Part shown: positions 1 to 64,000 of the stretch, in pieces | How the letters are laid out: the number at the start of each line of letters is the position of its first letter | Position numbering within the stretch: the stretch's first letter is position 1 | Origin: Candidatus Omnitrophota bacterium | Lineage (GTDB): Bacteria; Omnitrophota; Gorgyraeia; Zapsychrales; Zapsychraceae | DNA: 64,000 nucleotides | Direction: 5' to 3' | NCBI GenBank assembly: GCA_050250375.1 | Contig: JBFWOS010000002.1 | Span: 773,149 to 837,148 of the forward strand | The notes under the pieces: generated by a model | The model's input: only the letters and a program-made list of their open reading frames with translations | Databases searched by the model: none | Told to the model about the DNA's origin: nothing | Program-made: the position numbers and the translations under genes

Positions 1-554
1 GCGATCGCAAACAGCAGGATGGCCAAAATATCATCCAGCGCCACGATGCCGAAAACGGCTGTAGTGAGCGGTCCCTTTGCTTTGTATTCCCATAACACGT
101 CCGTGGTAGCGGCGGGAGCGGTGGCCGATGAGATCGCGCCTAACAGCAGGGCCAGCGACCAGACCATTTGTGTATCTTGGACGAACAGGCTGCCGATGAA
201 TCCGACCATCAATGTCACCAGGACAAACGCGAACATGCCTTCAAAAAATAAAATGATAATAAACTGCCGGCCGTATTTCGTGAAGATCTCGCGGTTGAGT
301 TCCCCCCCGATCATAAATCCGATTAATCCAAGGGCGAAATAGTTGAACGGCTGCAGGGCCTGGAGCATCTGCGCGTCGATCATCCGGACACCGCTTTGGC
401 CCAAAAGCAATCCGATGAAGATATATCCGACTACCTGCGGGATTTTTAATTTTTGGAATAACCGTCCGCCGATGGTGCCGCCGAATAAAGCCAAACCGAG
501 AACAAGCAGAGTGTTTAAATGAAAATGGGAAATGTTGGCGATCAGAAAATCCAT
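1..554 (-). CDS. Cation:proton antiporter (CPA2/KefB-like), N-terminal part; the gene runs off the window start
   Basis: The reverse-complement reading from the ATG at 554 gives MDFLIANISHF...VVGYIFIGLLLGQSGV..., a hydrophobic multi-TM N-terminus typical of CPA2 Na+(K+)/H+ antiporters. GGAG lies 4 nt upstream of the ATG. There is no stop before position 1. The plus-strand ORF 19..342 is its antisense. Confidence 0.65.
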   Translation of the reverse strand, partial: MDFLIANISHFHLNTLLVLGLALFGGTIGGRLFQKLKIPQVVGYIFIGLLLGQSGVRMIDAQMLQALQPFNYFALGLIGFMIGGELNREIFTKYGRQFIIILFFEGMFAFVLVTLMVGFIGSLFVQDTQMVWSLALLLGAISSATAPAATTDVLWEYKAKGPLTTAVFGIVALDDILAILLFAI

Positions 555-747
555 GGGCTCCGCAGAAAAGGCTATGTGGTTAGGTGTCGATTAATTGAAT
601 GTGCTGACAAAGGCTGATTGAATGTTTAAATATACGCTTTAAAGTATACTCAAAACGGTGGGAAAAATAAAGCGGAAATAATAAATCAAACGGCCGGTTT
701 TTTTAAAGTTGACCGTACTTTAATTTTTCGAACAGGTATTATTTTGG

Positions 748-1584
748 TCACTTTACAGGCATTGGTGTTTGTGGTTGCTGTTCATCCCGGAATTCAAGGT
801 ATGAATTCACTCTGCGTTTCCACCCGGGGAGCCACTTTTCTTCATTCCGGTAAGCCGGGGCATTTTTAACCCGTTCGACCAGCATTTTCTCAGCGGTCTG
901 CACAAATTCTTCCAGGGCCGCCCGGCCTTCGCCCTGCCCCGGCATGTCCGATAAAATCTGCATCAGACCCCAGCCCTGTCCCTGGTAACGTTCAGTCAGC
1001 GATGTTCCCAAACCTTTAAAATTGACATAATCGACCAGGGCAAAGATACCGGCCGGGGTACCGGAGACACGGTAAAACTGTTCTCTGAGTTGTTTCCTTT
1101 TTTCAGGGGGGGAGTTTTTCAGCATTAAAGGCAGGGCTTCGTTCAGGCGTTTGATCAAAAAGTCACCCTGTTTTTCTTTCGTTGATAACAAAAGATGTTT
1201 CAGTTCCCCGGCCTTGACACCCTGCCGGTTTTTAAGAAAATCCTCGCGGGATGTCCACGGACAACCCGGCCGATGCTGAAGCCAACCCGGAATCTTCTGC
1301 CCGGTCGATTGCAGATATTCCAGAAATTTCGGGAAACTTTCATCAAAAGGACCGGTTTGCCCCTGCGGATACCAGATAAAATGGCCGATGCCCAATGACA
1401 TAAACTCCTCGCCTGCGTTCCATGCGAGCAGACATTCTTCCTTCCCTGAACATTCATTTTGAAACACTTTGTCGGAAATCTGGCGTCTGTCTTTCGCCGA
1501 CAGGGAAACGTTTTGTGCTTTCAGGTGAGGACAAAGATTCAGGATTAAAAAGACCAGGACGAGTTTGGCCCAGAATTTGTCCAT
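748..1584 (-). CDS. Hypothetical secreted protein with an N-terminal signal peptide
   Basis: 278-aa ORF. The N-terminus MDKFWAKLVLVFLILNLCPHLKAQ looks like a signal peptide. I recognise no domain. Confidence 0.5.
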   Translation of the reverse strand: MDKFWAKLVLVFLILNLCPHLKAQNVSLSAKDRRQISDKVFQNECSGKEECLLAWNAGEEFMSLGIGHFIWYPQGQTGPFDESFPKFLEYLQSTGQKIPGWLQHRPGCPWTSREDFLKNRQGVKAGELKHLLLSTKEKQGDFLIKRLNEALPLMLKNSPPEKRKQLREQFYRVSGTPAGIFALVDYVNFKGLGTSLTERYQGQGWGLMQILSDMPGQGEGRAALEEFVQTAEKMLVERVKNAPAYRNEEKWLPGWKRRVNSYLEFRDEQQPQTPMPVK

Positions 1585-1595
1585 ACTTGTCCGGT

Positions 1596-1883
1596 TTATT
1601 TTTGAGCCCGGGCCGGTCTGACCCAGCTGGCATTGTTCGTGCCGATCTTGTACATCACCACAACCTGTTTACCGGCCGTCAGGGATTGGTCCAGCGGCTT
1701 TTTGACCACAAAGGTTTTCGGCTGTCGGGACCCGTCATCGATGGTGACGGAATTTTCACGGGCATTGATGGATAGCACTTTCCCCTTGATTGTGGTCAGA
1801 TCTTTACGGAGCAGGGCATGACCCGGGGTGGTTAAGGCTAAAAGCGAAATTGAAACGATCAGGGCGGTGATTATTTTTTTCAT
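1596..1883 (-). CDS. Small secreted hypothetical protein
   Basis: An internal ATG at 1883 (MKKIITALIVSISLLALTTPGHA, a signal peptide) is preceded by an AAGGAG Shine-Dalgarno. The ORF track extends to 1946, but that start lacks an RBS. Confidence 0.55.
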   Translation of the reverse strand: MKKIITALIVSISLLALTTPGHALLRKDLTTIKGKVLSINARENSVTIDDGSRQPKTFVVKKPLDQSLTAGKQVVVMYKIGTNNASWVRPARAQK

Positions 1884-1956
1884 GTTTGAAGCTCCTTTAT
1901 GTGTTTTATTTTTGGTTGGGTGTTGATTGATCATTTTTATCTTCATTGAATAAATA

Positions 1957-2442
1957 TTACTCCAAATGTTCCTTTAATTCACTCCAGGTTTTTTGTCCGA
2001 CTTTTCCGTCGGCTTTTAGCCCGTTATCCTTTTGGAACCGGATAATGGCTTCCTGTGTCTTGACACCGATCTTTCCGTCAACGGGTCCGTTATAATATCC
2101 GGCGTTTTTTAAGGCTCTCTGGATCTGATTGGTTGACGGAACAGAAGAATAGCTCTTTTCAGCCGGTCTGGTATCCATATCGTCCCGCTGGCTTGGATAA
2201 ACTTTCGGCGCCGGGCTTTTCTTGACCGGGGCGGTCGTCGTCCGCGGAAAACTTTCTTTTTCAGAATTTTCGAGGGTGTACCTCAAGCTTGCAAGTTCCC
2301 GCTCTTTGTCTTTCAATTCCTGGTTCAGGGAAATCACCCGCTGCTGGCACTGTTGAAGTTCGAGTTCGTACTTCCGGCCGGATGTCGCGCAGCCGATTAA
2401 AATTGTTAAACATGAAACCACTAGGAATAATCTGTAAATCAT
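1957..2442 (-). CDS. Lipoprotein with a coiled-coil and a C-terminal peptidoglycan-binding (PG_binding_1-like) domain
   Basis: It has a lipobox (LTILIGCATSG) and a heptad-like ELELQQCQQRVISLNQELKDKERELASL stretch. The C-terminus GYYNGPVDGKIGVKTQEAIIRFQKDNGLKADGKVGQKTWSEL matches the PG-binding domain signature. Confidence 0.6.
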   Translation of the reverse strand: MIYRLFLVVSCLTILIGCATSGRKYELELQQCQQRVISLNQELKDKERELASLRYTLENSEKESFPRTTTAPVKKSPAPKVYPSQRDDMDTRPAEKSYSSVPSTNQIQRALKNAGYYNGPVDGKIGVKTQEAIIRFQKDNGLKADGKVGQKTWSELKEHLE

Positions 2443-2447
2443 GATCC

Positions 2448-2729
2448 TTATCCTCGCTTTTTTAAAGTTTTAGTTTGTGTCCGTCTCCGGCTTTTTGATT
2501 TCTGCAATTCTTTGACCGCCTGTAATGTTTCCGGACCGGATTGACCGTTTATTTCTCCTTTATAAAAGCCAACTCTTTTCAGCAAGGTTTGAATGGTTTT
2601 TATATCGGAAAATACTTTTGTTTTTGGAATCAACTGATAGTGCACGGGTTGATACGGCTTTTTTGGGTGTTTCTTTCTTTTATCTTGTTCTGTGTTCAAT
2701 GTTTCTTCTCCCGTTAAACCGCTGCGCAA
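2448..2729 (-). CDS. Small basic protein with a PG_binding_1-like motif
   Basis: 93 aa. LKRVGFYKGEINGQSGPETLQAVKELQK resembles a peptidoglycan-binding repeat. It ends 5 nt upstream of the next lipoprotein gene. Confidence 0.4.
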   Translation of the reverse strand: MRSGLTGEETLNTEQDKRKKHPKKPYQPVHYQLIPKTKVFSDIKTIQTLLKRVGFYKGEINGQSGPETLQAVKELQKSKSRRRTQTKTLKKRG

Positions 2730-3100
2730 GCAACAGGTTGATAAAAAATTTCCTTAATCTTTTCTTCCATTGTAAGACATGAGAACGGTTTTTTGATCAT
2801 ATGCCCGCTTCCATACTTTTTAAGATGATCCGCGCTTAAAAGACAGCGGTAGGAAATCACGGTAAGAACCGGGATTTTAGGGAAATTCTGGTTTAACCGG
2901 CGCAGAATGTTTAATTCAAATTCCTGCGTGGAATGATACATGTTCATGATCAGCAATTGGACAATCCCTTCGCGGCATAATCGTCCGATGATTCCTGAAT
3001 CGCGGAAAATGACTACTTCATGGTGACGGCTTAAAGTCTTTTTCCAGCTGCTGCCGGAATGCCTTTTCGAATCAATAATGATGATCGATCTTTTTGTCAT
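2714..3100 (-). CDS. Degenerate receiver-like (pseudo-REC) domain protein
   Basis: IIIIDSKRH...VQLLIMNMYHS...KKPF has a CheY-like layout, but the phospho-acceptor Asp position reads N. Confidence 0.35.
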   Translation of the reverse strand: MTKRSIIIIDSKRHSGSSWKKTLSRHHEVVIFRDSGIIGRLCREGIVQLLIMNMYHSTQEFELNILRRLNQNFPKIPVLTVISYRCLLSADHLKKYGSGHMIKKPFSCLTMEEKIKEIFYQPVACAAV

Positions 3101-3103
3101 AAA

Positions 3104-4117
3104 TTATTCGACAGGGATAATAATGGTCTGCCCCGGTTTGAGTTTATTGGGGTTGCTGATCTGGTTTTTGTTCAGTTCGTAGATGTATTGCCAGCGATGG
3201 CCGTTGCCCAATTCCCTCTCCGCGATTTTCCAGAGGGTATCGTTTTTGGTAATGATATATTCTTTTTGGGAAACTTTTAACGGCGATTCAATTTTTTCTT
3301 CCTTTTCAATGGAATATCTATTTTCCCCGATGATTTTTGCGGTCTTTTCTTCCGGGAACCGGCCTTCGGGGATCAGCATTTCTTCAACTTCCGCAATCAT
3401 AAACTGGGCGTTCCGGTCTTTCTGCATCCCGACCAGATCATTCACCGGGGCAACGGCGTCCAGTTTGCCGCGGCTGACGATCTTGATCCGTTCTTCTGAG
3501 ATCCCCTGGTCCAGCATAAATTGTTTAACCGTTTCTCCCCGCCTTTTGCCGAGCCTCAGGTTATATTCATTGGATCCGCGGGTGTCGCAATTGCCGGTAA
3601 TCAATATGGTCGATTCAGGATTACGTTGAAGAGTTTTAACTGCTTTCGTGAGAATAGTCGTATGGTCTTCACGCAAGTCGGCCTTGTTGTAATCAAAATA
3701 TATTTTGACGTTTTTGATGATATTTTTGATGAGCAGGGACGGTTTCATTTCCGGCGGTTTGGCTTCTTCCCTGGCCGGTATGGTCTTTGCGGGTTCTGGT
3801 TTTTTAGGCGCTTCAACGATCTCGTCTTCGTCCGGGGCCGCGTAATCATAAATAATTTTATAAACGTACACATATCCGCGGTTCCCCCACGGCCTGGCTT
3901 GTCCGGGTTGATCTGGCCACCACCAGTAACCGCCGCGTTTTTCATCTTTGACGGGAGCGGGCTGGGCATCCGTCGGCCACCAGGCAAAATTCTTCTGCAG
4001 CTGTTCCAGTTCTCCCTGTCTTTTTTCTGATTGGCGGTCTGCGCACCAGGCGGCCTGAGCGCTTAAATTCAAACAGAAAAAGTTGAATAATACGAGAATA
4101 CGGATCAAATATTTCAT
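3104..4117 (-). CDS. OmpA-family peptidoglycan-associated protein with a C-terminal LysM domain
   Basis: Signal peptide MKYLIRILVLFNFFCLNLSAQA. An OmpA_C-like segment reads NVKIYFDYNKADLRE...ITGNCDTRGSNEYNLRLGKRRGETVKQFMLDQGISEERI. A LysM-like segment reads YIITKNDTLWKIAERELGNGHRWQYIYELNKNQISNPNKLKPGQTIIIP. Confidence 0.7.
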   Translation of the reverse strand: MKYLIRILVLFNFFCLNLSAQAAWCADRQSEKRQGELEQLQKNFAWWPTDAQPAPVKDEKRGGYWWWPDQPGQARPWGNRGYVYVYKIIYDYAAPDEDEIVEAPKKPEPAKTIPAREEAKPPEMKPSLLIKNIIKNVKIYFDYNKADLREDHTTILTKAVKTLQRNPESTILITGNCDTRGSNEYNLRLGKRRGETVKQFMLDQGISEERIKIVSRGKLDAVAPVNDLVGMQKDRNAQFMIAEVEEMLIPEGRFPEEKTAKIIGENRYSIEKEEKIESPLKVSQKEYIITKNDTLWKIAERELGNGHRWQYIYELNKNQISNPNKLKPGQTIIIPVE

Positions 4118-4476
4118 ACGGCACATCCCAATACCTTTCGGACTTTTTCCAGCAGGACATCCACCCCCTGAACTTTGTCAAAATAATCATCGGCGCGCGG
4201 AATTGCCTGTCTTTGTTCATCAATAGGGTAAACACTGGCCACGATGATCTTAAAATCAGGATCATACTCATTGATGACATCGCGCATCACCACACCGTTA
4301 ATTTCCGGCATATTGAGGTCCAGCAAAACGAGATCGATGTGTTGGGTTGAAATCAGTTTAAACGTCGCCTGCGACGCGCTCTTCGCCTCAAACACCTCAA
4401 AGCCCTCTTTGGTCAGGACTTCTCTGTAGGTGCTGCGGATCTTTGTTTCGTCATCAATGATGAGAATCTTTTTCAT
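4114..4476 (-). CDS. Single-domain CheY-like response regulator receiver
   Basis: Start at MKKILIIDDETK (ATG at 4476) with GGAGG upstream. It has the DD pair, the D in LVLLDLNMP and the conserved K in DYFDK. Its stop overlaps the OmpA-LysM gene start by 4 bp (ATGA). Confidence 0.75.
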   Translation of the reverse strand: MKKILIIDDETKIRSTYREVLTKEGFEVFEAKSASQATFKLISTQHIDLVLLDLNMPEINGVVMRDVINEYDPDFKIIVASVYPIDEQRQAIPRADDYFDKVQGVDVLLEKVRKVLGCAV

Positions 4477-4575
4477 AGGTTCCTCCAGGTATGTTTCGAT
4501 TCTAGCAAGTTCACATGAGAAGAACATGAAATCAAAATTAAAATTTTCTCATTTTCAGAATTGCGCAGGAAGGGT

Positions 4576-6081
4576 TCAGGCGGCCAGGGGCAGGACAATC
4601 GTAAAGGTGGAGCCTTTGTTTAACTGACTTTCCACCTGAATGCTCCCGCGGTGGGCTTTGGCGACAGCCTGGGCGATATTTAAACCCAATCCGTTGCCTT
4701 TTTGAGCATCCTCGTCCCGGCTGGGGATCTGGAAAAACCGGGTAAAGATCAGGGAAAGATATTCTTCCGCCATCCCCGGCCCCTGATCGGCGACACTGAC
4801 TTTTAAGGAGTCTTCCGTCCTTACGGCATGGATGGTTATTTTCTTTCCGTCCGGGGTGAATTTGATGGCGTTATGGATGATATTTAAAAACAAACGACGT
4901 AAATGCAGGGAATCACCTTTGAGAAAAATATTTTCTTTGGGCAAAATATAGGTGATCTCGATATTCTTTTCTTCAGCGAGAATCTTTGTCTTATCAAAAA
5001 TTGTTTTAAGAAATTCTTTGCCGTCAAAACGTTCGAATTTCAGGAATTTGACGTGGTAGTCCAGTTTGGCTAAAAGCAGTAATTCCTCAATGATCTTGAT
5101 GATCTTTTCAATTTCTTCAAGGTTCTCTTTCAGGACATCTTTATAATCAGACGGACCCAGGTCTGTACGCAGGGCAACCTCGGTTTCCCCGCGTAAAATC
5201 GCCAGAGGAGTTTTCAACTCATGGGCCACTTGTGAACTGAACTGTTCAATATGTTTAAAAGAGTTTTCCAGCCGCGCGATCATGTCGTTAAAAGAATCCA
5301 CCAGGACTTTCATTTCTTCATCAATATTTTCCTGCCCGATTCTCCGGGACAAATCGCTGGAACTGATCTGGCGCGCTGTCAGGACGATGCTGTTGACCGG
5401 CCGTAAAATCCGGTCCGCCAGAAAACGCCCTAAAAATGCGGTCAGGATCAGAACAACCGGTATAATGACCATAAACATCCGCTGCCGGTAACTTAACAAT
5501 TCCAGAATGGGTGTTTCTGTGGAGGCAATGAGGACAAACACCGGATGCCCGGCCGGCAGTGAAATAACGGACTGGATTTTCCGGTAATAATTATGCCCGC
5601 TTTTGATCTCTCCAAAACTGTCTTCGCCGGAAGAAATATTGACGTCAGGCGTGAATTTCTTTATCAGATCATCAGGGATGTTCTGGGACGTGTAAATCAA
5701 CCGGCCCTCGGCATTAAAAAAAGCCACCATGTCCTGGCTTAAATCCAGCCGGTCAAAACGCATGAACCATTTCTCTTCTTCCGACAAAACCTCTCCCTCT
5801 GATTTTTTCTTTTTAACCGCCGCCATATCGGATTTGGGAGGGTACTGAAAGGAAAAAATCCGCTGAATGACCGCCGGGACATCCTCTCCGGATGAGGCGG
5901 ACAGCTCATCCGTGATAATGTTACCGAGCTCATCCACCTTGGCGGACAATTCTTCCTCCAGATCATTGATCAGATATTTTGAAAGACTGGTTTGAAGAAA
6001 GGCGCTGTACAGGATCAGGATAATGCCGAGAATGATCGTAAAGAGGTTTCCGATTTTGAATTTGATGGAATTAAATTTCAT
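4576..6081 (-). CDS. Sensor histidine kinase (two TM, periplasmic sensor, HisKA + HATPase_c), CusS-like
   Basis: H-box AHELKTPLAILRGETEVAL. N/G boxes NIIHNAIKFTPDG...DQGPGM...GNGLGLNIAQ. Its start overlaps the upstream response regulator stop by 4 bp. Confidence 0.85.
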   Translation of the reverse strand: MKFNSIKFKIGNLFTIILGIILILYSAFLQTSLSKYLINDLEEELSAKVDELGNIITDELSASSGEDVPAVIQRIFSFQYPPKSDMAAVKKKKSEGEVLSEEEKWFMRFDRLDLSQDMVAFFNAEGRLIYTSQNIPDDLIKKFTPDVNISSGEDSFGEIKSGHNYYRKIQSVISLPAGHPVFVLIASTETPILELLSYRQRMFMVIIPVVLILTAFLGRFLADRILRPVNSIVLTARQISSSDLSRRIGQENIDEEMKVLVDSFNDMIARLENSFKHIEQFSSQVAHELKTPLAILRGETEVALRTDLGPSDYKDVLKENLEEIEKIIKIIEELLLLAKLDYHVKFLKFERFDGKEFLKTIFDKTKILAEEKNIEITYILPKENIFLKGDSLHLRRLFLNIIHNAIKFTPDGKKITIHAVRTEDSLKVSVADQGPGMAEEYLSLIFTRFFQIPSRDEDAQKGNGLGLNIAQAVAKAHRGSIQVESQLNKGSTFTIVLPLAA

Positions 6082-6758
6082 GCCGGAGGTATTTTGTTTA
6101 ACATATAACCTGATCCGCGCAAGGTGTGGATCAACTGGGTTTTGAAGGTCCGGTCCATTTTCATCCGTAAATAACGGACATAAACATCAATGACATTCGT
6201 CAGGCTGTCGAAACTTTCATTCCAGACATGTTCGGAGATCATTGTGCGCGTGATGACCTGTTCCGGGCGGTGCATAAAATATTCAAGCAGTGCGTATTCT
6301 TTGGCGGAAAGGTTAATCTCCTGTCCGGCGCGCTTGACTTTATGCGTGACCTGATTGAGTTCAAGGTCTTCATATTTGAGGATGGTGGATTTATTGTCCT
6401 GTTTCCGCCTGAGGAGCGCGCGAACCCTTGCCAGGAATTCGTCAAAGATAAAAGGTTTGGTCAGGTAATCGTCTGCCCCCAGATCCAGGCCCGTAACCTT
6501 GTCTTCGGTCGCGTCCCGTGCCGTCAGCATGAGAATCGGCGTGGCCAGGCCCGTCTTTCTTAATTCCCGGCAGACATAAAACCCGTCTTTTCCCGGGAGC
6601 ATGACGTCAAGGATGATCAGATCGTATTCATTGATTTCAGCCGAATACAACGCCTTTTCGGCGTCCGTTACAACATCAACGGCATATTTTTCTTCTTTCA
6701 GGCCGCGCTGAATGAAGTTTGCCATTTTTCTTTGGTCTTCAACGATTAATATTCTCAT
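6078..6758 (-). CDS. OmpR-family response regulator (CusR/CopR-like)
   Basis: MRILIVEDQRK...DLIILDVMLPGKDG...LMLTARDATEDKVTGLDLGADDYLTKPF plus a winged-helix C-terminal domain. It closely matches the CusR pattern. Confidence 0.85.
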   Translation of the reverse strand: MRILIVEDQRKMANFIQRGLKEEKYAVDVVTDAEKALYSAEINEYDLIILDVMLPGKDGFYVCRELRKTGLATPILMLTARDATEDKVTGLDLGADDYLTKPFIFDEFLARVRALLRRKQDNKSTILKYEDLELNQVTHKVKRAGQEINLSAKEYALLEYFMHRPEQVITRTMISEHVWNESFDSLTNVIDVYVRYLRMKMDRTFKTQLIHTLRGSGYMLNKIPPA

Positions 6759-6898
6759 AGGAGATCAAATGGAAACCCGTTCTCGTCGTTTTCCTCTGAT
6801 AACGGGTCGGTATCCAAAATCGTTTGGGATGGACAAGTATGAAAACAAGTATAAAGCAGTGTTTTAAAAAAATAAAGAGGAATTACAGGTGCCGTTTT

Positions 6899-8692
6899 TT
6901 ACTGGGGTTCGGACATTCCCCAGGAATAATCGGTTTCCAGTAAAAGGACCGACTGGATAAACGCCATATGCGAATAACCCTGCGGAAAGTTTCCGGTCTG
7001 ACATTGGTTGACCGGGTCGTATCCTTCGGAAAATAATCCCAGTGGATTTGCCGTCACTAAGGCCCGGTTAAAAAATTCCCTGGCCTCATCTTTCCGGCCG
7101 ACCAGATAAAGGGCATTGACCATCCAGAAGCAGCACAGGATGAACGCATTTTCCGGTTTCCCGAAATCATCTTCTTTGGTGTAACGCATAATAAAACCGT
7201 CTTTAAACAATTCCCGGTGACAAAATTCAACGGTTTTGATCATGCGCGGATCATCAGGCCCTAGAAATCCGTAATGCAGCATTAACAATACCGCCGCGTC
7301 CGCCTGTGTTGAACCGTAATACATCGTAAAAGCCTCTTTCTCTTCATTCCAGCCTTTTTCCAGGATATCGTTTTTAATCACAGCGGCCTTCTGGAAACAG
7401 GAGTCGGCATATTTTGTCTTGCCAATCATTTTCGCGATACGCCCGGCCCGGTCCATCGCCACCCAGTTCATGAGTTTTGAAAAGACATGGTGCTGGGCTT
7501 CTCCCCGGTATTCCCAGATCCCGTTGTCCGGTTTGTCCCAGACATCCGCGGCGTTGTTGACCAGCGAACGGACCACGGTCCACAATTCCTGGTCGAACTG
7601 AAAACCCGAAACGGGATTCATCGTAAAGAACGTGTAAATCGCGTCGATCAATTCACCATACAAATCATTCTGGATCTGCACGTACGCCGCGTTACCGATC
7701 CGTACGGGTTTCGAATTCTTATAACCGGCCAGGGACGTAATTGTCTTTTCTTCGATGATCGTCTCCCCGTGAATGCTGTACATGACGGCGATGTTCTGGT
7801 GTTTGGAAAGCATGCGGTCCAGGACGAAATTCATGTACCGGGTCGACGCGTTAAAATGTCCCAGACGGGAAAACAACTCAATGATCATGGAGGCGTCCCT
7901 GATCCAGCAATACCGGTAGTCCCAGTTGCGTTCCTTACCGACCGTTTCCGGAAGTGATGTCGTCGGAGCAGCAATCACCGCCCCTGATCGGTGATTCATC
8001 AGGAGTTTTAATGTAATCATGGACCGGATGACCATCTCCCGGTAGGTCTCGGGCACTTTTGTCCGGTAGACCCAGCCCAGCCAATATCCTTTGGTGCGTT
8101 CAAACTCGACGTAATTCCGGTCTGAATCAAAGGCCCGGATTTTCTGATGATAAGACAAGACGAAATAACCGGATTCCGGCAGGGTCATCTCTTCTTCGTT
8201 CAGGATTTTTTTAAAATCCAGGTCCGTATACAGATAAAAACTGTGGTAGTCACCGGAATTGCTGATGTATTTGATGTATTCCGTTTCTTCAATGATATCA
8301 ACCGCAGAACCGGCGTAATTCGGACGGAGGTTGATCTGTATTTTGACCTTTGGTTTTCCCGAGATGACCCGGACATTCCGGTGGACTTCGGATGGACAAT
8401 AATAATGCTGGTTATCCATCAAAAACCGCGGCATAAAGTCATAAATGTCAAAAACTCCATCGGATGTTTCGACGCGGGTCTTCAGGATAGCTGTATGACG
8501 GACATATTGCTGGGTAATTCTGGTGGTATTGATCCCGGTTATTTTAAAGGACCCGCCTTTCTCATCATCAAGGATCTTCGCGCATAAAGAAGGCGAGTCA
8601 AAATACGGCATACACAGCCAGTCGATACTCGCCTCGGAAGAAACCAGCGCCGAACTGACGCAATTCCCGATTAAGCCATACGGATAACTCAT
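6899..8692 (-). CDS. Glycoside hydrolase family 15 protein (trehalase/glucoamylase-like)
   Basis: The N-terminus YGLIGNCVSSALVSSEASIDWLCMPYFDSPSLCAKILDDEKGGSF matches the conserved GH15/TreH N-terminal signature. 597 aa. The start overlaps the otsB stop (ATGA at 8689-8692). Confidence 0.75.
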   Translation of the reverse strand: MSYPYGLIGNCVSSALVSSEASIDWLCMPYFDSPSLCAKILDDEKGGSFKITGINTTRITQQYVRHTAILKTRVETSDGVFDIYDFMPRFLMDNQHYYCPSEVHRNVRVISGKPKVKIQINLRPNYAGSAVDIIEETEYIKYISNSGDYHSFYLYTDLDFKKILNEEEMTLPESGYFVLSYHQKIRAFDSDRNYVEFERTKGYWLGWVYRTKVPETYREMVIRSMITLKLLMNHRSGAVIAAPTTSLPETVGKERNWDYRYCWIRDASMIIELFSRLGHFNASTRYMNFVLDRMLSKHQNIAVMYSIHGETIIEEKTITSLAGYKNSKPVRIGNAAYVQIQNDLYGELIDAIYTFFTMNPVSGFQFDQELWTVVRSLVNNAADVWDKPDNGIWEYRGEAQHHVFSKLMNWVAMDRAGRIAKMIGKTKYADSCFQKAAVIKNDILEKGWNEEKEAFTMYYGSTQADAAVLLMLHYGFLGPDDPRMIKTVEFCHRELFKDGFIMRYTKEDDFGKPENAFILCCFWMVNALYLVGRKDEAREFFNRALVTANPLGLFSEGYDPVNQCQTGNFPQGYSHMAFIQSVLLLETDYSWGMSEPQ

Positions 8693-9504
8693 GCTGTTTT
8701 TTCCTTTCCCTTTGAGAGTGTTTCTGAAATCTGTTTTAAGAAGGAACCCATTTCATTCTGCGCTTTCAGGTAATATTGGGCCGCTGAACCTTCGGGATCG
8801 CCGATCTTGACCGTCAGGCCCAGATTGCCGATCGCCCGGAAGGCGTCTTCATCCGTCACGTCATCGCCGGCATACATAATGAGCATCTTTTCTTTATTCA
8901 CTTTTTTCTGCCATTTGGCGCTCAGCCATAAAACCGCGTCGCCTTTGTTCCATTGCACCGGTGGACGCACCTCGATCACTTTTTTCCCTTCCAGGACATT
9001 AATCCTTTGGCTGTTCAAATAACTCCGGCAGACGTCCATGAATATCTTTTTGGCCAGGACCGCTTCCGTGTAGTCGCTCAAACGGTAATGGACTGTAAGG
9101 ACCATTTTTTTATCTTCGACCAATATGCCTTTGAGAGCCGCCAGTTGTTCGGTCAGGAGAGCTTTGATGTCCGATAAATCCTCCATATAGTCGCCGGAAA
9201 CAAGTTGCCGTGTGTCCATTTCCGGATCGTCCATTTCAAGGCCGTGCGTTCCGACGTACGTGATGCCCGGAATATCGATTTTTTGTTTCAAATCAGCCAG
9301 CATCCGCCCGCTGACAGCGGTCAGATGACAGCCTGGGGATTTGGATAAAGTGATTAAGCTTTTCCTCACCGCTTGCGGCATGACGGCTGTTTCCGGTGTT
9401 TCGGCAATCGGCGCCAGGGTGCCGTCATAATCCAGAAAAAGGAATAACTGTTTATTGAGCAATTCCTTCTCAAATTTCTTCCATTCATCAAAAAAATATT
9501 TCAT
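8689..9504 (-). CDS. otsB: Trehalose-6-phosphate phosphatase (HAD family)
   Basis: It has HAD motif I (LFLDYDGTLAPI) and a late DD motif (YAGDDVTDEDAF). It sits in an operon with a GT20 synthase gene. Confidence 0.8.
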   Translation of the reverse strand: MKYFFDEWKKFEKELLNKQLFLFLDYDGTLAPIAETPETAVMPQAVRKSLITLSKSPGCHLTAVSGRMLADLKQKIDIPGITYVGTHGLEMDDPEMDTRQLVSGDYMEDLSDIKALLTEQLAALKGILVEDKKMVLTVHYRLSDYTEAVLAKKIFMDVCRSYLNSQRINVLEGKKVIEVRPPVQWNKGDAVLWLSAKWQKKVNKEKMLIMYAGDDVTDEDAFRAIGNLGLTVKIGDPEGSAAQYYLKAQNEMGSFLKQISETLSKGKEKTA

Positions 9505-9537
9505 GAGTACCTTAAAGAATAGCCGGCCGCGGCAATC

Positions 9538-11766
9538 TTATTCCTTTTTTAATGAAGACAATTCATTGATAATACTTCCGGCCCAGCGATACACGTTATT
9601 TTCCTTAATGCCTTCAAGCATCCGGTGCATGCGCTGCTGTTTTTCTTCGACCGGCATTTCAATGGCCAGGTTAATCGCGTCAGCGAATTCTTCGGTCGAA
9701 TACGGGTTGACGGAAATAGCGTCGGTTAATTCCCGAGAAGCGCCGGTAAAACAGCTGAGGATCAAGACCCCGTTTAAATCGGGTTTCGCCGTGACGAATT
9801 CTTTAGCCACCAGGTTCATACCGTCATGCAGGGAACTGACCACACAGACGTCAGCTAAGGCGTAAAACGGAAAAACCTCATCAATCGAAAAATAACGCTT
9901 TAAATAAATGATCGGATTCATCGCCCCGTTAGAGTGTTTCCAGTTAATCTTTTCAACCAGTTGATCAATCTGTCCGATCAGATCGTGATAATGTTTGATC
10001 AGCGTGCGGCTGGGCGCGCCCAACTGGATAAAAACAAATTTGTCTTTGTGCTGCGGATATTTTTCCAGAAACCGGTCAATGGCGTGCATACGTTCAATGA
10101 TCCCTTTGGTGTAATCAATCCGTTCAACCCCTAAAAAGATGATCTTGTCTTCCAGGTCATAATCTTTTTTTAATTGGGCGATCACTTCCGGAGTATTTTG
10201 GAATTTGGAAGGCATGAGCGGATCCACGCTGATCGGCAAGGCCCGGACAAAGGTCTCGTGGTTCGCCCGCACAACGCTGAATTTTTCTGAATCCACCCGT
10301 GATTCCAGGACACGGTTCGCTGTTTCCAGGAAATTATTGCAATGGAACTGGACGTGAAAACCGATCAGATCGCAGTTCAGCATCCCGTCCAGGATTTCTT
10401 TCTGGTAAGGACAGATCGAGAAAACTTCCGGGTTCGGCCAGGGGATATGCCAGAAAATCGCGATCATTGCATCAGGTCTTTTTTCTTTTATATATTTCGC
10501 CAAGAGGGTGAAATGATAATCCTGGATAAAAACGTAGGGTTTTTCCCTGGGCAATTCTTCCAGGATCGAATCGGCAAATTTTTTATTTACCTTTTTATAC
10601 ATCTGCCAGTCGGATTCCCGAAAGACCGGCCGGGTGTGGGTGATGTGGCATAAGGGCCACAATCCCTCATTTGAAAAACCGTAATAATATCCCTCCTCTT
10701 CCTCTTTGGATAACCAGACGCGTTTTAAAATGTACCGATTATCTTCCGGCGGAACACCTAACTTGTCCTTGGAGTTGACAAATTTTTTATCCGCATTTCC
10801 TGAACCCTGGGCGACCCAGGTTCCCCCGCACGCGCGCAGGATCGGGTCGAGCGCAGAGACAACACCGCTGGCCGGGCGGATGCATTGGATCTCCCCGCCC
10901 ACTTTGTCAACCACGTGCATATAAGGTTCACGGTTGGAGACGATGACCAGCGCGTTTTCGCCCATTTTGGCCTGGACAAGGTTGCTGAGTTTATCCTCGG
11001 TCCAGGCGTCTTCTTTTTGAAGGCGGGTCTGGGCTTCACGGGTTACCGTTTTTCGGGCGACGCGTAATTTTAAGGCCACCTGCTCGACTTCGCTGGCGAG
11101 TTTTCCCAACGCATCCCCGGCCACAAACGGCTGGAGTTTATCCGTCTCACCTTTCTGGAAACGATGGAACCAGACGGTCATTCGCTGGATCGGAAGAAAA
11201 AATGTCTGCCGGAGGATAACGGAAACAACAAGTATGATCAGGACCGTAAATATAATCAGACTGATGCAGATCCTTTTCCAAATCTCCATCAGCCGGGCAA
11301 ACACAAAGGATGTGTCGTTGATAATTTCAACGGCCCCCAGAATTTTGTGTCCATCGGTAATAGGCAGGATATAACTGTATAGTTTGAATTCAGCGAATTG
11401 TTTTAATGTTCCGCGGGACGTGTTGGACAGCAAAATTTCCCTGATGTAGGGAGTTTCGTTCTGGCGCCAATCAGCCAGCCATTGTGTGACCGCAAAGACT
11501 TCGCCTTCACTATTATAAATAATACATCCCTGCCGGCGTTCGCGATTCTGGAATTTCTCAACGAGATAGCGGGCGTCTGTATCATTGCGTGTCAGAAGGA
11601 TATTTTTGACGGATAGTTCCATTCCCTCCGCAACGGCCCTGGACTTCCGGTTTAGATCATCCAGCAACCGCTCTTCTTCGAACCTGACCTGGAAGAATCC
11701 GTAAGCGGAAAAAACAACCGTTGTGACAACTAAGATGGGGAAAATGAATAAAAAGAATTTTTTCAT
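9538..11766 (-). CDS. otsA: Trehalose-6-phosphate synthase (GT20) with an N-terminal two-TM periplasmic-sensor plus HAMP-like extension
   Basis: The first ~260 aa read TM1 (FLFIFPILVVTTVVFSAYGFF), a ~140-aa extracytoplasmic segment, TM2 (ISLIIFTVLIILVVSVIL), then a HAMP-like linker (...QPFVAGDALGKLASEVEQVALKL...). The C-terminal ~480 aa match OtsA (LVIVSNREPY..., IQDYHFTLLAKYI..., IFWHIPWPNPEVF..., DLIGFHVQFHCNNFL). The ORF is continuous over 742 aa. Confidence 0.8.
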   Translation of the reverse strand: MKKFFLFIFPILVVTTVVFSAYGFFQVRFEEERLLDDLNRKSRAVAEGMELSVKNILLTRNDTDARYLVEKFQNRERRQGCIIYNSEGEVFAVTQWLADWRQNETPYIREILLSNTSRGTLKQFAEFKLYSYILPITDGHKILGAVEIINDTSFVFARLMEIWKRICISLIIFTVLIILVVSVILRQTFFLPIQRMTVWFHRFQKGETDKLQPFVAGDALGKLASEVEQVALKLRVARKTVTREAQTRLQKEDAWTEDKLSNLVQAKMGENALVIVSNREPYMHVVDKVGGEIQCIRPASGVVSALDPILRACGGTWVAQGSGNADKKFVNSKDKLGVPPEDNRYILKRVWLSKEEEEGYYYGFSNEGLWPLCHITHTRPVFRESDWQMYKKVNKKFADSILEELPREKPYVFIQDYHFTLLAKYIKEKRPDAMIAIFWHIPWPNPEVFSICPYQKEILDGMLNCDLIGFHVQFHCNNFLETANRVLESRVDSEKFSVVRANHETFVRALPISVDPLMPSKFQNTPEVIAQLKKDYDLEDKIIFLGVERIDYTKGIIERMHAIDRFLEKYPQHKDKFVFIQLGAPSRTLIKHYHDLIGQIDQLVEKINWKHSNGAMNPIIYLKRYFSIDEVFPFYALADVCVVSSLHDGMNLVAKEFVTAKPDLNGVLILSCFTGASRELTDAISVNPYSTEEFADAINLAIEMPVEEKQQRMHRMLEGIKENNVYRWAGSIINELSSLKKE

Positions 11767-11876
11767 TTTGACTGCACTTTTTTTTGTTTTGAATATTAAG
11801 TTACGCGAAACTGTCAGCCCGGTTCTTCGGATGCGTATGGAGATTGATTAGACAGGCAGCGCCTTTTTAAAAGGCG

Positions 11877-12470
11877 TCAACCGCAGACAATACTTTTTTT
11901 ATAAAGGCCAAACATCTCTCCTAAACGGTTTTTCCCCAGGGGATACTTATAGTCGCTCAGACTCCAGATCGTGACCAGGGACTGGATCATGCCCAGAAAA
12001 GCGATGCTCGCGCAGTCAAGATTGATGCTGTTTCGTATTCCACCCGTTTTGATGCCTTCCTTCAAGATCAGTTTGATCATTTTTAAATATTTTGTCAGGA
12101 CCGCAAACATTTTTTTTTGAAGGATTTTGTCTTTTACACTGAGGGTTTTATTGATGACAATAAAAGACACCCCTTTTCGTTGTTCGGCGTATGAAAGATG
12201 GGACAAAAAAATATCTTCCAGTTTTTGCAAGGGTTCTTTTGAGCAGGATGCCGTTTTGTCGATGGAGGACAACAGGGTTGTTTCGATGTCATCAATCAGG
12301 AGGCTGAGAATTTCCGTTTTGCTTTTGAAATGCCGGTACAGGGCCCCATCGGTGATTTTCAGGTCTTTGGCGATTTCCCTGACGGTCAGATGTTCCATGC
12401 CTTTTTCAATAATAATCCGGCGCGCGCTGTCTACAATGGCCTGCTGCCGGACTGTCTTTTCTTCCCCCAC
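11877..12470 (-). CDS. TetR-family transcriptional regulator
   Basis: The N-terminal HTH reads HLTVREIAKDLKITDGALYRHFKSKTEIL. It uses a GTG start with GGAGG upstream. It lies immediately upstream of the otsA operon. Confidence 0.85.
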   Translation of the reverse strand: MGEEKTVRQQAIVDSARRIIIEKGMEHLTVREIAKDLKITDGALYRHFKSKTEILSLLIDDIETTLLSSIDKTASCSKEPLQKLEDIFLSHLSYAEQRKGVSFIVINKTLSVKDKILQKKMFAVLTKYLKMIKLILKEGIKTGGIRNSINLDCASIAFLGMIQSLVTIWSLSDYKYPLGKNRLGEMFGLYKKSIVCG

Positions 12471-12497
12471 AACTCAAACCTCCATAAAGATTAAAAA

Positions 12498-12513
12498 GTA
12501 AGCAATTGCTTAC
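12498..12513. promoter_or_regulatory. Perfect 16-bp palindrome GTAAGCAATTGCTTAC, a candidate TetR operator
   Basis: Read directly from the sequence. It sits 28 bp upstream of the TetR start and 100 bp downstream of the NhaP stop. TetR regulators typically bind palindromes overlapping their own promoter. Confidence 0.4.
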
Positions 12514-12614
12514 TAACGATTATAAGGGGGATGCCGGATTTGTCAAACCTTTTTAACGTTTGCCGGAAATGAATTTATGGAATTCGTCAGTACAGCGGGG
12601 AAATCGGGCCCAGT

Positions 12615-14393
12615 TTACGTCACAAGGAAAATGACTTTATGCCCTTTTTTAACGTGCAGTTTTTCGTCCATGGTATAAATCTTGAGTTCCTTTTTTTCGC
12701 TAATGGTAAAAAGAACGATGGCATCCTTTCCGTATTTAGCAAAAAACGTGCTTTCATTGAGGTCTTCCGGCGCGGTGATGGTCCTGAGCACATCGCTGCG
12801 GTTGAAACGTTCAGCCAGCTTATCGTAACTGGACTCTTTGTTAAAAAGATATCGTCCTCTTAATGACGGCGGAATGATGAGCGCCTGTGTCTGATTTTTT
12901 TGTCCTGGGAAAAGCTGGTACACTTCCGACCGCCCGAAGATGTCCCGAAAATGAAGGACGGCCAGTGAATTCGCTTCGTCATTGGCCGTCAGGGTGATCA
13001 GCCGGCCGATCCCGTCAAAGTCAATCGTCTCTTCGATATCCTGGTTCAATATATTGTCTTCATAACCCTGCAGGCCTTCCTCATGAACCAGGGCGACATT
13101 GATGGCATTGGTATCAATTAAGACGACCTTGATCCCTTCGTCATTTAAATATTTGGCGATGAGACGGGCCCACCGGTGAGCGCCGAGAATAAGAACCCCT
13201 TGAGGATTGTCGCGCGCCAGTCCCAGTTTTTTCGCCACCCAGGAAGAGGTCATCCCGTAGATGACAACGGTGGCAATAATGACCAGGAATGTGATCGGTA
13301 CAAGTTGTTCGGCCTGTTCAACGCCTTTCAGGGACAACTCAAACGCGAAGATGGAAACGATGGCGGCGGCCACGATCCCTCTGGGGGCCATCCAGGAAAT
13401 AAACAATTTCTCACGAAACGTAAGTTCGCTGCGGGCCATTGAAATGAATACCGACAGCGGCCGGGCGATAAAAACCAGGACAAACAGGAAGACAAAAAAT
13501 TCCCAATTAAGGATATTGAGTTCATTTAAATTTAACCGCGCTGCCAGGATAATAAACAGCGTTGAAATGATCAGGATACCCAGATTCTCCTTAAAACTGA
13601 CGATATGCTGAACTTCCACCTTGCGCTGATTTCCTAAAACGATCCCCATGCTGATGACGGCAAACAGGCCGCTTTCATGATGGAAGAGATTCGAAAGGAT
13701 AAAAACAGTCACGACCAGCATCAGGGTCACCGTGCCGTGCAGATAATCCGGGATCCAGTATTTGCGTAATAACAGCAGCAAAAACCAGGCCCCGACCGCT
13801 CCGGTCACTGATCCGATGAGAATACTTTTCAGGAAAAACAAAAGCGCGTTAATGCTTAACGCCTGGCCGAGAATGATGTACTCGAATACAAGCACTGCCA
13901 GGGCGGCGCCGATGGGATCAATCACGATCCCTTCCCATTTGAGGATGCTGCCGGCTTTGCCCGACGGACGGACATGCCTTAAGAGTGGAATGATGACTGT
14001 TGGCCCGGTGACCACCAGGATCGCGCCCAGGAGAAAAGAAATATTAAAATTCAGGCCCAGGATGTAACGTGCGGACAGCGTGATGATAATCCAGTTCACA
14101 AAGGCGCCGATGCTGACCAGGTTAAACACTTCTTTCCCGATTTTCTTTAACTCATACAAACGCAGCCCCAGGCCGCCTTCAAATAATATAATAGCAACGG
14201 AAATGGACACCAGAGGAAGCAATAACGGCCCCAGGACTTCATCCGGCCGGATGAGTTGTGTCACGGGTCCTACCAGAAAACCCAATCCCAGCAGGAGAAC
14301 AATCGAAGGCCATTTGAATCGCCAGGCCAGCCATTGGGCGCCAATCCCGACCACAAAAATACTGGCAATTCCTATAAGTAAATATTGATCCAT
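12615..14393 (-). CDS. NhaP-type (CPA1) Na+/H+ antiporter with a C-terminal RCK/TrkA_N-like regulatory domain
   Basis: 12-13 TM helices. MDQYLLIGIASIFVVGIGAQWLAWRFKWPSIVLLLGLGFLVGP is typical of NhaP. The C-terminal VLILGAHRWARLIAKYLNDEGIKVVLIDTN resembles an RCK nucleotide-binding domain. Confidence 0.8.
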   Translation of the reverse strand: MDQYLLIGIASIFVVGIGAQWLAWRFKWPSIVLLLGLGFLVGPVTQLIRPDEVLGPLLLPLVSISVAIILFEGGLGLRLYELKKIGKEVFNLVSIGAFVNWIIITLSARYILGLNFNISFLLGAILVVTGPTVIIPLLRHVRPSGKAGSILKWEGIVIDPIGAALAVLVFEYIILGQALSINALLFFLKSILIGSVTGAVGAWFLLLLLRKYWIPDYLHGTVTLMLVVTVFILSNLFHHESGLFAVISMGIVLGNQRKVEVQHIVSFKENLGILIISTLFIILAARLNLNELNILNWEFFVFLFVLVFIARPLSVFISMARSELTFREKLFISWMAPRGIVAAAIVSIFAFELSLKGVEQAEQLVPITFLVIIATVVIYGMTSSWVAKKLGLARDNPQGVLILGAHRWARLIAKYLNDEGIKVVLIDTNAINVALVHEEGLQGYEDNILNQDIEETIDFDGIGRLITLTANDEANSLAVLHFRDIFGRSEVYQLFPGQKNQTQALIIPPSLRGRYLFNKESSYDKLAERFNRSDVLRTITAPEDLNESTFFAKYGKDAIVLFTISEKKELKIYTMDEKLHVKKGHKVIFLVT

Positions 14394-14623
14394 ACCAAAA
14401 GTCCGGTTAATTGATAGTTTAACGTCAATTATTTCAAGAAGTTTTGAAAATTTAAGGGTTTCTTAAATATTCGAATGGATTATACATTTATTGCAGACAT
14501 AAAGCAAGAATCGTGTGGTTTTCTGTGCGCATGGTCCTGAAACAAAAAGTTTAAAATACACGGCTGGAAGGCAGCATATATATAGAGAAGGTCAGGAACC
14601 CAGCCGTCGAAATAGTCCCGGTA

Positions 14624-15007
14624 TTAAGAGTTAAACAGTGATTCCTGGAATTTGGCGTTTTCGTAACTTTTGTCGTAGTTGGCCGCCAACGGAGATACCT
14701 GCCGGATATCCTGGGTACGGAAAAAAGACGACCCTTCCAGGCCGACCAGATCCAGGTTATGTCCGTAAATATAGAATTTCAGGTAGGTTTTATTGGTCAG
14801 TTCCTCTTCTTCTTCACAGATCCAGTGGACCTTTTCCAGCTTAAAAAAATAACCTGTGTAGGTATTTTCCAGGATTTGTTCAAAAACCGTCTGACTGATT
14901 TGCCCGCGGATAGCGGACAGTTCATCTTTATTTTTTTCAAGGGCGATTTCCACCCATTGTTTCGCTGAATTTTCCATTTTAATACCCCCGTTTAATTCCA
15001 GGGCCAC
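14624..15007 (-). CDS. Hypothetical protein
   Basis: 127-aa ORF with no recognisable domain. The start is ambiguous (M1 or M11). Confidence 0.3.
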   Translation of the reverse strand: MALELNGGIKMENSAKQWVEIALEKNKDELSAIRGQISQTVFEQILENTYTGYFFKLEKVHWICEEEEELTNKTYLKFYIYGHNLDLVGLEGSSFFRTQDIRQVSPLAANYDKSYENAKFQESLFNS

Positions 15008-15085
15008 AGGCCCTGAGATTCCTTTAATGAGCGTGTATTATAAATGATTTGCCGGAAGGATGCAAGCGGCGGTTCGGATCCAGAT

Positions 15086-15613
15086 TTATTTTTCCAGGAC
15101 GATTTTCAACGTGTTTAATCCTTCTTCAAAATCTGAACCGAGCTTTTCCTGCATCTTCATCAGCGCGCAAATGATATTTCCGGGGAACGGTGTCTTGCCG
15201 GTCATGCCCCAGATGACTTTCGTCTGGTTGTTTCCGGTCGATTCAGTGATCAAATAAGCCCGGCTGGTATCTTCCATCGGTTCTTTGAAGCGCAACTCGG
15301 TTTCAATCTTTTCCCCTTCCGCGATGAAGGTGATTTCCTGTTCCCCGATGCCGACCTCCTTATTGCCTGACCAGGCGGAAACAAAGCCGACAGTCCCGTC
15401 TTTTCCGCGGAATTCTTTGCGCATATTCGGGTCTTTCTTTTCCCACGGGCTCCACTGGTTGTGATTTTTAAACATTTTTAACTGATCAAACACAAAATCT
15501 TTGGGTTTGTTGATGACAATCTCCCGTTCTACCCGAAAATCCTGTGGGAGTATGTTCCCGATGACGAGAATGGCACCGATTAAAACCGTTAGAATCAGCA
15601 GTATCTTTTTCAT
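15086..15613 (-). CDS. SRPBCC (AHSA1/polyketide-cyclase-like) family protein with an N-terminal membrane anchor or signal
   Basis: The N-terminus MKKILLILTVLIGAILVIG is hydrophobic. The rest is ~150 aa with the mixed alpha/beta pattern seen in SRPBCC proteins. The family assignment is tentative. Confidence 0.45.
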   Translation of the reverse strand: MKKILLILTVLIGAILVIGNILPQDFRVEREIVINKPKDFVFDQLKMFKNHNQWSPWEKKDPNMRKEFRGKDGTVGFVSAWSGNKEVGIGEQEITFIAEGEKIETELRFKEPMEDTSRAYLITESTGNNQTKVIWGMTGKTPFPGNIICALMKMQEKLGSDFEEGLNTLKIVLEK

Positions 15614-15629
15614 GAATTGTTTTCCTTTT

Positions 15630-16148
15630 TTAAGTCTTTTTTAATCCAGTGGACTGCAGCATCAACCCTACGGCAAACAGTCCTGTAAACAGGATAATTT
15701 CTGTTTCAGGGTTAAGCATAAATGAACGCACGATCATTCCGGCCCCCAATAAGGATGATAGAATGACAAGCGTCCAGTCAAAGAATAAGCCTCCGGCCGC
15801 TGCGCCGATGCACGCGCCCAGCAGGCTCCAGAGAACCCATCCCGAGGTCCAGTCCAGAACCCGTGTAAAGACGTCAATGGCGATAAGCCCGCCGGTTAAA
15901 AATCCGGCGACAACAACGGCCAACCGCTGCATGACAACCGCAAAGAATACGCCGGTCAATCCTGCCAGGGCTCCCCAGAAAACCAGGAGCAGCGGATCGG
16001 AACCGGCCAGCATGGACGCCGCGAGATTGTATCCGGACAAAAAACCCGCGACACCAACGAACAGCCAGAACAAATTCCGTCCGGATATGATCAGGAGACC
16101 CCCGACTACGATCGAAATCAGGGTAGATTCAAACATCGTATTGATCAT
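15630..16148 (-). CDS. Small integral membrane protein (4-5 TM)
   Basis: The ATG at 16148 gives MINTMFESTLISIVVGGLLI... The ORF track starts it at 16346, overlapping the divergent plus-strand gene, which seems unlikely. It is Gly/Ala/Leu-rich with 4-5 TM helices. Confidence 0.5.
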   Translation of the reverse strand: MINTMFESTLISIVVGGLLIISGRNLFWLFVGVAGFLSGYNLAASMLAGSDPLLLVFWGALAGLTGVFFAVVMQRLAVVVAGFLTGGLIAIDVFTRVLDWTSGWVLWSLLGACIGAAAGGLFFDWTLVILSSLLGAGMIVRSFMLNPETEIILFTGLFAVGLMLQSTGLKKT

Positions 16149-16318
16149 CGCTCTACCGCCCGTTTTGAAGATTCGCCGAACATTAGGGCTATTATAATTC
16201 GTAATTCGGGAAAATTCACCACCTTTATTTATTTGCTTGAGTCCGTAAACGACAGCGGGTAAAATAAAATCCGTTCGAGTGTTCGGGCCTTCCTTAATCC
16301 TTTTGAAAGGACAAGACC

Positions 16319-17176
16319 ATGATAAAAAGATTAATCTCCGTTCCATTTGTGTTTCTTTTTTTCAACGCCCCGTTTGTATCCGCGCAGGAATTGACCATGA
16401 AAACCCTGGTGGTCTCACAAACTCCTTTTATCGTTGAAGAAAAATTTTTTGAAAACGGCGAACAGGCCGCCAGCCTCAAAATTAAACTCAGCTCGGACGC
16501 GGGCGGCCAGAAAATCCCGGTCAGGGATATCATCGAATCCAACGGCACTATCCCGGACGGTGTCTTTAAAGAATATGACGCGGACGGTCAGCTGCAATTC
16601 GCTAAGGCGTATCTGAATGGGTTAAAAGACGGTCCTTCCATAGAATATTACAATGACGGGATCATTAAACGCGAAGTGAATTATGTGGCTGAGAAAAAAC
16701 AGGGCGAAATGAGAGAATATTACCCGGACGGCAGCCTGGAGGCGGTGAGGCAATATGTGGATAATGAACACGAAGGCGTTGTTTTCAAATATTCACCCGA
16801 CGGACTTCTGGAAAGCGAGCTGACCTATGAACGCGGGGCAACCGCCTGGTGGAAAACCAAGACCTATGAGTATCATTCGAACGGCACGATTAAAACCGAA
16901 TATTTATACGACGAACAGGCCCGGGAAGGTTACCGTAAAAATTTTCATGAGAACGGGGCCTTATGGAAAAGTTTTGATCTTAAAGGCAGCCAGTTGTGGA
17001 ATTACCAGGAATACGATGACCAGGGCGGGCTGATTTCCCGCCAGGAAGGCCCCTTCAACGGCAAGATCCCGACGTATTATGTGTCCGGGCAGGTTATGCA
17101 GGATGATATTTATGTGGACGGCGTCATTACCGGTTTTAAGATGTATGACCTAGAAGGGAACGTCATCCTGGAATAA
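16319..17176 (+). CDS. Secreted MORN-variant (YwqK-like) repeat protein
   Basis: This is the only convincing plus-strand gene. Signal peptide MIKRLISVPFVFLFFNAPFVSAQE with AAAGGA upstream. It carries tandem ~23-aa repeats such as YYNDGIIKREVNYVAEKKQGEMREYYPDGSLEAVRQYVDNEHEGVVFKYSPDG. Confidence 0.7.
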   Translation: MIKRLISVPFVFLFFNAPFVSAQELTMKTLVVSQTPFIVEEKFFENGEQAASLKIKLSSDAGGQKIPVRDIIESNGTIPDGVFKEYDADGQLQFAKAYLNGLKDGPSIEYYNDGIIKREVNYVAEKKQGEMREYYPDGSLEAVRQYVDNEHEGVVFKYSPDGLLESELTYERGATAWWKTKTYEYHSNGTIKTEYLYDEQAREGYRKNFHENGALWKSFDLKGSQLWNYQEYDDQGGLISRQEGPFNGKIPTYYVSGQVMQDDIYVDGVITGFKMYDLEGNVILE

Positions 17177-17196
17177 CAAAATGACCGGCCTTCTTT

Positions 17197-17853
17197 TCAG
17201 TTCTTTTTTTGCATAACGGCTTCGAGAAATCCCGTGTAAGTCTCCGGGAATACCGTCCGGTAAAATTTCTGCTCCTGCAGGTTTGTCCGCCAGGCCATAA
17301 GGTTCGGAAAGACCCCCAGGTCAAATCCGGTGCTTTCACAGGGATCCAGGATGGCGAGCAGGTTTAAATCCGCCAGCGTCAATTCATCCCCGCAGATGTA
17401 TGCTCCCTTTTCCAGCTGGGCTTCAATGATTTTAAGAAAATTGCCCAGCAGCTGCCGGCCTTCTCTCAGCAGCGTTTCATTCTTTTCCACCTGCACGAGT
17501 TTATAAACGACCGTGTTGAAAAATACCTTCGACATAGCCATGGCGCTGATGTGGATGGATTCGAAATCCAGCCACTGACTGACCAATGACCTTTTTTTCA
17601 GGTCTGCGGGGTACAACGGTGAATTTATTTTCTCCGCGAGATAACGCATGATCGAATTGCTTTCAAAGATCGTAAAATCACCGTCCACCAGGGCCGGAAT
17701 GCGCCCGACAGGATTAATCTGGAGGAATGGTTCCTGCCGTTGTTCTCCTTTCGACAAATCGACCGCCTGGAATTCATACGCGATGCCCATGGCGTTCGCC
17801 GCAAAACGCACCTTGTTGCTGTTGGGTGAAAAATTATTCCCCAGAAGTTTCAT
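17197..17853 (-). CDS. Glutathione S-transferase
   Basis: The N-terminal thioredoxin-like GST motif reads INPVGRIPALVDGDFTIFESNSIMRYLAEK, followed by a helical C-terminal domain. Confidence 0.75.
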   Translation of the reverse strand: MKLLGNNFSPNSNKVRFAANAMGIAYEFQAVDLSKGEQRQEPFLQINPVGRIPALVDGDFTIFESNSIMRYLAEKINSPLYPADLKKRSLVSQWLDFESIHISAMAMSKVFFNTVVYKLVQVEKNETLLREGRQLLGNFLKIIEAQLEKGAYICGDELTLADLNLLAILDPCESTGFDLGVFPNLMAWRTNLQEQKFYRTVFPETYTGFLEAVMQKKN

Positions 17854-17865
17854 GGCTTCCTCCCA

Positions 17866-18135
17866 TTATTTATACGGGGTGACGCGCGGGTCACCTTTAA
17901 ACTGCAGGATTGAATATATTTTGGACGGATTGATGCACACGGTCGGGATCAGACTTTTATCCCATTCACTCCACGGTTTGATTTCTTCCTTGTCCCAATA
18001 AAGCAAATCGGTCAGGCAGACATATTCCCCGCGGGACGCCTTGCGGGTGAGCATGTCGAGCGTGTCGTTCGACGCGCCCACGTACGTGTAAATTTTATCA
18101 CTGCCGTCATCGGTTGTAATCTTGAACCAGTTCAT
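17866..18135 (-). CDS. Hypothetical small protein
   Basis: 89-aa ORF that packs tightly between neighbouring genes, with no recognisable domain. Confidence 0.3.
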   Translation of the reverse strand: MNWFKITTDDGSDKIYTYVGASNDTLDMLTRKASRGEYVCLTDLLYWDKEEIKPWSEWDKSLIPTVCINPSKIYSILQFKGDPRVTPYK

Positions 18136-18168
18136 GTTGAAGTCTCCTTGAATGCTGAACGAAACAAG

Positions 18169-19923
18169 TTACACATTTATTTTCGATAAATGGTATAACC
18201 CGACAAAAAAATTCCGCGCATTGGTTCCCAGCGTCTTGGTCCGGTAACCGCCTTCCTGCACGATCAGGGTGGGCAGATTGCTGCCGGCGATCATTGACCC
18301 GAGTTTTTTAAAATCATCTTTGCGCAGGGCCCAGGTCCCGGTCGGGTCATCCTTGGCGGTGTCCAGGCCGAGGGCAACGATCAGGTAGGTGGGGTCGTAT
18401 TTTTTGATCAAGGTTAAGGCTTTGCCCAGATGAATAAAATATTGTTCCGGGGTCAGGGCCTCGGGCAACGGGATATTTACATTAAATCCTTTCCCCTCGC
18501 CTTCCCCCTGTTCATCGGCAAAACCGGTAAAATACGGATACGAATATTTCGGATCGCCGTGAAGTGAAACGGTAAACACATCCTTTCGGGTATAAAAGAT
18601 ATCCTGCTGGCTGTTGCCGTGATGATAATCCACATCCAGGATGGCCACTTTGCCGTATTCACTCAGCTTATGAGCCGCCAGGGCGGAATTGGCGAAATAA
18701 CAAAATCCGCCGAAACTATTACGTTCCGCGTGATGGCCGGGCGGCCGCACGAGCGCGTAGGCAAACCGTTTCCCGCCGAGAATTTCTTCGGCGGCCGAGA
18801 GCACACAATTGACCCCTGAGCGCGCGGCCAGGTACGCGTTGGTATTTAATGGCGTAAACGTGTCGATGCAATAATATCCGGCGCGGACCGGCATCTCAAC
18901 CGGTTTACGGGATTTGTTGCGGATCGGGAAAATATAAGGGTAAATGGATTTATTGTTCGGGATGGATTCGCAGGCCTTTTTCAGGAACGCGAGGTAATCT
19001 TTATCATGGACCGTCTGGAGCACTTTATCCGGATAAACGAGGGATGATTTTTTGACCATAAAGTCCAGTTTTTCCAGTTCCCGGATAATTACTTTCAGCC
19101 GGACCGGGCTTTCCACATATCCGCGGTCATGGATGTGATGGATTTCGTGGCCTTCATTGGCAATATAGATGATTTTTTCTTTCGGCGTCAGGGATTCATT
19201 AATCTCAGGGGCCACCTTTTTTTGATACTTGGCCGGACGCAGATAAATATTGGCTCCGTCAAAGGATCGCAAAATCGTCCGGATATATTCTTCCGAACAC
19301 AAAAAGGAATAATTCCGCCCGAGGATGGCCCGCACCGCCGCCTTGAAAAAAGCGGTATCCGGGAATTCATTCCCTAATAAATCCAGCATCAGATACGGCG
19401 GATTGTTTCCGCCCTTTTTTAATGGTGTCTCGTAGGCCGACCCCAGGACCGGGTACACGCCGAATTTTTCATAAAAGGCCAGCGTCCGCGCGTGTTTTTT
19501 CTGGTCTTCCTTTTTGGGGGCCAGGGCGGGATCATCCGGCAGGCATTCAAAAAGCAAAGCCTTCACATCGAGGCGTTTGGCCTCTTCGCGGATCCGTTCA
19601 TACAAAGCGCCGCCGACGCCACGGTTTGTCTGGGCCACCCCGGCGGCCATAAAATCCAGAAAACAAAAATTAACATCCGGGATGTACAACAGTAAGGCAA
19701 ACCCCAGGATCGCCCCCTGTCCTCTTTCCGCGATAAAAAGCCTGGTCTGGTACTGATATTTTAAAGGGTTATCAATTTTGTCCGGGAGGATCTGCAATTC
19801 TTTTTCATTCAAAAATGAAAATTGCGACCGCATGATCGTCTGTACTTGAGCGATCAAATTCTTGTTGGCGGTGGTCGATGTATCCAGAATACGGCGGATG
19901 TGGAACATAACTGAGGACCTCAA
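18169..19923 (-). CDS. Fusion of an N-terminal GNAT acetyltransferase domain with a C-terminal histone-deacetylase-superfamily (AcuC/APAH-like) domain
   Basis: The N-terminal half carries GNAT motif A (AQTNRGVGGALYERIREEAKRLDV). The C-terminal half has HDAC hallmarks: RPPGHHAERN, ILDVDYHHGNSQQDIFY, VSLHGDP and EGGY. It is one continuous 584-aa ORF. Confidence 0.75.
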   Translation of the reverse strand: MRSSVMFHIRRILDTSTTANKNLIAQVQTIMRSQFSFLNEKELQILPDKIDNPLKYQYQTRLFIAERGQGAILGFALLLYIPDVNFCFLDFMAAGVAQTNRGVGGALYERIREEAKRLDVKALLFECLPDDPALAPKKEDQKKHARTLAFYEKFGVYPVLGSAYETPLKKGGNNPPYLMLDLLGNEFPDTAFFKAAVRAILGRNYSFLCSEEYIRTILRSFDGANIYLRPAKYQKKVAPEINESLTPKEKIIYIANEGHEIHHIHDRGYVESPVRLKVIIRELEKLDFMVKKSSLVYPDKVLQTVHDKDYLAFLKKACESIPNNKSIYPYIFPIRNKSRKPVEMPVRAGYYCIDTFTPLNTNAYLAARSGVNCVLSAAEEILGGKRFAYALVRPPGHHAERNSFGGFCYFANSALAAHKLSEYGKVAILDVDYHHGNSQQDIFYTRKDVFTVSLHGDPKYSYPYFTGFADEQGEGEGKGFNVNIPLPEALTPEQYFIHLGKALTLIKKYDPTYLIVALGLDTAKDDPTGTWALRKDDFKKLGSMIAGSNLPTLIVQEGGYRTKTLGTNARNFFVGLYHLSKINV

Positions 19924-19930
19924 AATGTTT

Positions 19931-19965
19931 AAGCAGAGACCAGATGCCGATCCTGGTCTCTGCTT
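19931..19965 (-). terminator. 13-bp perfect stem-loop (AAGCAGAGACCAG-N9-CTGGTCTCTGCTT), a candidate terminator after the DUF1579-like gene
   Basis: Read directly. The RNA-level hairpin sits between the end of the DUF1579-like gene (19986) and the start of the GNAT-HDAC gene (19923). On the minus strand it is followed by AAACAUUUUGAGG, a weak U tract. Confidence 0.4.
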
Positions 19966-19985
19966 TTAGTAAACCTTACCCGCGT

Positions 19986-20612
19986 TTATTCAGCACGGGT
20001 ATAAGTAATCTTCATCGATTTGAATTCGTTACCGGCCGGGTCTTTCATATAAGTCTCGTAGGTATAATGGTCTGCATCGGTAAAGGTCGTCACTGCCCTG
20101 TATGAACGATGGGTTTCGTCAGTAATCGGACAAGACATGCTGCCTTCTTCGTTAAAGACTTTTGTAACAGAGTCATATTGGGACGCGCTGACCATAATAC
20201 CCGTGGCAAAATTGTCAAACCATATCCCGGTATATTCTTTACGGAGATTATCGTACCCGTAAATCCCGCGTCCTTCAAACGGCTGGCCCATCATGTCGCC
20301 GCTGAATCTTTGTTCAAGGAAGCGTCCGCCCATGATGAGCGTCCCTTCGCTGGTACCGTCGGATTCCATGGGTTCACCGGCAGGATCCATCCAATACTGG
20401 ACATGCGTATTCCATGTGCCGGTCAGGGCTTTTAAGACATCATGGTTTTCGTTAACCATCGTATATTCCGTCATCTTTTTCTGCATGGCCATTTCTTCTT
20501 CGGACATTTCTCCTCCGGCGGCCATCGGGTCCATATCTTCAGCAAATCCGGGCGCGGCACTAATCGAGATGATCAGGCTGAGGACAAACATTCTGAAAAA
20601 CACTGCGTTCAT
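19986..20612 (-). CDS. Secreted DUF1579-like protein
   Basis: It has a signal peptide and an acidic Met-rich linker. GTWNTHVQYWMDP...GRGIYGYDNLRKEYTGIWFDN resembles DUF1579 family proteins. The assignment is tentative. Confidence 0.45.
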   Translation of the reverse strand: MNAVFFRMFVLSLIISISAAPGFAEDMDPMAAGGEMSEEEMAMQKKMTEYTMVNENHDVLKALTGTWNTHVQYWMDPAGEPMESDGTSEGTLIMGGRFLEQRFSGDMMGQPFEGRGIYGYDNLRKEYTGIWFDNFATGIMVSASQYDSVTKVFNEEGSMSCPITDETHRSYRAVTTFTDADHYTYETYMKDPAGNEFKSMKITYTRAE

Positions 20613-20680
20613 TTCTTACTCCTTTTATTGATTGGTTGATTGGTAACAGATGGAACGAAGATGTGTCCTGACGTTCCTTC

Positions 20681-21184
20681 TTAACCCTTTTTTTGTTCTT
20701 CACACCACGTGACAACGGTTTCCCGGACGGACTTGAAGTGGTCGCCCGAAAAATAAATTCCCCAGGTGGAATGGACAAAATGATCATGGTCGGATTTGTC
20801 AATAAAGCAGGTCCCCATCATTGAATTGAGGGAAAAACCCGCTTCGGCAACGGCCTTGCCGCCGTCATCCTTGAGGATCTGGAACAGCGTGTGTTCACAC
20901 AGCACAACAAAACAGATCTCGAGTTCTTTCCACAAAAAGGCGCTGCCGTATTTGTTGAGCAGATTATTGCGGACCTTGCCGAAAAAAGATTTCGCGAAAA
21001 AGTTGTCTTTCACACCGACCGGGACATTTAAGACCGCGCATAAATTGCGCACCCGGAGCGGGTGAGGGTTTTTGACATACGCAATATAGAGAACATCCTG
21101 AAGGATATTTTCATCGGACACCACATATTTGTATTGGTCAAGACAGGTTGTCAGCCGTTCCGTGAGTGTGGAGAAATCAGACAT
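20681..21184 (-). CDS. Hypothetical cytoplasmic protein
   Basis: 167-aa ORF with no recognisable domain. Confidence 0.4.
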   Translation of the reverse strand: MSDFSTLTERLTTCLDQYKYVVSDENILQDVLYIAYVKNPHPLRVRNLCAVLNVPVGVKDNFFAKSFFGKVRNNLLNKYGSAFLWKELEICFVVLCEHTLFQILKDDGGKAVAEAGFSLNSMMGTCFIDKSDHDHFVHSTWGIYFSGDHFKSVRETVVTWCEEQKKG

Positions 21185-21304
21185 TCGTAACCAGGCCGCC
21201 TTCCGGACCGCGCGGGCATGTCCCGTATTTTTTGTAACCGGTTAAAACTATTTTATTTACCAGAAACTTTGTCATTTGGTCCTTCGTCAATCCTTTTGCG
21301 TCCG

Positions 21305-21328
21305 AAAACACCACGCGCGTGGTGTTTT
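21305..21328. terminator. Perfect 24-bp palindrome AAAACACCACGCGCGTGGTGTTTT, a candidate bidirectional intrinsic terminator
   Basis: Read directly. The GC-rich stem is flanked by A4/T4 on both sides, so either strand forms a hairpin plus a U run. It lies ~100 bp downstream of the STAS-channel gene stop (21426). Confidence 0.55.
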
Positions 21329-21425
21329 CAAATAGATAACATTCTTTATACACTCAAATGGGCAGAAAATCAAAGGATATTCGCTGTATCAACAGCCCTT
21401 TTGCGCGGATGAACCCGGGTATTTG

Positions 21426-23129
21426 TTACGAAGCCGTGACCTCGGGTACAGCCGGTATCTTTTTTTTCCAGTGAAAAATATCCCGGATAAAAATAACGGC
21501 GACCGCCACCAGGAGCAGTGCGATGCTCTTGTCCGCGACCTCCACCGCCATCTTTTCCGCGATCGAGGCGACGTCTGTGTTTCCGGTCAGGTTGACAAAA
21601 AAATGATAGACCTTCATGGTTCCCTGATAAATGGGCAAACCCGCCATAAAGGTGATAAAAGCGACCACAATGGAATTAAGGGTTCCGGACACAAACCCGG
21701 CCCACAAAAGTTTAAGCGGTTTGTGAAGGTCGATGAACCCCCATCTTAAAAAAAGCCAGGTCATGACGGCGATAAAAATGCTGCAGAACATCCACACCCA
21801 GTACGACGGTTCCCAAAATGTCCAGGACATAATCAGATTGTAAATGATGCCGGTCAGGATCCCGGCCCGCAAACCTCCAAGCACAACGGCCAGCGAGGTC
21901 CCCAAGGTATCCATAAAAAACGGCCAGCCCAGGACCGTCATCAGGACCGAACCAGAATAGTTCAGCATGGACATGGCAATGATCAGCAACCCCGTCCTCT
22001 GCCGGAAATAATTTTCCGCCAGTTCCTGGGCCCAGAATTCCGTTTTTAATTTCGGCGGTTCCATGTTATCGAACAGCCCTCCGTCATCCGGGGTGTTGGC
22101 GCTCACCAGTTTGCCGATGAGGGCGGATACATACATAACTCCGATGATCACCTGCACGATGACAATCGCGCGCGACAAAGATGACACTGCGGTAAAACCG
22201 CTGAACCCGGTGGAACTCATGGAAACAAAACTGAAATAAAAAAATGCAGTCATTTTCGGTGACGTCTCGCCTTCCGGCATGGAGATTGATCCGGGCGCGA
22301 ACGCCTCGAGCAGCGCGTAGATCACGCCGAACGTCATCCCGATCATTATATAGACGCTGATGGCGCCGAACAGTTCATTGATCTTGACCTTTTTGACGGC
22401 CAGGACATGCATAAGGATCATGGATAACGTGTAAATAAGAAATATAACCAGAAAGACCATCTCCGCCACCATGATCTGCTGGTCCTGGATAAACATGTTG
22501 CTCCAGGCCGTGACCAAAGTCGGGATCACCAGGAGCACCCCTCCGGCCACGTGCCGGATGTTATAACTGACGGCGTAGATCCCGGACAGCAGGACAAACG
22601 AAAAAAACAGGAGATAAATGACGGCCGTCGAATTGGCCTCGAAGAAAGGAAGAGCGACAATAAAGACGATCAAGGCTGTCAGTAAAGACAGGCATTTATT
22701 GTTCTTAAGCGTTTCGGCCATCCGTGGAAAATAGGCGGACTTAACTTCTTTCTGGTCAAAGGCGGTCACCGCCTCCTGTTCGGAACCAAAGACTTTCAAT
22801 TTTTCCTGTTCATGAAAGATATCAAAGTAAGCTTTCAAACTTTCCGGCGGATTGATCAGGCCGATCTTCTGGTCTTTCTGCTGCATTTCCATCAGTAGGA
22901 CGGCGACTGTTGAACTGTCAATTTCCCGCACGTTTTTCCCATCCAGGATGAGATGTTTTTTCGGCAGTCCGGCCTTTTGCATTTTTTCCCTGAATTCCAG
23001 GATTTGAGGAAGGGTCGCATGGTTGATATCCCCCCGGAATTTCAGGATCCGGGCGTAATCCAGTTCAATCCATCCGTCCAGATGGGACGGGTAAGGAATA
23101 TTGTGGTATTTAAGAAAATCGTGGATCAT
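21426..23129 (-). CDS. Three-part membrane protein: N-terminal STAS domain, an ion-channel pore domain (Ion_trans_2-like, filter STGFSG), and a C-terminal ECF-S-component-like membrane domain
   Basis: aa 1-125 read LILDGKNVREIDSSTVAVLLMEMQQKDQKIGLINPPESLKAYF (STAS/SpoIIAA-like). aa ~130-340 form TM-pore-TM, with AFFYFSFVSMSSTGFSGF resembling the K-channel signature (TVGYG → TGFSG). aa ~340-567 are 5-6 TM, with DTLGTSLAVVLGGLRAGILTG resembling the ECF S-component motif (TLQTxAVLLAGxLLG). Confidence 0.65.
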   Translation of the reverse strand: MIHDFLKYHNIPYPSHLDGWIELDYARILKFRGDINHATLPQILEFREKMQKAGLPKKHLILDGKNVREIDSSTVAVLLMEMQQKDQKIGLINPPESLKAYFDIFHEQEKLKVFGSEQEAVTAFDQKEVKSAYFPRMAETLKNNKCLSLLTALIVFIVALPFFEANSTAVIYLLFFSFVLLSGIYAVSYNIRHVAGGVLLVIPTLVTAWSNMFIQDQQIMVAEMVFLVIFLIYTLSMILMHVLAVKKVKINELFGAISVYIMIGMTFGVIYALLEAFAPGSISMPEGETSPKMTAFFYFSFVSMSSTGFSGFTAVSSLSRAIVIVQVIIGVMYVSALIGKLVSANTPDDGGLFDNMEPPKLKTEFWAQELAENYFRQRTGLLIIAMSMLNYSGSVLMTVLGWPFFMDTLGTSLAVVLGGLRAGILTGIIYNLIMSWTFWEPSYWVWMFCSIFIAVMTWLFLRWGFIDLHKPLKLLWAGFVSGTLNSIVVAFITFMAGLPIYQGTMKVYHFFVNLTGNTDVASIAEKMAVEVADKSIALLLVAVAVIFIRDIFHWKKKIPAVPEVTAS

Positions 23130-23276
23130 AGGGTTTAAAACAACCGCATCCCAGGAATGCGTAAGTTATTTTAACAAGATTAATTAGGAATTATACTCTT
23201 ACGCGGGATGAAAAGCAATCATTAGACAACGTGCTGCTGTTGTGTGCGAAAAATAAAAAACTCCTGATTTAGCCGG

Positions 23277-26200
23277 TTAATCAACAATCATGACGGCACC
23301 CATAAGAGGTCCGAAGACCCAGTGCGGCGGGGCTTCCTCGGAGTCGGTGTTACCGGAATTAATCGAAGAAAAAGATTTGATATTATTGCTGGAGGTCTGC
23401 GAGTCCTGGACATCCAGGAAATAAGTTGATTGTATCCCGGAGACAACGTCAAACGTAAACCGGGTCCCGGCCATCGATGACCTTAAATACAACGGAATGA
23501 CATCGCTGAACCCTTGAAGATTCAGAGTGTTGTTTATTGTGACGGTTGAACTCTTTCCAAACGACAATGTTCTGGAAGGTCCCGATGAAAGTTGTTTGGA
23601 GAAATCATAAAATGTTTCTGAAGAATTCACGTTTTGGTCTGCACCATCCATCACTACATTTCCCGAATGCGGATCAAAGATCCCCCCATTATTATTCCAG
23701 TCCCCGGATACAGTGATCGGCTCGTTTGCGCCCGTATCCAGTTCCCCCGCGTTTAGAAATAATGTGCCGTTAATATCTAAAGCATCCTGGATTGTGTAAA
23801 TTGCCAGTGCCGTGGAGGGTTGTTCACCGTTCGCCAGGCGCTGGATTTCAGGAACACTGAGCACACGATTGTAAATCCGGAAATCATCAATCAAGCCGTC
23901 CCAGCCGGCTGCCGCATCTTTGCCCCCCTGTCCGATCCGTAGTTCAGTCGCCCCGGTCATTGTCCCGGACAAAGCCGCATCAGAATAAGTCGGCGTATCA
24001 AGATTTCCGTCTATATACAGCCGGATCGGGTTCCCGCTGCTCCAGGTCAAAGCCAGATGCTGCCAGTTGGTCGTCTGGACAAAACTGGCGCTTTCGTATT
24101 GGCGATTGACGCCGCTGACCTGTAAACCGCATTTAATGACATTTGTTCCGCCGCCGCTTGCGCCGGATAAATCATAACGAAGTGTAAAAATATTGTCTCC
24201 CCCGTTGGGTGGTTCACCGTTGAAGAACCCGTCGTCCACTCCGGTCGCGTCTGCTTTTACCCACAATGATACGGTAAATTCTGACAAACCATTGATATAA
24301 TTTTCTGCGTCGCTATCAATAATGTAATCCGTGGTCCCGTCAAATTGAAGGCTGGCCGGGTTATCAAAGTGGATCATCGCAGATGTCCCTGTATTGGGCG
24401 TTGTATTATTGACATAAATCATATCCCTTTGGAATCCGCTGCTGCCGTAAGCGGTCGTCCCGGTTGTTTCATCCATTTTCCAGTACGCGATCAGGCCGTC
24501 GTTGATGATCAGATGATGGAATGAACTCGTCCCCGATGTAATTGTCTGCGGATTCGTGGAAATAAATAAGACCGTCGAATCGGCGTTGGTAAATGTACCG
24601 CCGGTCATATCCCAGGAACCATCGACGATGATGGTTGAATTGCCGGCCGTCCCGGCGGTCGCATCCAGTGTGGAATCCAAATCAACGAGTCCGTTGATGG
24701 TCAAGTCATATCCATCGGTCTGAAATACACCGGCTAAAACCTCGAAATCACTGCCGAGGATCTCATCAGCCCCCATCATAAATGTTCCCCCCAAACCGTT
24801 AATGCGCAAGAACTGATACGTCCAGTCCTGAATGACGTGTGTGCCGGATGTCGCGGTATACTCGGCTCCGGAACCCGGATTAAAGACAGGTCCCGAATCC
24901 AGGGTAATGGTCTGGCTCCCGGCCAGCTGCAGAAGACCGTCCACCGTGATCGTTGACCCGGCATTGGTGGTAAAATCATACACGCCCCAGTCAAAGGTCG
25001 CCCCCGCGTCGATCGTGATCGTCCCATCGACAACCAGTCCGCTGGCCAGGATCACTTCGGCGGATGTATTGGAAATCTGTAAATCCCCGATCGATCCTCC
25101 GCCGGAGGTCAGCGTTTGGGTGACCGTGCCATCGGCGATCAGGAGAATGTCGTCTTCAATACTGCCGGCCCCGGATTTGTTGATGTCTCCGGAAACCGTG
25201 ATGGTGTGAATCTCGGTCCCGTCGGCCAGAAGATCGCTCCCTGAAGCATTACTCATGGACAGGTCCTGCTGGACGAGCAGGTCATCACTGACATGGATGT
25301 CATTGGCCGAAGTGCCGGCAAACCCTAAATTATAAAAGGTTGTCGGTCCGGTTATTGTAACCGGGTTGGCGGTGCTGTTAAACGTAACCGTCCCGTTGCG
25401 CGCGATAAATGTGTCTGCGTTGATCCAATTCCCGAATATAAAAGATGAATAATTATTCGTCGCATGGGAATCGAGCGTGCCATCCAGTAACGAAAGCGTC
25501 CCTCCTACGGTAAAGGTCCCGCCCAGTTCAATTGTATAATCCGCCCCGCCGTCCGCGTCATCAATCACAACATTATAAAAGGTGGACGATCCTAACGCGA
25601 CGGTCACTGTACCGGCTGTCCCGTCAAACGTAACGGTCGAAGTGCCGGGATCAAATGTCCCCAAACTGCTGGCGATCCAGTCACCGCTTACTGTCATGAG
25701 AACCTGGTTAGTTCCCGCATCCAACTCACCATCCGAAATATTAATGTTTCCGTTTATATCCTGGTCATATTGAAGAATAACATTGTCACTGCCCGGAACA
25801 CCGGTATTAAAAACAGCAAAGTTTTCAAACGGCTGGTTCAGATTATCGACCATCTGGTCTGAAGTTCCGTTAAAGGTTACGGTACTGCCGGTTTCATTAA
25901 ATGTACCGCTGCTTGAATTCCAATCCCCGGAAACAGTCATCGTTCCGGTCAATGTTAAGGTTCCGCCCAGATTAAAATGGTGGGTGACAATTCCTTCCGG
26001 AGAAACGGTAATGACGGAATTATTAGGAAGAATATTAAGCTCTTCATCGGTATAAGAACCGTCGGCATCGGCGATTAAGACGGTCCCGGACGTCACAAGA
26101 TACATAACGTCTTCGTCATCCGTGTTGTCATAGTGACCGATTTCAGTCAGAGTGAACGTCTGGTTGTCATCACTGCCGATGGTCAGGACATGCCGGTCAA

Positions 26201-29200
26201 GCACGACACCGCTGATATTCCCGGAGCCGTCATATTTGGTGACGCCTGAAGATTCATCGGCGGCAATGATATCTCCGTCTCCGTCTTCGGCCCACATGGT
26301 CAGACGATCACCGATTAAAATCGGAGCGTTATTAATCGTCCAGGCTCCGCTGGAAACGACGCCGGTCATGCCGACACATAAATTACCGTTGACCGCCAGA
26401 GCCACGATGGTGTTGTCGACCAGGTCAGACGTGCCCGATATATCAACCGTGGCGGCAGTATAACTGATGACCAGACGGCCGTTATTCCCGGCTGTCCCGG
26501 CGCCTGATGTAGCGCCGCCGGTTCCCCCTTGCCCCGCATTGCCGGCGTAATCCGTGTCGGTGTTATTCCCGGCGGCAGTACCGCTGCCGTCGGAGGTCGA
26601 GGTGGCCGTTCCGGAGACAAAAGATGAACCCCCTCCACCACCGCCGCCGCCGGCATTGCCCGCCTGCGACCCGCTGCCTCCGCCTCCACCGTAATAGCCG
26701 GACCCTCCTCCTCCTCCCGCACCGTAACCGCTGGCGTTGGCATCACCGGTCCCGCCGTCTCCGCCGTTGGTGGTCCCGCCGTTTCCGGCGGAACCGTCAG
26801 CGCCTTGTCCGGAACGTCCGTCCGCTCCTGCGCCGCCTGTATCCGCCGCGCCGGCTGAACCGCTGTTATTGCCGCCTGTTCCTCCGCTGCCTCCGGAGGA
26901 TTGGTCTGCTCCGCCGCCCCCTCCGGCATTGCCTGACGCGCTGCCGTTGACACCTGTTGTTCCGCCACCCGGACCGCCGGCTCCACCCGGGGTGGCTGAC
27001 GAATTGTCACCACCACCACCACCTCCTCCTCCAGCGGAGATAAGTAAAGGTGTGGATGCGCGAAAGACCGCTGTCCGCCCCCCTCCACCCGCGCCGTCCC
27101 CCGAAGCGTTTCCTGAACCGCCGGAACTGAATGCTCCTGCCCCGCCGGAGCCGCCGACATGGATATCTAATGTTTCCATGGGAGTAACCGCCAGGGTTGC
27201 CGTCGCAAAGGCCGCTCCGCTTCCGTCTCCACCGGTACCTACCGTCCCTCCACCCCCGCCGCCTCCGCCTCCGCCCCAGGCTTTAACGGTGATCTCCGTG
27301 ACACCTTTGGGCACCACAAACGTATCCGATCCGGCGACCGTAAAAACTTGTGTTCCAAAACCATCCGGTAGTGGAAAAATCCAGAATGGAGAAGCCGTTA
27401 AATCGTCATTTCCTCCGTCATTCACGGAGTTTCTTGCCGTGATGTCATTGTTCAAGGCGTTGGAGTTGGCCACTTTGACAAATTCAACAATCTGGTCCCC
27501 GCCCGTTACACTCAAGCTGAACTGTGTTGACCCGTCGATGCTGTCAAGTTCGACTTCATTATTGATTTCACCGACCAGATTCAGGCTTCCCGTTACGGTA
27601 AAGGTGGTCGATTGTTGAAACTCCATTTTGGCTGAAAGGGTGGTACTGACCAGGTCCGCCGTTGTGAACGATTCGGTAAATTGCACCCCGAACGCGGATG
27701 AATTCGTTACTTCGATAATATTATATGTTTCTGAATTGCTGGCGACCGTTTGTAATCCTGTCCCGTCAAATTCAACCGTTGAGCTGGTTACCGTAAACGT
27801 ATCAAGGTTGGCCAGGTCAAGATCACCCCCCAGAAAAACAGTGTCGTTACTGATGTTGAACGTCGTGGCCCCGCCGTTATTGACCGTAAGACTTCCGTTG
27901 ATATCCAGATCGTCCGCTGTGCTGAGAACTCCGCCGGTAACGGACGATCCGATTTGGATATTGTTAAACGCTCCGCCTGAACTGGTCAGCGATGATGTTC
28001 CGTCAAACACAACGGTCGAATTCGTATTGATAAAATTCCCCCCGGTCATATCCCAATCCCCGGACACATTAAGGGTGGAATTCCCATCGGCGCCGCTCTG
28101 CGCGTCCAATGTTCCGTTCAAGGTCAACCCGCCGTTGATGTCAACTTCATATCCGCCTGTGATTAGATTGTCACCTGTATCAATCGTCAAGGTGTTGCTT
28201 AAGAAGTCCGAGGACAAGTTTACGGCGTTATTGGGGGAACGGCTGATCAGAACATTCCCCAAATTTGTCCCGCCGTCCACGTTTAAATCCAGAATCCCGT
28301 CCAGCAGTACCGTTCCGGCGCCGGCTGTGAATGTACCGCCGGTCTTGATGATATTGCCGGCGATATTAATATCGGTGTTATTGGCGCCCAGATTGATCGT
28401 TCCGTCGTTCATGTTTAACGGCCCGTCAATGTCGATCAGGATTGAGGAGTTGGGGGTAATCGTTCCGGTGTATCCGGATTCGATCAGGATACCTCCGACA
28501 TTAAACGCGGCGTTGACAGTCGCGTTATTTGTACAGCTGTTGGAAAAAACGACATTATGGGTTGTATTCGGGACAGAGGCCCCACCGCCGACACCGCAGG
28601 AATTTTCAGAAGCCGACCAGTTGGCCGCAGAATTTGTATTCCCTCCGGCCGAACCGACCCAATACCGGTTGACGGCAAAGATCCAATGCGGTGAGGCTTC
28701 GGCGTTATCGTTCCCGCCGTTATTGTTCGAAGACAAGGCCGTAATATCGTTTGAAGAAGCTTGTGAATCCATGATATTTAAAAAACTGACCGTTTGGCTG
28801 GATCCGGTCACATCAAACGTGAACCTTACTCCAGAAGAATTGCTTTGAAGGACCAGACGGTCATCGTCATCCAGCCCCGTCAGATTTAAAGTATTGGTGA
28901 TGGTCTGGGTTGAGGAGGCGGCAATGGTCAGAGTGGTGTTTGAACTGTTGTCGGTGGATTCAATCTTGGTCAGATTGCGGAAGGTAGTTGATCCCGTAAT
29001 ACTCTGGTTATCGCCATCGAGGATGACCGTTGATACGCCGGATCCCGCAGCCAGGGAACCCGAAGCGCCCATCAGCCAGTTTCCCGCGAGATTTATGTTG
29101 ACGTTATTGGTTCCCGAATCAAGATTACCGTCTGTAATCGTCAGCGTTCCGTTGATGTCCAGGGCATCAGACAAAATAATGTCATCATTTCCGGATGACC

Positions 29201-30791
29201 CGGTATTATTCAACAGAATATTATAAAACGATTCTGTATCGCTGGTGATCGTCTGATCGCTTGTCCCGTTAAATGTGATCGTCCCGGTGCCGGCGTTTAG
29301 GGAACCTCCTGTAGAATCCCAGTTCCCTGTTAAATCCATTGTCCCGGTAATCGTGAGTGTTCCATCCAGATCGGCATGATGCGTGCGCACACCTTCCGGT
29401 GAACTCACCGTCACCGTATTACCGGATAAAATTCTTATTTGTTCATCCGAATAACTGTTTCCCGCATCGACAATCAGTACTGTCCCGCTGAAAAGAACAC
29501 TGTGCAGGACATCTTCATCATTGCTGTTACCATAAAGTCCGATTTCCGTGACGCTCAGATTCTGGTTGTCCGTGCTGCCGATGGACAAGACATGGCGGTT
29601 TAAAACCATACCGGTGATATTTCCGGAGCCGTCATACTGTGTAACGGCCGTTGCTTCATCGGCCGTGGCTATATCCCCGTCGCCGTCTTCCGCCCAAACG
29701 GTAATAACCTCATTGGATGTGATCGGAACATCTGCGATCGTCCAGGCCCCGGCTGAGACCGTTCCGGTTAACGCCGTAAAGCGGACCCCGTTAACCGCGA
29801 TCTTAACCAAAGTTCCATCCGCTAAATCCGATGTCCCGGAAATATCCGCCGATGTATAGGAGATAACTAAACGCCCCGGATTTCCGGAGGTTCCGGAAGA
29901 CGATGACGCTCCGCCGGTTCCGCCCTGCCCGGCACTGCCGGCATAATCCGCGTCGCCGTTATTACCTGCCGATGTTCCTGAACCGGCTGTTGTTGATGTT
30001 GAAGACCCGGTTAATAAGGAAGAACCGCCGCCACCGCCGCCACCGCCGGCATTACTCGCCAACGAACCGCTTCCGCCGCCACCGCCAAACCTTCCTGCTC
30101 CACCTCCGCCTCCTCCGCCATAACCATTCGCGTTTGCGTCACCGTTACCACCGGAGGCGCCTCCAATCGTACCGCCGTTTCCCTTCGAACCATCCGCTCC
30201 CTGTCCGCTTCGACCGTCGGCCCCGGCGCCACCGCTCAAGGCTGCCCCGGCCGTGCCTGTATTATTTCCACCTGTGCCTGCGGCCCCGCCGGCCACCGTT
30301 GTTCCGCCGCCACCGCCACCCGAACTGCCAGACGCGCTGCCGGCTGTCCCTGATGAACCGCCTCCCGGTCCGCCATTTCCGCCAGGTGTTACTGAAGAGT
30401 TATCACCGCCTCCACCGCCTCCGCCTCCGGGCGCAATGAGTAACTGAGTCCCGCCGCGCGCTACACCCGAACGGCCCCCCCCACCGCCACCGTCTCCGGA
30501 ATTTGCACCTGAGCCGCCGGTACTAAAATCCCCTTGACCACCGCCGCCTCCCACTGTGATCGTGAGCGACTCCGCCGGTGTGACGACAAGCGTTGCTCCT
30601 GAAAAACCTGCCCCGCCGCCGCTCCCTCCTGTACTGGATGCGTTAGTCCCGCCGCCACCGCCGCCACCGCCTCCTCCCCAAGCTTTAACGCTGACCGAAG
30701 TTACACCTTGGGGTACACTCCAGGAAGAGGACCCTGCTGAATTAAATACAACCTGGGCCGCCCCGGCCGGAGCCGTCCACAGGCCCATCAA
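23277..30791 (-). CDS. Giant (2,504 aa) glycine-rich, beta-helical-repeat surface/adhesin-like protein with a LamG (concanavalin A-like lectin) domain
   Basis: One continuous ORF with a TTG/ATG start at 30791/30788. It has two Gly-rich domains. The first is QVVFNSAGSSSWSVPQGVTSVSVKAWGGGGGGGGGG..., and its counterpart is TQVFTVAGSDTFVVPKGVTEITVKAWGGGGGGGGGG.... Long runs of parallel-beta-helix-type repeats (…GDWxxxGGTF…STVxFxGTSDQ…) follow. A LamG domain (aa ~2101-2323, nt ~23823-24491) ends in GLIDDFRIYNRVLSVPEIQRLANGE. Three module ends share SP[HF]W[IV]F. No classical signal peptide is evident at the N-terminus. Confidence 0.85.
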   Translation of the reverse strand: MMGLWTAPAGAAQVVFNSAGSSSWSVPQGVTSVSVKAWGGGGGGGGGGTNASSTGGSGGGAGFSGATLVVTPAESLTITVGGGGGQGDFSTGGSGANSGDGGGGGGRSGVARGGTQLLIAPGGGGGGGGDNSSVTPGGNGGPGGGSSGTAGSASGSSGGGGGGTTVAGGAAGTGGNNTGTAGAALSGGAGADGRSGQGADGSKGNGGTIGGASGGNGDANANGYGGGGGGGAGRFGGGGGSGSLASNAGGGGGGGGSSLLTGSSTSTTAGSGTSAGNNGDADYAGSAGQGGTGGASSSSGTSGNPGRLVISYTSADISGTSDLADGTLVKIAVNGVRFTALTGTVSAGAWTIADVPITSNEVITVWAEDGDGDIATADEATAVTQYDGSGNITGMVLNRHVLSIGSTDNQNLSVTEIGLYGNSNDEDVLHSVLFSGTVLIVDAGNSYSDEQIRILSGNTVTVSSPEGVRTHHADLDGTLTITGTMDLTGNWDSTGGSLNAGTGTITFNGTSDQTITSDTESFYNILLNNTGSSGNDDIILSDALDINGTLTITDGNLDSGTNNVNINLAGNWLMGASGSLAAGSGVSTVILDGDNQSITGSTTFRNLTKIESTDNSSNTTLTIAASSTQTITNTLNLTGLDDDDRLVLQSNSSGVRFTFDVTGSSQTVSFLNIMDSQASSNDITALSSNNNGGNDNAEASPHWIFAVNRYWVGSAGGNTNSAANWSASENSCGVGGGASVPNTTHNVVFSNSCTNNATVNAAFNVGGILIESGYTGTITPNSSILIDIDGPLNMNDGTINLGANNTDINIAGNIIKTGGTFTAGAGTVLLDGILDLNVDGGTNLGNVLISRSPNNAVNLSSDFLSNTLTIDTGDNLITGGYEVDINGGLTLNGTLDAQSGADGNSTLNVSGDWDMTGGNFINTNSTVVFDGTSSLTSSGGAFNNIQIGSSVTGGVLSTADDLDINGSLTVNNGGATTFNISNDTVFLGGDLDLANLDTFTVTSSTVEFDGTGLQTVASNSETYNIIEVTNSSAFGVQFTESFTTADLVSTTLSAKMEFQQSTTFTVTGSLNLVGEINNEVELDSIDGSTQFSLSVTGGDQIVEFVKVANSNALNNDITARNSVNDGGNDDLTASPFWIFPLPDGFGTQVFTVAGSDTFVVPKGVTEITVKAWGGGGGGGGGGTVGTGGDGSGAAFATATLAVTPMETLDIHVGGSGGAGAFSSGGSGNASGDGAGGGGRTAVFRASTPLLISAGGGGGGGGDNSSATPGGAGGPGGGTTGVNGSASGNAGGGGGADQSSGGSGGTGGNNSGSAGAADTGGAGADGRSGQGADGSAGNGGTTNGGDGGTGDANASGYGAGGGGGSGYYGGGGGSGSQAGNAGGGGGGGGSSFVSGTATSTSDGSGTAAGNNTDTDYAGNAGQGGTGGATSGAGTAGNNGRLVISYTAATVDISGTSDLVDNTIVALAVNGNLCVGMTGVVSSGAWTINNAPILIGDRLTMWAEDGDGDIIAADESSGVTKYDGSGNISGVVLDRHVLTIGSDDNQTFTLTEIGHYDNTDDEDVMYLVTSGTVLIADADGSYTDEELNILPNNSVITVSPEGIVTHHFNLGGTLTLTGTMTVSGDWNSSSGTFNETGSTVTFNGTSDQMVDNLNQPFENFAVFNTGVPGSDNVILQYDQDINGNINISDGELDAGTNQVLMTVSGDWIASSLGTFDPGTSTVTFDGTAGTVTVALGSSTFYNVVIDDADGGADYTIELGGTFTVGGTLSLLDGTLDSHATNNYSSFIFGNWINADTFIARNGTVTFNSTANPVTITGPTTFYNLGFAGTSANDIHVSDDLLVQQDLSMSNASGSDLLADGTEIHTITVSGDINKSGAGSIEDDILLIADGTVTQTLTSGGGSIGDLQISNTSAEVILASGLVVDGTITIDAGATFDWGVYDFTTNAGSTITVDGLLQLAGSQTITLDSGPVFNPGSGAEYTATSGTHVIQDWTYQFLRINGLGGTFMMGADEILGSDFEVLAGVFQTDGYDLTINGLVDLDSTLDATAGTAGNSTIIVDGSWDMTGGTFTNADSTVLFISTNPQTITSGTSSFHHLIINDGLIAYWKMDETTGTTAYGSSGFQRDMIYVNNTTPNTGTSAMIHFDNPASLQFDGTTDYIIDSDAENYINGLSEFTVSLWVKADATGVDDGFFNGEPPNGGDNIFTLRYDLSGASGGGTNVIKCGLQVSGVNRQYESASFVQTTNWQHLALTWSSGNPIRLYIDGNLDTPTYSDAALSGTMTGATELRIGQGGKDAAAGWDGLIDDFRIYNRVLSVPEIQRLANGEQPSTALAIYTIQDALDINGTLFLNAGELDTGANEPITVSGDWNNNGGIFDPHSGNVVMDGADQNVNSSETFYDFSKQLSSGPSRTLSFGKSSTVTINNTLNLQGFSDVIPLYLRSSMAGTRFTFDVVSGIQSTYFLDVQDSQTSSNNIKSFSSINSGNTDSEEAPPHWVFGPLMGAVMIVD
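23280..27374 (-). repeat. Copy 2 (aa 1140-2504) of the intragenic tandem duplication; it carries the LamG insertion
   Basis: Homologous to copy 1 over its length, and ~226 aa longer. The extra length is accounted for by the LamG domain at nt ~23823-24491. Boundaries are approximate. Confidence 0.55.
27375..30791 (-). repeat. Copy 1 (aa 1-1139) of the ~3.4 kb intragenic tandem duplication in the giant gene
   Basis: V35 of VKAWGGGG maps to nt 30687-30689 and its homolog V1169 to nt 27285-27287, an offset of 1,134 aa (3,402 nt). The protein segments align (e.g. AEDGDGDIATADEATAVTQYDGSGNITGMVLNRHVL vs AEDGDGDIIAADESSGVTKYDGSGNISGVVLDRHVL). Nucleotide identity is ~70%. Boundaries are approximate. 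Confidence 0.6.
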
Positions 30792-31127
30792 AATACTTAA
30801 CCAAATACATTTTTGAGTTTTTTTAAATTTCTCAGATAGAATAATAACAAACCTTTCAAAATTTAAGAATGATTGAAAACTACAGAATAATATTTAATAT
30901 TAAGATTAATCTTATTTTATTATTTCTATTTTAAAACAGATCTATTTATATTTCTCCCCTAAATTCCATTTTTTTCCAAAAAAAACTTTTAAGTAAAATA
31001 TCTGATATCGGTAAGAATTGAAAAATCGGTGCTGAAGAAATAACGGGGAAGGAGAAATTCATCCACTTGATTTCTAACACTCAATCAAATGGATGAAGAA
31101 TGATTTTGGAGAATTGATCCGGAAATT
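30792..31127. promoter_or_regulatory. 336-bp strongly AT-rich intergenic tract upstream of the giant gene (putative complex promoter/regulatory region)
   Basis: Read directly. The tract is dominated by A/T runs (tttttgagtttttttaaatttctc..., attaagattaatcttattttattatttctattttaaaa). Flanking coding DNA is ~50% GC, and the adjacent Gly-rich gene segment is >65% GC. No ORF of 60 aa or more falls here. Confidence 0.4.
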
Positions 31128-32177
31128 TTATAAGGATAACGATCCCATATCAATGACGAAACGGTATTTAACGTCACTTTTCAGAATCCGGGTGTATGCT
31201 TCATTGATTTTCTGAACAGGGATTTTTTCAATATCACAAACGATCTTGTGTTTCCCGCAGAAATCGAGCATTTCCTGGGTTTCTTTAAGACCTCCGATCA
31301 GAGATCCCGCCAATTGCCGGCGTTGCATGATCAGGTTGAAGCTGGCCACCTGAAGCGGTTTTTCCGGGGCCCCGACCAGGACCATCGTACCGGATCTCTT
31401 TAATAGCGTCAGGTAAACGTTGATATCATGATCCGCCGAAACGGTATCCAGGATAAAATCAAAACTTTTCGTGTGTTTGTCCATCTCCTCCTGGTTTTTG
31501 GAAATGACAACATCATGCGCGCCGAGCCGTTTGGCATCGGTCTTTTTATCGGGTGAAGTTGTAAACAGGACGACCCGTGCCCCAAGGGCATTAGCGAATT
31601 TCACGCCCATATGCCCGAGCCCGCCCAAACCAACAATCCCGACCTTCTGGCCTTTTTTGACGCCCCAGCGGCGTAATGGCGAATACGTGGTAATACCCGC
31701 GCACAGTAAAGGCGCGGCCGCCGCCAGATCAAGTTTGGGAGGAACACGCAACACAAAATCTTCATCCACCACAATCATCTGCGTGTACCCGCCGTAGGTG
31801 ATCCCTCCGGTTTGTTTTTCTGAACTGTTGTAGGTAAAGATCGGACCGTCGTCGCAATGCTGTTCCAGGTCATCTTTACAGCTCGGACACTTACGGCAGG
31901 AATCCACCAGGCAACCCACCGCGGCGATATCTCCGGATTTAAATTTTTTGACTTTGGAGCCGGTCTTGACGACCCGGCCGATGATCTCGTGTCCAGGGAC
32001 ACACGGATAAGTTGTATTATGCCATTCATTCCTGACTTGATGGATGTCCGAATGACAGACTCCGCAATAAAGAATCTCAATTTGCACATCGGTCTTGCCG
32101 ACGTCACGACGATTGATGGTGATGAGCTTTAAGTCTGTTTTGGCGTTTTGAGCCCCGTATCCGCGGATTTCAATCAT
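31128..32177 (-). CDS. Zn-dependent NAD(P)-dependent alcohol dehydrogenase (YahK/cinnamyl-ADH-like, MDR superfamily)
   Basis: Catalytic and structural Zn motifs: GVCHSDIH, GHEIIGRVV, CRKCPSCKDDLEQHC. Rossmann motif GIVGLGGLGHMG. The preferred start is MIEIRGYG (ATG at 32177), with AAAAGGAA 8 nt upstream. Confidence 0.85.
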   Translation of the reverse strand: MIEIRGYGAQNAKTDLKLITINRRDVGKTDVQIEILYCGVCHSDIHQVRNEWHNTTYPCVPGHEIIGRVVKTGSKVKKFKSGDIAAVGCLVDSCRKCPSCKDDLEQHCDDGPIFTYNSSEKQTGGITYGGYTQMIVVDEDFVLRVPPKLDLAAAAPLLCAGITTYSPLRRWGVKKGQKVGIVGLGGLGHMGVKFANALGARVVLFTTSPDKKTDAKRLGAHDVVISKNQEEMDKHTKSFDFILDTVSADHDINVYLTLLKRSGTMVLVGAPEKPLQVASFNLIMQRRQLAGSLIGGLKETQEMLDFCGKHKIVCDIEKIPVQKINEAYTRILKSDVKYRFVIDMGSLSL

Positions 32178-32239
32178 ACCCATTTCCTTTTTAGTTTAAA
32201 ATAAGGGGCCGACACAAAACCGCATCGGCCCCTTATCCG

Positions 32240-32416
32240 TTAACGGCCTGAATCTTTACGTTTGGCGAAACAATTTTTACAGTAAATCGGACGGTCGCCT
32301 CTTGGTTTAAAAGGGACTTCGCATTCACTGTTACACTCCGAACAGGTTGCTTTGTGCCACTCACGTGGACCGCCCCCGCCGAACCCGCTGCCACCACCTG
32401 GTTTGTAAACCATCAT
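32240..32416 (-). CDS. Unannotated 58-aa Gly-rich CxxC...CxxC zinc-ribbon protein
   Basis: Hand translation of the reverse complement gives MMVYKPGGGSGFGGGGPREWHKATCSECNSECEVPFKPRGDRPIYCKNCFAKRKDSGR*. AAAGGAGAAAT lies immediately upstream of the ATG, and a TAA stop is at 32240-32242. The two CxxC pairs are 17 residues apart. The ORF is below the 60-aa cut-off of the supplied track. Confidence 0.55.
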   Translation of the reverse strand: MMVYKPGGGSGFGGGGPREWHKATCSECNSECEVPFKPRGDRPIYCKNCFAKRKDSGR

Positions 32417-32760
32417 ATTTCTCCTTTTTGTTTGGTTGAAAGAATTCCGGGGGCATTACAAGTTTAATCCGGTAAGTGTCACCTGAAATTCTAAAATTGA
32501 CACGATTAACTGACCGTGCGTTTTTTTCAATTGATATTTGTAATTAATTTTTATTAAAACCGGAGCCTGGGCTGCAGGTTTTTCTCATAGATTAGTGCCG
32601 ATACCGTTGATTTTACCCTTGACGATTATCCTTATCGTACGGCGGGTTGACCGGAGCTATGTTCACCAAGATTAATGAGGTCAAAATACATTTATTGAAT
32701 TAAGTACTGCAGGATATTAATAAGAGATTATGACTGATTTCACCGGATTAGTCTACATAA

Positions 32761-34605
32761 TTAATTTCTTTTATCAAGGCCGCGGTCTGCCGGGATCATC
32801 ACCGTAAAGGTCGTTCCTTTGCCGACTTCAGAGGAGACCTTGATCTGGCCGCCGATTTTTTGAATGATATCAAAACTGATGCTCAACCCCAAACCGGTCC
32901 CCTTGCCGACCGGTTTGGTTGTAAAAAACGGGTTAAAAATCCTGTTCAAATTTTCCTGTGCAATCCCTGCGCCGGTATCGGCAAAGGAAACGTAAATGTA
33001 TTCTTGGTCGCTGGAGGTTTTAATCGTAATAGTTCCATGTTTCTCAATCGCCTGTGCCGCGTTGACCAAAAGATTGATAAATACTTGGCCCAGATGCTGG
33101 GGATGACAATGGATGGCCGGCGTTTTTGAATACTCCTTAACCAGATCGGCTTTATATTTGATTTCATTTTGAACAATACCGAGCACACCATCAACGATGT
33201 CTTCAACACAGGTTAATTTTTTCTCTTTATCGTCAGTCCTTGCGAATGACTTCAGGTCAGAAACGATTGATTTGATTCGCTCCGTTCCTTTTTTTGTTTC
33301 TCCCAGAAGATTATTAAGATCCGTGCGGATAAATTCAAGGTCAATGTTTTTGGCGGCTGTTTCCATCTTGAGGATGGTGTCGGCAACGCGGTTGGTGTTC
33401 CCCGCCTCCAGGGCGGCTTTCAGATCCGGGATATATTGGATAATCGCGTCGTAAATTTTTACATACTCTTCCAAAGATTCAAGATTACTGGAGATATATC
33501 CGACAGGATTATTAATTTCGTGGGCCACTCCCGCCGCCAGATGTCCGATTGAGGCCATTTTTTCGGATTGCAGGAGCTGGAACTGTGTTTCCCCCAGTTG
33601 ATGTTCGGCTTTTTTTCGTTCAGCAATTTCGTTGAGCAAAGTTTCTTTTTGAATGAAAAACTGCTGAATAAGTTTCGCCAGCCGGCCGAATTCGGTTTTG
33701 TTATCCAAAAGGTTTTTAATCCCGGACAGATCTTCTTTTTCCAGGGTTAACGCGATCTGACGAAGCGGTCGGCTGACCCAACGAAACAAAAATGTCATAA
33801 TCAGAATTGACAGCAAGATAGAGAAAGCAATAAACAGGAAAAGGACCTGTTTTGAATTTCTGATGGAACTCTGGACCGTGAGAGATTCAGCGACAGCGAT
33901 TAATTCTCCAACGACCTGTTTATCCAAACCCGGCAAATCATGCGTCAATAAAATCGTTTTAATTGAGGACGTTTCCGGTGTTTTTTGCGGTCCTTCGGCC
34001 AAGGTAATCTCTGCTCCGGTCAGCAAGGACAGTTCATCCAGAAACGATTTATCCCATAACCGTCCGGCAAAAAAATAACCGAAACATTCATTTTCTCGAT
34101 TCTGGTCATCGGTTTTATGGATGGCTGCCCCGCGCAACTCCAGCAGACCGGCCTCTGTCCGGACAAAAAAATGCCGAAATGGTGATGCCGCAAATAACGC
34201 AGGAATATTGTTCGGCATGGCTGATTGAAAGACATCGCCCACGACGTCCTGATTGTTCGTGTAATAAACGGGACTGCCGTTGAGATTATAGACCAAAACA
34301 ACATTGGCCTTGTAAGTTTCCAAAGAGGCTTCCAGGTTTGCGGTCGCCCAAGATTCATCATAGTTTAATACAAATTCAACCATTTCATCCCAATAAGTAT
34401 AATCATAGCTGAGTGTGTAAAGGCTTTCGCCTTTCAGTGAAATGAGTTTTTTCAGAACTTCCTGGTGGCTGTTTTTCTCCGTCTGCCACAGTTCTTTAAG
34501 CCGTTGATGCTCCATCCTGACATAAAAAAGAATCATCAGGGTGAAAACGGCAAACACCAGACACAAATGAAATAAAATCTTTCTTTGTAAAGTCATACGA
34601 AACAC
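32761..34605 (-). CDS. Orphan sensor histidine kinase (two TM with a periplasmic sensor domain, HisKA, HATPase_c)
   Basis: H-box region AAGVAHEINNPVGYISSNLESL and G-box GTGLGLSISFDI. TM helices at aa ~10-30 and ~250-270. No response regulator gene is adjacent. Confidence 0.85.
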   Translation of the reverse strand: MFRMTLQRKILFHLCLVFAVFTLMILFYVRMEHQRLKELWQTEKNSHQEVLKKLISLKGESLYTLSYDYTYWDEMVEFVLNYDESWATANLEASLETYKANVVLVYNLNGSPVYYTNNQDVVGDVFQSAMPNNIPALFAASPFRHFFVRTEAGLLELRGAAIHKTDDQNRENECFGYFFAGRLWDKSFLDELSLLTGAEITLAEGPQKTPETSSIKTILLTHDLPGLDKQVVGELIAVAESLTVQSSIRNSKQVLFLFIAFSILLSILIMTFLFRWVSRPLRQIALTLEKEDLSGIKNLLDNKTEFGRLAKLIQQFFIQKETLLNEIAERKKAEHQLGETQFQLLQSEKMASIGHLAAGVAHEINNPVGYISSNLESLEEYVKIYDAIIQYIPDLKAALEAGNTNRVADTILKMETAAKNIDLEFIRTDLNNLLGETKKGTERIKSIVSDLKSFARTDDKEKKLTCVEDIVDGVLGIVQNEIKYKADLVKEYSKTPAIHCHPQHLGQVFINLLVNAAQAIEKHGTITIKTSSDQEYIYVSFADTGAGIAQENLNRIFNPFFTTKPVGKGTGLGLSISFDIIQKIGGQIKVSSEVGKGTTFTVMIPADRGLDKRN

Positions 34606-34704
34606 TTATGAAAGTTGGTTTATTTATGGAAGTCGGTTCAAGGCAGCTGATTAATACTGATTATGCCGTGTGCGGAATGATTCGTCTATGAAAATATCGA
34701 TTTT

Positions 34705-35115
34705 TTAATCACTGTATTCAAAGATGACCGGGGTTTGCACATCCGGGTGCAGGCTTTTGTGGACCGGGCAGTTGAGGGCCGTATCTTCCAGAAGTTTTCG
34801 TTGGTCGGGAACAATCCCTTTCGGCATTTTAATCTTTACGGTGACTTTCCCGATGCGTCGAAACGGCTGGGTGACCATTTCTTTTTCAATATCAACGGTT
34901 GCTCCGGTCAGATCAATCTTATGGCGCTGGGCCGCGATGCCCATGACGGTCAGCATGCACGAACCGAGCGAGGCGGCCAGCAGGTCGGTCGGAGAAAAGG
35001 CCTCGCCCTTCCCCATGTTGTCAACCGGAGCATCCGTCTTGATCTCATCACCCGACGGACCGTGGGTTAAGCGGCACCGTAAATTTCCTTCATAAATCAC
35101 TTGCATTTTAACCAT
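34705..35115 (-). CDS. OsmC/Ohr-family peroxiredoxin-like protein
   Basis: FSPTDLLAASLGSCMLTVMGIAAQ...ALNCPVHKSL carries the two conserved Cys of OsmC. 136 aa. Confidence 0.8.
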   Translation of the reverse strand: MVKMQVIYEGNLRCRLTHGPSGDEIKTDAPVDNMGKGEAFSPTDLLAASLGSCMLTVMGIAAQRHKIDLTGATVDIEKEMVTQPFRRIGKVTVKIKMPKGIVPDQRKLLEDTALNCPVHKSLHPDVQTPVIFEYSD

Positions 35116-35184
35116 TTTATTTATTCCTTATTAAACAATATTTAAAAATGAGGATAAATTTATTACAAATAGTTCCGGATAAAG

Positions 35185-35631
35185 TTATTTGTCAAAGACG
35201 ACTTCCGATGGAAAGATGCTGTCCGGTTCCGTATGAAATTTAAAATTGATGACAACCCACGTCTCTCCTGTTTTGTAAGTCAGGAAGTATGTGAACAGCG
35301 GCCCCTTCTCATAATTAATCTGTATATACTGAAGGCGGCTTGAAGGTGTAATTTCAACTTCTTTAATACTTTCAAATCCTGTATATTTTCCGTAAAATCC
35401 TTCGATCTGGCGCAGGATGTTGGCCTGGCTGAGCGCATCCTTGTCGCCTTCCATAGGGCTTCCGGCCAGCCATCCCTGGATTGCGGCATCAGCGCCGGAC
35501 TCTTTATACGCGTTCATGCCTTTCGTGATCGCTTCGGGTATATTGTTTGCATGGACAAAATCTGCCCGGATTGCCATGATCATAAATGCCAATAAAACGG
35601 CGGAAAACATCCGGTGAGTATGAAAAACCAT
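35185..35631 (-). CDS. Hypothetical secreted protein
   Basis: The internal start MVFHTHRMFSAVLLAFMIMAIRA (a signal peptide) at 35631 has AGGAGG upstream. The longer ORF-track start would overlap the carbonic anhydrase gene. Confidence 0.5.
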   Translation of the reverse strand: MVFHTHRMFSAVLLAFMIMAIRADFVHANNIPEAITKGMNAYKESGADAAIQGWLAGSPMEGDKDALSQANILRQIEGFYGKYTGFESIKEVEITPSSRLQYIQINYEKGPLFTYFLTYKTGETWVVINFKFHTEPDSIFPSEVVFDK

Positions 35632-35671
35632 ATCGGCCTCCTGTGTTAGAGAAATAAAAACTATGGATATC

Positions 35672-36289
35672 TTAAGAAATATTTGTTTTCTGAGCACGGG
35701 CGTCCATGGAACACAGCCCCTTGAGCAATCCGTCATGCAGGTCATAGATCAAGGCATGCACGGTGAGGTCAGCGCCTCTTTTCCAGGCATCCTGCACAAT
35801 TGATGTCTGGCAGACATTGCGGGCCTGTTCGAGGACGTTCAGCTCACACAGCCGTTTCATCCGCTTTTCTTTATTTTTGATTTTCTTTAATTCAGACGTA
35901 AATTTGAATTGTACATCCAGGATATGCCGCAGCCAATTGTCGATCAATCCCAACCGGGTGGACTCAAAGGCGGCCTGGACACCGCCGCATCCGTAGTGTC
36001 CGCAGACAATCACATAATTGACTTTTAGAACTTCGACCGCATATTGAAGGACAGACAAACAATTAAGATCGGTGTGGACAACAAGGTTTGCCACATTGCG
36101 GTGGACAAATAATTCACCCGGCAGCAGCCCGGTTATTTCATTGGCCGGAACCCGGCTGTCGGAACAACCGATCCATAAATATTTGGGTGTTTGCAGATGG
36201 GAGAGTTTTGAAAAAAAATCAGGATCCAGCTTGAGCATCTTTTCGGCCCACTGCCGGTTGTTGCTGAATAAAGTCTTCAATTTAGACAT
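35672..36289 (-). CDS. Beta-class carbonic anhydrase
   Basis: Zinc ligand motifs CSDSRV and HYGCGG are present (Cys-x-Asp-x-Arg ... His-x-x-Cys). Confidence 0.8.
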   Translation of the reverse strand: MSKLKTLFSNNRQWAEKMLKLDPDFFSKLSHLQTPKYLWIGCSDSRVPANEITGLLPGELFVHRNVANLVVHTDLNCLSVLQYAVEVLKVNYVIVCGHYGCGGVQAAFESTRLGLIDNWLRHILDVQFKFTSELKKIKNKEKRMKRLCELNVLEQARNVCQTSIVQDAWKRGADLTVHALIYDLHDGLLKGLCSMDARAQKTNIS

Positions 36290-36371
36290 GGCATCCCTTT
36301 CGTTTAAGTGAATGAATTATACACAAAACGGTCTTGCCATACAATCGATTATCCGTAAAAACAAGAAGTCA

Positions 36372-38009
36372 CTAAATCTGCGGACCGGCGGATACAAGCG
36401 ACTTCCCTTTTTCTGTATCGGTAAATTTGGCAAAATTATTAATGAACATCTGTGCCAATTTTCGGGAGACTTTGTCGTATTCGTCTTTGTTTTCCCATGC
36501 CTCACGGGGATCCAATTTTGACTGCAAACCCGGAAGATTCTTCGGAATGCTCAAATTATGGACTGCCAGTGTTTGATACTCGGCCTTCTCCAGCGATCCG
36601 TTCAGAATCGCATCAATGGTAACTCGGTTGTCAATAATCGGGATCCGGTGACCGATACCATATTGCCCGCAGACCCACCCGGTATTAATCAGGTAGGCGT
36701 TCGATTTGTGTTCTTCCATCTTTTGGGCCAGGATTTCCGCATATTTCGTCGGATGGAGTAATAGGAAGGCTTTGCCGAAGCAGGCGGAAAAAGTAGCCTG
36801 CGGTTCTGTAACGCCGAGTTCTGTCCCGGCGACCTTGGCCGTGTAACCGCTGAGATAATGGTACATGGCCTGTTCTTTTGTCAATTTCGCGACCGGAGGA
36901 AGAACCCCAAACGCGTCGCAGGTTAAAAAGATGATATTTTTCGGATGCCCGCCTTTTGAAACGGGCTTGACAATATTTTGTATGTGATCAATCGGATACG
37001 AAACCCGGCTGTTCTCGGTTTTTCGGGATGACGTAAAATCAAGTTTTCCCTTGTTATCAATTTCAACATTTTCGAGAAGAGCGTCCCGTTTGATGGCGGC
37101 GTAAATTTCCGGTTCCTTCTGGACGGTAAGATTGATGCATTTGGCATAACAGCCGCCTTCAAAGTTAAAAACCCCTTCTTTGTCCCAGCCATGTTCATCA
37201 TCCCCGATCAGCTGACGTTTCGGATCGGTCGAAAGGCTCGTCTTTCCCGTTCCGGACAAGCCGAAGAACAGGGCGGTGTCCCCGGATTTCCCTTTATTAG
37301 CCGAACAATGAAAGGCCCCGATGCCTTTAAGCGGGAGGAAATAGTTCATGATGGAAAAAATCCCCTTTTTGATTTCTCCGCCGTACCAGGTCCCTCCGAT
37401 ACAGGTCATCCGTTCCTTGATATTAAAGGCCCCGAATACTTCTGAGCGCAGGCCGTATTTTTCAAAGTCTTTGCAGGAGGTCTTGCAGGCGTTGAGGATC
37501 GTCCAGTCCGGTTTAAAATCCAGAAGTTCTTTTTCGGTCGGGCGGATAAACATATTTTTAAAGAAATGCGCCATCCAGGCAATCTCGGTGACCAGCCGGA
37601 CGCTCATGCGTGTATCGGCGTTTGTCCCGCAGAACCCATCCATAACATATAATTTCTTTTCGCTTAACTGGCGGCAGGAGATTTCCTTAAGGTGCTTCCA
37701 GGCCTGCGGAGTAAGACGTTTATTATCCGACCCGGATGGTTCACCGGTCGCCCACCAGACCGTATTTTTCGTTGTTTCATCCTCAACAATATATTTATCT
37801 TTCGGTGAACGTCCGGTAAATTTTCCGGTGTCCACCGCGACAGCCCCAAGTTCAGAAACAATCCCTTTTTCAAATCCTTCCAGCGCAGGATTCGTCTCGT
37901 GTTTAAATAATTCGTCATAAGAGAGATTATAATAAATCTCCTCAGTGCTGTGTATCCCGATCGCTTCTAGATCCAAATTATGCTGATCCATTGATTTTTT
38001 CATATTCAT
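36372..38009 (-). CDS. pckA: Phosphoenolpyruvate carboxykinase (ATP)
   Basis: [12 protein letters not shown], the kinase-1a P-loop [12 protein letters not shown] and the length (~540 aa) all match ATP-dependent PEPCK. The start may be M1 or M3. Confidence 0.9.
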
Positions 38010-38194
38010 AGTCCTGACATTTAAATAAAGGTTAGTGAAATCACTATCGTGTGACTCAGGCTGCCGATTTGAAATCCATTATAATCTATTTTCTTGGTTC
38101 AAAAGGATTTATATAGAGATTTTCGGGTGAGGATCATGAAAATCCGATTGATTACATTTCCGGTCGGATCTATTTCTGACGACGACCAAGCAGA

Positions 38195-39535
38195 TTAGAG
38201 CGCGATGTCTTCCTGCCAGCCCAGATCATCTATTCCGTCCTTCTCCGCAAAAAATGCCAGTCCGATGGATAGCGGTCCGATACGCCCTAACATCATGAGA
38301 AAAATAATAATCATTTTCCCGGCAAATGTCAAGCTGCTGGTTATGCCCATACTCAACCCGACTGTCCCCAGGGCCGATGCCGATTCGAATATCAGTGCAA
38401 ACATCGATTGGTTTTCTACGAGGTTAAGCAGGTATATCCCGAACACAAGGATTACCGTGTAAAAAGTGAAACTGGCGCTGGCCAGCCTTAAGCGATATTG
38501 AGGGATTTGATATCCCATGAGGGTCACATTAACCTTGCCTCTCAATGTACTGACCATCTGGGCCAGGACAGCAACAATCGTGGTGGACTTGACCCCGCCG
38601 CCTGTACCGGCCGGTGACGCCCCGACAAAAATAAGGATTAATAATAGATACAGGGAACCGTGGGACATCAGTGAAATCGGGTATGTATTAAAGCCGACTG
38701 TGGTTAAAGCGCTCATGGCCTGAAATAAGGACACCCAGGCCCGTTCAGCCAGAGATATGTCCTCCGGAAATGAATTAGTCATAAAAAGCAAAAGCGTCCC
38801 CCCGGCGATCACCAGCGTGGTGAAATACAAAATTATTTTGGTCGTAAAAGTGACGGACTTCTGTTTTCCGGTCCACATCTGCCAAAAGTCCGTCACGACG
38901 ATAAACCCAACGGCCCCCAAAAAACACAGAACAAACATAACAATATTCAGCATCGGATGCCCGACAAATTGTTCAAGACTCGTATTAAATAGGCTGAACC
39001 CGGCTGTGCAAAATGCGGAAATGCTGTGAAAAATTGCGTTCCAAAGCGGGTTGGCCACCTTCAGACTGGAGAAAATAAAATAGAGAAAAACGGCCCCGAC
39101 CGCTTCAACAATTAGGGAGAAAACCAGAACCGAACGTAAAAACAGGTAAATATTAAAATCATCCGGAAGTCCGAAGTCGCTTTTAATCAGGTTTTCATGG
39201 TATTTGGTAAATTTCTTGCGCCTGGTTAGCATGATGAGGGAACCGAACGACATGTAGTGCAGTCCGCCGATCTGAATCATCAGTAAGACCAGCAGTTGTC
39301 CGCCAAAATTATAATTATCCGCAACACTGATGGTGGTCAACCCGGTTGTGGTCAGGGCAGATGTGGCCGTAAACAAATTGTCGATAAAAAGTATGGGCTG
39401 TTTTTGAAACCACGGACAACTGAGCAGTATAAATCCGGCCAAAACAATAAAACAGTAAACCCCCATCATCGCCTTGGAAGGATCCTTGATGATTAAGGGA
39501 ATACCGTAACGAAATTTTCGTAATGATATCTTCAT
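38195..39535 (-). CDS. TrkH/KtrB-family potassium uptake transporter
   Basis: Four MPM repeats carry Gly-containing selectivity sequences (TTTGLTT, GASPAGTGGGVKSTT and others). 446 aa, polytopic. Confidence 0.8.
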   Translation of the reverse strand: MKISLRKFRYGIPLIIKDPSKAMMGVYCFIVLAGFILLSCPWFQKQPILFIDNLFTATSALTTTGLTTISVADNYNFGGQLLVLLMIQIGGLHYMSFGSLIMLTRRKKFTKYHENLIKSDFGLPDDFNIYLFLRSVLVFSLIVEAVGAVFLYFIFSSLKVANPLWNAIFHSISAFCTAGFSLFNTSLEQFVGHPMLNIVMFVLCFLGAVGFIVVTDFWQMWTGKQKSVTFTTKIILYFTTLVIAGGTLLLFMTNSFPEDISLAERAWVSLFQAMSALTTVGFNTYPISLMSHGSLYLLLILIFVGASPAGTGGGVKSTTIVAVLAQMVSTLRGKVNVTLMGYQIPQYRLRLASASFTFYTVILVFGIYLLNLVENQSMFALIFESASALGTVGLSMGITSSLTFAGKMIIIFLMMLGRIGPLSIGLAFFAEKDGIDDLGWQEDIAL

Positions 39536-39583
39536 GCAGCACCTGTATTCCGTTCAAAAAAACGGGATATACTCAAATTCAAC

Positions 39584-39973
39584 TTAGTCATGTTTGTGTT
39601 TTTTATGGTTTCGGTCTTTTTTCCCGTGTTTATCTTTCCGGGCATTGTATTTTTCGAGTTGTTCGGGAGTCAAGACTGTTTTCAGTTTGTCCTGGTATTC
39701 TTTGCGGATCAGTTCCATCTTTTTTTCAGCTTCTTCATGGACGGCCTTTTTCTTATCCATTTTTTCCCGCATTAGCGCTTCCAATTGAAGCGCCTGCTGT
39801 TCCGTTAAAGCAAGGCTTTTTGTCATTTGTTTGACTTTTTTCGAGGTCTTGTCCGCCTTCTTTTCAGGCTGAACAGTTTTCCCTTCACTGCCGCCGCACA
39901 TGGGACAACCGGAAAACGCCGGACCGGCCGCTAACATAAGGATGATGGCGGTTAAAATGAATTTTTTATGCAT
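39584..39973 (-). CDS. Periplasmic Spy/CpxP-like protein (LTxxQ motif family)
   Basis: The start MHKKFILTAIILMLAAGPAFSG (ATG at 39973) is a signal peptide. It has two LTxxQ motifs (LTEQQALQLEAL, LTPEQLEKY) and a His/Lys-rich C-terminus. The ORF-track start at 40018 falls inside the terminator hairpin. Confidence 0.55.
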   Translation of the reverse strand: MHKKFILTAIILMLAAGPAFSGCPMCGGSEGKTVQPEKKADKTSKKVKQMTKSLALTEQQALQLEALMREKMDKKKAVHEEAEKKMELIRKEYQDKLKTVLTPEQLEKYNARKDKHGKKDRNHKKHKHD

Positions 39974-40004
39974 AAAAACGATCCTTTCATTAGAAAATAA
40001 AAAA

Positions 40005-40030
40005 GGGTATCTTTTCAATTAAAGATACCC
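40005..40030 (-). terminator. Intrinsic terminator (9-bp stem GGGTATCTT/AAGATACCC, 8-nt loop, then U run) downstream of the UppP-ApbE gene
   Basis: Read directly. On the minus strand the hairpin is followed by TTTTTTATTTTC (RC of 39992-40004). It sits between the UppP-ApbE stop (40132) and the Spy-like start (39973). Confidence 0.55.
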
Positions 40031-40131
40031 AATGTCATAAAAACTGAGTTATTTGAAATTATACCTATATCCTGATTCTATTGCAACCACTTATCCAGAA
40101 AATTTAAAACGAGACAAATCGGGCGATTTCC

Positions 40132-41880
40132 TTATAAAGACGGTTTGACGCTGAACCGGTCGTAATTCTGGCTTTTAACCTGCCTGGTTCCGCCATCGCT
40201 TTCCCGGACAATGACCAGGCTGGCATACCCTTCCCCTAACGCGTCGGTCAGGCTGGCGCCCTGGTCCGGTTCAAGAATACATAAAGCCGTTGACCAAAAG
40301 TCGGAAAATTCGGTATTGGGGCTGATCACCGTGGCGCTCAAAATCTGGTCTGACGGATACCCGGTGATCGGATTGATAATATGCGACCATTGTTTTCCCT
40401 GAATCGTATAAAACCGCTCATAGTTTCCGGATGTTGACACGGAAATATCGGCTGCTTCAACAACATCGATTAAACGGGTTGTGTCCTGCGGATCGCGGAC
40501 TCCGACATGCCAGGGCTGCCCCTTGCAGTTTATTCCTCCCGCATAAAGTTCACCCGAGGCGTCAACCAGGAAATTCCGGATGCCATATTCCCGCAAAATC
40601 CGGGCCGCTTCATCAGCCGCGAATCCGTCCCCGATACTATCGATATTCAGTTTTAGCCCTTCCTTAAGCAAATGAATCCGGTTCCCGGAAAGCAGCTGGA
40701 TCTGCTGTATCCCCAACTGTTCTTTGACGGCTTTTAGTTCCTCCGGAGTTGGAATCGTATTTTTCTTTTCGTTCTCTTTCCAAAGTTTGATCAACGGGTA
40801 AATCGTAATATCAAAAACGCCTTTGGATATCTCATGATATTCCATTGAATTTTTAATCAGCTGATAAGTATCTTCGCCCACCTTCACATTTTCGGTATAA
40901 CCATTCTTGTTAATTCTGTTGAGGTCGCTGTTCGGATCGTAGACACTCAGCCGCCAGTGAATATCCGCAAACCTGTCCCAGATCTCATCCAAGGCCTGTT
41001 CAACCGTTTCTTTCCGGTCTTCGTTCTCACAGACGTCAATCTTGACGTAAGCCCCGAAAAAATCTCCGACCCGGGTGAATTTGTTATAATCCGGTCCGTT
41101 CTCTTTGAGACAGCCGTTGGTTGAGAGGATAAGGGCAAACAGGAGAATACGGTAAATCCCGAAAGGGATAAAATTGAAGCGTTTGATAAACTGCAGCAGA
41201 AATTTAATACTGAATAAAGCAACGACAAACGAGACTAAAAATCCCAGGGCAAAATACCCAAACTGGTCCGGGTTTATATCCCCCGAACTTTTGAGCAAGT
41301 CATAGCAGGTCGCGGCCAAAATGGTCGGGACGGCTAGCAAAAATGAAAATTCAACCACGGTTTTACGCTTGATCCCCATGGTCAATCCACCGATGATGCT
41401 GGCGGCCGACCGGGAAACGCCCGGGATAATGGCAATGGTCTGGAAAAGACCGATAATAACCGCTGTCTTGTAAGGAATTTGTTCAATGTCTTCAATACGG
41501 GATTTTTTGTCTTTATGGAACAGATCAAAGATAATGATAACGAGACCCCCCCAGAAAAGGGACCAGGCGATCAGCATATGGCTTTCAAATAAATAATTTT
41601 TAACCAGTTTATACAGCAGAAAGCCGATGACTGCGGTCGGCACAAACGCCGCCATGATCCGGGTCCACACCTCTTTTTTCCGCAGTAGTGTCCGTCCGTA
41701 CAAAACAACCACCGCCAGAATCGCGCCGAGCTGGATGAAAATTTCAAAACTCTTCAAGAATCCGGTCTGGGTGTACCCAAGGTACTTTGCGGTGAGGATC
41801 AGATGTCCGGTGGACGAAACCGGTAAGAACTCGGTAATGCCTTCAACAATTCCTAAAATTATAATATCAATAATATTCAT
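40132..41880 (-). CDS. Fusion protein: N-terminal undecaprenyl-diphosphate phosphatase (UppP/BacA) with C-terminal ApbE/Ftp-family FAD:protein FMN transferase
   Basis: aa 1-265 match UppP (MNIIDIIILGIVEGITEFLPVSSTGHLIL, ...GVSRSAASIIGGL...). aa ~270-582 match ApbE (...SGNYERFYTIQGKQWSHIINPITGYP plus other ApbE family motifs). It is a single uninterrupted 582-aa ORF. Confidence 0.75.
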   Translation of the reverse strand: MNIIDIIILGIVEGITEFLPVSSTGHLILTAKYLGYTQTGFLKSFEIFIQLGAILAVVVLYGRTLLRKKEVWTRIMAAFVPTAVIGFLLYKLVKNYLFESHMLIAWSLFWGGLVIIIFDLFHKDKKSRIEDIEQIPYKTAVIIGLFQTIAIIPGVSRSAASIIGGLTMGIKRKTVVEFSFLLAVPTILAATCYDLLKSSGDINPDQFGYFALGFLVSFVVALFSIKFLLQFIKRFNFIPFGIYRILLFALILSTNGCLKENGPDYNKFTRVGDFFGAYVKIDVCENEDRKETVEQALDEIWDRFADIHWRLSVYDPNSDLNRINKNGYTENVKVGEDTYQLIKNSMEYHEISKGVFDITIYPLIKLWKENEKKNTIPTPEELKAVKEQLGIQQIQLLSGNRIHLLKEGLKLNIDSIGDGFAADEAARILREYGIRNFLVDASGELYAGGINCKGQPWHVGVRDPQDTTRLIDVVEAADISVSTSGNYERFYTIQGKQWSHIINPITGYPSDQILSATVISPNTEFSDFWSTALCILEPDQGASLTDALGEGYASLVIVRESDGGTRQVKSQNYDRFSVKPSL

Positions 41881-41952
41881 GGTTCATGATTTTAATAACA
41901 ATCGGGGCGGTTGTACACATATTTGTTGGGAAAAATGCGGCGATCGTGTGTT

Positions 41953-41992
41953 CATCCGGGTGAAAAGATTATTCGACCTCTCCACCCGGATG
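41953..41992. promoter_or_regulatory. 10-bp inverted repeat CATCCGGGTG-N20-CACCCGGATG between the glnK stop and the UppP-ApbE start
   Basis: Read directly. It begins 8 bp beyond the glnK stop and sits 60 bp upstream of the UppP-ApbE start. No U tract follows on either strand, so it is not a canonical intrinsic terminator. It may be a regulator site or an RNA stem. Confidence 0.3.
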
Positions 41993-41999
41993 TCTACAT

Positions 42000-42341
42000 T
42001 TATCCGATGGCTTTGGAGCCCTCTTCACTGGTCCGGATGCGGACACAGCGTTCAAGGTTGGTCACAAAAATCTTTCCGTCACCGATTTTTCCGCTGTAGG
42101 CCCCTTTGACGATCGCCTTGACGGTCCGGTCCACGAAGTCTTCATTCACTGCGATGTCGATCCGGATTTTACGCAACAGGTTCCCCGTTTCCTTGACCCC
42201 GCGATAGAATTCATCCACGCCTTTCTGTTTTCCATGGCCGATGCATTCACTCACGGTAATCAGATTCACTTCCTGTTCATAAAGTTCTTTTTTAACATCT
42301 TCCAATTTATGCGGCTGTATAATGGCGGTAATTAATTTCAT
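42000..42341 (-). CDS. glnK: Nitrogen regulatory protein P-II
   Basis: MKLITAIIQPHKLEDVKKEL...HGKQKGVDEFYRGV (the T-loop Tyr is present). 113 aa. It lies immediately downstream of an ammonium transporter gene. Confidence 0.9.
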   Translation of the reverse strand: MKLITAIIQPHKLEDVKKELYEQEVNLITVSECIGHGKQKGVDEFYRGVKETGNLLRKIRIDIAVNEDFVDRTVKAIVKGAYSGKIGDGKIFVTNLERCVRIRTSEEGSKAIG

Positions 42342-42359
42342 AGGTATAGGTCCTTTCCT

Positions 42360-43595
42360 TTAGTCTAAGATTGTGTAAGCGCGTTCATGGTGCTGGCTTA
42401 AATCAAGACCGATGGCCTCATCTTCTTGGCTAACCCTCAATCCGAAAATGGAATCAACGACTTTCATAATGACAAATGTCACGATAAAAGAATAAATTAT
42501 TGTGATCACGACTGCGATCAACTGTTTCATTAAGAGGGCGGGATTACCGTAGAAAAGACCATCTGCACCCGCAGAATTGACAGATGTCGTGGCAAATAGT
42601 CCGGTCATTAATGCACCCCAAATGCCACCGACGCCATGGACACCAAATGCATCAAGGGCATCATCATACCCGAATTTAGTTTTTACAAAACTGACGGCAA
42701 TAAAACACACTAGGCTGACGGATAATCCGATGAAAATGGCTCCGGTAACTGTGACAAAACCCGCTGCTGGCGTTATGGCGACCAGTCCAGCAACAGCCCC
42801 GGTAACGATACCGAGCGTTGTTGGCTTACCGCTTTTGATCCATTCAATCATTGCCCAGCTTAAACCTGCACTAGCTGCGGCAATATGGGTCGTGACAAAG
42901 GCGTTTGTCGCAACGGCTCCAGCCCCTAATGCACTTCCTGCATTAAATCCAAACCAACCGAACCATAATAACGCCGTTCCTAATACCGCGAACGGAATAT
43001 TGTGTAAAGCCATGGGTTTTTTCTCATATCCCGTTCTTTTACCAAGGACAATCGCCGATACCAACGCAGCAATACCTGCCGTAATATGGACAACGGTTCC
43101 GCCGGCATAATCCAGCGCACCCATATCCCGTATAAATCCCCCCACAGCCCACACCATATGGCAGACAGGGTCATAAACAAACGTAGCCCATAAAACAATA
43201 AAAACTAAAAATGATGCGAATTTCATCCTTTCAGCAAAAGCACCAATGATCAGTGCCGGAGTAATGATGGCAAACATCATCTGAAAGATCATAAATAATT
43301 GATGTGGAATAGTCGCCGCATAATCCGGATTCGGTTCAAGTCCGACTCCGTTTAAACCAAACCAGCTTAAATCCCCGATAAAAGGATTCCCGGGTTTAAA
43401 CGACAGGCTGTAACCGATAAGGACCCACTGCAGGGTAATCACGCACAGGGCAGCAAAACATTGCATCAGGATGCCCAGAATGTTTTTGCGTCTGACCAGC
43501 CCGCCGTAGAAAAAAGCCAGGCCGGGTGTCATCAGCATGACGAGAGCGGTGGATATCAAAACCCACGCGGTATCTCCACTATTGATCATGTCCAT
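42360..43595 (-). CDS. amtB: Ammonium transporter (Amt family)
   Basis: DTAWVLISTALVMLMTPGLAFFYGGLVRRKN is the Amt signature. 411 aa with 11 TM helices. It pairs with glnK. Confidence 0.9.
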   Translation of the reverse strand: MDMINSGDTAWVLISTALVMLMTPGLAFFYGGLVRRKNILGILMQCFAALCVITLQWVLIGYSLSFKPGNPFIGDLSWFGLNGVGLEPNPDYAATIPHQLFMIFQMMFAIITPALIIGAFAERMKFASFLVFIVLWATFVYDPVCHMVWAVGGFIRDMGALDYAGGTVVHITAGIAALVSAIVLGKRTGYEKKPMALHNIPFAVLGTALLWFGWFGFNAGSALGAGAVATNAFVTTHIAAASAGLSWAMIEWIKSGKPTTLGIVTGAVAGLVAITPAAGFVTVTGAIFIGLSVSLVCFIAVSFVKTKFGYDDALDAFGVHGVGGIWGALMTGLFATTSVNSAGADGLFYGNPALLMKQLIAVVITIIYSFIVTFVIMKVVDSIFGLRVSQEDEAIGLDLSQHHERAYTILD

Positions 43596-43731
43596 TTATC
43601 CCTCCTTGTAATAACTGATTCAATTGCATTTGATCACTGGATTGTACATATATTTTCATGGACCAGAAAATTATTCAACTGTTTTTATCTGCGGAAAAAA
43701 ACCTCCTTTGTTATGAATTCAATAGCAATCG

Positions 43732-44709
43732 TTACTGGTTATGCCGGATCAGATAGATGGTGTATCCAAGATACATTGAAAAAAACATCATCCCTTCCCA
43801 TCGGGAAATGCTGTATTTTGTCCGGAAAACCGGATAACAGAGTACGGCGATCAAGACCATAAACGGGATGTCCACCGCCATGGATGCCGGGTTGATTTGT
43901 AAGCCTCCCCGGGGGATAAGCGCCGTCACCCCCAGGATCGCCAGAATATTATAAATATTGCTTCCAACAACATTACCGATCGCGATATCCCGTTCTCCTT
44001 TAAGCGTGGCGACCACTGAAGTCGCGACTTCCGGCAATGATGTTCCGGCGGCCACAATCGTGAGTGCGATCACCAATTCACTGACACCGAAATACCGTGC
44101 GATACCGATCGATGAATTTACCAGCCATTTTGACCCCACAATTAACAGGAGCAATCCGGCACCGATAAAAAGCAGGTCCTGCAGAACATGGTTCGCCTTG
44201 TTTTTTTCTGAAAGACCTGCAAGAGAAATTCTTTCCGATTCATTTTTGATTTCTTGGTATTCTCTTTTGCTGTACCAAAAACAAAACCATGTATATAGGA
44301 TGACTCCCAGAAGAAAAATCACGCCTTCAAATCGGGATATTTTATAATCCAGGGCCGCCAGATAAAACAGACCTGAAACGGTCACCATGATCGGCGTATC
44401 CAGTTTGATCAATTTTTGATCCACTTTGAGCGGAGCGATGAGTGCGCATAAACCTAAAATAAAAAGCACGTTGAAAATATTACTGCCGACCACGTTACCG
44501 ATTGCGATATCGAATTTTTCAAGTAACGCCGAATTTATATTTACAACCAGTTCAGGCGCGCTTGTTCCGTACGCGACGATTGTTAACCCGATGGCCAGCT
44601 GGGATACCCCGATGGCGGCCGCCAGCCGTGAAGCCCCGCGGACCAGCCAATCAGCGCCGATGGTCAACACGGTCAAACCCAAACCCAAAAAGAGTAATTG
44701 GTTTAACAT
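43732..44709 (-). CDS. Ca2+/cation antiporter (CaCA family, YrbG-like), paralog 1
   Basis: Alpha-repeat motifs GTSAPELVVNINSAL and GTSLPEVATSVVA. The start is taken at MLNQLLFLGL (ATG at 44709), by analogy with its paralog's N-terminus. Confidence 0.75.
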   Translation of the reverse strand: MLNQLLFLGLGLTVLTIGADWLVRGASRLAAAIGVSQLAIGLTIVAYGTSAPELVVNINSALLEKFDIAIGNVVGSNIFNVLFILGLCALIAPLKVDQKLIKLDTPIMVTVSGLFYLAALDYKISRFEGVIFLLGVILYTWFCFWYSKREYQEIKNESERISLAGLSEKNKANHVLQDLLFIGAGLLLLIVGSKWLVNSSIGIARYFGVSELVIALTIVAAGTSLPEVATSVVATLKGERDIAIGNVVGSNIYNILAILGVTALIPRGGLQINPASMAVDIPFMVLIAVLCYPVFRTKYSISRWEGMMFFSMYLGYTIYLIRHNQ

Positions 44710-44714
44710 AGATA

Positions 44715-45695
44715 TTAATGAACCGATTGCCGTATTATGTAACAGGTATAGCCCAGATACAAAGAAAAAAACAAAAGCCCTTCCCATCGGGAAATAGCGG
44801 CTTTCCACCGGAAGACCGGATAACACAAAATGATAACAAAGAGCATAAACGGGATGTCCAGTTTCATGGAAGCCGGATTGATGAGAAGACCCTTGGACGG
44901 GATAAGGGCGGAAATCCCCAGGATGACCAGGATGTTTGAGATATTGCTGCCGATAATATTTCCGATCGCGATCTCCCTCTCTCCTTTGATCGTAGCGACA
45001 ACCGAAGTCGCCACCTCAGGCAAAGAAGTCCCGGCGGCCACGATGGTCAGGGCAATGACCAGTTCACTGACACCAAAATACCGGGCGATTTCAACCGAAG
45101 AACTGACAAGCCACTGGGCGCCGATCACCAGCAAAGCCAAACCGGCCAGAATAAAAAATATGTCGCGCAGAATGTTATCGGGTTTTCGTAATTCCCTGAT
45201 ATCTCCCCCGAATTCTTTATCAAATTCATTGACAATCTCCGGGGCCTCCGTCTGGCAGGTCCTGAAACAAATCCAGTTATAAAAAAGCATACCACAGAAA
45301 AATACAGCCCCTTCAATACGGCTGATTTTTAAATCCAGCGAGAACAGATAAAAAAGCACAGAAATGAAGATCATGAAAGGAACATCAAAACGGACGAGCT
45401 TTTGTTCGACTTTGATAGGAGCGATTATGGCGCACAGGCCCAAAATAAAAGCGATGTTGAAAATATTACTCCCGATAACATTCCCGGTTGCAATATCAAA
45501 TTTTCCAAGCAGGACGGAATTGATACTGACCATCAATTCCGGAGCACTGGTTCCGAAAGCAACGACAGTCAATCCGATGACAAGGGGCGATATGCCGAAG
45601 GCCCGGCCGAGTTTCGAGGCGCCGCGCACCAGCCAATCAGCGCCCCAAGCCAGACCAAATAATCCTAAAAACAAAAATACAAAATGATTAAGCAT
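44715..45695 (-). CDS. Ca2+/cation antiporter (CaCA family, YrbG-like), paralog 2
   Basis: Same architecture and motifs as paralog 1. The two gene ends are highly similar at the nucleotide level (compare 43732-43880 with 44740-44890), indicating a tandem duplication. Confidence 0.75.
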   Translation of the reverse strand: MLNHFVFLFLGLFGLAWGADWLVRGASKLGRAFGISPLVIGLTVVAFGTSAPELMVSINSVLLGKFDIATGNVIGSNIFNIAFILGLCAIIAPIKVEQKLVRFDVPFMIFISVLFYLFSLDLKISRIEGAVFFCGMLFYNWICFRTCQTEAPEIVNEFDKEFGGDIRELRKPDNILRDIFFILAGLALLVIGAQWLVSSSVEIARYFGVSELVIALTIVAAGTSLPEVATSVVATIKGEREIAIGNIIGSNISNILVILGISALIPSKGLLINPASMKLDIPFMLFVIILCYPVFRWKAAISRWEGLLFFSLYLGYTCYIIRQSVH

Positions 45696-45845
45696 AGATC
45701 ACAAATAACCGATCGCGGTTCAAAAAAAAGTCCGGCAATTAGTTTAGGCCGGAATCAAAACTCCAGGAATTTTCTTCTCAGTTATTTTATATGGCTTCAA
45801 TATATAGATAGACGTTCCTTTTGTCAAGATACGAATGCGGTTCAT

Positions 45846-46820
45846 TCATCCATTCCGAAGATGTTTTTGCGGAACGGCATGCAGCAAGACGGCAATCAAA
45901 AAGCCCGCGCCGGCCAAAAGCAAGACCAGGAAAAACTGTCCATCCATGGCTGCCGGCCAGACATTAGCTTCCTGAACCGGTATTATTTTCCCAGAACTGG
46001 TCGTTAATGTTTGAATGACTTTTTTCCATGGCCAGATTTTATTAAGGGAACCAATGACGAACCCCGTCAGTATGGCTATGGTTAAATCGTGATATTTTCG
46101 AAACAACCACTCCAGGACACGGACAAAGGATAAAATTCCGACAACAATCCCGCTTAGAAAGATGATGATCGTTCCGATCTCCCGCTGATGAACGGCCTCA
46201 AGGATAAACTGATATTTCCCTAAAAGAAGCAGGATAAATGCCCCTGATATCCCCGGCAGGATCATCGCGCAAATCGCCAGGGCGCCGCTGAAAAAAATAA
46301 ACCACCATGTTTCCGGGGTGCTGACCGGGACTAATTGCACAAAGAAATATGTCCCGACACTGGAAACCATTAGGGCTATAACTTTTCCTTTGTCCCATTG
46401 TTTCATGGCCTTGGCAATGATCGGCACCGTAGCCAGGATCAGTCCGAAAAAAAAAGCATTCGTTAAAACAGGCTGGTTGGCCAACAGCCATGTAACCACG
46501 CGGGAGAATAATAATATCGCGCAGCCGATCCCGAAAAAAACAGCGCCGAGAAAACGCCAGGCCACGGACGCCAGGGCCTGCCGGAACTGGCCTCGCAAAA
46601 CCAGACGGACGAATACAGCGTCAAACGAACGGATCGCCTTGATCAAATCTTCATATATTTCGAGCATAAACGCGATGGTCCCTCCGGAAATACCCGGGAT
46701 CACGTCCGCAATCCCCATGCAAAAACCTTTGAGGGACAAAGTCAGGAAGTCCGCGAATGAACGGTTGTCATCTACGGGATGATAAAAGGTATTGTGTGCC
46801 GATGGTTCTATTTTATTCAC
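45846..46820 (-). CDS. DUF368-family membrane protein (PopT-like polyprenyl-phosphate transporter family)
   Basis: LKGFCMGIADVIPGISGGTIAFML and a second ILPGISGAFILLLLG motif match the two DUF368 repeats. 8 TM helices. Confidence 0.65.
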   Translation of the reverse strand: MNKIEPSAHNTFYHPVDDNRSFADFLTLSLKGFCMGIADVIPGISGGTIAFMLEIYEDLIKAIRSFDAVFVRLVLRGQFRQALASVAWRFLGAVFFGIGCAILLFSRVVTWLLANQPVLTNAFFFGLILATVPIIAKAMKQWDKGKVIALMVSSVGTYFFVQLVPVSTPETWWFIFFSGALAICAMILPGISGAFILLLLGKYQFILEAVHQREIGTIIIFLSGIVVGILSFVRVLEWLFRKYHDLTIAILTGFVIGSLNKIWPWKKVIQTLTTSSGKIIPVQEANVWPAAMDGQFFLVLLLAGAGFLIAVLLHAVPQKHLRNG

Positions 46821-46925
46821 TTATATTCTCCTGCTTAATTAAATAATCTAGTAAGGCCTTCCATCCCGTCGATACAAACTCTCCATTTCAGTACAGCCCG
46901 CCATTATGTCAGGTATGAATGAGTA

Positions 46926-47432
46926 TTAACGGGATTCTCGCATTAGATTCTGATAGCGGAGTTTCGATGCCCGGATGGATTCCAGGGCTGAATCCCGATC
47001 CCCCCACCCCTTGACGCCGGTCTTATGCCCTTCAAGATCTTTGTAAATTTTAAAAAAATGTTCGATTTCCTTGAGCAGATGGACAGGGACTTCATCAAGA
47101 GCATGGATATGATTCCACAAGGGATCTTCGATGGGGATACATAAAATTTTATCATCCAGCCCTTCTTCATCAACCATTTTAAACAGTCCGATAGGCCTGG
47201 ACTTGATAAAACATCCGGGAAATGTATGTTCGGTAATCAGAACCAGGGCGTCCAGAGGATCACCATCCTCGGCCAGTGTTTCCGGGATGAACCCGTAATC
47301 ACTGGGATAATGCACGGAAGAAAACAACATCCGGTCAAATTTGATCAGTTTTTTAACCGGGTCATATTCATATTTATTGCGGCTTCCTTTCGGAATCTCA
47401 ATCATCACGGACAGGATGTCTTCTTCGGGCAT
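46926..47432 (-). CDS. ppa: Inorganic pyrophosphatase (family I, soluble)
   Basis: EIPKGSRNKYEYD and DGDPLDALV are canonical family I PPase motifs. 168 aa. Confidence 0.9.
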   Translation of the reverse strand: MPEEDILSVMIEIPKGSRNKYEYDPVKKLIKFDRMLFSSVHYPSDYGFIPETLAEDGDPLDALVLITEHTFPGCFIKSRPIGLFKMVDEEGLDDKILCIPIEDPLWNHIHALDEVPVHLLKEIEHFFKIYKDLEGHKTGVKGWGDRDSALESIRASKLRYQNLMRESR

Positions 47433-47549
47433 AATACAGCTACTCTTCTTCTCTTCCGGTATGTGCTTTTGTCTTTAAAATCCGGCTGAGACAAAATCCT
47501 AACAGCCAAAAAATCGAACCCCACGATATTAATAAAAAAATCCAGCCGC

Positions 47550-49118
47550 CTAATTCCATGGTTTAATCACCGTGTTTTTCTGCTGCTTTTTTGAAAGTTT
47601 ATCCAGGAACACCAGAGTTAAAAATAACAACAGTATCCCAACCCGGACACCGATCACATACCAACGGTTCTCCGCGGAAACATTTTTAAACAGGATGTTG
47701 GGAATCCATTCCTGCCATAACCACATACCCAGAATAAATAAAAGAAACGCCGGGGTGATATATTTCATAATAAATTTATAAAACTTCGGGATATTGAGAT
47801 CAGCCCCTTGATGCAATTCTTCCCACGCCCGATCAATCCCGAAGACCCATCCAAAAAGGATTGCCTCGACCGTCGCAAAAACGACGAGACAAAATGAACC
47901 GCCCCAAAAGTCCAATTCATCAACCGCCCCGTTTTTAAGGAAGAAGATGGCCGGCTGGCATAAAGCAAACGTCAGGGCGGCAAATACAAGGACGGATTTT
48001 TTACGTGTCCAGTTAAACTCGTCTTCCAGAAAGGTGATAAATGGCTGCGACAACGATACTGATGATGTAACCCCGGCCAGAAAAAGCAGAAAAAACCAAA
48101 CAAATCCCATTAGCTCCGGTAAAGGCAGATGATTTAAAACAAGCGGCATGGTGACAAAGCTGAGATTAAAGATCCCGGAGGAAACAATCGTTTGGATCTC
48201 CTGAGGACCAAAAAAAATAAATGCTGCCGGAATGAGAATACTTCCCCCGAGAATGACTTCGGCCGCGGCGTTTGTACTGACGGCGGTTAATCCGGAAAGG
48301 GCCACATCCTGTTTTTTGGAAAGATAACTGGCGTAGGTGAAGACCGCACCGGTTCCGACACTTAATGTAAAAAAGATCTGTCCGGCCGCCTCCAGCCAGA
48401 CTTTGGCGGATTTTAGAGAATCAAACCGCGGGTTCCAGAAAAAACCGAAACCGTCGCTCAAAGACCAGTCAAATTGGGGTGATTGGAAAATCCCCAGAGT
48501 CAGAATCCGGATGAATAACACAACGGCGCATAAAAATAAAAGCGGCATCGCGATATTGCAAAGTTTCTCAATCCCCCCGCGGATCCCCTTATAAAGCACC
48601 CAGATATTCACCGAAAATGTGACCAGAAAGAAAAGATACGCACAGTGGATGCCCTGGAAGAACTCATTATTTTCAAGCCCCTGGTATCCCGACAGAAAGG
48701 ACTGCATGGAAGTATTCGAGTCAATGGACTTTAATTTTCCGAACAAGGAAAAAAAACTGTACGCCAATGTCCATGATTCAATGTACGCATAATAGGAAAA
48801 AATAAGCAGCGGCCCCAGGATGCCGAGCACTCCGATCCAGCGGACCCATTTTCTGCGGCTGATATGATGGAATAAGGTGGTCGGTGTTCCGCAATCATTG
48901 TTGCCGCCGTACCGGCCCAGGGTCCACTCCATCCACATCAGCGGGATCCCCAGAAAGACCAGCGCAATCAGATACGGGATCATAAACGCCCCGCCGCCGT
49001 TTTCAACAGCCTTGGCCGGAAACCTCAGGAAATTCCCCAACCCAACCGCGGATCCGGCAACGGCCAGGATTATTCCTACCCGGGAAGACCAATGTTCACG
49101 GGAATTTGAAGGTTTCAT
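47550..49118 (-). CDS. Sodium-dependent transporter, SNF/NSS family
   Basis: The N-terminal NSS signature reads REHWSSRVGIILAVAGSAVGLGNFLRFP. 522 aa with 11-12 TM helices. Confidence 0.85.
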   Translation of the reverse strand: MKPSNSREHWSSRVGIILAVAGSAVGLGNFLRFPAKAVENGGGAFMIPYLIALVFLGIPLMWMEWTLGRYGGNNDCGTPTTLFHHISRRKWVRWIGVLGILGPLLIFSYYAYIESWTLAYSFFSLFGKLKSIDSNTSMQSFLSGYQGLENNEFFQGIHCAYLFFLVTFSVNIWVLYKGIRGGIEKLCNIAMPLLFLCAVVLFIRILTLGIFQSPQFDWSLSDGFGFFWNPRFDSLKSAKVWLEAAGQIFFTLSVGTGAVFTYASYLSKKQDVALSGLTAVSTNAAAEVILGGSILIPAAFIFFGPQEIQTIVSSGIFNLSFVTMPLVLNHLPLPELMGFVWFFLLFLAGVTSSVSLSQPFITFLEDEFNWTRKKSVLVFAALTFALCQPAIFFLKNGAVDELDFWGGSFCLVVFATVEAILFGWVFGIDRAWEELHQGADLNIPKFYKFIMKYITPAFLLFILGMWLWQEWIPNILFKNVSAENRWYVIGVRVGILLLFLTLVFLDKLSKKQQKNTVIKPWN

Positions 49119-49507
49119 TCGTTATCCGGTTCCTCGTCGTGAATTATACCGTCCTCCGGTTTGATTTCCTGTTCCAAATGTTCATCGATGTGCTGGGTGA
49201 TTTCCGAGATCTTAGTCGCATCGGTCTGATAAATCTTGATCCCGGCCCGGTGTATTTCTTTCAGGGTTTTTCCGCTGAGAATCTGGCAGATGACGGCATC
49301 CACCTGGTTTTCTTTTAACATATTCTGCAGATGTTGTTTGCCGTACCGGTGATGATTCTTTGTGTTTTTTAACATGCGCAGATATTTCAATTCAGTATCG
49401 TAAAGAGCGAAATATCGCGCATTGGCGAAACGGTCATCCACGACCGAGTTTAAACCTTCATTGGATTTTGACGGAATGCAGACACGCATTCGAGTACTTC
49501 CAGTCAT
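49115..49507 (-). CDS. NifX/NifB-type dinitrogenase FeMo-cofactor-biosynthesis-domain small protein (MTH1175-like)
   Basis: MRVCIPS...GLNSVVDDRFANARYFALYD...VDAVICQILSGKTLKEIHRAGIKIY fits the Nitro_FeMo-Co fold pattern. Its stop overlaps the SNF transporter start (ATGA). The true start may be M7. Confidence 0.55.
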   Translation of the reverse strand: MTGSTRMRVCIPSKSNEGLNSVVDDRFANARYFALYDTELKYLRMLKNTKNHHRYGKQHLQNMLKENQVDAVICQILSGKTLKEIHRAGIKIYQTDATKISEITQHIDEHLEQEIKPEDGIIHDEEPDNE

Positions 49508-49525
49508 AAAAATTGATTAGATCGT

Positions 49526-49729
49526 TTATTTCCGTTTGTTGACAAGTTCTTCCGCTTTAAGCCAGTCGGCCAATTCATTTCCGTTCTGGCAGCCCCTTTT
49601 CTGGTACAATTCATAGGCGACTTGACGGATCTGTTCTTCTTTAGAATACGTTACCTGGGATAAACCCCGATCTTTGTTTTGAACGCTGCTTTTTGTGACA
49701 TCTTTAATTCTGTTTTTTTGTGTTTTCAT
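49526..49729 (-). CDS. DUF2934-family small protein
   Basis: EEQIRQVAYELYQKRGCQNGNELADWLKAEELV matches the DUF2934 consensus. 67 aa. Confidence 0.5.
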   Translation of the reverse strand: MKTQKNRIKDVTKSSVQNKDRGLSQVTYSKEEQIRQVAYELYQKRGCQNGNELADWLKAEELVNKRK

Positions 49730-49993
49730 CGTAATTCTCCTGTAAATTTTTTAAGTTAAAAAAGAAACTAATGGCCTGGAACACTCATCCCCCCACACCA
49801 CTTATCGTATAAATGAATTAGGTCTTAAATAATCCTGTTTGAATGTTTGAAAATTTTGGGCGTTATACAAAAGGTGCTTTGTCAGTGACTACGAACAAAT
49901 TAAAATTATTTTAACATTGTTTGGAAGGATGTCAAATTCAATCCTGTTAACCGTAAAATTGACCGCGCAAAATTGTCCGGTAACAGTCTTACC

Positions 49994-50392
49994 CTACTTA
50001 TTGAAAATTTGCCGGACATAAATCGGGATATTCGCCATTTCCGTACCGTCAATCAGCAGGACCACCTGGTAATCTCCCGGCTTTTTAAATTCGATGTTTT
50101 GTCCATTAACGGCAAATGAATATGAAGTCTCGGGCAAACTGTTCGGGGGAGGGATGACATTCATGTCGCTTTGCGCGTTGATCAGATTGTTCCCTTCCGC
50201 ATCCCGAAAAAGAATCGCTAATTTATGCGGACCGTATTCAGAGCGTCCAACCAGCAGGCGCACGCCGATACTGATCCTCGGAATCTTATAAGGGAAGGCC
50301 GGCGCGTTTATGGTATCAAAGGTCCGGCACAGAGATAAACAGCCGTTTTCAACCCAGGCGTGATCCGCAACGGCGGCAATGATTGGTTTCAT
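49994..50392 (-). CDS. Hypothetical protein
   Basis: 132-aa ORF with no recognisable domain. Confidence 0.35.
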   Translation of the reverse strand: MKPIIAAVADHAWVENGCLSLCRTFDTINAPAFPYKIPRISIGVRLLVGRSEYGPHKLAILFRDAEGNNLINAQSDMNVIPPPNSLPETSYSFAVNGQNIEFKKPGDYQVVLLIDGTEMANIPIYVRQIFNK

Positions 50393-50495
50393 AGGATTCG
50401 TCCACCATAAAAAAACATATTTTATTTTATCAAAATTTATTTAAGAAAAAAGTTTTTATATGATTAAATAGAATTTTAATCGTATATGGGGAAAC

Positions 50496-50876
50496 CTATC
50501 TTACGCTGGCAGTGAACTGCCAAATACAAATAAAAACGGCTCCCAAGAGACTTCCAAGCGTGAGCAGAGTCGCCAGCAACATAATCCCGCCATACCGGCG
50601 AAATTGACCGGAAGCCAGATTCGAACGATTCTGTCCCCGGCGCATCAAGCCCCACAACCCCAGCATCAGCCCCAAACAGGACATGGCCAACCCATAAAAA
50701 AACACGGCCGCGATACTCCGTAAATTAAATTCCGGCGGACCTCCCCTCAAGATATCAAATACAGAATAGTCTCCGCCATCGAACCAATAGCCGAAACTTC
50801 GAAAGGCAAACCCAAGCAATCCGGCAGCCAGCATCAGGGCAAACAGCGAGCCTTGTGAAGGGGGATTTTTCGCCAT
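50496..50876 (-). CDS. Hypothetical small membrane protein (3-4 TM)
   Basis: 126-aa hydrophobic ORF directly downstream of cysA. Confidence 0.4.
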   Translation of the reverse strand: MAKNPPSQGSLFALMLAAGLLGFAFRSFGYWFDGGDYSVFDILRGGPPEFNLRSIAAVFFYGLAMSCLGLMLGLWGLMRRGQNRSNLASGQFRRYGGIMLLATLLTLGSLLGAVFICIWQFTASVR

Positions 50877-50887
50877 TAAGTAATTCC

Positions 50888-51910
50888 TTAAATGTCGTAT
50901 TCGCTGTATGTAATATTTTTAGGGGTCAGGAATACTTCATCATTTTTGACGAGCTTCAGGGTTTTAAATTCTTCCTGAGAAATTTCGATCTGGTAAACTT
51001 CCCCTTCCTCAGAACGGGCATCAATCTTGACGACTGACCCCGCGGGATTGACAAAGACAATCCTCACCCGAACGGAATCGGCGGATGTTGACAATCGGGA
51101 TACAGCAAGCTGGTGCGGACGAACATATATTTTTTTTTGTTTGGAGTTGCCGGGCAACGCGTCGCCTTCAGAACGGGCATGAAAGATATTTACATTCCCC
51201 AAAAAATTCAGGACAAACACGGAGGCCGGGTTATGATACACCTCTTCCGGGCTGCCTGTTTGTTCAATCCGGCCTTCATTCATAACGACGATTTTATCGG
51301 CCACTTCAAGGGCCTCTTCCTGGTCATGGGTGACAAACAGGGTCGTAATATGCAGGTCGTCATGGAACCGTCTGAGCCATTGCCGCAACTCCTTCCTCAC
51401 CCTGGCATCCAGCGAACCAAACGGTTCATCCAGCAATAACACCTTCGGTTCGATGGCTAAGGCCCTGGCTAAGGCAATCCGCTGACGTTGTCCTCCGGAT
51501 AACTGGGAAGGATAACGGTCGGCGACCCAGTCCAACTGCACTAACTTCAGAAGTTCTTGCACCTTGTTTTTTATCGCTTCCTTCCCCGGCCGGATGCCTT
51601 TCGGTTTAACTTCCAGGCCAAAAGCGATATTTTGAAATACGGTCATATGCCGGAACAACGCATAATGCTGAAAGACAAAACCGACGTTCCGGTCTTTTGT
51701 CTTTTTATTCTTCGCATCATCGCCGTGAAATAAAATTTCGCCGCTTTCCGCCGTTTCTAGTCCGGCAATAATCCTCAAAAGTGTGGTCTTTCCCGATCCG
51801 GACGGACCCAGTAACGCGATCAGTTCCCCGGTGTTAACGGTTAGACTTACATTGTTCAACGCTTTGTACGTCCCGAATGTTTTGTTGATTTGCTGGACTT
51901 CAATGCTCAT
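50888..51910 (-). CDS. cysA: Sulfate/thiosulfate ABC transporter ATP-binding protein with a C-terminal TOBE domain
   Basis: Walker [13 protein letters not shown] signature LSGGQRQR and Walker B LLLDEP. The start overlaps the cysW stop. Confidence 0.9.
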
Positions 51911-52755
51911 GCAAAAATCTCCGTCTTTTGGGCCGCTTTTAGTTCTGCCTTATATTTATGTTCAATCATCGATTTTAAGATCAATGTGACCAGCGCCAGC
52001 ATGGCCAGTATGGACGCGGCGGCAAAAGCCGCGGTAAACTGGTATTCATTGTACAAAATCTCGATATGCAGCGGCAGGGTGTTGGTCTGTCCCCGGATAT
52101 GTCCTGAGACAACTGAAACCGCGCCGAACTCACCCATCGCCCTGGCATTGCACAAGATGACCCCGTATAAAAGGCCCCATTTGATGTTCGGTAATGTTAT
52201 CCGCCAGAACGTCTGCCATCCGCTGGCTCCCAGGGTCAACGCGGCCTCTTCCTCTTCCGTCCCCTGGACCTTCATGACCGGGATCAGTTCACGGGCAATC
52301 ATGGGGAACGTAACAAAAATCGTCGCCAGAATAATGGCCGGCGGCGCAAAAATAATTTTAATCCCGCGTTCCATGAACCAGGGGCCCCAGGCTCCCTGAG
52401 CGCCAAACAATAAGACAAAAATCAATCCGGAAATGACCGGCGAAACGGATAACGGAAGGTCAATCAGTGTGATCAAAAGATTCTTTCCGTAAAAGTCAAA
52501 TTTTGCGATCGCCCATGATGCAGCCACACCAAATACCAAATTTAACGGCACAGCCAATAACGCCGTCACGACCGTCAGTCTCAGCGCGGATAAAGTATTC
52601 GGATCGTTAATGGCACTAAAATAAACTCCTAGTCCTTTATTTAAACCGGTAATCAAAACAGCACCCAGCGGCAACACAATAAACAACGTCAGATATGTCA
52701 GGGCGACAGTGATTAATATCCAGCGGATAACAGGCGGTTCAGTTCGTATCGGCAT
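51907..52755 (-). CDS. cysW: Sulfate ABC transporter permease
   Basis: Six TM helices and an EAA-like loop (...[18 protein letters not shown]). It is adjacent to cysT and cysA. Confidence 0.85.
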
Positions 52756-53591
52756 TAATTGACTCCAATTCGTTTAGAAGAAATCCATTGTAAATAATTG
52801 GTGAACGCCAATAACGCGAACGAAACCAACAACATGACTAACGCAATGGCGGTGGCGCCGGAGTAATCGTACTGTTCCAGTTTAGTCATGATGAGAAGCG
52901 GCGCAATCTCCGTTTTCCTAGGCATATTCCCGGCGATAAAAATAACCGATCCGTATTCTCCGATCCCCCGGGCAAAGGCTAATGTAAATCCCGTGATCAA
53001 GGGCGGAATAAGATTGGGAAACAAGATGCGGGTAAACGTCTGCCAGCGGGTGGCCCCCAGGCTAGCCGCTGCGTCTTCGATTTCACCGTCCAATTCCTGC
53101 AAAACAGGCTCAATCGTGCGGACCACAAAAGGCAGTCCGATAAAAATCAGGGCGATCGTGATACCGAACGGGCTGTACGCGGATTGAATGCCCCACGCGT
53201 ACAAATGTTGTCCAATCAATCCGTTTTGCGCATACAAAGAGGCCAGCGTAATCCCGGTTACCGCCGTGGGCAAGGCAAAAGGAAAATCAACCAGGGCGTC
53301 AAATATCTTTTTCCCGGGAAAGTGGTAACGGACCAGAACCCAGGCAATCAGGAAACCAAAGACCATATTGACCAATCCGGCAACAAAACTGGCCCCGAAA
53401 CTCAAGCGGTAAGCAGCCAATGTTCGGGGCGCGGTTACAACATCCCAAATGCCGCTCAGGCCAATCGTCGATGACTTGATGAATAACATGGACAACGGGA
53501 GCAATACGATCAACCCTAAATAAAACAAAGTATACCCAAACGCCAGGTTAAATCCGGGCAGTGTCGTTTTCTTTCGTAAAATTTTAATCAT
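52755..53591 (-). CDS. cysT: Sulfate ABC transporter permease
   Basis: Paralogous to the permease downstream (AASLGATRWQTFTRILFP). Its stop overlaps the cysW start. Confidence 0.85.
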   Translation of the reverse strand: MIKILRKKTTLPGFNLAFGYTLFYLGLIVLLPLSMLFIKSSTIGLSGIWDVVTAPRTLAAYRLSFGASFVAGLVNMVFGFLIAWVLVRYHFPGKKIFDALVDFPFALPTAVTGITLASLYAQNGLIGQHLYAWGIQSAYSPFGITIALIFIGLPFVVRTIEPVLQELDGEIEDAAASLGATRWQTFTRILFPNLIPPLITGFTLAFARGIGEYGSVIFIAGNMPRKTEIAPLLIMTKLEQYDYSGATAIALVMLLVSFALLAFTNYLQWISSKRIGVN

Positions 53592-53620
53592 ACGGGTTTC
53601 TCTCCGATGGCAGGCAGATG

Positions 53621-54622
53621 TTATTCCTGGTAAATCTGATCAAATATTCCCTTATCGGCAAAATGGATCGCCTGAGCCTTGGCCCAACCTCCCGCGATTT
53701 CTTCAATCGTGAAAAAAACAATCGGTGAGAAACGGTCCGCATATTTTTCGGTTACCGACAGAGACCTGGGGCGGTAATAATGCCGGGCCGCAATTTCTTG
53801 CGCGGTGTCCGAATAAAGATAAGCCAAATATTCTCCTGCAATCTCACGGGTTTTGTGGCGTTCGACATTCCGGTCGACTAAAGTGACCGGCGGTTCCGCC
53901 AAAATGCTCGTGGACGGTGTGACGATTTCAAATTTATCCGGCCCCAATTCCGTCACGGCCAGATAAGCCTCATTTTCCCAGGAAATCAAGACATCCCCTA
54001 TTCCCCGTTCGATAAATGTCGTCATTGATCCGCGGGCGCCCGAATCCAGGATCGGAACATTTTTATAGATGGCTTTTACAAAGGCCTTTGCTTCGTTGTC
54101 ATCATGATCCCATCGCAGCCAGGCATAACCCCAGGCTGCCATATAATTCCAGCGGGCGCCTCCTGATGTCTTTGGATTGGGTGTAATAACGGTCAAACCG
54201 GGTCGGACCAGATCTTCCCAATCTTTAATCTTTTTCGGGTTTCCTTTGCGCACCAGGAAAACAATCGTTGAGGTATACGGTGCGCTGTTATAAGGTAACC
54301 GGGTCTGCCAGCTTTCCGGGATAAATCCGGATTTCTCGGCGATGGAATCGATATCATAAGACAACGCGAGTGTGACGACATCCGCTTCCAGGCCGTCAAT
54401 GACAGACCGTGCCTGTTTGCCGCTTCCGCCGTGGGATTGATTAATTACCACGGTCTGGCCTGTCTTATCTTTCCAATACGTTCGAAACGTCTGGTTAAAC
54501 TCCTCATAAAATTCCCGGGTCGGATCGTACGAAACATTTAAGAGGCGCAGCGTCCCACCCATTTTTGAACAACTGATCCCCGCCGCAAGGATTAAGACCA
54601 TAATAAATTTGTAATTTTTCAT
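53621..54622 (-). CDS. sbp: Sulfate/thiosulfate-binding periplasmic protein
   Basis: It has a signal peptide plus an Sbp/CysP-family pattern (...[11 protein letters not shown]...[15 protein letters not shown]...). It is the first gene of the permease operon. Confidence 0.8.
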
Positions 54623-54629
54623 AAAAGTC

Positions 54630-55085
54630 TCAAATGATAAAATTCATTGTGTTTTTTTGCTGGGCCTGAACGACTTCGGACATTAAATCGGCAAAACTTT
54701 TATTATCCAGGATATCAGCCAGGGCATCCCGGACTTCTTTCATCACAAACCGGATTCCGCAGCTTTTCTCATCCACACATTCAGCGCAGCGCTGATACGC
54801 CGTCTGGCTGACACACCCCACCGGGGCTAACGGACCTTCCAGGACACGGATAATTTCTCCCAACGTAATTTCCCGGGGAGATTTACTTAAACGATACCCC
54901 CCGCCTTTTCCGATTTTACTGGTTAAAACGCCTGTTTTACGTAATTCCAGCAAAATAGCTTCAAGAAATTTTTTGGGAATTCCCTTACTTTTGGATATGT
55001 CCGCAATAAGGGCCGGCCCATTTAAATAATGTTCACTTAAATAAATCATGGCCTGAAGGCCGTATTTTGTCTTTTTTGAAATCAT
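54630..55085 (-). CDS. Rrf2-family transcriptional regulator (IscR/CymR-like) with a Cys cluster
   Basis: The wHTH reads [13 protein letters not shown]...[37 protein letters not shown]. Four Cys lie in [22 protein letters not shown]. It is located immediately upstream of the sulfate ABC operon. Confidence 0.8.
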
Positions 55086-55161
55086 ATTATCTACTAATCC
55101 GATAGATTTACTGCATTATAAGGAAACACTCACAAAAGTCAAGTCTTAAATCCCTAATCCG

Positions 55162-56628
55162 TTATTTAGCCTGAATAATTTTTTGCAGTAATCGCAGAGT
55201 GGTGTCATTCCCGAGAACTTGCAGAACATCGCCTCCCTCAAGAAACGTTGCCCCGTTGGGGATATAAAATTTACCGTCCCGGCAAACCAGGACGACCAGA
55301 CATTCTTCCGGGATGCCGATCTCAAACAAGCGTTTTCCAATAACGGCGGCATTATAAGGGATGATGATTTCTTCAAGATTGGCATCAATCCCCTCTTTTT
55401 TCTCAAATTCGATCGGAAAAGCCTGAACCTGACTGGGCGGAATTTCTACCTTTAATAATCTAGAAATATACGGGATAGATGTGCCTTGCAGAAAAATCGA
55501 TGTCAACACAATAAAGAAAACAATATTGAAAATGATTTGGGAGCTCGGCAGGTTGGCCAGCAACGGGAATGTCGCGAGGATAATCGGCACAGCTCCCCGT
55601 AACCCCACCCAGGACAACATGAACTTTTCATTGACTTTCAACGGACTGAAGGCCAGCGTAATAAAAACACTCACAGGGCGCGCCACCAAGATAAGGAAAA
55701 CGGACAACATCAACCCTTGGCCGCTAATGGGGATCATTCTCGAAGGATAGACCAATAACCCCAAGATAAGAAACATAAAGATCTGCATCAGCCAGCTGAT
55801 CCCGCTGTGAAAATGAATCAATGATTTCTTGTGGAGAAAATCCTTATTCCCAAGAATTAATGCGGCCAAATAAACAGCCAGAAACCCGTTGCCTTTGGCC
55901 ATCGTTGTCACCGCGTAAATCAGCGGCGCAAACGCCAGAGTCATCACCGGATATAATCCTTCATACGCGAAACGAAAGTTATTAATAATAAGCAAAAATA
56001 ATTTACTCATGAGAACCGCCATGCCCACACCGATCACAACTTCGAGAAAAAATTGTGGGATCAAGCGGTAAAACGTAAATCCCGGCTCCGCAATTAACCG
56101 GATCATCCCGAGCGTCAAAAATACGGCCATCGGGTCGTTACTGCCCGATTCCAATTCCAGCAATGATCGGAGACGGGTTTTCAAATTAATTCCCTTTGAA
56201 CGCAGGATACCCAGGACCGATGCGGTGTCGGTTGAAGAAATGATCGCCCCCAGAAGCATCCCTTGAAGGAAATTAAATTTCAAAACCAACATCGAAAAAC
56301 AGGCAATCAGGATGGCCGTGAGGGCAACCCCTACAGTCGCCAGACAGATCCCCGACCACAACACCGGGCGGACGTCCGTCCATTTCGTTTCCAAACCGCC
56401 GGAAAAAAGAATAAAGATCAATGCCGTGATACCGATAAATTTTGCCAGCCACGGATCATCAAAATAAATTCCGCCCAGCCCTTCCGATCCGGCCAGCATA
56501 CCCAGGACTAAAAAAATAAATAAGGCCGGCACACCAAACCGGTCTGATATTTTGCTGGCAAATATACTCAGCAGCAATAACGCAGAAGCAATAAAAATTG
56601 TTAATTCAATTGAAATTGAGCTGAACAT
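55162..56628 (-). CDS. NhaP2/CvrA-type (CPA1) K+(Na+)/H+ antiporter with a C-terminal TrkA_C-like domain
   Basis: The N-terminal TM domain ELTIFIASALLLLSIFASKISDRFGVPALFIFLVLGMLAGSEGLGGI is typical of NhaP2. The C-terminal soluble ~80 aa resemble TrkA_C. Confidence 0.8.
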   Translation of the reverse strand: MFSSISIELTIFIASALLLLSIFASKISDRFGVPALFIFLVLGMLAGSEGLGGIYFDDPWLAKFIGITALIFILFSGGLETKWTDVRPVLWSGICLATVGVALTAILIACFSMLVLKFNFLQGMLLGAIISSTDTASVLGILRSKGINLKTRLRSLLELESGSNDPMAVFLTLGMIRLIAEPGFTFYRLIPQFFLEVVIGVGMAVLMSKLFLLIINNFRFAYEGLYPVMTLAFAPLIYAVTTMAKGNGFLAVYLAALILGNKDFLHKKSLIHFHSGISWLMQIFMFLILGLLVYPSRMIPISGQGLMLSVFLILVARPVSVFITLAFSPLKVNEKFMLSWVGLRGAVPIILATFPLLANLPSSQIIFNIVFFIVLTSIFLQGTSIPYISRLLKVEIPPSQVQAFPIEFEKKEGIDANLEEIIIPYNAAVIGKRLFEIGIPEECLVVLVCRDGKFYIPNGATFLEGGDVLQVLGNDTTLRLLQKIIQAK

Positions 56629-56658
56629 TGTTTTATTTGATGAATTGATTTTCCCAAA

Positions 56659-57552
56659 TTATAATTTTACGGGTATACGGGCGAGGATATTGGCAATATT
56701 GTCTTTAAAAGATTTCCAGTCCAGGATATCAGTCTTGACTTCACCTTCTTTGTCCGAAAATATAATTTCTCCTTTGGGAAGGCTGATCATTTTAATTTCA
56801 ACATCAGCAAAACTATTTTCGGTAATCGAATAAAACAGTCCGCGTTTGGCGATATAACTCTTGATATAGATATACATGACGGTATCCACGTCCGGTGGAA
56901 TCAGACTTCTGGCCTCGAGCGTTTTGGTAATCAGAGGATCCGGCTCTTTAGGCCCGGACGATTGAACCGCTGGCTGCAGCAATTCAATTTTTTTCCCGTG
57001 TTTATCGGTTACCGTCATATTTCCCGACGCGAAGATGCTTTCAATCAGTGACTGCACAATCGCCGCACCGGCGTCGTTGGTTTGGTTTATCGAACCGGAT
57101 GGATGCAGGAATTCCTGAACAGCGGATTTTACCAGTTGATCTTCGGCAACGTTACTGTCTAAGGCTGAGAATTCCTTTTCATAGGCTTTAACCCCGTATC
57201 CCCGCTTGGACAATTCGTCTTTCAGCAAGACACTGATCCTGATTTTTGTATCCATTAATCGTTCACGCAGGTCGGAGGCTGTGATTTTCAGGCCGGAGTC
57301 AATCGTTACTTCGGTGACAACCGGCATGATATAAATCGATTTAACCATCTGATGGTCCAGAAAAACATCACTTCGCATGTACGGGCCGGAGGCACAGCCG
57401 GCTGTTAGAATCAACAATCCAAACAACAACGCTAAAGGTTGTAAAGAAAAATTAAAAAATCCGGAGATGTTCGTGAAAAAATTGGCAAAAGCCATGCGGG
57501 CAACCCACAAAAAATGAAACAAAAAAAGCGGAATTTTGGAAAAACAATTCAT
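56659..57552 (-). CDS. Hypothetical lipoprotein
   Basis: A lipobox (LLILTAGCASG) follows a hydrophobic N-terminus. No known domain. The start is ambiguous. Confidence 0.4.
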   Translation of the reverse strand: MNCFSKIPLFLFHFLWVARMAFANFFTNISGFFNFSLQPLALLFGLLILTAGCASGPYMRSDVFLDHQMVKSIYIMPVVTEVTIDSGLKITASDLRERLMDTKIRISVLLKDELSKRGYGVKAYEKEFSALDSNVAEDQLVKSAVQEFLHPSGSINQTNDAGAAIVQSLIESIFASGNMTVTDKHGKKIELLQPAVQSSGPKEPDPLITKTLEARSLIPPDVDTVMYIYIKSYIAKRGLFYSITENSFADVEIKMISLPKGEIIFSDKEGEVKTDILDWKSFKDNIANILARIPVKL

Positions 57553-57580
57553 GCCAGTTCTCCTGACAGAAACCGATGAA

Positions 57581-59971
57581 TTATTTCACATCACAAGTAC
57601 GCATATCGTCAAACGATTTAAAAATAAATACTAACGCAACCGCCAGAAATATACAGGCTAGAATCAAAGACATACTCCGGCTTAATTCGATGGCGATTTC
57701 AATCGCCAGCAGACCGAATAGGGTTGTGAATTTGATCACCGGGTTAATCGATACGGATGAAGTGTCCTTGAACGGATCCCCCACCGTGTCTCCAACAACG
57801 GTGGCGGCATGCAACATCGTGCCCTTCTCTTTTAAATCGACTTCAACTAACTTTTTTGTATTATCCCAGGCCCCGCCCGCGTTGGCCATAAAGATCGCCT
57901 GGAATAATCCGAAAAGGGCGATTGAAACAAGATAACCGATAAAAAAATAGGAATCAAGGAATGCAAACGCGAGCGTGCTGAAAAATATGCTTAAAAAAAG
58001 GTTGATCATCCCCTGCTGGGCAAAACGGGTACATATATCAACGACCTTTTTGCTGTCCTCCACAGAGGCCTTATGGCCTCCCTCCAGTTTCATATTGGCC
58101 TGGATAAAATCAACGGCATGATAAGCCCCCGCGCTGACCGCATGCAGGGAAGCACCGGTAAACCAATAAATCATTGAGCCCCCCGCTAATAACCCGAGGA
58201 AAAACGGCGGATGCAGGATTGACAGTTTATCAATATTTATGGTGAGACCGTGGGTAAGAATCATGATAATCGAAAAAATCATGGTCGTCGCTCCAACGAC
58301 CGCAGTTCCGATTAATACCGGCTTGGCCGTTGCTTTGAATGTGTTGCCTGCCCCATCGTTCGCTTCGAGAAAATATTTCGCGTTTTCGAAATCCGGTTTA
58401 AACCCGTATTCTTTTTCAATCTGTTCCTTAATATTAGGAATTTTTTCAATGATCGACAATTCATAAATGGATTGCGCGTTATCCGCCACCGGGCCGTAAG
58501 AATCAACGGCGATGGTCACAGGGCCCATTCCGAGAAACCCAAACGCAACCAACCCGAATGCAAAAATGGACGGCGCGACCATATAAACATCCAGCCCCAT
58601 TGATCCAAACCCATAAGCCATTCCCATTAAAAACAAAATAACCATACCCATCCAGTACGCGCTGAAATTGCCGGCCGTCAGACCCGCCAGGATATTCAAA
58701 GATGCGCCCCCTTTCCTGGATGAATGCAGAATATGTTCAACATATTTGGATTCAACCGATGTGAAAATTTTGACCAGTTCCGGGATGACAGCCCCGGCGA
58801 TCGTGCCGCACGTAATGATCGCCGCCAGTTTCCACCAAATCGTGCCATCCCCGAGATCATGAATCAAAATATAAGACGCCGCAAAGGTCATAAGAATCGA
58901 TACAAATGAAGTAATCCAAACCAGCGATATCAAAGGCGTTTCAAAATTCATTTTGAGTTGATTGAGATAACGTTTTTTAGCCCAGGCGTCGTTAATCCAG
59001 TAGGAAATCGCACTGGCCAGTACCATCACCAGACGCATGACAAAAATCCACACCAATAATTGAACTTGAAGGACCGGATCCTTAACCGCCAGGAGGATAA
59101 ATGAAATAAGCGCGACCCCGGTGACACCATAGGTTTCAAACCCGTCCGCAGTCGGGCCGACTGAATCACCTGCGTTGTCACCAACACAATCCGCAATAAC
59201 ACCCGGATTGCGGGCATCGTCTTCTTTGATATTAAAGACAATCTTCATCAGGTCCGAACCGATATCGGCAATTTTTGTAAAAATTCCACCGGCAATGCGC
59301 AATACAGATGCCCCCAGGGATTCCCCGATCGCGAAACCGATAAAACACGGTCCGGCATAACTGCCCGGAATAAAAAGTAGTATTGCTAACATGACCAAAA
59401 GCTCTACACTGATCAATAACATCCCGATGCTCATGCCTGCCTGGAGCGGAATCGCATACACCGGGAATGGTTTCCCCTTCAAACTAGCGAACGCACAACG
59501 GGAATTGGCCAAGGTATTGATCCGCATCCCAAACCATGCCACGGAATAACTCCCGATAATCCCGATCAGACTGCAAATGAGGATCATACTGATTTTAAGG
59601 GCATCATAATGCTGCAGCCAGCCGAAATAGAGAACAATGATGATGCCGACCAGAACTTCCAGCATCAGAATAAATTTTCCCTGGGCCAAAAGATATATTT
59701 TACATGTTTCATAGATCAACTGGGAGATTTCTTCCATGGAACTGTGGACGTCCATTTTTTTGATATTTAAAAACTGGAAAATCCCGAATAGAAATCCCAT
59801 GATGCAGATAAGGATCCCCCACGTTAAAATGGTCTTTCCGTCCAACCCGCCTACAAACTTAACCTGCGTCAGATCCGGAATCAATAAATCCGCTTCGCCA
59901 GCATGGGCCGTACATACCTTTCCAAAAAATAAAGCCAGAACGGCGGCCCCATATTGGTTAATCCTTCGCAT
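57581..59971 (-). CDS. hppA: Membrane-bound ion-translocating (H+/Na+) pyrophosphatase
   Basis: 796 aa with ~16 TM helices. Canonical V-PPase motifs are present, such as GDNVGDNAGDSVGP... and DTVGDPFKDT. Confidence 0.9.
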   Translation of the reverse strand: MRRINQYGAAVLALFFGKVCTAHAGEADLLIPDLTQVKFVGGLDGKTILTWGILICIMGFLFGIFQFLNIKKMDVHSSMEEISQLIYETCKIYLLAQGKFILMLEVLVGIIIVLYFGWLQHYDALKISMILICSLIGIIGSYSVAWFGMRINTLANSRCAFASLKGKPFPVYAIPLQAGMSIGMLLISVELLVMLAILLFIPGSYAGPCFIGFAIGESLGASVLRIAGGIFTKIADIGSDLMKIVFNIKEDDARNPGVIADCVGDNAGDSVGPTADGFETYGVTGVALISFILLAVKDPVLQVQLLVWIFVMRLVMVLASAISYWINDAWAKKRYLNQLKMNFETPLISLVWITSFVSILMTFAASYILIHDLGDGTIWWKLAAIITCGTIAGAVIPELVKIFTSVESKYVEHILHSSRKGGASLNILAGLTAGNFSAYWMGMVILFLMGMAYGFGSMGLDVYMVAPSIFAFGLVAFGFLGMGPVTIAVDSYGPVADNAQSIYELSIIEKIPNIKEQIEKEYGFKPDFENAKYFLEANDGAGNTFKATAKPVLIGTAVVGATTMIFSIIMILTHGLTINIDKLSILHPPFFLGLLAGGSMIYWFTGASLHAVSAGAYHAVDFIQANMKLEGGHKASVEDSKKVVDICTRFAQQGMINLFLSIFFSTLAFAFLDSYFFIGYLVSIALFGLFQAIFMANAGGAWDNTKKLVEVDLKEKGTMLHAATVVGDTVGDPFKDTSSVSINPVIKFTTLFGLLAIEIAIELSRSMSLILACIFLAVALVFIFKSFDDMRTCDVK

Positions 59972-60113
59972 AACATCCCTCCTAATTTTCTAATTAAACC
60001 GCTGCTGAATAATTAATACTTGAATCTTAACTGCTTATGAATGTTTGAATTATACACATCCGACCGCGAGAAATCAAGGCGAGAAAATTATATCTGTTTA
60101 CAAACGCCTCGAA

Positions 60114-61154
60114 TCACAACGGCTCGAATGCCGGATCCCACCAGGATCGGGCAAAATATTTGTCCGCGCTCTCTTTTTCTATATATGTATGCGGCATCTC
60201 AAAATAATGGAACAAACGATCAAATACGTGACCAAACGCCGGATCTGAGATTTCAATCGTCGTCGCTTGAAGATGCTCCTCCAGCCATTTTTTGTACGCG
60301 TCAACCGGCTCACAACCGGCCTGCTGGAAAATCACCCGCCCCCCATACTTTTCATAAAGAGCTTTATTAAATTTCCAGGACGTTACAGTCAGCGCCGCTA
60401 CATTTTGCATGGATTTCTGCTTGATTTGAGTAAAATTCGGATGAGCTTTTTCTTCTTCTGTGCGAGTCAGTTCATCACTGATTAACTGATTTGTCACGTT
60501 CAGATATTCCATCAGCATGTTTTTTTTGTTCTCCGTGAGATCGTCCGCCTGCAACTGACGTAGAAGATCTTTACGTTGGGATTCGAGTTCTCCCAAACGT
60601 TCTTTCTCTTTTTTTGTGCTGAAATCGATAAACGCCTGGATTTCACTTTCTGTCGGTTTCAGTCCAGCCTCTTCCAATAAATGGTTTTGTGCTTCTGAAA
60701 AAATTAAATACTCAAGGGTACGGATTTGAAATTCTTCGTTCCAGTGATTAAATTCAACTTCTGTCATCTGGGCACGGTTTCTGGAAAGTATTTCCTGCGA
60801 AGGGACGATGGCGGAAGGATAAATGATCTGATCAAATATGCGGGCCACCGGTTTTTCCTGAAAAACACAGTGACGATTCCGGCATTCCGGAATTGGACGG
60901 GTCTCCATATTTCCGGGATAAGCGCATTCCACCAATTTTTGCGTTTCCCTGTAATATGTTCGGGCCTGCGGCGCATAAGACCGGTTAACGGCGCTCCAGT
61001 CACAAGCTCCTTCCACGGCAGTGCAATCTTGCGTATTTTCACAAATGGTCCAGACTCTGGTATCGACCATGACCGCCGGAACTGTTTTTGGAATTAAAAC
61101 AATACCGGACAACAAAATGAAGAGCATTAAATTCTTCACGATGGAACAACCCAT
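60114..61154 (-). CDS. Hypothetical secreted Cys-containing protein
   Basis: Signal peptide MGCSIVKNLMLFILLSGIVLIP, and several Cys in the first 120 aa. I recognise no domain. Confidence 0.45.
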   Translation of the reverse strand: MGCSIVKNLMLFILLSGIVLIPKTVPAVMVDTRVWTICENTQDCTAVEGACDWSAVNRSYAPQARTYYRETQKLVECAYPGNMETRPIPECRNRHCVFQEKPVARIFDQIIYPSAIVPSQEILSRNRAQMTEVEFNHWNEEFQIRTLEYLIFSEAQNHLLEEAGLKPTESEIQAFIDFSTKKEKERLGELESQRKDLLRQLQADDLTENKKNMLMEYLNVTNQLISDELTRTEEEKAHPNFTQIKQKSMQNVAALTVTSWKFNKALYEKYGGRVIFQQAGCEPVDAYKKWLEEHLQATTIEISDPAFGHVFDRLFHYFEMPHTYIEKESADKYFARSWWDPAFEPL

Positions 61155-61220
61155 TTTTCAAATATTGATTCTCGTTTCCGGCCAATATCCGGTTGTTTTC
61201 TTGAACTTGGCATACCCGCT

Positions 61221-61835
61221 CTAACGGCCGGAACCAAGGTCACTCGGCTCGCCGTTTTTAATTTCTCCATCAATAAATTTATCATCATTTTTCATTCGGA
61301 GGCAGGCCGTGGTGGCTTTTGACTTCATGCTTGACAATTCAAGACTCATGGCCGATCGCTCATCAGGGGTGAACCGGGCATCGTACCATCGAGGATCCTT
61401 ATGCCCGGTTGGCGGAAGCGTGTTTAACTTATTTTCCCAGGCCTCGCGTAAAACAGCTATATCCGATTCCCATTCCTTGCGTTCCTGCGCGGAAAGATTC
61501 ATGGAATTCATTTTATTTTCCATCTTATCGGCCACGATCCGCCAATACAATCCATGCACTCCAGCGAGACATTTTTGTTTTTCGTTCAACGGCGGATCAG
61601 ATTTTATCTTCTGTTCTTTCTCTAGAATGGGATTTTTCTCAATAACACTTACTGATGCGGGACTTTGTGTATTTTCCTGCGGTGTTGTAATATCTTTTTT
61701 GTCATTCGTCTGCTGGAGTTTCTGTGTGGCCGAATGGATATTGTCCATGAACCCCGCCGAAATTGTCTTTGAAGTAAATACCAATAAAATTATTCCAACT
61801 ACACCATTAATACGCAAAAACGCTGTAATCTTCAT
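61221..61835 (-). CDS. Hypothetical secreted protein
   Basis: The internal start MKITAFLRINGVVGIILLVFTSKTISA (ATG at 61835) is a signal peptide. The ORF track extends 24 codons further upstream without RBS support. Confidence 0.4.
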   Translation of the reverse strand: MKITAFLRINGVVGIILLVFTSKTISAGFMDNIHSATQKLQQTNDKKDITTPQENTQSPASVSVIEKNPILEKEQKIKSDPPLNEKQKCLAGVHGLYWRIVADKMENKMNSMNLSAQERKEWESDIAVLREAWENKLNTLPPTGHKDPRWYDARFTPDERSAMSLELSSMKSKATTACLRMKNDDKFIDGEIKNGEPSDLGSGR

Positions 61836-61921
61836 ATACATAATCTTTTTCAACCTGAAAAAAGAAGAGAGACCAGATTCATGAATGACTGTCTCTGGCC
61901 TCTCCACAAAATCCCATCTTA

Positions 61922-62737
61922 TTAATAATTTTCCTCGGACATCAATTTTCCGTCCTCGTAGTATTTTTTAACAGCCCCTTTTAAAGCTCCGTTTTCCATA
62001 GTGTATTCCATAAAAAGAATACCGTTTTCATAATATTCCTTGCTGGGACCATTTGGGACCCCGTTGATAAAAGACGTTTCCCGGGCGACCTGTCCATTCG
62101 GGAAATAACATTTCGCGGGACCGTTTTTAATGCCCATTTTGTATACAAATTCACATTTCGGAGTCGGATCATCTTCAATCACTTCAATACTTAAACCATC
62201 TCTCAAACCTTCAACATACGTTTCTTTGATCAGCAATGTCCCATCACTGTCATAAACTTCAGAAATCCCGTCTAATACCCCTTCTTTGTATGTATTTTTT
62301 TCCCGAAGTTTACCATCAGCGTATTTGATTTCATAGGCCCCGGTAAAAAGCTGGCCCTGTTCATTCAGCATTTTCCCTTCCTTGAAAGTCATCTCAGCCA
62401 ATAAAGTCCCGGTGTCATCAAATAATTTCGATACACCATCGGCCGTATTATTTTTGATATTCATTTCACTGACTAAAATTCCTTCTTGGTTCCACGATTT
62501 GCGTACGCCGTTCTCTTTACCCATAACATACGTAGTGTTATAACGGACCTGCCCGGTTGGATAATACCCCTTTGCTTCGCCGTCAAGAACCCCGTTTTTA
62601 TAATTCAATTCGCTCATCAATTCTCCGGAGGGAAAATAATCTTTAACCAGACCGTTCAACTGCTGGCTGTCAGCCGGGGAAGTAAAACCAAGCAGACAAA
62701 GAAGCATTAATAGGGGAAAAAAATGTAGTTTTTTCAT
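61922..62737 (-). CDS. Secreted MORN-variant (YwqK-like) repeat protein, paralog of 16319..17176
   Basis: The start MKKLHFFPLLMLLCLLGFTSPADS (ATG at 62737) has AAGGAG upstream. It carries tandem ~23-aa repeats such as YFPSGELMSELNYKNGVLDGEAKGYYPTGQV and YYENGILFMEYTMENGALKGAVKKYYEDGKL. Confidence 0.65.
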   Translation of the reverse strand: MKKLHFFPLLMLLCLLGFTSPADSQQLNGLVKDYFPSGELMSELNYKNGVLDGEAKGYYPTGQVRYNTTYVMGKENGVRKSWNQEGILVSEMNIKNNTADGVSKLFDDTGTLLAEMTFKEGKMLNEQGQLFTGAYEIKYADGKLREKNTYKEGVLDGISEVYDSDGTLLIKETYVEGLRDGLSIEVIEDDPTPKCEFVYKMGIKNGPAKCYFPNGQVARETSFINGVPNGPSKEYYENGILFMEYTMENGALKGAVKKYYEDGKLMSEENY

Positions 62738-62924
62738 GAAGCCAATCTCCTTTTGATTACAATTTAGTAAAATTCCAGAAATCAATAAAAATGTGACTGT
62801 CTCTCCCTTCCCAGTCATGGCAGTGATTATACTGCATGCAACTGCCGCCTGCAAGGATTATGAGTACCGGATTAAAACCCTCTGGACGGATATTATCAGT
62901 TGAATCAATTTGGATTTAACGTTT

Positions 62925-64000
62925 TTAACAGCCATAATTTGTCGAAGCACTCCAGGTGCATTCACCGTTTTTAATACGATTATAGTCGTCCGCACTACCG
63001 CCCCAGTAAGCACGGCCTTCTGCGGCGTTACGTTCGTATTCCAACCGGGTGCCTTCCCCATTATCCGTTGGTTGTCCCGACTCAGCCGACCAAGACGAAA
63101 TCTCGTCATCCGGGGTCGGAGGTTGAGTCTTGCGGATTAAAGCCTGCAGGCCATAGGCTGCCTGATTCCATTGATCATTGTATTGCTCAATATACCCGGT
63201 GACGTCAAAAGTAATGATCTGGCCACTCGCGGCATCAACGGTTTTACCACCGGAACTGGCTCCGCTGTTCAGTACCCAGGCCAGAACGGGCGGGGCGCCG
63301 TTCGGATTCCAAATCCGCAGTCCGGCTTTCTTAAGCGGACCTTTCATCCCGTTTTTCCGGGCGATATTCAATGCCGTCGGCAAGTCGACAAACACCAACG
63401 GCAACTGCATCCCGTTCCAATCCAGTAAATTTTTAAATTCATGAATTTGGGAGCCCTTCTCCGTAATCAGCATCATCATACCGGTGAATTGAAAAGGAGA
63501 AACAAAAGTAATACGAATCTCAGGACCTTTCATGTTCGGGGCGTCAATCTGCTTGAAATCGACGGAAACTGGCACCGCGTCGGGCTGCCAGGCGCTGGCG
63601 CGCCTAATGGATGTCTGTATCAATTCGGGGATATCCTTCGGCAGCGCATGGATTCCATCCCGCTGCGTCGATAAGATAATTTCCCCATTTGTTTTCTTTG
63701 TCGAACGCTGCCGTGCGCGTTTCCAGGTAGCCGGCCCCATCTTTCCGGTTCCGACAAAAGTGTCCGGATTGGGCAATTGGTATTCGCCGCCATCCTCACC
63801 CCAGGTTTCGGAATAAATAGACCATGTGCCATAGGACGCACTGAAGATTCCCGAATGGATGACCTTCCCGCCAGTACTCAACTGATACGTCCCATCAGCC
63901 CGGATTTCCCAATACACAGACTGGTTGGGCAGTTGCCACGTCCCCACCAACCCCGGATCGACCAATCCATTCGCATAAACTGATGATGATAATATTTGGA
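62925..64000 (-). CDS. Hypothetical protein; the ORF continues beyond the window end (partial)
   Basis: The reading frame stays open from 62925 to the window edge, with no in-frame stop upstream of the TTG at 63965. No recognisable domain. The C-terminal region has several Trp/Gly-rich segments. Confidence 0.4.
   Translation of the reverse strand, partial: QILSSSVYANGLVDPGLVGTWQLPNQSVYWEIRADGTYQLSTGGKVIHSGIFSASYGTWSIYSETWGEDGGEYQLPNPDTFVGTGKMGPATWKRARQRSTKKTNGEIILSTQRDGIHALPKDIPELIQTSIRRASAWQPDAVPVSVDFKQIDAPNMKGPEIRITFVSPFQFTGMMMLITEKGSQIHEFKNLLDWNGMQLPLVFVDLPTALNIARKNGMKGPLKKAGLRIWNPNGAPPVLAWVLNSGASSGGKTVDAASGQIITFDVTGYIEQYNDQWNQAAYGLQALIRKTQPPTPDDEISSWSAESGQPTDNGEGTRLEYERNAAEGRAYWGGSADDYNRIKNGECTWSASTNYGC

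Follow-up and report, generated by a model that had tools for sequence, protein, structure and literature searches.

Bacterial synthesis of compatible solutes is usually described as being under the control of transcription or of direct ion effects on soluble enzymes. The trehalose-6-phosphate (T6P) synthases listed as solved or characterized, including E. coli OtsA (1gz5, 1uqt), the OtsA structure 5jij, and fungal Tps1, have soluble catalytic chains that lack a transmembrane (TM)-sensor-HAMP module. E. coli OtsA contains 474 amino acids and no such extension, which bears out the description of canonical OtsA in the original prediction. Receptors of a different kind, the YfiN/DgcN-type CHASE8/Cache-HAMP-GGDEF cyclases and the HAMP adenylyl cyclases, combine a periplasmic sensor, a HAMP domain, and a catalytic output in one polypeptide; known outputs of HAMP receptor enzymes make second messengers or phosphorylate proteins. 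LapD is laid out in the order TM, PAS-like domain, TM, HAMP. To our knowledge, no GT-B glycosyltransferase has previously been described as being controlled by a HAMP domain.

The window analyzed here, a stretch of 64,000 nucleotides from a Candidatus Omnitrophota bacterium, encodes a fusion of these two kinds of protein. Its gene is a single open reading frame (ORF) with an ATG start that occupies exactly the predicted interval (9538..11766, minus strand) and specifies 742 amino acids arranged as TM1, a PAS/Cache-like domain, TM2, HAMP, a helical linker, and a complete GT20/OtsA domain. A public protein that is 100% identical (P0029) bears the name ‘MAG: trehalose-6-phosphate synthase [Candidatus Omnitrophota bacterium]’, and the public record GCA_050181705.1 / JBFXCX010000001.1 likewise annotates the fusion as one 742-amino acid gene. 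The ATG start is supported because M1 and the MKRILLFILPIL-type sequence that follows it are conserved among homologues. Compared with OtsA and Tps1, the fusion protein adds ~270 N-terminal residues that are predicted to put the enzyme in the membrane.

Kyte-Doolittle hydropathy exceeds 1.6 in only two segments, in agreement with the two TM helices proposed earlier. TM1 (amino acids ~4–25; 11692..11757, minus strand) exceeds the threshold in windows starting at amino acids 1–9, and TM2 (amino acids ~164–187; 11206..11277, minus strand) reaches a peak of 3.3. The N-terminus is predicted to lie inside, with MKK preceding the hydrophobic core of TM1; this segment may be a cleavable signal peptide rather than a retained TM helix. 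The ~138 amino acids between the two segments, close to the ~140 anticipated, are modelled as an extracytoplasmic α-β domain (amino acids ~26–163; 11278..11691, minus strand). In the AlphaFold monomer model (AF2; pLDDT 82), helix, α-β domain, helix, connector, and helix follow in this order. TM1 falls within a continuous helix (amino acids 2–59), whereas TM2 belongs to a second one (153–204) that enters HAMP helix 1. The sensor domain itself consists of a long helix followed by a five-stranded sheet with two short helices; a long N-terminal helix, an antiparallel five-stranded sheet, and TM helices on either side are the hallmarks of the PDC fold.

The N-terminal model resembles sensor domains of histidine kinases. 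Top ranks in Foldseek went to WalK (YycG) and to the sensor domains of CitA, DcuS, and DctB; E-values for the sensor domains of WalK, CitA, DcuS, DctB, and Tlp3 ranged from 1e-4 to 1e-7. TM-scores were 0.72–0.76 (rmsd ~2.7–3) for WalK, CitA, and DcuS, and the extracellular domain of WalK (4ywz) aligned with a TM-score of 0.74–0.75 and an rmsd of 2.7–2.9. The N-terminal 250 amino acids share layout and fold with the full-length WalK model 9a5d (Foldseek E=2e-10), but sequence identity is only 14–17%. Amino acids 8–246 also match positions 12–258 of the NCBIfam WalK model (E=4e-11) with 42.1 bits, against a whole-protein cut-off of 725, and there is a weak NCBIfam match to DgcN/YfiN. Among 70 orthologues, Pfam matches were obtained to sCache_3_2 (53/70, best 4e-7), dCache_3 (25/70), and CHASE8 (15/70), which we take to be the family of the YfiN periplasmic domain. 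The window protein stays below the Pfam Cache threshold, its only match being dCache_3 at 16.4 bits (E=0.007; cut-off 25.7). Across 80 species-level genomes the N-terminus retains 47–61% identity, and about a dozen periplasmic residues are invariant across homologues of the fusion. Family homology and fold predict a Cache/PDC-type sensor (sCache_3_2/CHASE8-like) in the periplasmic domain.

TM2 is followed by a region (amino acids ~188–238; 11053..11205, minus strand) whose assignment as a HAMP domain is supported by orthologues, motif spacing, and the model. AS1 spans amino acids 192–204, the connector 205–218, and AS2 219–238; the model shows helix at 153–204, coil at 205–218, and helix at 219–251. 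P192 and G206 are invariant and separated by 14 residues, a Pro-Gly spacing that is presumably equal to that of the Af1503 HAMP. P213 and F214 are conserved in the connector, a (G)ELGKL/DALGKL motif occupies amino acids 218–223, and the DALGKLASEVEQ motif (amino acids 218–229) lies inside the second HAMP helix. The pattern D/E-x-L-G-K-L-x-x-E-V-E-Q is conserved in the HAMP of the fusion family, and a hydrophobic a/d pattern is present. The region thereby matches the general HAMP plan of about 50 amino acids directly behind a TM helix, in which a Gly-initiated connector of ~14 amino acids joins two amphipathic helices and the second of these opens with D/E-x-[IL]-G-x-L. Pfam HAMP was absent from the window protein at E≤10 for amino acids 1–271 and at E≤1 for the full protein. 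It was matched by 26 of 70 orthologues at E≤0.01 (best 9.4e-6); the orthologue P0039, 68% identical, scored 26.3 bits at amino acids 190–236 (cut-off 25). Histidine-kinase relatives, aligned over profile positions ~7–253, gave 50–58 bits at amino acids 186–237. The family profile also matched the Af1503 HAMP weakly (2l7i, 2y0t; E~0.7–0.9). Since the window protein misses the Pfam thresholds, it is the orthologues, together with the spacing of motifs and the structural model, that carry both the HAMP and the Cache assignments. The HAMP-like linker of the original prediction thus found support in orthologues, kinase relatives, spacing, and structure, but not in the PF00672 search of the window protein itself.

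HAMP and catalytic domain are joined by a helical linker (amino acids 239–272; 10951..11052, minus strand) in which W255-T256, L260, and A266 are invariant. AF2 models this region as a helix (219–251), a break (252–256), and a further helix (257–267). Of 175 sequences, a set that takes in members from Acidobacteriota and Methylomirabilota, 173 have the Ser of SNREP at a distance of 22 residues from the W-T motif. Measured from the Glu of AS2 to the same Ser, the spacing comes to 51 residues for 145 sequences and to 50 for 4, the motif search having failed in the other 26. Linker length holds across clades that share <40% N-terminal identity. Because the distance between HAMP and the first catalytic strand is nearly invariant across distant clades, we read it as evidence of mechanical coupling.

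The remainder of the protein (amino acids 273–737; 9556..10950, minus strand) is a GT20 domain of the OtsA type. It matches PF00982 over profile positions 3–472 of 473 (E=9e-123; 410.9 bits, cut-off 32.5), in line with the predicted fusion to OtsA. The C-terminal 470 amino acids have the same fold as OtsA and Tps1, with 27–33% identity and Foldseek TM-scores of 0.84–0.89 to solved structures; the best PDB match by sequence is OtsA of M. thermoresistibile (5jij, E=3e-77). All catalytic and substrate-binding residues that we checked, using the residue list for the E. coli enzyme from OtsA structure papers, are shared. R279, G301, Y361, W370, D416, and H440 correspond to R9, G22, Y76, W85, D130, and H154 of E. 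coli OtsA; R549, K554, R587, D648, and E656 correspond to R262, K267, R300, D361, and E369. These 11 active-site residues are invariant in 70 homologues. A departure is seen in the GGL motif, where S300 replaces G21 of E. coli OtsA; the first position is Ser in the fusion family and Gly in known enzymes. The domain is predicted to be a catalytically intact T6P synthase. Its exact product is deduced rather than assured, since the best-scoring OtsA models stay below equivalog level (TIGR02400, 418.4 bits against 564.85; PRK14501, 464.6 against 634).

Genes for trehalose metabolism follow on the same strand. An otsB gene for T6P phosphatase (8689..9504, minus strand; Trehalose_PPase E=1e-44; TIGR00685 164.7 bits, cut-off 68) begins 33 nucleotides downstream of the fusion gene, and its stop is overlapped by 4 nucleotides by the start of a TreH-like GH15 gene (6899..8692, minus strand). 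The latter resembles trehalases (Glyco_hydro_15 E=9e-68; TREH_N E=2.5e-16) and scores 413.9 bits against the NCBIfam archaeal trehalase TreH1, under the cut-off of 820. A TetR-family regulator gene (11877..12470, minus strand; TetR_N E=1e-14; TetR_C_4 E=3e-12) lies 110 nucleotides upstream of the fusion gene. Strand and spacing point to an operon that runs from tetR through otsA and otsB to the GH15 gene. Upstream of tetR, a pattern match identified a consensus sigma-70-like sequence (TTGACA-16-TATAAT) with an 18-bp perfect palindrome behind it (12497..12546, minus strand), a candidate promoter and operator of this operon; promoter-like sites in the region equal shuffle expectation in total, and this is the sole 12/12 site.

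Related loci share part of this arrangement. An OtsB gene is found downstream in 60 of 80 loci, in most cases as the very next gene behind the fusion. The conserved neighbours otherwise comprise DUF5752, a TreT-like GT4 and sometimes MscS, with an MscS-type channel gene upstream of the fusion in 27/80 loci. The window contains no TreT, DUF5752, or MscS gene and no second GT20; it does contain, upstream of the fusion gene, a Na+/H+ exchanger gene with a TrkA_N domain. TetR, GH15, and the Na+/H+ exchanger were missing as neighbours from the 80 related loci (E≤1e-10), and therefore appear specific to the present genome. The MscS genes, present in a minority of loci, and the Na+/H+ exchanger hint at osmolarity as a possible signal.

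The fusion is widespread. More than 240 near-full-length homologues (~745–760 amino acids) from Omnitrophota, Acidobacteriota, and other phyla are among the matches listed by a full-length search, and hundreds of clusters at 90% identity occur in Omnitrophota and Acidobacteriota. Two peptide patterns located the fusion in 279 of 185,579 GTDB species genomes. When an Acidobacteriota member served as query in a search for a cultured carrier, every organism-named match listed was a MAG. Under JGI automatic naming, a small number of members appear as ‘trehalose-6-phosphate synthase/HAMP domain-containing protein’; public records otherwise name the protein simply ‘trehalose-6-phosphate synthase’. 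The claim that this architecture is uncharacterized survives in that literature searches on sensor, HAMP, or transmembrane forms of T6P synthase and on trehalose in Omnitrophota returned no description of the fusion, but it must be set against the protein’s abundance in public databases and the few names that mention HAMP. One report notes that trehalose synthesis is encoded in Omnitrophota MAGs (PMC8542988) and says nothing beyond that on the subject. The fusion is a real, widespread, and uncharacterized receptor-enzyme.

A word-index search with the N-terminal 271 amino acids alone returned 28 matches, mostly short proteins and many labelled partial; relatives of the input module were taken from an exhaustive profile search. 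Among 28 long representatives, 14 have GT20, 6 kinase, and 2 GGDEF outputs. Outside GT20, the module is most closely related to that of HAMP histidine kinases and of diguanylate cyclases (GGDEF; P0169, P0172), and the kinases carry an above-threshold HAMP at the same position, which accords with the predicted likeness to a kinase input module. Occurrence of the same module on kinase and GGDEF outputs is what one would expect if it were a signalling input that can be transferred between proteins. We asked whether the N-terminal module had been copied from a HAMP histidine kinase whose gene lies 3.5 kb downstream (4576–6081), and ruled this out, as the two show no similarity. The fusion protein is not itself a histidine kinase, because HisKA and HATPase_c are undetected and GT20 fills the whole C-terminal part, even though its input half would operate in the manner of one; its output, unlike that of WalK, is a metabolic glycosyltransferase, with no phosphorelay.

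These features suggest a model in which the protein is probably a dimeric inner-membrane receptor-enzyme, whereby a cue outside the cell, acting through HAMP, sets T6P synthesis directly at GT20. The periplasmic single-Cache (PAS-like) domain between the two TM helices would feed the cytoplasmic HAMP, whose second helix would extend through the 34-residue linker into the first β-strand of GT20. This strand is predicted to hold the Arg equivalent to Arg9 of E. coli OtsA, which we take to be a glucose-6-phosphate-binding residue. A ligand, or the envelope or osmotic state outside, would be converted by HAMP into rotation or shift of helices. This motion would move the two GT20 N-lobes, or the Arg-bearing strand, and raise or lower T6P synthesis independently of transcription; the T6P would then be converted to trehalose by OtsB. 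Because HAMP control of a GT-B glycosyltransferase is without known precedent, the step from HAMP to GT20 is a conjecture.

Other explanations concern what the protein is. Merging of two independent genes, one for a sensor and one for OtsA, by frameshift, misassembly, or read-through has next to no chance of accounting for the data; a frameshift or assembly error had been named in the original prediction as a possible refutation. A small number of database entries do show a split or a frameshift at the junction (P0020, P0025), and among 80 related loci from different genomes L046 is interrupted and L045 and L063 end at a contig edge before GT20 sequence; the N-terminal module and GT20 nevertheless lie within one ORF at the other 77, and the >240 listed proteins of ~745–760 amino acids come from many assemblies with coverage of 97–100%. 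Moreover, the junction is the best-conserved part of the N-terminal half. The fusion gene is real and not an assembly artefact. It is also decidedly improbable that GT20 makes something other than T6P, such as glucosylglycerol-phosphate or another sugar-phosphate, in which case the receptor would be coupled to synthesis of some other solute. The missed equivalog cut-offs, a score of 319 bits against the NCBIfam GgpS model, and S300 in the GGL motif are compatible with this idea, but T6P synthases supply the best-scoring models and every top PDB match, and the glucose-6-phosphate-binding residues are conserved. The trehalose-phosphatase gene that follows in 60/80 loci and the trehalase-like GH15 gene after otsB in the window likewise argue for T6P.

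The remaining explanations concern what the N-terminal module does. It might tether a constitutively active OtsA to the inner membrane and dimerize it, for example to bring trehalose synthesis close to the membrane or a transporter, and pass no regulatory signal. OtsA enzymes with solved structures work as soluble oligomers, so dimerization might by itself be sufficient advantage; the HAMP sequence of the window protein has diverged so far that Pfam does not recognize it, and the case for regulation is built from predicted architecture, conservation, and the linker. We consider such a scaffold unlikely: a plain tether needs neither a HAMP nor a conserved folded periplasmic domain of ~138 amino acids with invariant polar residues, a linker fixed to the residue across phyla would be needless, and in relatives this module serves to drive kinase and diguanylate cyclase outputs. 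Signalling could also run inside-out as in LapD, with GT20 reporting the cytoplasmic sugar-nucleotide or T6P state and HAMP passing it outward, so that a partner in the periplasm is bound or let go by the periplasmic domain. The shared TM, PAS-like, TM, HAMP order and a weak match of the family profile to CdgS9, a LapD orthologue, in its periplasmic output domain (4u64, E=0.006; Foldseek rank 45) speak for this idea, which we regard as highly improbable. The structural match to 4u64 is poor (rmsd 10.2), and WalK, CitA, and DcuS fit far better. The fusion has no GGDEF or EAL domain, its active site is predicted to be fully intact in contrast to the degenerate cytoplasmic domains of LapD, and no gene for a conserved periplasmic partner occurs among the neighbours of related loci. 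We therefore favor a receptor that signals from outside to the synthase.

We lean, if narrowly, toward the broader proposition that HAMP signalling gates a metabolic GT-B glycosyltransferase, and that this gated enzyme is the main form of OtsA in Omnitrophota and common in Acidobacteriota. If so, bacterial receptors would gain a new class of output, and the targets of HAMP would widen beyond kinases, cyclases, phosphatases, and chemoreceptors. Where known HAMP receptor enzymes signal, the fusion would make a bulk metabolite, a compatible-solute precursor, directly and therefore dispense with a downstream signalling cascade. With the biosynthetic enzyme itself as catalytic output, sensing would be short-circuited to metabolism. 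The fixed linker makes the family an attractive system in which to ask how a non-signalling enzyme reads HAMP motions, and the modular design suggests engineerable ligand-controlled glycosyltransferases. Synthesis of trehalose, as compatible solute or carbon reserve, would be controlled by an extracytoplasmic cue without transcription; since synthase, phosphatase, and trehalase-like GH15 apparently form one operon, control at the enzyme level would decide between accumulation and cycling of trehalose. Because the fusion family is large, any such mechanism would matter for the way in which uncultured bacteria that abound in water and soil withstand osmotic stress or desiccation.

The gene at 9538..11766 on the minus strand of the window is a single ORF with an ATG start that encodes a protein of 742 amino acids. 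Its GT20 domain, which corresponds to OtsA-type trehalose-6-phosphate (T6P) synthases, is complete and spans amino acids 273-737 (Pfam, E=9e-123). OtsA from E. coli MG1655 contains 474 amino acids and begins directly at the conserved VVSNR strand, which establishes that the extension of ~270 amino acids in the fusion protein is real. Public record JBFXCX010000001.1 (GCA_050181705.1, a Candidatus Omnitrophota MAG) likewise carries a single 742-aa gene call, designated "trehalose-6-phosphate synthase." The N-terminal module and GT20 share one ORF in 77 of 80 related loci, which argues against the frameshift or assembly error that the original prediction named as a possible refutation; of the three exceptions, two run off a contig end before GT20 is reached and the third is interrupted. 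Copies broken near the HAMP-GT20 junction or inside the N-terminal region (database proteins P0020 and P0025 and locus L046) could be sequencing frameshifts or pseudogenes.

Hydropathy of the fusion protein exceeds 1.6 at only two sites, amino acids ~4-25 (TM1) and ~164-187 (TM2) (Kyte-Doolittle, 19-residue window). The sequence MKK precedes TM1, and R186 and R195 follow TM2; by the positive-inside rule, these charges place GT20 on the cytoplasmic side of the membrane, in the same compartment as its substrates. The AlphaFold2 model of amino acids 1-270, based on an alignment of 70 sequences (mean pLDDT 82), begins with a helix in which TM1 extends outside the membrane (amino acids 2-59). This is followed by a helix (62-75), two strands (79-84 and 90-93), two helices (95-102 and 107-114), and three strands (118-124, 127-138, and 141-151). 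A long helix (153-204) then carries TM2 into the cytoplasm, where a coil (205-218) leads to a final helix (219-267). Among the highest-ranking Foldseek matches in the PDB was 9a5d, a model of full-length WalK (248 aligned columns, E=2e-10). Extracellular domains of WalK/YycG (4ywz, 5is1, and 7dud) matched with target TM-scores of 0.65-0.75 and rmsd of 2.7-4.5, and the sensor domains of CitA, DcuS, DctB, and Tlp3 were also among the highest matches. Positions 12-258 of the NCBIfam model for WalK align with amino acids 8-246 of the fusion protein (E=4e-11).

The window protein itself has no Cache or HAMP match above Pfam thresholds, but its orthologues match both types of domain at E<=0.01: sCache_3_2 in 53, dCache_3 in 25, CHASE8 in 15, and HAMP in 26 of 70. 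P0039, a database protein with 68% full-length identity to the window protein, exceeds the HAMP gathering cut-off at amino acids 190-236. P192 lies just after TM2 and is invariant, as is G206 exactly 14 residues on, a spacing that we take to be the same in the HAMP domain of Af1503. P213 and F214 are conserved in the connector, helix 2 begins (G)E-L-G-K-L-x-S-E-V-E-Q, and both HAMP helices show hydrophobic a/d periodicity. The motif DALGKLASEVEQ, named in the original prediction, is located at amino acids 218-229. Thus, the two hydropathy peaks, the Cache/WalK-like fold, the HAMP domain recognized through orthologues, and the position of GT20 agree with the predicted two-TM sensor and HAMP-like linker ahead of OtsA.

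The catalytic half of the fusion protein finds its best PDB sequence matches in T6P synthases: OtsA of M. thermoresistibile (E=3e-77), fungal Tps1, and E. coli OtsA (E=2e-65). Superposition of the full-length model (pLDDT 81.8) onto solved structures of OtsA/Tps1 gave target TM-scores of 0.84-0.89, and the N-terminal 270 amino acids are covered by none of these structures. Alignment revealed that E. coli OtsA residues R9, G22, Y76, W85, D130, H154, R262, K267, R300, D361, and E369 are all retained and invariant in 70 homologues; these eleven positions, in mature numbering, are the ones known from OtsA structures. Ser replaces G21 in the fusion family. The glycine-rich GGL loop reads A-S-G-V-V at amino acids 299-303 (window ~10858-10872), a change kept in the 70 aligned homologues. 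The fusion protein falls below the NCBIfam OtsA equivalog cut-offs (418 vs 565 bits).

The most telling feature of the fusion protein is the junction between its two halves. The second HAMP helix continues to about amino acid 251 and is followed by invariant W255-T256; a short helix (257-267) then leads into LFVVSNREP, the first strand of GT20. Exactly 22 residues separate the W-T motif from the Ser of SNREP in 173 of 175 junction-containing sequences. The distance from the Glu of HAMP helix 2 to the same Ser is 51 residues in 145 of the 175 and 50 in 4; the motif search was unsuccessful in 26. This spacing also holds in members from Acidobacteriota and Methylomirabilota, whose N-termini are <40% identical to that of the window protein. 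A helical linker of fixed length is expected where a coiled coil has to transmit its rotation or shift in register, whereas a mere tether would tolerate changes in length. The fixed linker therefore suggests in-register transfer of coiled-coil motion. The GT20 strand attached to the linker bears R279, which corresponds to R9 of E. coli OtsA, a residue that binds the phosphate of glucose-6-phosphate. Through this strand, movement of the helix could act directly on binding of the acceptor or closure of the lobes.

The sensor-HAMP-GT20 architecture is solid and widespread. The best 120 of 8000 scored homologues from a full-length search are almost all 741-748 amino acids long (64-76% identity, 97-100% coverage). 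When one genome per GTDB species was scanned, 279 genomes were found to encode a relative of the N-terminal 270 amino acids. The best 80 of these are for the most part Omnitrophota MAGs, together with MAGs labelled Elusimicrobiota, Spirochaetes, Nitrospirae, and Syntrophales/Syntrophobacterales and several auto-labelled Planctomycetia. An N-terminal profile yielded 981 matches among 1.84 billion representatives, including divergent GT20 fusions from Acidobacteriota and Methylomirabilota; a search seeded from Acidobacteriota added at least 120 further fusions, mostly 750-765 amino acids in length. One database protein, P0166 (913 amino acids), has ~160 additional residues ahead of the sensor-HAMP-GT20 unit (module match, amino acids 181-414; GT20, 433-900).

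Families sharing the N-terminus include GT20 fusions, histidine kinases, and diguanylate cyclases (14, 6, and 2, respectively, of the 28 long representatives that the N-terminal profile retrieved). In the kinases P0224, P0251, and P0270, which match the profile over positions ~7-253, a Pfam HAMP domain at amino acids 186-237 (50-58 bits) precedes HisKA and HATPase_c. Their possession of the module marks it as a true signalling input that has been joined to different outputs during evolution.

All genes described here around the fusion gene lie on the minus strand. Upstream is tetR (11877-12470), separated by 110 nt; this intergenic region (11767-11876) begins with an AT-centred hairpin, CGCCTTTTAAAAAGGCG, and contains no obvious Shine-Dalgarno sequence ahead of the otsA start. 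The only 12/12 sigma-70 consensus in the region (TTGACA-16-TATAAT) lies just upstream of tetR and is immediately followed by a perfect 18-bp palindrome, AGTAAGCAATTGCTTACT. This site (12546..12497) resembles a promoter and operator through which TetR regulates its own gene, and it may also drive the otsA-otsB-GH15 genes. Farther upstream, beyond tetR, a further gene of ion or osmotic homeostasis (12615-14393) encodes a Na+/H+ exchanger with a fused TrkA_N (RCK-type) domain. The gene for OtsB (8689-9504; TIGR00685, 164.7 bits, cut-off 68) begins 33 nt after the fusion gene, and its stop is overlapped by 4 nt by the start of a GH15 trehalase-like gene (TREH_N and Glyco_hydro_15; 6899-8692). Genes for trehalose synthesis and breakdown thus appear to be translationally coupled. 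Just downstream lie genes for a response regulator of the OmpR type (6078-6758) and for a histidine kinase with HAMP, HisKA, and HATPase domains (4576-6081); the N-terminus of this kinase, encoded 3.5 kb away from the fusion gene, has no relationship to the sensor module of OtsA. The window also contains, on the minus strand, a very long ORF of 2504 amino acids with a TTG start (23277-30791).

The GH15 neighbour was found in none of the 80 related loci at E<=1e-10. Conserved neighbours are OtsB (60/80), a DUF5752 protein (57/80), and a TreT-like GT4 trehalose synthase (55/80). The order in most related genomes is fusion gene, otsB, then DUF5752 and TreT-like GT4 (e.g., L058:8963-9655 and L039:9652-10875), and DUF5752 accordingly looks like a trehalose-cluster protein. 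In 27 of the 80, a gene for an MscS-type mechanosensitive channel lies directly upstream of the fusion gene on the same strand (e.g., L071:4876-5952). The MscS link is circumstantial; together with the exchanger, it hints at an osmotic role.

The most likely reading, which we favor with some confidence, is that the protein is a dimeric receptor-enzyme whose T6P synthase activity is modulated by HAMP and the periplasmic Cache domain. It is rather unlikely that the module serves as a passive membrane anchor or dimeriser, since such a role would hardly call for a folded sensor that is conserved, a HAMP domain, or a linker that does not vary. Inside-out signalling of the LapD type, for which the sole support is a weak match to 4u64, is contradicted by the intact GT20 active site and seems very improbable. 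Artefact is refuted by the survey of 80 loci and can essentially be dismissed. Orthogonal to these readings is the identity of the product, which is probably T6P, judging by the families that match best, the conservation of residues in the acceptor site, and the gene for a trehalose-phosphatase alongside; a different sugar-phosphate appears improbable.

Both halves of the fusion protein belong to well-known families, and databases, in which the combination is abundant, name it only automatically as "trehalose-6-phosphate synthase," occasionally adding "/HAMP domain-containing protein." Trehalose synthesis genes in Omnitrophota are merely mentioned in PMC8542988. Our full-text literature search, which left most subscription journals outside its scope, returned no paper describing the fusion, and prior mention is possible. 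We classify the protein as a putative receptor coupled through HAMP to a metabolic glycosyltransferase, an output without known precedent, and propose a regulatory role for it. The presence of trehalose-making and trehalose-consuming enzymes in one cluster provides a rationale for control at the level of the enzyme.

Follow-up and report, generated by a model that had tools for sequence, protein, structure and literature searches.

The window, by which we mean the whole stretch of 64,000 nucleotides analysed here, encodes a single polypeptide in which a GNAT-fold domain (GNAT1) is joined to a complete zinc-dependent deacetylase of the APAH type. The fusion belongs to a widespread family without a characterised member. 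The ancestral and usual setting of this family is a cassette that also encodes a lysine 2,3-aminomutase (LAM), two ATP-grasp ligases and a second GNAT protein (GNAT2), while the window copy is an orphan, a stand-alone remnant without these cassette partners. The interpretation that we favour, with moderate confidence, is that of a two-domain enzyme which in the family acts on a beta-lysine-derived amine and which in the window acts alone.

Gene and reading frame

The open reading frame at 18169..19923 of the minus strand runs without interruption and comprises 584 residues when counted from the upstream in-frame TTG at 19923, the boundary chosen in the first-pass annotation. The ATG at 19908 is the likely start, since the resulting product of 579 residues matches database protein P0001 exactly, the homologues have MFRIRRIL at their N-terminus, and a GAGG is found 9 nt upstream.

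18169..19908, minus strand: 579 codons and a stop, encoding the GNAT1-deacetylase fusion (from the ORF list and the identity to P0001)
19918..19921, minus strand: Shine-Dalgarno-like GAGG, 9 nt 5' of the ATG at 19908 (read from the sequence)

The first-pass annotation had described one polypeptide in which a GNAT domain is fused to a deacetylase of the HDAC type with its full signature, and the presence of both domains is confirmed by Pfam, by the structural model and by fold matches. The split by a stop codon or frameshift that it had considered was not seen: none occurs between the two domains, and each of the 120 best homologues matches about 98% of the length of the fusion protein. As the source is a metagenome-assembled genome, an assembly chimera or a functionless fused pseudogene had to be considered, but the probability of this is negligible. 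The full-length architecture is present in hundreds of independent genomes, including those of cultured strains, and the reading frame is intact with all catalytic residues; the homologue matches and the genome spread effectively refute an artefact.

An NCBIfam scan of the window protein returned no family, even at E<=10, although automated pipelines already label such proteins as AcuC-like deacetylase/GNAT. No match to the PADLOC defence library was obtained, and scanning the entire window for riboswitches and other RNAs revealed none upstream of the fusion gene. An 11-bp hairpin lies between the upstream gene and the fusion gene; a terminator was considered, but was not called by the scan.

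The deacetylase domain

The C-terminal part of the protein contains the following features.

18172..19176, minus strand: complete APAH-type zinc deacetylase, aa 245-579 (PF00850, APAH alignment, PDB sequence and fold matches)
18844..18948, minus strand: L2 loop, equivalent of the 'polyamine-specificity loop', aa 321-355, SIYPYIFPIRN...GYYCIDTFTPLN (alignments; loop definition from PMC11532494)
18730..18747, minus strand: RPPGHH motif with the tandem catalytic histidines, aa 388-393 (alignments)
18613..18636, minus strand: DVDYHHGN with zinc ligands D427 and H429, aa 425-432 (invariant in the alignment; compare DVDFHHGN of APAHs)
18337..18369, minus strand: GLDTAKDDPTG with the third zinc ligand D516 and the PTG motif, aa 514-524 (alignments; PIS definition from PMC11532494)
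18244..18255, minus strand: EGGY with the catalytic tyrosine, aa 552-555 (alignments)

The Pfam model PF00850 (Hist_deacetyl) matches residues 270-573 with E 1.3e-70 and 238.5 bits, far above its cut-off of 27.9. The tandem histidines (H392/H393), the Asp-His-Asp zinc site (D427/H429/D516) and the catalytic tyrosine (Y555) are all intact and invariant, as are the longer motifs VRPPGHHAE and QEGGY in the family. The completeness of this half, as claimed in the first-pass annotation, is thereby borne out, and the motifs quoted there (PPGHHAE, DVDYHHGNSQQ, SLHGD, EGGY and a glycine-rich motif A) are all present and align with the catalytic or zinc-binding residues of solved APAHs.

An alignment had also been proposed as a means of identifying the substrate class, and it shows that the nearest relatives are APAHs, not AcuC. 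Residues 246-571 align to residues 1-339 of a stand-alone APAH of 344 residues with 35% identity, and the 16 best fold matches of the deacetylase half are all APAHs. The best sequence and fold matches are PsApaH (9gkz), Marinobacter msAPAH (6phr) and Mycoplana ramosa APAH (3q9b), with E-values of 1e-70 to 1e-59, TM-scores of 0.78-0.84 and an identity of 33-36% across the complete APAH chain. The RPPGHH, EGGY and PIS motifs together with an extended L2 loop mark the cluster-4 polyamine deacetylases, which have an N-terminal L1 beta-hairpin lid, form head-to-head dimers and deacetylate acetylpolyamines (PMC11532494).

The window protein shares with the APAHs the RPPGHH motif, the zinc site, EGGY, the YPYF segment and the L2 loop, which is highly conserved and retained, albeit 2 residues shorter, and in which R330, invariant in the family, is the equivalent of Arg95 of PsApaH. 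It differs from them in carrying an N-terminal GNAT domain plus linker of 245 residues. In addition, Asp163, the partner of Arg95 in the dimer salt bridge, is not conserved, the L1 lid segment can be aligned, but with 6 residues fewer than stand-alone APAHs have there (residues 261-267 are modelled with low confidence), and the 'PIS' gatekeeper motif has become PTG, with P522, T523 and G524 invariant in the family. Because of the shorter lid and the replacement of PIS by PTG, substrate access may differ from that in polyamine deacetylases.

The GNAT1 domain

The N-terminal part and the connecting region are composed as follows.

19369..19908, minus strand: GNAT1 core, aa 1-180 (PF00583, models, Foldseek, and PDB profile matches that are nearly all GNATs)
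19600..19629, minus strand: motif A pyrophosphate-binding loop, aa 94-103, TNRGVGGALY (alignments; hhalign to RimI QRQGLG)
19522..19548, minus strand: end of strand b5 with E121 and start of the insertion, ECLPDDPAL (alignments; RimI comparison)
19459..19512, minus strand: helix a4 / motif B, aa 133-150, KEDQKKHARTLAFYEKFG (deviation list; RimI comparison)
19177..19368, minus strand: two-helix extension, aa 185-217, and low-confidence linker, aa ~218-244 (model secondary structure, pLDDT)

Of the two GNAT models against which the first-pass annotation had wanted this domain checked, PF00583 passes, if marginally (25.4 bits, where the gathering cut-off is 20.7), whereas PF13508 does not (19.1 bits, cut-off 27). 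Across the fusion relatives the PF00583 scores range from 21 to 28 bits. The AlphaFold model of residues 1-240 (pLDDT 91, pTM 0.88) has the topology b1-a1-a2-b2-b3-b4-a3-b5-a4-b6-b7, which is that of a GNAT. A Foldseek search of the PDB with the GNAT1 model gave 491 matches at E<=1e-3. Among the 50 of these that were listed, every one is an acetyltransferase of the GNAT fold; Gcn5 comes first (E 4e-9, TM 0.77), and PCAF, AAC(6') and RimI are among the others at the top, where TM is about 0.77 on the target. A profile search of PDB sequences produced weak matches to Gcn5, aminoglycoside and other acetyltransferases, and no SpeG/SSAT entry. The extension and linker form the least conserved region of the fusion family, and it is uncertain from the full-length model (pTM 0.60) how the two domains are oriented to each other.

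GNAT1 is strongly conserved, with 58 of its 180 positions conserved at >=90%. Residues T94-N-R-G97-V-G99 of motif A align with Q-R-Q-G-L-G of RimI, the first position being Thr rather than Gln/Arg, and G97 and G99 are invariant in the fusion family. Residues E121 and Y146 are, by hhalign, the equivalents of Glu103 and Tyr115 of RimI, its general base and general acid. The equivalents of the catalytic Glu and Tyr are thus kept in the window copy, conservation of the GNAT catalytic residues being a check that the first-pass annotation had asked for. E121, Y146 and the motif-A glycines do not vary, either in the alignment of 59 sequences or in a separate set of 56 members from fetched loci. C122, L123, P124 and D125, which follow E121, are also invariant in the family, and a 13-residue acidic insertion between b5 and a4 (CLPDDPxLSPDxx) is family-specific. 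The invariant acidic stretch ECLPDDP adjoins the acceptor site and so would fit a cationic acceptor. These conserved residues suggest that GNAT1 may be an active acyltransferase.

GNAT1 thus resembles RimI and Gcn5 in its fold and topology, in the glycine-rich pyrophosphate loop, in the Glu at the end of b5 and in the Asn...Tyr pair of a4. It differs in its low sequence identity (only 12-18%), in the acidic insertion, in two extra C-terminal helices and in the attached deacetylase. The window copy deviates further, since it alone has K138, H139 and T142 where the family has Gln, Asn and Arg, position 139 being the one that aligns with Asn108 of RimI, and since the second residue of motif A, G95, is Asn. 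Three of these changes, G95N, N139H and R142T, are unique to the window copy at near-invariant CoA-site positions, and CoA binding would be altered, and possibly weakened. The claim extends to such specific sites only. A test for a relaxation of GNAT1 as a whole in the lineage of the window protein was negative, with a GNAT1/HDAC identity ratio of 0.79 where the family has a median of 0.82.

These observations bear on the alternative, offered in a general form by the first-pass annotation as well, that the deacetylase is the sole catalyst and that GNAT1 is a non-catalytic domain, sensing acetyl-CoA, CoA or substrate or mediating oligomerisation, which gates the APAH-type site. It could, for example, take the place of the L1 lid and make deacetylation depend on the acetyl-CoA level of the cell. 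The weak GNAT scores throughout the family are consistent with this, as are the lid loop, shorter by 6 residues than that of stand-alone APAHs, and the constant presence of the canonical GNAT2, which means that an acetyltransferase is already at hand, and the three altered CoA-site residues favour it somewhat for the window copy. The invariance of E121, Y146 and the motif-A glycines in both alignment sets, together with the invariant acidic insertion at the acceptor site, is rather the pattern expected of a working transferase, and we consider a purely sensory or structural GNAT1 rather unlikely.

Distribution and gene context of the family

The first-pass annotation regarded a covalent fusion of the two activities as unusual. 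This does not hold, as the GNAT1-deacetylase architecture was found in at least 595 species-representative genomes from more than 12 phyla, and 157 clusters at 50% identity match the GNAT1 profile with E<=1e-30, many GNAT1 matches in the representative library being gene fragments. Full-length fusions are present in the cultured Dasania marina, Desulfuromonas versatilis and Rhodovulum marinum, and many of the fusion-bearing taxa are marine or saline. A literature search for the fusion, the operon and the Desulfovibrio locus tags near Dde_3044 (a GNAT2 homologue with a solved structure) yielded nothing relevant, and neither did the supplements of a 2024 deacylase survey.

In Desulfuromonas, Dasania, Oligoflexia and Omnitrophica, the genes for a KamA-type LAM, two Ddl-like ATP-grasp ligases (AG1 and AG2), the GNAT1-deacetylase fusion and GNAT2 lie side by side. 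Among 77 species-representative loci the full set was present in 31 and a partial set in 12, mostly on truncated contigs, while 17 were clear orphans; about two thirds of the evaluable loci have the cassette setting, and about a third have no partners nearby. Gene fusions join every adjacent pair of the cassette, i.e. KamA/ATP-grasp, ATP-grasp/ATP-grasp, double ATP-grasp/GNAT, ATP-grasp/GNAT1 and HDAC/GNAT2. GNAT2 scores 55-73 bits as a canonical GNAT and is always supplied, either from the operon or as a C-terminal fusion.

The cassette aminomutase matches lysine 2,3-aminomutase 2a5h with 426 bits and keeps both Asp293 and Asp330, which we take to be the residues binding the epsilon-ammonium group of lysine. 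Its best NCBIfam model is AblA, but the scores of 471-483 bits are under the equivalog cut-off of 525. The AblB model is matched neither by GNAT1 of the window protein nor by the GNAT2 partners, the latter matching RimI-like models only, and weakly. No RNA element, including osmotic and lysine riboswitches, was detected upstream of the cluster in the nine loci scanned. The route to N-epsilon-acetyl-beta-lysine via a LAM and a GNAT is an established precedent (PMC3543383, PMC9337991), and the related loci resemble it in pairing a KamA-family aminomutase with a GNAT. They differ from it in the two additional ATP-grasp ligases and the deacetylase, in the unmatched AblB and in the sub-threshold AblA, and the window differs in lacking any aminomutase.

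The switchable acetylation module suggested in the first-pass annotation, if taken as a switch for protein acetylation, is at odds with this context: the proteins conserved alongside the fusion (the LAM-like enzyme, both ATP-grasp ligases and GNAT2) point to small-molecule amine chemistry. The Bacillus AcuA/AcuC/AcsA switch, cited there as an analogy, likewise pairs a GNAT-fold protein with a classical zinc deacetylase, and a protein-lysine writer/eraser toggling a target such as acetyl-CoA synthetase might be imagined here. The best fold matches of GNAT1 do include the protein acetyltransferases Gcn5, PCAF and RimI, and the cluster-4 enzyme PsApaH also deacetylates peptides and AcsA in vitro (PMC11532494). 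AcuC, however, belongs to the class-I-like cluster 2c (PMC11532494), whereas the window domain is APAH-like, scoring 239 bits with PsApaH but about 104-116 bits with the AcuC-like HDLP and 5li3. No acs gene and no other obvious candidate for a protein target turned up in the window or the related loci. Neither AcuA nor AcuC is assigned by NCBIfam, and the enzymes that accompany the fusion in conserved fashion are biosynthetic and act on small molecules. Protein acetylation as the function of the fusion is therefore highly improbable.

The window copy as an orphan

The window protein is 63% identical to P0002, a cassette member, and is clearly an orthologue. Nevertheless, searches (tblastn) of the 64-kb window with the cassette partners gave only chance matches (E>=0.04), and no aminomutase was found. 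When the ATP-grasp protein of the nearest relative was compared with the database, none of the best 120 matches, in which identities fall from 73% and 62% to 46%, came from the 1,006,043-bp contig of the window; absence of the partners beyond the window is judged from these 120 matches, not from a genome scan. Orphan copies are polyphyletic, and the nearest relatives of the window protein include a clustered three-domain form as well as another orphan, which indicates secondary loss of the partners. No alternative conserved neighbour was found among the 17 orphan loci. With its partners apparently missing from the genome, the window protein most probably works alone.

The orphans raise the question whether the fusion may have a self-sufficient role unrelated to beta-lysine, given that about a third of evaluable loci are without partners. 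It could be a polyamine homeostasis enzyme independent of the cassette, in which GNAT1 acetylates in the manner of SpeG/SSAT and the APAH domain deacetylates, with reciprocal regulation. The deacetylase half is indeed closest to proven polyamine deacetylases (activities in PMC11532494), the acidic residues of GNAT1 suit polycationic acceptors, and many loci, including the window, are orphans lacking a conserved alternative neighbour. We nevertheless consider this improbable. Without strict regulation such an enzyme would run a futile cycle hydrolysing acetyl-CoA; most evaluable loci sit in the LAM/ATP-grasp cassette, with fusions to those partners, rather than in a context of polyamine catabolism; and the orphans are polyphyletic derivatives of clustered forms. 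Moreover, the PIS motif is missing, the L1 loop differs, and SpeG/SSAT did not appear in the GNAT1 profile search of PDB sequences.

Proposed function

In the interpretation that we favour, GNAT1 would be an acyl-CoA-type N-acyltransferase of the GNAT fold, joined by a short helical linker to an APAH-type zinc amidohydrolase, and the substrate of the family would be a small cationic N-acetyl-amine derived from beta-lysine. Acetylation would mask an amino group during carboxylate activation and amide-bond formation by the ATP-grasp enzymes, or alternatively would yield a solute of the N-acetyl-beta-lysine type; the acetyl group would later be removed in the APAH-like tunnel. Through the fusion, the two steps would stay on a single scaffold in the pathway. 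For the window copy we expect mainly an N-acetyl-amine amidohydrolase activity on substrates resembling acetyl-beta-lysine or acetylpolyamines.

More tentatively, we propose a widespread and so far undescribed pathway, present in more than a dozen bacterial phyla, that would lead from lysine to an amide or peptide containing beta-lysine, which might be a novel solute or resemble a polyamine; the fusion would serve it as a module for acetyl protection and deprotection or for editing. Both domains would then be active on the same scaffold, and the orphans would be salvage enzymes that persisted after loss of the pathway.

Comparable chemistry is known from other enzymes. Ngg combines GNAT and ATP-grasp activities in one bifunctional protein and produces NAGGN, an osmolyte that is an acetylated dipeptide, and ArgA and ArgE of arginine biosynthesis follow the logic of an N-acetyl protecting group. 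Both systems couple N-acetylation of amino-acid-derived metabolites to ATP-grasp amide formation or to later deacetylation, as proposed here. They belong to other enzyme families (a RimK-like ATP-grasp and an M20 deacetylase, respectively), and the analogy is mechanistic only.

Both domains belong to well-known enzyme classes, but their apparently obligate fusion defines a large family in which no member has been characterised. Its linkage to the cassette and the pairwise fusions of the cassette genes point to an unrecognised beta-lysine-based pathway, common among bacteria that are marine, live in sediment or are anaerobic, and the presence of cultured strains among the hosts makes the proposal directly testable. 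If correct, it would mean that acetyl 'writer' and 'eraser' chemistry is combined on one polypeptide for the processing of metabolites, not for protein regulation. For the source genome the implication is more modest, namely an APAH-like amidohydrolase that is an orphan and whose GNAT domain may be impaired.

The fusion gene and its family

The minus-strand open reading frame at 18169-19923, read in the first-pass annotation as a single-polypeptide GNAT-deacetylase fusion, is real and contains no internal stop in the ORF listing of the window. Its start is more likely the first in-frame ATG, at 19908, than 19923, since the product from this ATG (579 residues) is identical to a database protein of a Candidatus Omnitrophota MAG (1,006,043-bp contig), the N-terminus MF(R/H)IRRIL is common to the homologues and the window protein, and a GAGG can be read in the sequence 9 nt upstream. 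A perfect 11-bp hairpin (GCAGAGACCAG ... CTGGTCTCTGC, 9-nt loop) is found at 19933-19963, between the stop of a DUF1579 gene and the fusion start; owing to its T-poor tail it was not called a terminator by the consensus scan. On the other side, an 89-residue ORF (17866-18135, minus strand) starts 33 nt past the fusion stop with an AAGGAG ribosome-binding site. No terminator was found between the two genes, which are probably co-transcribed, and the small product has no match in Pfam or PADLOC.

The fusion itself was correctly called, as the best 120 database homologues, which fall into two size classes of about 580 and 755 residues, each cover about 98% of the query. It is not unusual, as had been thought: at least 595 relatives turned up when one genome per species was scanned. 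Full-length matches with both domains come from Gammaproteobacteria (Woeseia, Nitrococcus, Dasania), Alphaproteobacteria (Rhodovulum, Methyloceanibacter), Desulfobacterota, Bacteroidota, Planctomycetota, Chloroflexota (Dehalococcoidia), Spirochaetota, Acidobacteriota, Synergistota, Myxococcota and other groups, and the profile of the N-terminal GNAT domain (GNAT1) alone retrieved 157 clusters at 50% identity (E<=1e-30; 1.84 billion representatives). An existing JGI pipeline label for such proteins is 'AcuC-like deacetylase/GNAT'; literature searches found no paper on the fusion architecture or its operon. The window protein is an orphan of a widespread, uncharacterised fusion family and no singular oddity.

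The deacetylase domain

The HDAC-type character of the C-terminal half is borne out by a very strong Pfam match (Hist_deacetyl, residues 270-573, E 1.3e-70), and the RPPGHH and EGGY motifs, the zinc ligands and the catalytic Tyr are invariant in the family. The proposed likeness to AcuC is not supported: the best PDB sequence matches are solved acetylpolyamine amidohydrolases (APAHs; E 9e-70 to 6e-59), compared to E 4e-51 for HDAC6 and about 1e-29 to 1e-32 for AcuC-like HDLP and PA3774-type entries. All of the top 16 fold matches are APAHs, and residues 246-571 align end-to-end with residues 1-339 of a 344-residue stand-alone Pseudomonas APAH (35% identity).

Each feature listed for cluster-4 polyamine deacetylases by Graf et al. 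(PMC11532494) was checked by alignment in the fusion family. Besides the RPPGHH and EGGY motifs, the zinc ligands and the catalytic Tyr, the L2 'polyamine-specificity' loop is kept, with an invariant R330, the Arg95 equivalent. An invariant PTG stands in place of the PIS motif, the salt-bridge partner Asp163 is unconserved, and the L1 lid loop is shorter by 6 residues. On these features the domain is predicted to work in an APAH-like manner, with APAHs as its nearest relatives; it is a separate subfamily and is not classed here with the bona fide polyamine deacetylases. A self-contained enzyme that both acetylates and deacetylates polyamines is a rival to the cassette-linked role proposed below.

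The GNAT1 domain

The evidence from HMMs for the N-terminal GNAT call is thin: PF00583 matches marginally, albeit above threshold (25.4 bits, cut-off 20.7, residues 54-132), PF13508 stays under threshold, and NCBIfam gives no assignment for the protein. The fold was therefore checked with an AlphaFold model of residues 1-240 (family alignment as input; pLDDT 91, pTM 0.88), in which strands and helices follow the canonical GNAT order with two additional helices. Foldseek gave 491 PDB matches at E<=1e-3, and the 50 listed are without exception GNAT-fold acetyltransferases, with Gcn5/PCAF, AAC(6')-Ii and RimI on top (TM about 0.77 on the target, identity just 12-18%). A GNAT1 sequence profile also matched PDB sequences weakly, nearly all of them GNATs.

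Profile alignment to E. coli RimI (sequence identical to PDB 5isv) identifies the invariant G97 and G99 as the motif-A glycines, and equates E121, N139 and Y146 with Glu103, Asn108 and Tyr115. Glu103 and Tyr115 are the proposed base and acid of RimI, and their equivalents in the family are conserved. A family-specific insertion of 13 residues, CLPDDPxLSPDxx, follows strand b5, its first residues being invariant. In an alignment of 59 members, conservation reaches 90% or more at 58 of the 180 GNAT1 positions, which argues for a functional ligand-binding or catalytic domain rather than a relic.

The window protein keeps all family-invariant residues and departs at 20 positions that are each at least 85% conserved in the family, including G95N in the motif-A loop and K138, H139 and T142 in helix a4 (in the 55 other members, R142 in 55 and N139 in 53). 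Since GNAT1 as a whole has not diverged unduly (ratio 0.79, median 0.82), we claim altered CoA-site residues and not decay of the domain. A rival reading takes GNAT1 as a non-catalytic, sensing domain.

A conserved cassette in relatives

The forms of about 755 residues end in a third, canonical GNAT domain (GNAT2; 55-73 bits). Desulfuromonas versatilis, Dasania marina and an Oligoflexia MAG have the fusion gene in a tight operon, together with a small GNAT, a KamA-family radical-SAM aminomutase and two ATP-grasp genes of the D-Ala-D-Ala-ligase-like kind. The small GNAT is a homologue of the long forms' third domain (35-39% identity, E about 1e-31 to 1e-35) and only a remote relative of GNAT1. 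The nearest three-domain relative of the window protein (63% identity), from an Omnitrophica MAG, has the cassette in three genes: aminomutase, fused double ATP-grasp, and GNAT1-HDAC-GNAT2. That locus also contains, unconnected to the cassette, a tmRNA gene (754-1143) and a c-di-GMP-I riboswitch (11659-11738) upstream of pilin-like (N_methyl) genes.

All four partners are adjacent in 31 of 77 species-representative loci, 12 have a partial set, mostly at contig ends, and 17, with 5 kb or more of flanking sequence on each side, are clear orphans; the other 17 are beyond judging. Database fusions link each neighbouring pair, namely KamA/ATP-grasp (about 780-820 residues), ATP-grasp/ATP-grasp, double ATP-grasp/GNAT (944 residues), ATP-grasp/GNAT1 and HDAC/GNAT2.

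P0212, P0218, P0219, P0221, P0229, P0231, P0193, P0267: database proteins with the KamA/ATP-grasp, double ATP-grasp/GNAT and ATP-grasp/GNAT1 fusions of the cassette

The aminomutase is closest to lysine 2,3-aminomutase (426 bits with 2a5h) and keeps both Asp residues that bind the lysine epsilon-ammonium; AblA is the top NCBIfam model, with a score under the equivalog cut-off. Neither GNAT1 nor GNAT2 matches the AblB model. The nearest solved GNAT2 homologue is Dde_3044 of Desulfovibrio alaskensis G20 (PDB 2r7h, E 6e-32), a structural-genomics protein labelled 'putative D-alanine N-acetyltransferase'. No riboswitch was found upstream of the cassette clusters in nine loci scanned.

The orphan copy

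In the window the fusion gene is an orphan: tblastn with all partner proteins found none in the 64 kb, and the neighbours are unrelated (SRPBCC, MORN, GST and DUF1579 proteins, and the following two).

12615-14393, minus strand: Na+/H+ exchanger with TrkA-N domain
21426-23129, minus strand: STAS-domain ion-channel protein

These ion-homeostasis genes flank the region and lie near the orphan gene. Farther along, a giant ORF of 2504 residues (23277-30791, minus strand) is made of two near-duplicate halves; it contains long low-complexity stretches rich in Gly, its C-terminal part is LamG-like, and inside it, at 26-28 kb, GC climbs to 0.57.

The double ATP-grasp of the nearest relative was searched against the whole database, and none of the 120 best matches comes from the 1,006,043-bp contig; after 73% and 62% the next identity is already 46%, so the partners are probably absent, at minimum from this contig. 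A neighbour-joining tree places the window protein with another orphan and one clustered three-domain form, and a clustered form is the outgroup to this set. Orphans occur in many places of the tree between clustered members, so the orphan state is derived. A DUF8436/FAD-dependent gene lies upstream of the fusion in two loci, L003 (759-2348) and L004 (4406-6052). In L003 the aminomutase, both ATP-grasp genes and a three-domain fusion come next; in L004 the genes that follow are unrelated, and the fusion is a two-domain orphan. The partners and the GNAT2 domain seem to have been deleted.

Proposed function

We propose a small cationic N-acetyl-amine, with beta-lysine as its source, as the substrate of the family. 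A GNAT would mask an amino group or, along the lines of the AblA/AblB osmolyte route (PMC3543383, PMC9337991), produce a compound of the N-acetyl-beta-lysine type; the two ATP-grasp ligases would make amide bonds, and the APAH-like tunnel would take the acetyl group off afterwards. The protein writer/eraser switch of the first-pass annotation ranks lowest of the three rivals, given an APAH-type deacetylase and the lack of a linked protein target. In its own genome the window enzyme is most likely a stand-alone N-acetyl-amine amidohydrolase. The main interest lies in the fusion family and its cassette; the cassette is testable in cultured hosts, and PDB 2r7h offers a structural handle on its pathway.

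Follow-up and report, generated by a model that had tools for sequence, protein, structure and literature searches.

The window analysed here, a 64-kb stretch (64,000 nucleotides) of DNA from a Candidatus Omnitrophota bacterium, encodes a single protein in which a STAS domain is followed by a pore-loop channel with a non-canonical selectivity filter and then by a membrane domain resembling the S components of ECF transporters. The initial annotation had proposed this three-domain combination, which is supported by the profile searches, the predicted fold and conservation. The best overall explanation we can offer, to which we would give about an even chance, is that the protein is a cation channel carrying a co-opted S component as its ligand module and a clade-specific STAS domain as its regulator.

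The gene and its setting

The ORF lies on the reverse strand at 21426..23129, exactly as first delimited, and encodes 567 aa plus stop in the order STAS, 6TM pore-loop channel, ECF-S-like domain. A record with the identical sequence, from a Candidatus Omnitrophota MAG, is named MlaB in the public databases. We found 12 full-length homologues, 59-83% identical, in Omnitrophota-type MAGs. In comparison with the homologue L001, every domain shows much less nonsynonymous than synonymous change (pN/pS of 0.10/0.77 for STAS, 0.05/0.63 for the pore and 0.12/0.63 for the S domain), a substitution pattern which shows purifying selection on all of them. Given the 12 homologues and this excess of synonymous change, the 567-aa ORF is not an assembly artefact. 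A fusion created by sequencing error, which the initial annotation had considered, is accordingly excluded, the fusion being conserved across independent assemblies.

There is thus next to no chance that an error in sequencing or assembly has run two or three genes together into this ORF, or that it is simply an MlaB subunit. The public name favours such a reading, as does one homologue (P0008/L005) that reads through into an unrelated DUF1223 domain, but the same three-domain ORF is present with its frame unbroken in 12 independent assemblies. As to MlaB itself, that protein is a soluble STAS protein of about 100 aa, whereas the protein encoded here is a 567-aa membrane protein, and neither MlaFED nor other Mla genes are found in the neighbourhood. 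MlaB chains match the STAS profile with E of 0.4-0.6, weaker than TM1442 (0.026).

The AlphaFold2 model of the full protein, built from 149 sequences, has a mean pLDDT of 89.9 and a pTM of 0.78. Foldseek E-values are weak for all domains (0.07-1), and the structural argument rests on the ranking of the matches and their TM-scores. In the profile searches that the initial annotation had suggested, PF01740 (STAS) and Ion_trans_2 came out above threshold and ECF_S_CD3073 far below its cut-off. The N-terminal STAS domain and the linker (346-378) are predicted to be cytoplasmic, with the pore loop entering from outside. With STAS inside and followed by four TM helices, M1, a re-entrant pore loop and M2, the channel would have the normal orientation, and the S domain would start from the cytoplasm as S components do. 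The linker itself (21996..22094, reverse strand) is acidic and modelled with low confidence (pLDDT 49-76 for residues 341-370), with a short helix at its end (369-377).

At 0.49, the gene's GC content matches the surrounding sequence and thus gives no hint of recent transfer. A perfect palindrome of 24 nt (21305..21328, no strand assigned) begins 97 nt 3' of the stop codon. It had been described as a strong bidirectional terminator; the palindrome is real and folds (-18.4 kcal/mol, z -2.97), and a role as a terminator is plausible, but our terminator scan did not call it because only 4 U follow the stem. Upstream, the giant neighbouring gene and the start codon are 147 nt apart, and this intergenic stretch contains a hairpin followed by a T-run (23145..23161, reverse strand) that was reported by the scan as a terminator-like site and that also folds; it may terminate the upstream gene or else act as an element of the 5'-UTR. 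No Rfam family and no riboswitch was found upstream of the gene. Gene content is not conserved among the neighbourhoods of the STAS-clade members. A DUF1579 gene recurs solely in the neighbourhoods of the window gene and L037, and the small unknown neighbour proteins at the clade loci are unrelated to one another.

The STAS domain

The protein begins with a strongly conserved peptide, MIxDFLKxHxIPYPxHLDGW in the alignments (residues 1-16; 23082..23129, reverse strand), which is 94% identical to that of L001 with a pN of 0.025. The STAS domain follows (residues 17-125; 22755..23081, reverse strand), and its beta-alpha fold was identified by PF01740, the model and Foldseek. PF01740 covers residues 27-120 with 26.0 bits, above its gathering score of 22.6, and the order of strands and helices in the model matches the STAS fold, so the original STAS call stands. 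The modelled domain superposes on the anti-sigma antagonists TM1081/SpoIIAA with a TM-score on the target of 0.71 and an rmsd of 2.9 Å, while TIGR00377 reaches 25 bits against a cut-off of 53.

The domain shares with SpoIIAA, RsbV, TM1442/TM1081, MlaB and the SulP STAS domains both the fold and an Asp-Ser motif where helix 2 begins. D71 is invariant, and 10 of 11 sequences have Ser or Thr at position 72; the profile alignment sets I-D71-S72-S73 opposite M-D-S-A of TM1442, and S72 occupies the position of the phospho-serine of anti-sigma antagonists. Unlike the anti-sigma antagonists and SLC26/SulP proteins, in which the domain is free-standing or C-terminal to SulP, STAS here is N-terminal to a channel, and compared with other STAS proteins it has the extra conserved 16-residue peptide at its N-terminus. 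A further difference from SpoIIAA/RsbV modules is that the domain forms part of a membrane protein and has no kinase or phosphatase genes nearby: neither a partner-switching kinase (RsbW/SpoIIAB) nor a PP2C phosphatase was found near the window gene, L001, L036 or L037. The addition of STAS is specific to the Omnitrophota-type clade, where it may have been added N-terminally as a cytoplasmic regulator acting through partner binding or through phosphorylation of S72.

A pore-loop channel with an altered filter

The initial annotation had described the central region as a TM-pore-TM unit. It is indeed a pore-loop domain, as the Ion_trans_2 profile and the predicted fold establish, but four more TM helices precede M1, making a 6-TM channel. 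These four helices (residues 145-246; 22392..22697, reverse strand) were recognized by hydropathy and in the model, where they span 145-165, 169-186, 191-214 and 217-244 and form an S1-S4-like bundle. An S4 arginine ladder is absent, helix 217-244 having neither Arg nor Lys. Relatives match the TM region of Kch (PRK10537), and no solved structure was matched by the sequence of TM1-4.

The pore module (residues 247-345; 22095..22391, reverse strand) consists of M1 (250-277), a pore helix (293-305), the filter and M2 (317-344), and was assigned by Ion_trans_2, the family profile and the fold. Ion_trans_2 (PF07885) covers residues 266-344 with 23.5 bits against a gathering score of 22.5, and relatives score 40-95 bits. 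Searched against the PDB, the family profile matched 267 K+-channel sequences, the best being LmK at 2.5e-10; when the single protein was the query, NaK-derived chains were the sole sequence match. The pore region of the model, with pLDDT above 90, has the fold of the KirBac3.1, Kir and hERG pores (rmsd 2.7-3.1 Å over 102-116 columns, probability 0.99-1.0). Kch, LmK, KirBac, MthK and KcsA have in common with it the M1/pore helix/filter/M2 module, the YFSF pore-helix motif and the M2 glycines (here G330 and G339, both invariant); profile matches to these K+ channels range from 1e-10 to 1e-5 and the folds superpose at about 3 Å. In contrast to these channels, the protein has STGFSG as its filter and neither an RCK nor a CNBD domain, its regulators being the N-terminal STAS and the C-terminal membrane-embedded S domain.

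The filter is encoded at 22197..22214 (reverse strand; TCC ACC GGG TTC AGC GGT, S306-T307-G308-F309-S310-G311), as located by the sequence and ungapped alignments. The initial annotation was right that it is non-canonical, but had set TGFSG opposite TVGYG, which is the wrong register: ungapped alignment with relatives and NaK-type chains places S306-T307-G308-F309-S310-G311 opposite T-V-G-F/Y-G-D. STGFSG does not fit the K+-selective signature T-[VIL]-G-[YF]-G-[DE]. It is invariant in all 13 clade members, among them P0013, which has this filter without STAS, and in the family sequences compared it is seen solely in the Omnitrophota-type clade. Fusions without STAS have T[VAL]G[FY]GD, and free channel relatives mostly TTLGYGD. 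NaK (TVGDG) and HCN/CNG channels (CIGYG in HCN) are pore-loop channels in which the outer half of the filter differs from TVGYG, and they conduct Na+ as well as K+. Compared with NaK and HCN, the last glycine is here replaced by serine and the following Asp by glycine, a combination that we could not place in any characterised channel. The gene product would be one subunit of a tetrameric, Kch-like pore-loop cation channel without a charged S4. By analogy with the NaK and HCN filters, the change from TVGFGD to STGFSG would weaken K+ selectivity toward a less selective monovalent-cation pore, and the protein is probably a tetrameric, weakly selective cation channel.

Instead of relaxing selectivity, the serine at the position of the last filter glycine could stop ion conduction altogether. 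The pore would then be non-conducting, owing to the G-to-S and D-to-G changes, and the protein a membrane sensor or scaffold with its output through STAS partner switching. We consider this improbable. Four of the six filter positions do depart from the K+ signature, and STAS domains are typical signalling outputs in RsbV/SpoIIAA systems. However, conservation in the protein is highest in the pore module (92% identity to L001, pN 0.05), and neither the derived filter nor the pore helix nor the M2 glycines vary, the pattern expected of a working pore and not of a relic. The retention of STGFSG by P0013, which has no STAS, likewise argues against a non-conducting pore with a STAS output.

The C-terminal domain is an S-component homologue

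The six-helix domain at the C-terminus (residues 379-553; 21471..21995, reverse strand) was assigned as ECF S component-like by NF045596, the family profile, the fold and the alignment, and at the superfamily level it is a homologue of ECF-transporter S components. The conclusion that it resembles ECF-S proteins was correct on the evidence of fold, profiles and ECF-operon relatives, but the motif resemblance originally quoted is not its real basis. ECF_S_CD3073 (NCBIfam NF045596) matches residues 391-546 with E 4.6e-5, scoring 23.2 bits when run on the whole protein and 27.7 bits on the isolated domain; with 23-28 bits against a 180-bit cut-off, the S domain is not a member of the CD3073 equivalog. 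The model is matched by 34 of 35 family members (best 2e-17), and ECF-operon relatives also score just 57-59 bits. The family profile matches annotated ECF S components at about 1e-10; no Pfam-A model was above threshold over the domain, and its profile found nothing meaningful among PDB sequences.

Modelled alone, the domain has a pLDDT of 88.4, and its eight best PDB fold matches are all S components, RibU 3p5n, ThiT 4tkr/4muu/3rlb and TmRibU 5kbw among them (probability 0.80-0.99, TM-score 0.5-0.6, RMSD about 6 Å). It thus has in common with RibU, ThiT and FolT the six-helix fold and consistent sub-threshold profile matches, but differs from them in being covalently fused to a channel with no ECF module nearby. 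The alignment to S proteins of ECF operons is essentially gap-free at 35-38% identity. P403, D407, T411, Y430, W446, P471, D533 and K534 are conserved family-wide; the conserved polar residues would lie, judging from the helix order, in loop 1, loop 3 and helix 6. Some S components dock on EcfT with the AxxxA motif of helix 1. This motif is absent from the fused S domains, and its absence is uninformative because the ECF-operon relatives lack it too.

The domain might be S-like but no longer bind a ligand and play an auxiliary part in the membrane, where it would stabilise the protein, contact lipids, help to pack the oligomer or determine localisation, with gating solely by STAS or by voltage or pH. 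We regard this as unlikely, if somewhat less so than a non-conducting pore. No ligand is known, the CD3073 match is far below the cut-off, and the RMSD to solved S components is about 6 Å, all of which would fit an auxiliary role. Against it, D407, T411, D533 and K534, polar or charged residues within the membrane or in loops, show little or no variation whether the form is ECF-operon, solitary or fused, and purifying selection on the S domain is comparable to that on TM1-4 of the channel.

Channel and S domain are linked in other genomes

The three-domain combination had been thought to match no described family, and none was found in the literature searched. Neither that search nor the searches on the fusion, CD3073, TMEM175 with ECF, and STAS with channels returned a relevant description of an S-domain/channel arrangement. 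As for its occurrence elsewhere, the STAS addition is indeed clade-specific, but the channel+S architecture, although rare, is widespread in archaea and bacteria, with normal K+ filters. The family was collected by a full scan of representative proteins and a pattern scan of metagenomes, to which two profile re-searches added two and about 20 proteins. Among 1.84 billion representative proteins, the full scan found about 11 clusters of STAS-less channel+S fusions, from Altiarchaeales, Methanotrichaceae and Thermoplasmata MAGs. Pore-loop fusions made up about 32 of the 80 S-domain loci sampled from metagenomes, a share that is biased upward as the sample was picked by similarity to fused sequences.

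The linkage is not limited to pore-loop fusions. In four complete ORFs the S domain is fused to a TMEM175 channel (PF06736, 74-76 bits), P0034 being a further case, and in L116 a channel gene and a downstream S gene overlap by 4 nt (ATGA). These gene arrangements show a recurrent channel-S linkage. Six candidates for reversed or second fusions (P0031, P0044, P0058, P0073, P0078 and P0085) were rejected as tandem two-pore channels. In a neighbour-joining tree most fused S domains, including the TMEM175-fused and STAS forms, make up one clade. P0024 and P0025 are exceptions that fall outside it, and the ECF-operon and solitary forms are outside it as well.

Free-standing relatives with 35-38% identity adjoin EcfT/CbiQ and two ECF ATPases, in operons that also hold a nucleoside hydrolase and a PfkB kinase, or a nucleoside phosphorylase. 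Neither EcfT nor EcfA/A' was found in the 64-kb window or in the sequence flanking the fused genes at 11 loci, and no ABC ATPase ORF was present within 3-10 kb at these loci (under 1 kb of flank for L035). An ABC ATPase ORF was present at 2 of about 32 metagenomic fusion loci versus 31 of 37 free-standing loci.

These neighbourhoods bear on whether the S domain may still be a working transporter subunit, importing a micronutrient by docking on a shared (group II) ECF module whose genes lie elsewhere. The channel would then provide charge compensation or a co-localised K+ flux and would not be gated by the S domain. Among the alternatives weighed here this has the most to recommend it, yet we hold it to be doubtful. 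As members of ECF operons the free-standing relatives are genuine S components, the fused domain retains residues conserved in those proteins, and the 34-residue disordered linker could permit toppling. Moreover, group II S genes normally lie far from the ECF module, so the missing ECF neighbour is weak evidence against a transporter role. Still, the scarcity of ABC ATPase ORFs at the fused loci compared with the free-standing ones, and the separate clade of most fused S domains, speak against it. The fusion to two unrelated channel families and the translational coupling point to the channel as the functional partner, and toppling of four tethered S domains round a tetramer would probably be sterically awkward.

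A proposed origin and mechanism

Under the explanation that we prefer, a channel with a ligand module, the S domain would be an ECF-transporter S component co-opted to lie in the membrane beside the channel, which would carry four of them. It may first have been a channel partner encoded by an overlapping downstream gene, later fused to the pore-loop channel and also to a TMEM175-type channel. Having kept polar residues common to genuine S components, it would bind a small molecule on the outer face. A possibly nucleoside-like ligand is proposed because nucleoside-salvage genes lie in the operons of free-standing relatives, a suggestion drawn from two related operon types. The linker on M2 may then convey binding to the gate. 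The initial annotation had raised gating by ligand or by phosphorylation, and comparative genomics favours the ligand part. In this model we infer tetramer formation, conduction, the change in selectivity, ligand gating and control by STAS.

The design would be that of MthK-RCK, MlotiK1/SthK-CNBD and GluR0, with a tetrameric pore and one sensor per subunit on the inner helix. In those channels the sensors are soluble, either cytoplasmic or periplasmic, whereas the putative sensor here is an integral membrane transporter subunit. A broader and more tentative proposal is that an S component recruited as a membrane-embedded sensor of extracellular ligands defines an unrecognised class of ligand-gated prokaryotic channels. 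Such a class may have arisen on a pore-loop channel, spread from there to TMEM175, which is unrelated, and acquired in Omnitrophota a cytoplasmic STAS input and a filter not selective for K+.

The public annotation as MlaB is misleading and is corrected by the three-domain assignment. STGFSG is a natural filter variant fixed across a whole clade and usable for studies of selectivity. The STAS-channel fusion is the first found in our search and would extend STAS signalling to ion channels. To our knowledge, S components have been understood solely as subunits that capture a substrate and topple against an ECF ATPase module. The repeated coupling of one S subfamily to K+ channels, in the three guises of an overlapping gene, a pore-loop channel fusion and a TMEM175 channel fusion, suggests that the fold has taken on a further role, that of a channel regulator or of a channel-coupled carrier, for which the ECF operons of the free-standing relatives give a candidate ligand class.

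Domain architecture and sequence constraint

The 567-codon ORF at 21426-23129 on the minus strand encodes a protein already deposited, in identical form, from a Candidatus Omnitrophota MAG under the name 'lipid asymmetry maintenance protein MlaB'. The STAS domain and the channel pore claimed in the initial annotation both score above their Pfam thresholds, STAS at residues 27-120 (26.0 bits, threshold 22.6) and the pore as Ion_trans_2 at residues 266-344 (23.5 bits, threshold 22.5). The proposed ECF-S-like C-terminal domain was also borne out: residues 391-546 match NCBIfam ECF_S_CD3073 (E 4.6e-5, far under the model's 180-bit cut-off), and for the domain modelled alone (pLDDT 88.4) the eight best Foldseek matches in the PDB are S components, the substrate-capturing subunits of ECF transporters (RibU, ThiT three times, TmRibU), with 5edl and NikM lower in the list.

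The AlphaFold2 model of the whole protein, based on an alignment of 149 sequences, has a mean pLDDT of 89.9 and a pTM of 0.78; confidence drops only across the 345-378 linker and at the C-terminal tail. The model contains a beta-alpha STAS domain (residues 17-125), four TM helices (145-244), M1 (250-277), a pore helix (293-305), M2 (317-344) and, past the linker, a six-transmembrane bundle of eight helices, two of them short (379-553). The STAS part superposes on TM1081 and SpoIIAA (TM-score on target 0.71, rmsd 2.9 Å) and the pore part on the KirBac, Kir and hERG pores (rmsd about 3 Å over 102-116 columns); as Foldseek E-values are weak for all domains (0.07-1), the argument rests on consistent ranking and TM-scores. 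Given the four helices ahead of M1, the central region is a 6-TM channel rather than the TM-pore-TM unit first described, and with no Arg/Lys ladder in the fourth helix it is one without a classical voltage sensor. Relatives match the Kch TM region. With the STAS domain cytoplasmic, the helix order would give the normal channel orientation (M1 in-to-out, pore loop re-entrant from outside, M2 out-to-in), and the S domain would start on the cytoplasmic side, like S components.

Twelve full-length homologues (59-83% identity) occur in independent assemblies, and codon comparison finds synonymous change saturated and nonsynonymous change low in every domain (pN/pS against the homologue at locus L001: STAS 0.10/0.77, TM1-4 0.09/0.72, pore 0.05/0.63, S domain 0.12/0.63). 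The gene thus encodes a single three-domain protein, as initially proposed, not a sequencing-error fusion. The most conserved stretch is residues 1-16 (23082-23129; MIxDFLKxHxIPYPxHLDGW; pN 0.025 against L001), ahead of the STAS fold; this peptide, without known counterpart, might serve in interaction or inactivation. One homologue, P0008 (L005 5977-8439, 813-820 aa, MAG labelled Planctomycetales), runs on into a DUF1223 domain with its own signal-peptide-like start, probably because a stop codon was lost or the assembly is wrong. The gene after it (L005 8744-9631) encodes a Kir-like protein whose filter region is unusual (SVQSLNGPYKPVG).

STAS domain and selectivity filter

The best match of the STAS profile from the Omnitrophota-type clade is the anti-sigma antagonist TM1442 (E 0.026), with I70-D71-S72-S73 aligned to M-D-S-A, which we take to be the phospho-serine site of the SpoIIAA/TM1442 family. 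D71 never varies, and 10 of the 11 sequences have Ser or Thr at position 72. Near the clade members examined, no RsbW-type kinase or PP2C phosphatase genes were found. MlaB chains match the profile less well than TM1442 does (E 0.4-0.6); a true MlaB is excluded, as is an artefact ORF by the full-length homologues and low nonsynonymous change.

The initial alignment of TGFSG to TVGYG is out of register by a single residue: ungapped alignments to relatives and NaK-derived chains set S306-T307-G308-F309-S310-G311 against T-V-G-F/Y-G-D. The channel-module profile matched 267 K+-channel sequences in the PDB, every time through the pore region alone (best, LmK at 2.5e-10 and KirBac3.1 at 5.6e-9). 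STGFSG is without variation in all 13 clade members; T[VAL]G[FY]GD is found in the STAS-less channel+S fusions, and mostly TTLGYGD in free-standing channel relatives. At the inner positions STGFSG retains the first glycine and a residue with a hydroxyl; at the outer ones, Gly and Asp have given way to other residues. Such replacements might mark the protein as a non-conducting sensor, which we consider improbable; by analogy with NaK and HCN, the pore would rather have fewer K+ sites and weaker selectivity.

The filter change is not strictly tied to STAS, as P0013 (L035 886-2190) is a genuine STAS-less protein with STGFSG. A canonical Kv-like channel gene (L035 35-847) precedes its gene by 39 nt, and the two are a possible channel pair. 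In the Kv-like product S4 is R-rich, the filter reads TTVGYGD and the C-terminal tail carries CxxC...CxxC. Filter remodelling recurs within the channel+S fusion family: some metagenomic pore-loop fusions have variants such as GGVGD or TVGVGD, the non-canonical filters listed for individual loci being M/N-G-G-V-G-D, T-V-G-V-G-D and L-A-G-G-S-S-D (L076, L082, L094, L095, L102, L111; L056).

Origin of the S domain

The S-domain alignment, used to pattern-scan metagenome contigs, gave 80 loci; by ORF analysis about 37 have a free-standing S domain and about 32 have fusions to pore-loop channels, proportions that are not frequencies since the sample is skewed to query-like sequences. An ABC ATPase ORF lies divergently upstream at 31 of the 37 free-standing loci. 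In the two examined, L063 and L105, EcfT/CbiQ (PF02361; TIGR02454) directly follows the S gene and two ECF-type ATPases precede it (best match TIGR04520, 257 bits). These ECF operons, with S, EcfT and two divergent EcfA genes plus a nucleoside hydrolase and PfkB kinase (L063 1170-6418) or a nucleoside phosphorylase (L105 2147-6265), suggest an uncharacterised nucleoside-type ECF transporter, kin to the 'CD3073' family.

The operon S proteins align almost gap-free with the window S domain, and the S-domain profile picks up Arthrobacter proteins annotated 'ECF transporter S component' (about 1e-10). Homology to real S components is thus secure; placement in the CD3073 equivalog is not. That the fused domain is purely structural seems to us a poor prospect; P403, D407, T411, Y430-N431, W446, K470-P471 and D533-K534 are common to it and the operon proteins, and E530 is conserved in fused S domains as well. 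A rough neighbour-joining tree groups most fused S domains in a single clade (the exceptions are P0024 and P0025), with TMEM175-fused domains nested among pore-loop-fused ones, the STAS clade sister to P0015/P0018/P0021, and ECF-operon and solitary forms outside the main fused clade.

The S domain could still function as a transporter on a shared ECF module, an option we regard as unlikely though the best of the alternatives. No ABC ATPase was found in the flanks of 11 fused-gene loci, one is present at just 2 of the roughly 32 metagenomic fusion loci, and the sole ABC system in the 64-kb window is a type-I ABC importer at 50.9-54.6 kb.

Recurrent linkage of S domains to channels

A second, structurally unrelated channel family bears the same S domain. 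At four of the 80 loci (L047, ORF ending near 2007; L049, L050, L057) complete 404-412-aa ORFs place it after a TMEM175/DUF1211 K+ channel (PF06736, 74-76 bits against a Pfam threshold of 25), and a fifth case, P0034 (L041 3760-5023), spans a scaffold gap. At four high-GC loci (L116, L088, L120, L121) a pore-loop channel gene lies directly upstream of the S gene in a different frame, the unfused counterpart of the fusion; at L116 a 221-aa channel gene (751-1416; 6-TM, TVGYGD filter) overlaps a 196-aa S gene (1413-2003) by 4 nt, ATGA. The links to two unrelated channel families, added to the translational coupling, make a strong comparative case that channel and S domain are functional partners.

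Among 1.84 billion representative proteins, the STAS-channel-S form was found as a single cluster, P0007, plus fragments, and STAS-less channel+S proteins as about 11 clusters (420-455 aa), whose named sources are Altiarchaeales, Methanotrichaceae and Thermoplasmata MAGs. The best 150 matches were nearly all free-standing channel modules; about a dozen were S modules standing alone, roughly 190-210 aa long.

Genomic context

The gene has the GC content of its surroundings (0.49) and lies between a downstream 167-aa gene of unknown family and an upstream gene (23277-30791) for a 2504-aa Gly-rich/Laminin_G_3 protein, which has two long Gly-rich near-repeat halves, one Laminin_G_3 domain and GC up to 0.61 at 26-27 kb. 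Of the strong bidirectional terminator initially described, the perfect 24-nt palindrome stands (21305-21328, 97 nt beyond the stop codon; -18.4 kcal/mol, z -2.97); the terminator scan made no call there, and just four U are present. In the 147-nt upstream spacer, a perfect minus-strand TATAAT (plus-strand 23190-23195) 61 nt from the ATG is followed by a hairpin and T-run (23161-23145) ending just 15 nt ahead of the start codon, which may act as an attenuator in the 5'-UTR or else terminate transcription of the giant gene. No clear Shine-Dalgarno sequence precedes the ATG, and an Rfam search of the region gave no family match. Elsewhere in the window, a 584-aa protein (18169-19923) fuses GNAT acetyltransferase and histone-deacetylase-family domains, uniting acetylation and deacetylation domains; its gene adjoins a DUF1579 gene, and DUF1579 is found again near the homologue at L037.

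Proposed mechanism and wider pattern

Architecture, sequence constraint and recurrent channel-S linkage are observed; beyond these we infer a mechanism in which four subunits would make a cation pore of relaxed selectivity. The outer face of the S domain would bind a small molecule, perhaps nucleoside-like, and binding would act on the gate via the flexible linker joined to M2, with STAS supplying cytoplasmic input in the Omnitrophota-type clade. The searchable literature held no account of STAS-channel, channel-S-component or TMEM175-S fusions. Every part of the protein falls in known superfamilies, and the more interesting result is the wider pattern, an S-component subfamily joined to K+ channels.

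Follow-up and report, generated by a model that had tools for sequence, protein, structure and literature searches.

The longest open reading frame (ORF) of the window—the whole 64,000-nt stretch of DNA analysed here—encodes a predicted Sec-exported, elongated protein with a right-handed β-helix, most likely a multivalent binding fibre acting in adhesion or recognition, a reading that draws on structural models and that we hold with slightly better than even confidence. According to this proposal, the protein would be exported through an N-terminal leader with a non-canonical (ATT) or mis-sequenced start and would be displayed at the cell surface. A stalk of solenoid modules, each closed by a [ST]PxW[IVL]F cap, would present three candidate ligand-binding modules—two glycine-rich domains (GRDs) and a LamG domain inserted in the last helix—which may bind the surface of host or prey cells or a polysaccharide. 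The two-head layout would go back to an old internal duplication with both copies under purifying selection. Our finding is a description of a domain architecture built from catalogued domain types, the mechanism being only proposed, and the protein is an uncharacterised, not an exotic, member of a large bacterial family of fibrous β-helical surface proteins. An earlier, sequence-only reading of this DNA was largely right in substance; it overstated the extent and the identity of the duplication, named the wrong Pfam family and took an artefact of ORF calling for a missing signal peptide.

Gene call, domain layout and predicted folds

The frame at 23277..30791 on the minus strand runs uninterrupted for 2,504 codons from a TTG, with the stop codon inside these coordinates. 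NCBI places the start at an ATG one codon downstream (2,503 aa) and names the product 'MAG: LamG-like jellyroll fold domain-containing protein [Candidatus Omnitrophota bacterium]'; all domain types are already catalogued and the protein is public under a generic name. This 2,503-aa protein is deposited under GCA_050181705.1 (contig JBFXCX010000001.1, 1.006 Mb), one of three contigs in all on which it is called in identical form. An assembly artefact, and with it a collapse of repeats, is ruled out by the recurrence on three contigs and by the low identity of the internal copies, only ~61-66%. The GC content reaches up to 57% at 26-28 kb, the same place as the glycine-rich coding stretch. The features are listed below from the 5′ end of the gene to its 3′ end.

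30852..30857, minus strand: GAAAGG, a Shine-Dalgarno-like motif, 6 nt upstream of an ATT (6-9 nt for the two ATTs)
30759..30845, minus strand: putative leader-coding true 5′ end, as read from the sequence
29832..30755, minus strand: glycine-rich domain 1 (aa ~13-320, 39% Gly), fold predicted from the copy 2 model
28677..29831, minus strand: small β-sandwich, β-helix section 1 and cap 1 ending in SPHWIF (aa 321-705)
27375..28676, minus strand: β-helix module 2 (aa 706-1139), from NRYWVGSAGGNT..NWS to cap 2, SPFWIF
26409..27359, minus strand: glycine-rich domain 2 (aa 1145-1461, 37.5% Gly)
24342..26408, minus strand: unit 2 β-sandwich and long β-helix (aa 1462-2150)
23841..24341, minus strand: LamG / concanavalin-A-like, lectin-type domain (aa 2151-2317), Pfam PF13385
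23313..23798, minus strand: terminal helix coils (aa 2332-2493), closed by cap 3 with PPHWVF at its end
23280..23312, minus strand: C-terminal tail GPLMGAVMIVD-COOH, conserved in relatives

Searches of Pfam and NCBIfam with the whole protein and six sub-segments gave LamG as the sole significant match: Laminin_G_3 (PF13385) covers aa 2151-2317 with 78.2 bits (E 9.5e-22, full profile 1-151, cutoff 27.6), in agreement with the single LamG domain that had been placed in the second half only. Matches to G8, CBM_35, TcaA and spore_ger were sub-threshold or noise. Among the Pfam families proposed from the sequence, LamG was recovered, and PF12810 and the Beta_helix and pectate-lyase families gave no match. 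Comparing the protein, and also profiles A1 and A3, with PDB sequences returned nothing usable.

The glycine-rich lead-ins are present as described (VKAWGGGG at aa 35 and 1169), and modelling assigns the domain to the GRDs that combine a TNF-like with a polyglycine-II part. Membership of PF12810 ('Gly_rich') does not hold: neither the whole protein nor the isolated domains matched it, the latter even at E<=10, and among the homologues listed it is present only in a few distant ones. PF21722 (Gly_rich_2) gave no match in the whole-protein search, and both copies scored below its gathering cutoff of 24.3 bits (copy 2, 18.5 bits, E 0.0022, profile positions 2-219 of 226; copy 1, 7.1 bits). Homology to PF21722 is transitive with the protein's own scores sub-threshold, since, of the 27 homologous domains in the alignment, 15 match this family at E<=0.01 (the best at 1.1e-9) and the relative P0004 bears a precomputed match. 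In the 120 homologues listed, an HMM built from the two copies identified 108 domain copies of nearly full length (~310 aa), frequently two per protein; 65 of the 120 carry Kelch-family Pfam domains—the four named ones being Saccharibacteria—and other listed homologues belong to Bacteroidota.

The fold assignments derive from AF2 models built on shallow alignments (27 and 15 sequences). In a structural comparison, the GRD model scored 16.4 against the human ALK GRD (7lrz; 193 residues, 3.0 Å, 31% identity), 15.3 against the cyanophage Pam3 fibre protein gp24, 14.8 against C. elegans ALK, 14.5 against Bxb1 gp33 and 8.7 against a sub-domain of the Bxb1 tail spike gp29, and the next match after these ALK, Pam3 and Bxb1 structures reached only 4.3. 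The top 25 Foldseek matches are the same ALK and phage proteins, with TM-scores of only 0.35-0.5. The predicted model thus superposes on solved GRDs, well apart from other folds, as expected of an ALK/LTK-type GRD. In Pam3, TNF-like and polyglycine-II sub-domains form the receptor-recognising fibre tip (PMC9608196), and a 2026 paper groups ALK, S16 gp38, Pam3 and Bxb1 gp33 as PPII-bundle domains (PMC13243192). Known cases of the GRD fold come solely from settings in which a ligand or receptor is bound.

The β-helix sections, which had been proposed from repeats, are borne out on the AF2 models, where the predicted helix superposes on solved right-handed parallel β-helices (pectin-lyase-like fold). 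Three module ends carry the motif noticed earlier—SPHWIF at aa 700, SPFWIF at aa 1134 and PPHWVF at aa 2488—and the consensus across the family is [ST]PxW[IVL]F. The terminal module (aa 2332-2493) is paralogous to aa 540-705, with 45% identity between cap 3 and cap 1, and to aa 954-1129. The domain set as a whole comprises extracellular-type folds only. β-Helix folds also house enzymes, and the protein could be a secreted polysaccharide-degrading enzyme with a catalytic helix (lyase, hydrolase or epimerase) and with LamG and the GRDs as carbohydrate-binding modules. We consider this unlikely: no pectate-lyase, Beta_helix or glycoside-hydrolase match emerged from Pfam or NCBIfam, not even when sub-segments were searched at E 10, the enzyme matches share only 6-14% sequence identity with the protein, and the many regular ~80-aa repeat units with caps are stalk-like, unlike compact catalytic helices.

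Internal duplication and protein family

Self-BLASTN of the gene gave one off-diagonal match, nt 76-1283 against nt 3478-4685, and the offset of 3,402 nt agrees with the internal ~3.4-kb periodicity seen by the sequence-only reading. The nucleotide identity of the copies had been put at ~70% and is lower, at 65.6% over the 1,227-nt HSP and 61% over 592 aligned codons. In an alignment made without composition correction, aa 4-1023 and aa 1138-2165 share 45% identity; counted per 100 alignment columns, identity is 60, 72, 73, 64, 55 and 41% up to aa ~600/1732, and past this point it drops to 15-37% with many gaps. Because of this fall, the securely duplicated block, as judged from the alignment, is ~600 aa long and includes the glycine-rich domain, the small β-sandwich and the first helix section. 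Clear co-linearity spans only ~1.8 kb per unit, not the full 3.4 kb, and the two supposed ~1,140-aa supermodules are not equivalent: past the duplicated block, unit 1 has cap 1, then another helix module and cap 2, and unit 2 has a longer helix, LamG and cap 3. In the stretch from aa 1462 to 2150, clear paralogy with unit 1 is limited to the first ~270 aa.

The idea of an old and maintained duplication is supported. Between the copies, over the same 592 codons, dN is 0.34 and dS is ~2.1, which is saturated, and dN/dS is ~0.16; the duplication is therefore old, with both copies under purifying selection. In neighbour-joining trees, the post-GRD segments pair by position with those of the relative P0002 (Q1 with P0002a, Q2 with P0002b), so that the duplication predates the lineage split and, as far as these trees indicate, is common to at least one other Omnitrophota lineage. 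The GRDs cluster within each protein in such trees, a similarity for which concerted evolution, shared constraint or a bias in composition could be responsible.

The relatives P0002-P0006 are 1,898-3,994 aa long, come from Omnitrophota where named, and share with the query a module grammar, the capping motif and a near-invariant C-terminus, GP[LK][RK]GA[IV][IM][IM]VD. The sequence-only reading did not recognise the architecture as described; P0002 (3,193 aa, Omnitrophota) shares its GRD / sandwich-helix-cap / helix-cap / GRD layout, and over 5,000 representative proteins contain the cap/solenoid module. With a profile of the terminal module, 5,236 of them were matched at E<=1e-3, and 507 passed E<=1e-30; they are 1-7.7 kaa long and often hold many copies, and the solenoid-plus-cap module is therefore widespread. 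This count comes from an exhaustive representative search; a word-indexed search with the C-terminal 175 aa returned a single fragment. The literature searched holds no description of the specific architecture, the cap motif, the C-terminal tail or the family.

The 11-residue tail GPLMGAVMIVD contains no TM segment and no known motif. Its consensus in relatives is GP[LK][RK]GA[VI][MIL]x[VI][DE], with position -3 variable, and it was found in ~22 of the 307 proteins fetched, the named one being from Omnitrophota; these proteins mostly pair the helix with 1-3 LamG domains. Known C-terminal sorting signals (T9SS, PEP-CTERM, LPXTG) had no Pfam or NCBIfam match in aa 2320-2504. As a family-wide feature, the tail could be an anchoring element, and this would suit a structural component of the envelope—a surface layer, sheath or spacer—without a specific ligand, as would the large, repetitive, Cys-poor (4 Cys) and Thr/Asn/Gly-rich composition of the protein and the fact that family members are mostly lone genes scattered over the chromosome. 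We regard such a role as quite unlikely, because the highly variable architectures of the family (0-2 GRDs and 0-3 LamG domains per protein) fit diversifying binding proteins better than a lattice, and the settings known for the GRD fold all involve ligands or receptors.

Start codon, putative leader and genomic neighbourhood

As called, the protein begins (L)MGLWTAPAGAAQ, without a leader. The statement that there is no signal peptide stands for the ORF as called and would not hold with the in-frame sequence upstream, which stays open for 33 codons 5′ of 30791 (2,538 codons from stop to stop). Its translation, I-I-L-S-E-K-F-K-K-T-Q-K-C-I-W-L-S-I-L-M-G-L-W-T-A-P-A-G-A followed by A-Q, shows by eye a hydrophobic core between a Lys-rich n-region and an A-x-A site (A-G-A), resembling a Sec-type leader. 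This leader would be present only if translation begins at one of two ATT codons, at 30845 (30845-30843) or the next one at 30842. The GAAAGG motif upstream of them resembles the Shine-Dalgarno-like motifs of other genes in the window, e.g., cgaaaggtattgggATG, and no such motif was found upstream of the annotated ATG/TTG start. The export route had been called unclear for want of a leader; the close relatives all carry leaders at their N-termini (e.g., MRLFKHNFRLTVWGLVLATCLAAVWVGRAYA, MNKWFKQSGLLFLTILGLLVGG, MHNLYRQFGRILLPALFLVAAWCVPTAAQ), typical ones in P0002, P0003 and P0006, and a leader-like extension lies upstream here. From the sequence we infer that the start has been mis-called, either because translation begins at an ATT or because a base is wrong. 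Initiation at the out-of-frame ATG at 30809 followed by a frameshift is less likely than an ATT start because the leader would be much poorer. Exact-pattern scans of genome and metagenome contig collections yielded no independent copy of the 5′ end.

Instead of a mis-called start, the gene could be decaying or its product not exported, the start having been lost and translation from the TTG/ATG at 30791/30788 giving either no protein or one that stays in the cytoplasm. Neither ATG, GTG nor TTG occurs among the 33 in-frame codons 5′ of 30791, the NCBI pipeline also starts at the ATG, and the ~1,200-aa N-terminal part of P0002, a syntenic-looking relative, is missing from the query gene. However, the 7.5-kb frame is intact, the dN/dS between the internal copies is low, and the leader segment is intact, in frame and preceded by a Shine-Dalgarno-like motif correctly spaced from the ATT, whereas the annotated start has none; decay thus appears quite improbable, and we retain an exported binding fibre as the preferred reading.

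The neighbours are ordinary chromosomal genes: GNAT-deacetylase, DUF1579, STAS-ion channel, zinc ADH, CHASE4 histidine kinase, carbonic anhydrase, PEPCK, TrkH, transporters and H+-PPase. No conserved secretion, anchoring or chaperone partner was found across seven loci (this one and those of six relatives), and an HTH-rich gene of ~230-245 aa lies upstream in only three of the seven. The neighbouring genes examined gave no Pfam match to POTRA or to an outer-membrane β-barrel (TpsB-type). A prophage origin of the protein, as a tail fibre or a receptor-binding protein, is very improbable—phage fibres are among the best structural matches of the GRD and there are weak PHROG matches (e.g., phrog_863, 'tail fiber assembly', E 2e-3), but the neighbours examined are housekeeping, transport or unannotated genes, no phage gene families occur among neighbouring genes here or at the six relatives' loci in other genomes, and relatives carry Sec leaders.

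Known systems and implications for Omnitrophota

The predicted TNF-like and polyglycine-II fold is that of the ALK/LTK GRD (PF12810, PF21722). The present case differs in its bacterial host, in having the GRD twice within a β-helix protein, in the missing kinase and EGF context, and in lacking a significant PF12810 match and matching PF21722 only below threshold. The modelled domains also resemble the glycine-rich domains of phage receptor-binding tips (Pam3 gp24, Bxb1 gp33), to which S16 gp38 is related (PMC13243192). In contrast to these, the gene is non-phage, no adjacent chaperone gene was found, and the GRDs are internal rather than distal and C-terminal. Their position inside the chain, not at a fibre tip, speaks against the binding-fibre reading.

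Among β-helical adhesins, comparable proteins are the type V passengers (Ag43, TibA, Vag8, VacA p55) and the TPS exoproteins (HMW1, EtpA). Unlike type V autotransporters, the protein appears to have no C-terminal β-barrel translocator: its C-terminal 185 aa gave no Pfam or NCBIfam match, and the chain ends 11 residues past the last cap. Unlike TPS exoproteins, it starts directly with a GRD and has no PF05860 (Haemagg_act) match. The conserved 11-residue tail and the [ST]PxW[IVL]F caps set it apart from both groups.

Omnitrophota also encode giant proteins, similarly large and from the same phylum, most of them with a predicted membrane association or secretion, which are proposed to act on other cells (10.1101/2023.11.21.568195; 10.64898/2026.06.07.730766). 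The proteins treated there exceed 10,000 aa and contain antiparallel β-helices and SecA-like, dockerin and peptidase domains (West-Roberts et al. 2023, 10.1101/2023.11.21.568195; 10.64898/2026.06.07.730766), and glycine-rich and LamG domains are mentioned in neither paper (10.1101/2023.11.21.568195; 10.64898/2026.06.07.730766). In comparison, the protein described here has 2,504 aa and no adjoining secretion or pilus genes.

A bolder and, in our view, unlikely extension of the binding-fibre proposal would be that Omnitrophota and Saccharibacteria—both ultra-small and host-dependent, the latter with Kelch and double-GRD proteins—recognise host or prey through phage-type TNF-like/polyglycine-II heads, which in Omnitrophota would sit on β-helix stalks exported or anchored by a new C-terminal sorting signal, GP[LK][RK]GA[VI][MIL]x[VI][DE]-COOH.

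We know of no cultured representative of the phylum Omnitrophota, whose lifestyle is suspected to be parasitic or predatory. The conserved caps and the C-terminal tail offer testable handles on the machinery of export and anchoring. If the proposed function is correct, the glycine-rich fold of ALK and phage fibres would extend to cellular surface proteins of bacteria, and the family would provide concrete candidates for the cell-recognition proteins of Omnitrophota.

Gene start and other reading frames in the window

The start of the 2,504-aa beta-helix gene was called at a TTG (30791), with the NCBI start being an ATG one codon later. The reading frame continues upstream:

30792-30893, (-) strand: open frame upstream of the called start, 33 codons

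By eye, these 33 open codons would encode a textbook signal peptide. They include no in-frame ATG, GTG or TTG, and two ATT codons in this region are preceded by a GAAAGG motif; an ATG at 30809 is out of frame. A putative signal-peptide frame devoid of the three usual start codons, together with the two ATT codons behind GAAAGG, points to a gene start at a non-canonical codon or to a base error in the sequence.

Two further observations concern other genes in the window:

40132-41880, (-) strand: single 582-aa ORF carrying BacA and ApbE
43732-45695, (-) strand: two adjacent Na+/Ca2+ exchanger (Na_Ca_ex) ORFs

In the former, an apparent gene fusion, aa 7-247 correspond to BacA (undecaprenyl-diphosphatase) and aa 275-548 to ApbE (flavin transferase). 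The called coordinates of the latter two overlap by ~110 nt; with its GTG start codon, the downstream ORF has probably been called too long at its 5' end.

Glycine-rich domains, linkers and Kelch-bearing relatives

Low confidence in the helix model (pLDDT<50-60) was confined to the conserved '...N.GGND....SP[HF]WIF' stretches, which are linkers joining modules:

about 28686-28766, (-) strand: stretch 1, aa 676-702
about 27375-27455, (-) strand: stretch 2, aa 1113-1139

The two glycine-rich domains (GRDs; aa 13-320 and 1145-1461) were compared with copies a and b of the relative P0002 in distance trees. The GRDs clustered within their own protein, but the segments that immediately follow them clustered by position across proteins—a difference in grouping which suggests that the two GRD heads may be under concerted evolution or shared constraint. 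No recent conversion tracts were visible at 64% nucleotide identity.

Kelch-family Pfam domains were found in 65 of the 120 homologue matches listed (P0008-P0014, P0018, P0019 and others combine Kelch and GRD), and all four named proteins among the listed Kelch-bearing matches come from Saccharibacteria. At least seven Kelch-bearing relatives contain two GRD copies, and nine of the 13 proteins P0008-P0020 have their own conserved C-terminal consensus, ...[SA]K[RH]LMHGRTF[TV]GG[LI]Q[QM]PD[DA]TP[YF]....

Gene neighbourhoods and the C-terminal tail

The gene under study ends in a short sequence conserved in relatives:

23280-23312, (-) strand: 11-residue C-terminal tail

Its consensus is GP[LK][RK]GA[VI][MIL]x[VI][DE]-COOH. 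Of 307 retrieved proteins, ~22 carry this tail after their last cap, including P0002-P0006, P0121, P0165, P0172, P0178, P0206, P0223, P0225, P0248, P0263, P0269, P0285, P0300 and P0306; the one named protein among these tail bearers is from Omnitrophota.

In three relatives' loci, the gene directly upstream of the family gene encodes a protein of ~230-245 aa that has several HTH (HTH_17-like) matches, and in two of the three it is preceded by a GAF-GAF-ANTAR gene; neither gene is present in the studied window.

L003 7316-8008; L004 2652-3353; L005 2473-3207: HTH (HTH_17-like) gene
L005 3342-10133: P0223 and P0225, tandem LamG/beta-helix paralogues

P0223 (1,136 aa) and P0225 (1,123 aa) are both tail-bearing and lie on one contig, with a 359-aa LamG gene upstream of the pair.

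The tail matched no known sorting signals. In P0007, a 4,193-aa relative, the tail-like 'WFAGPDPPPVVIIIDDP' is internal and followed by ~75 further residues, so the tail does not always lie at the very C-terminus. In P0306, the tail is preceded by sequence unlike that of other tail bearers, suggesting that it could act as a portable signal.
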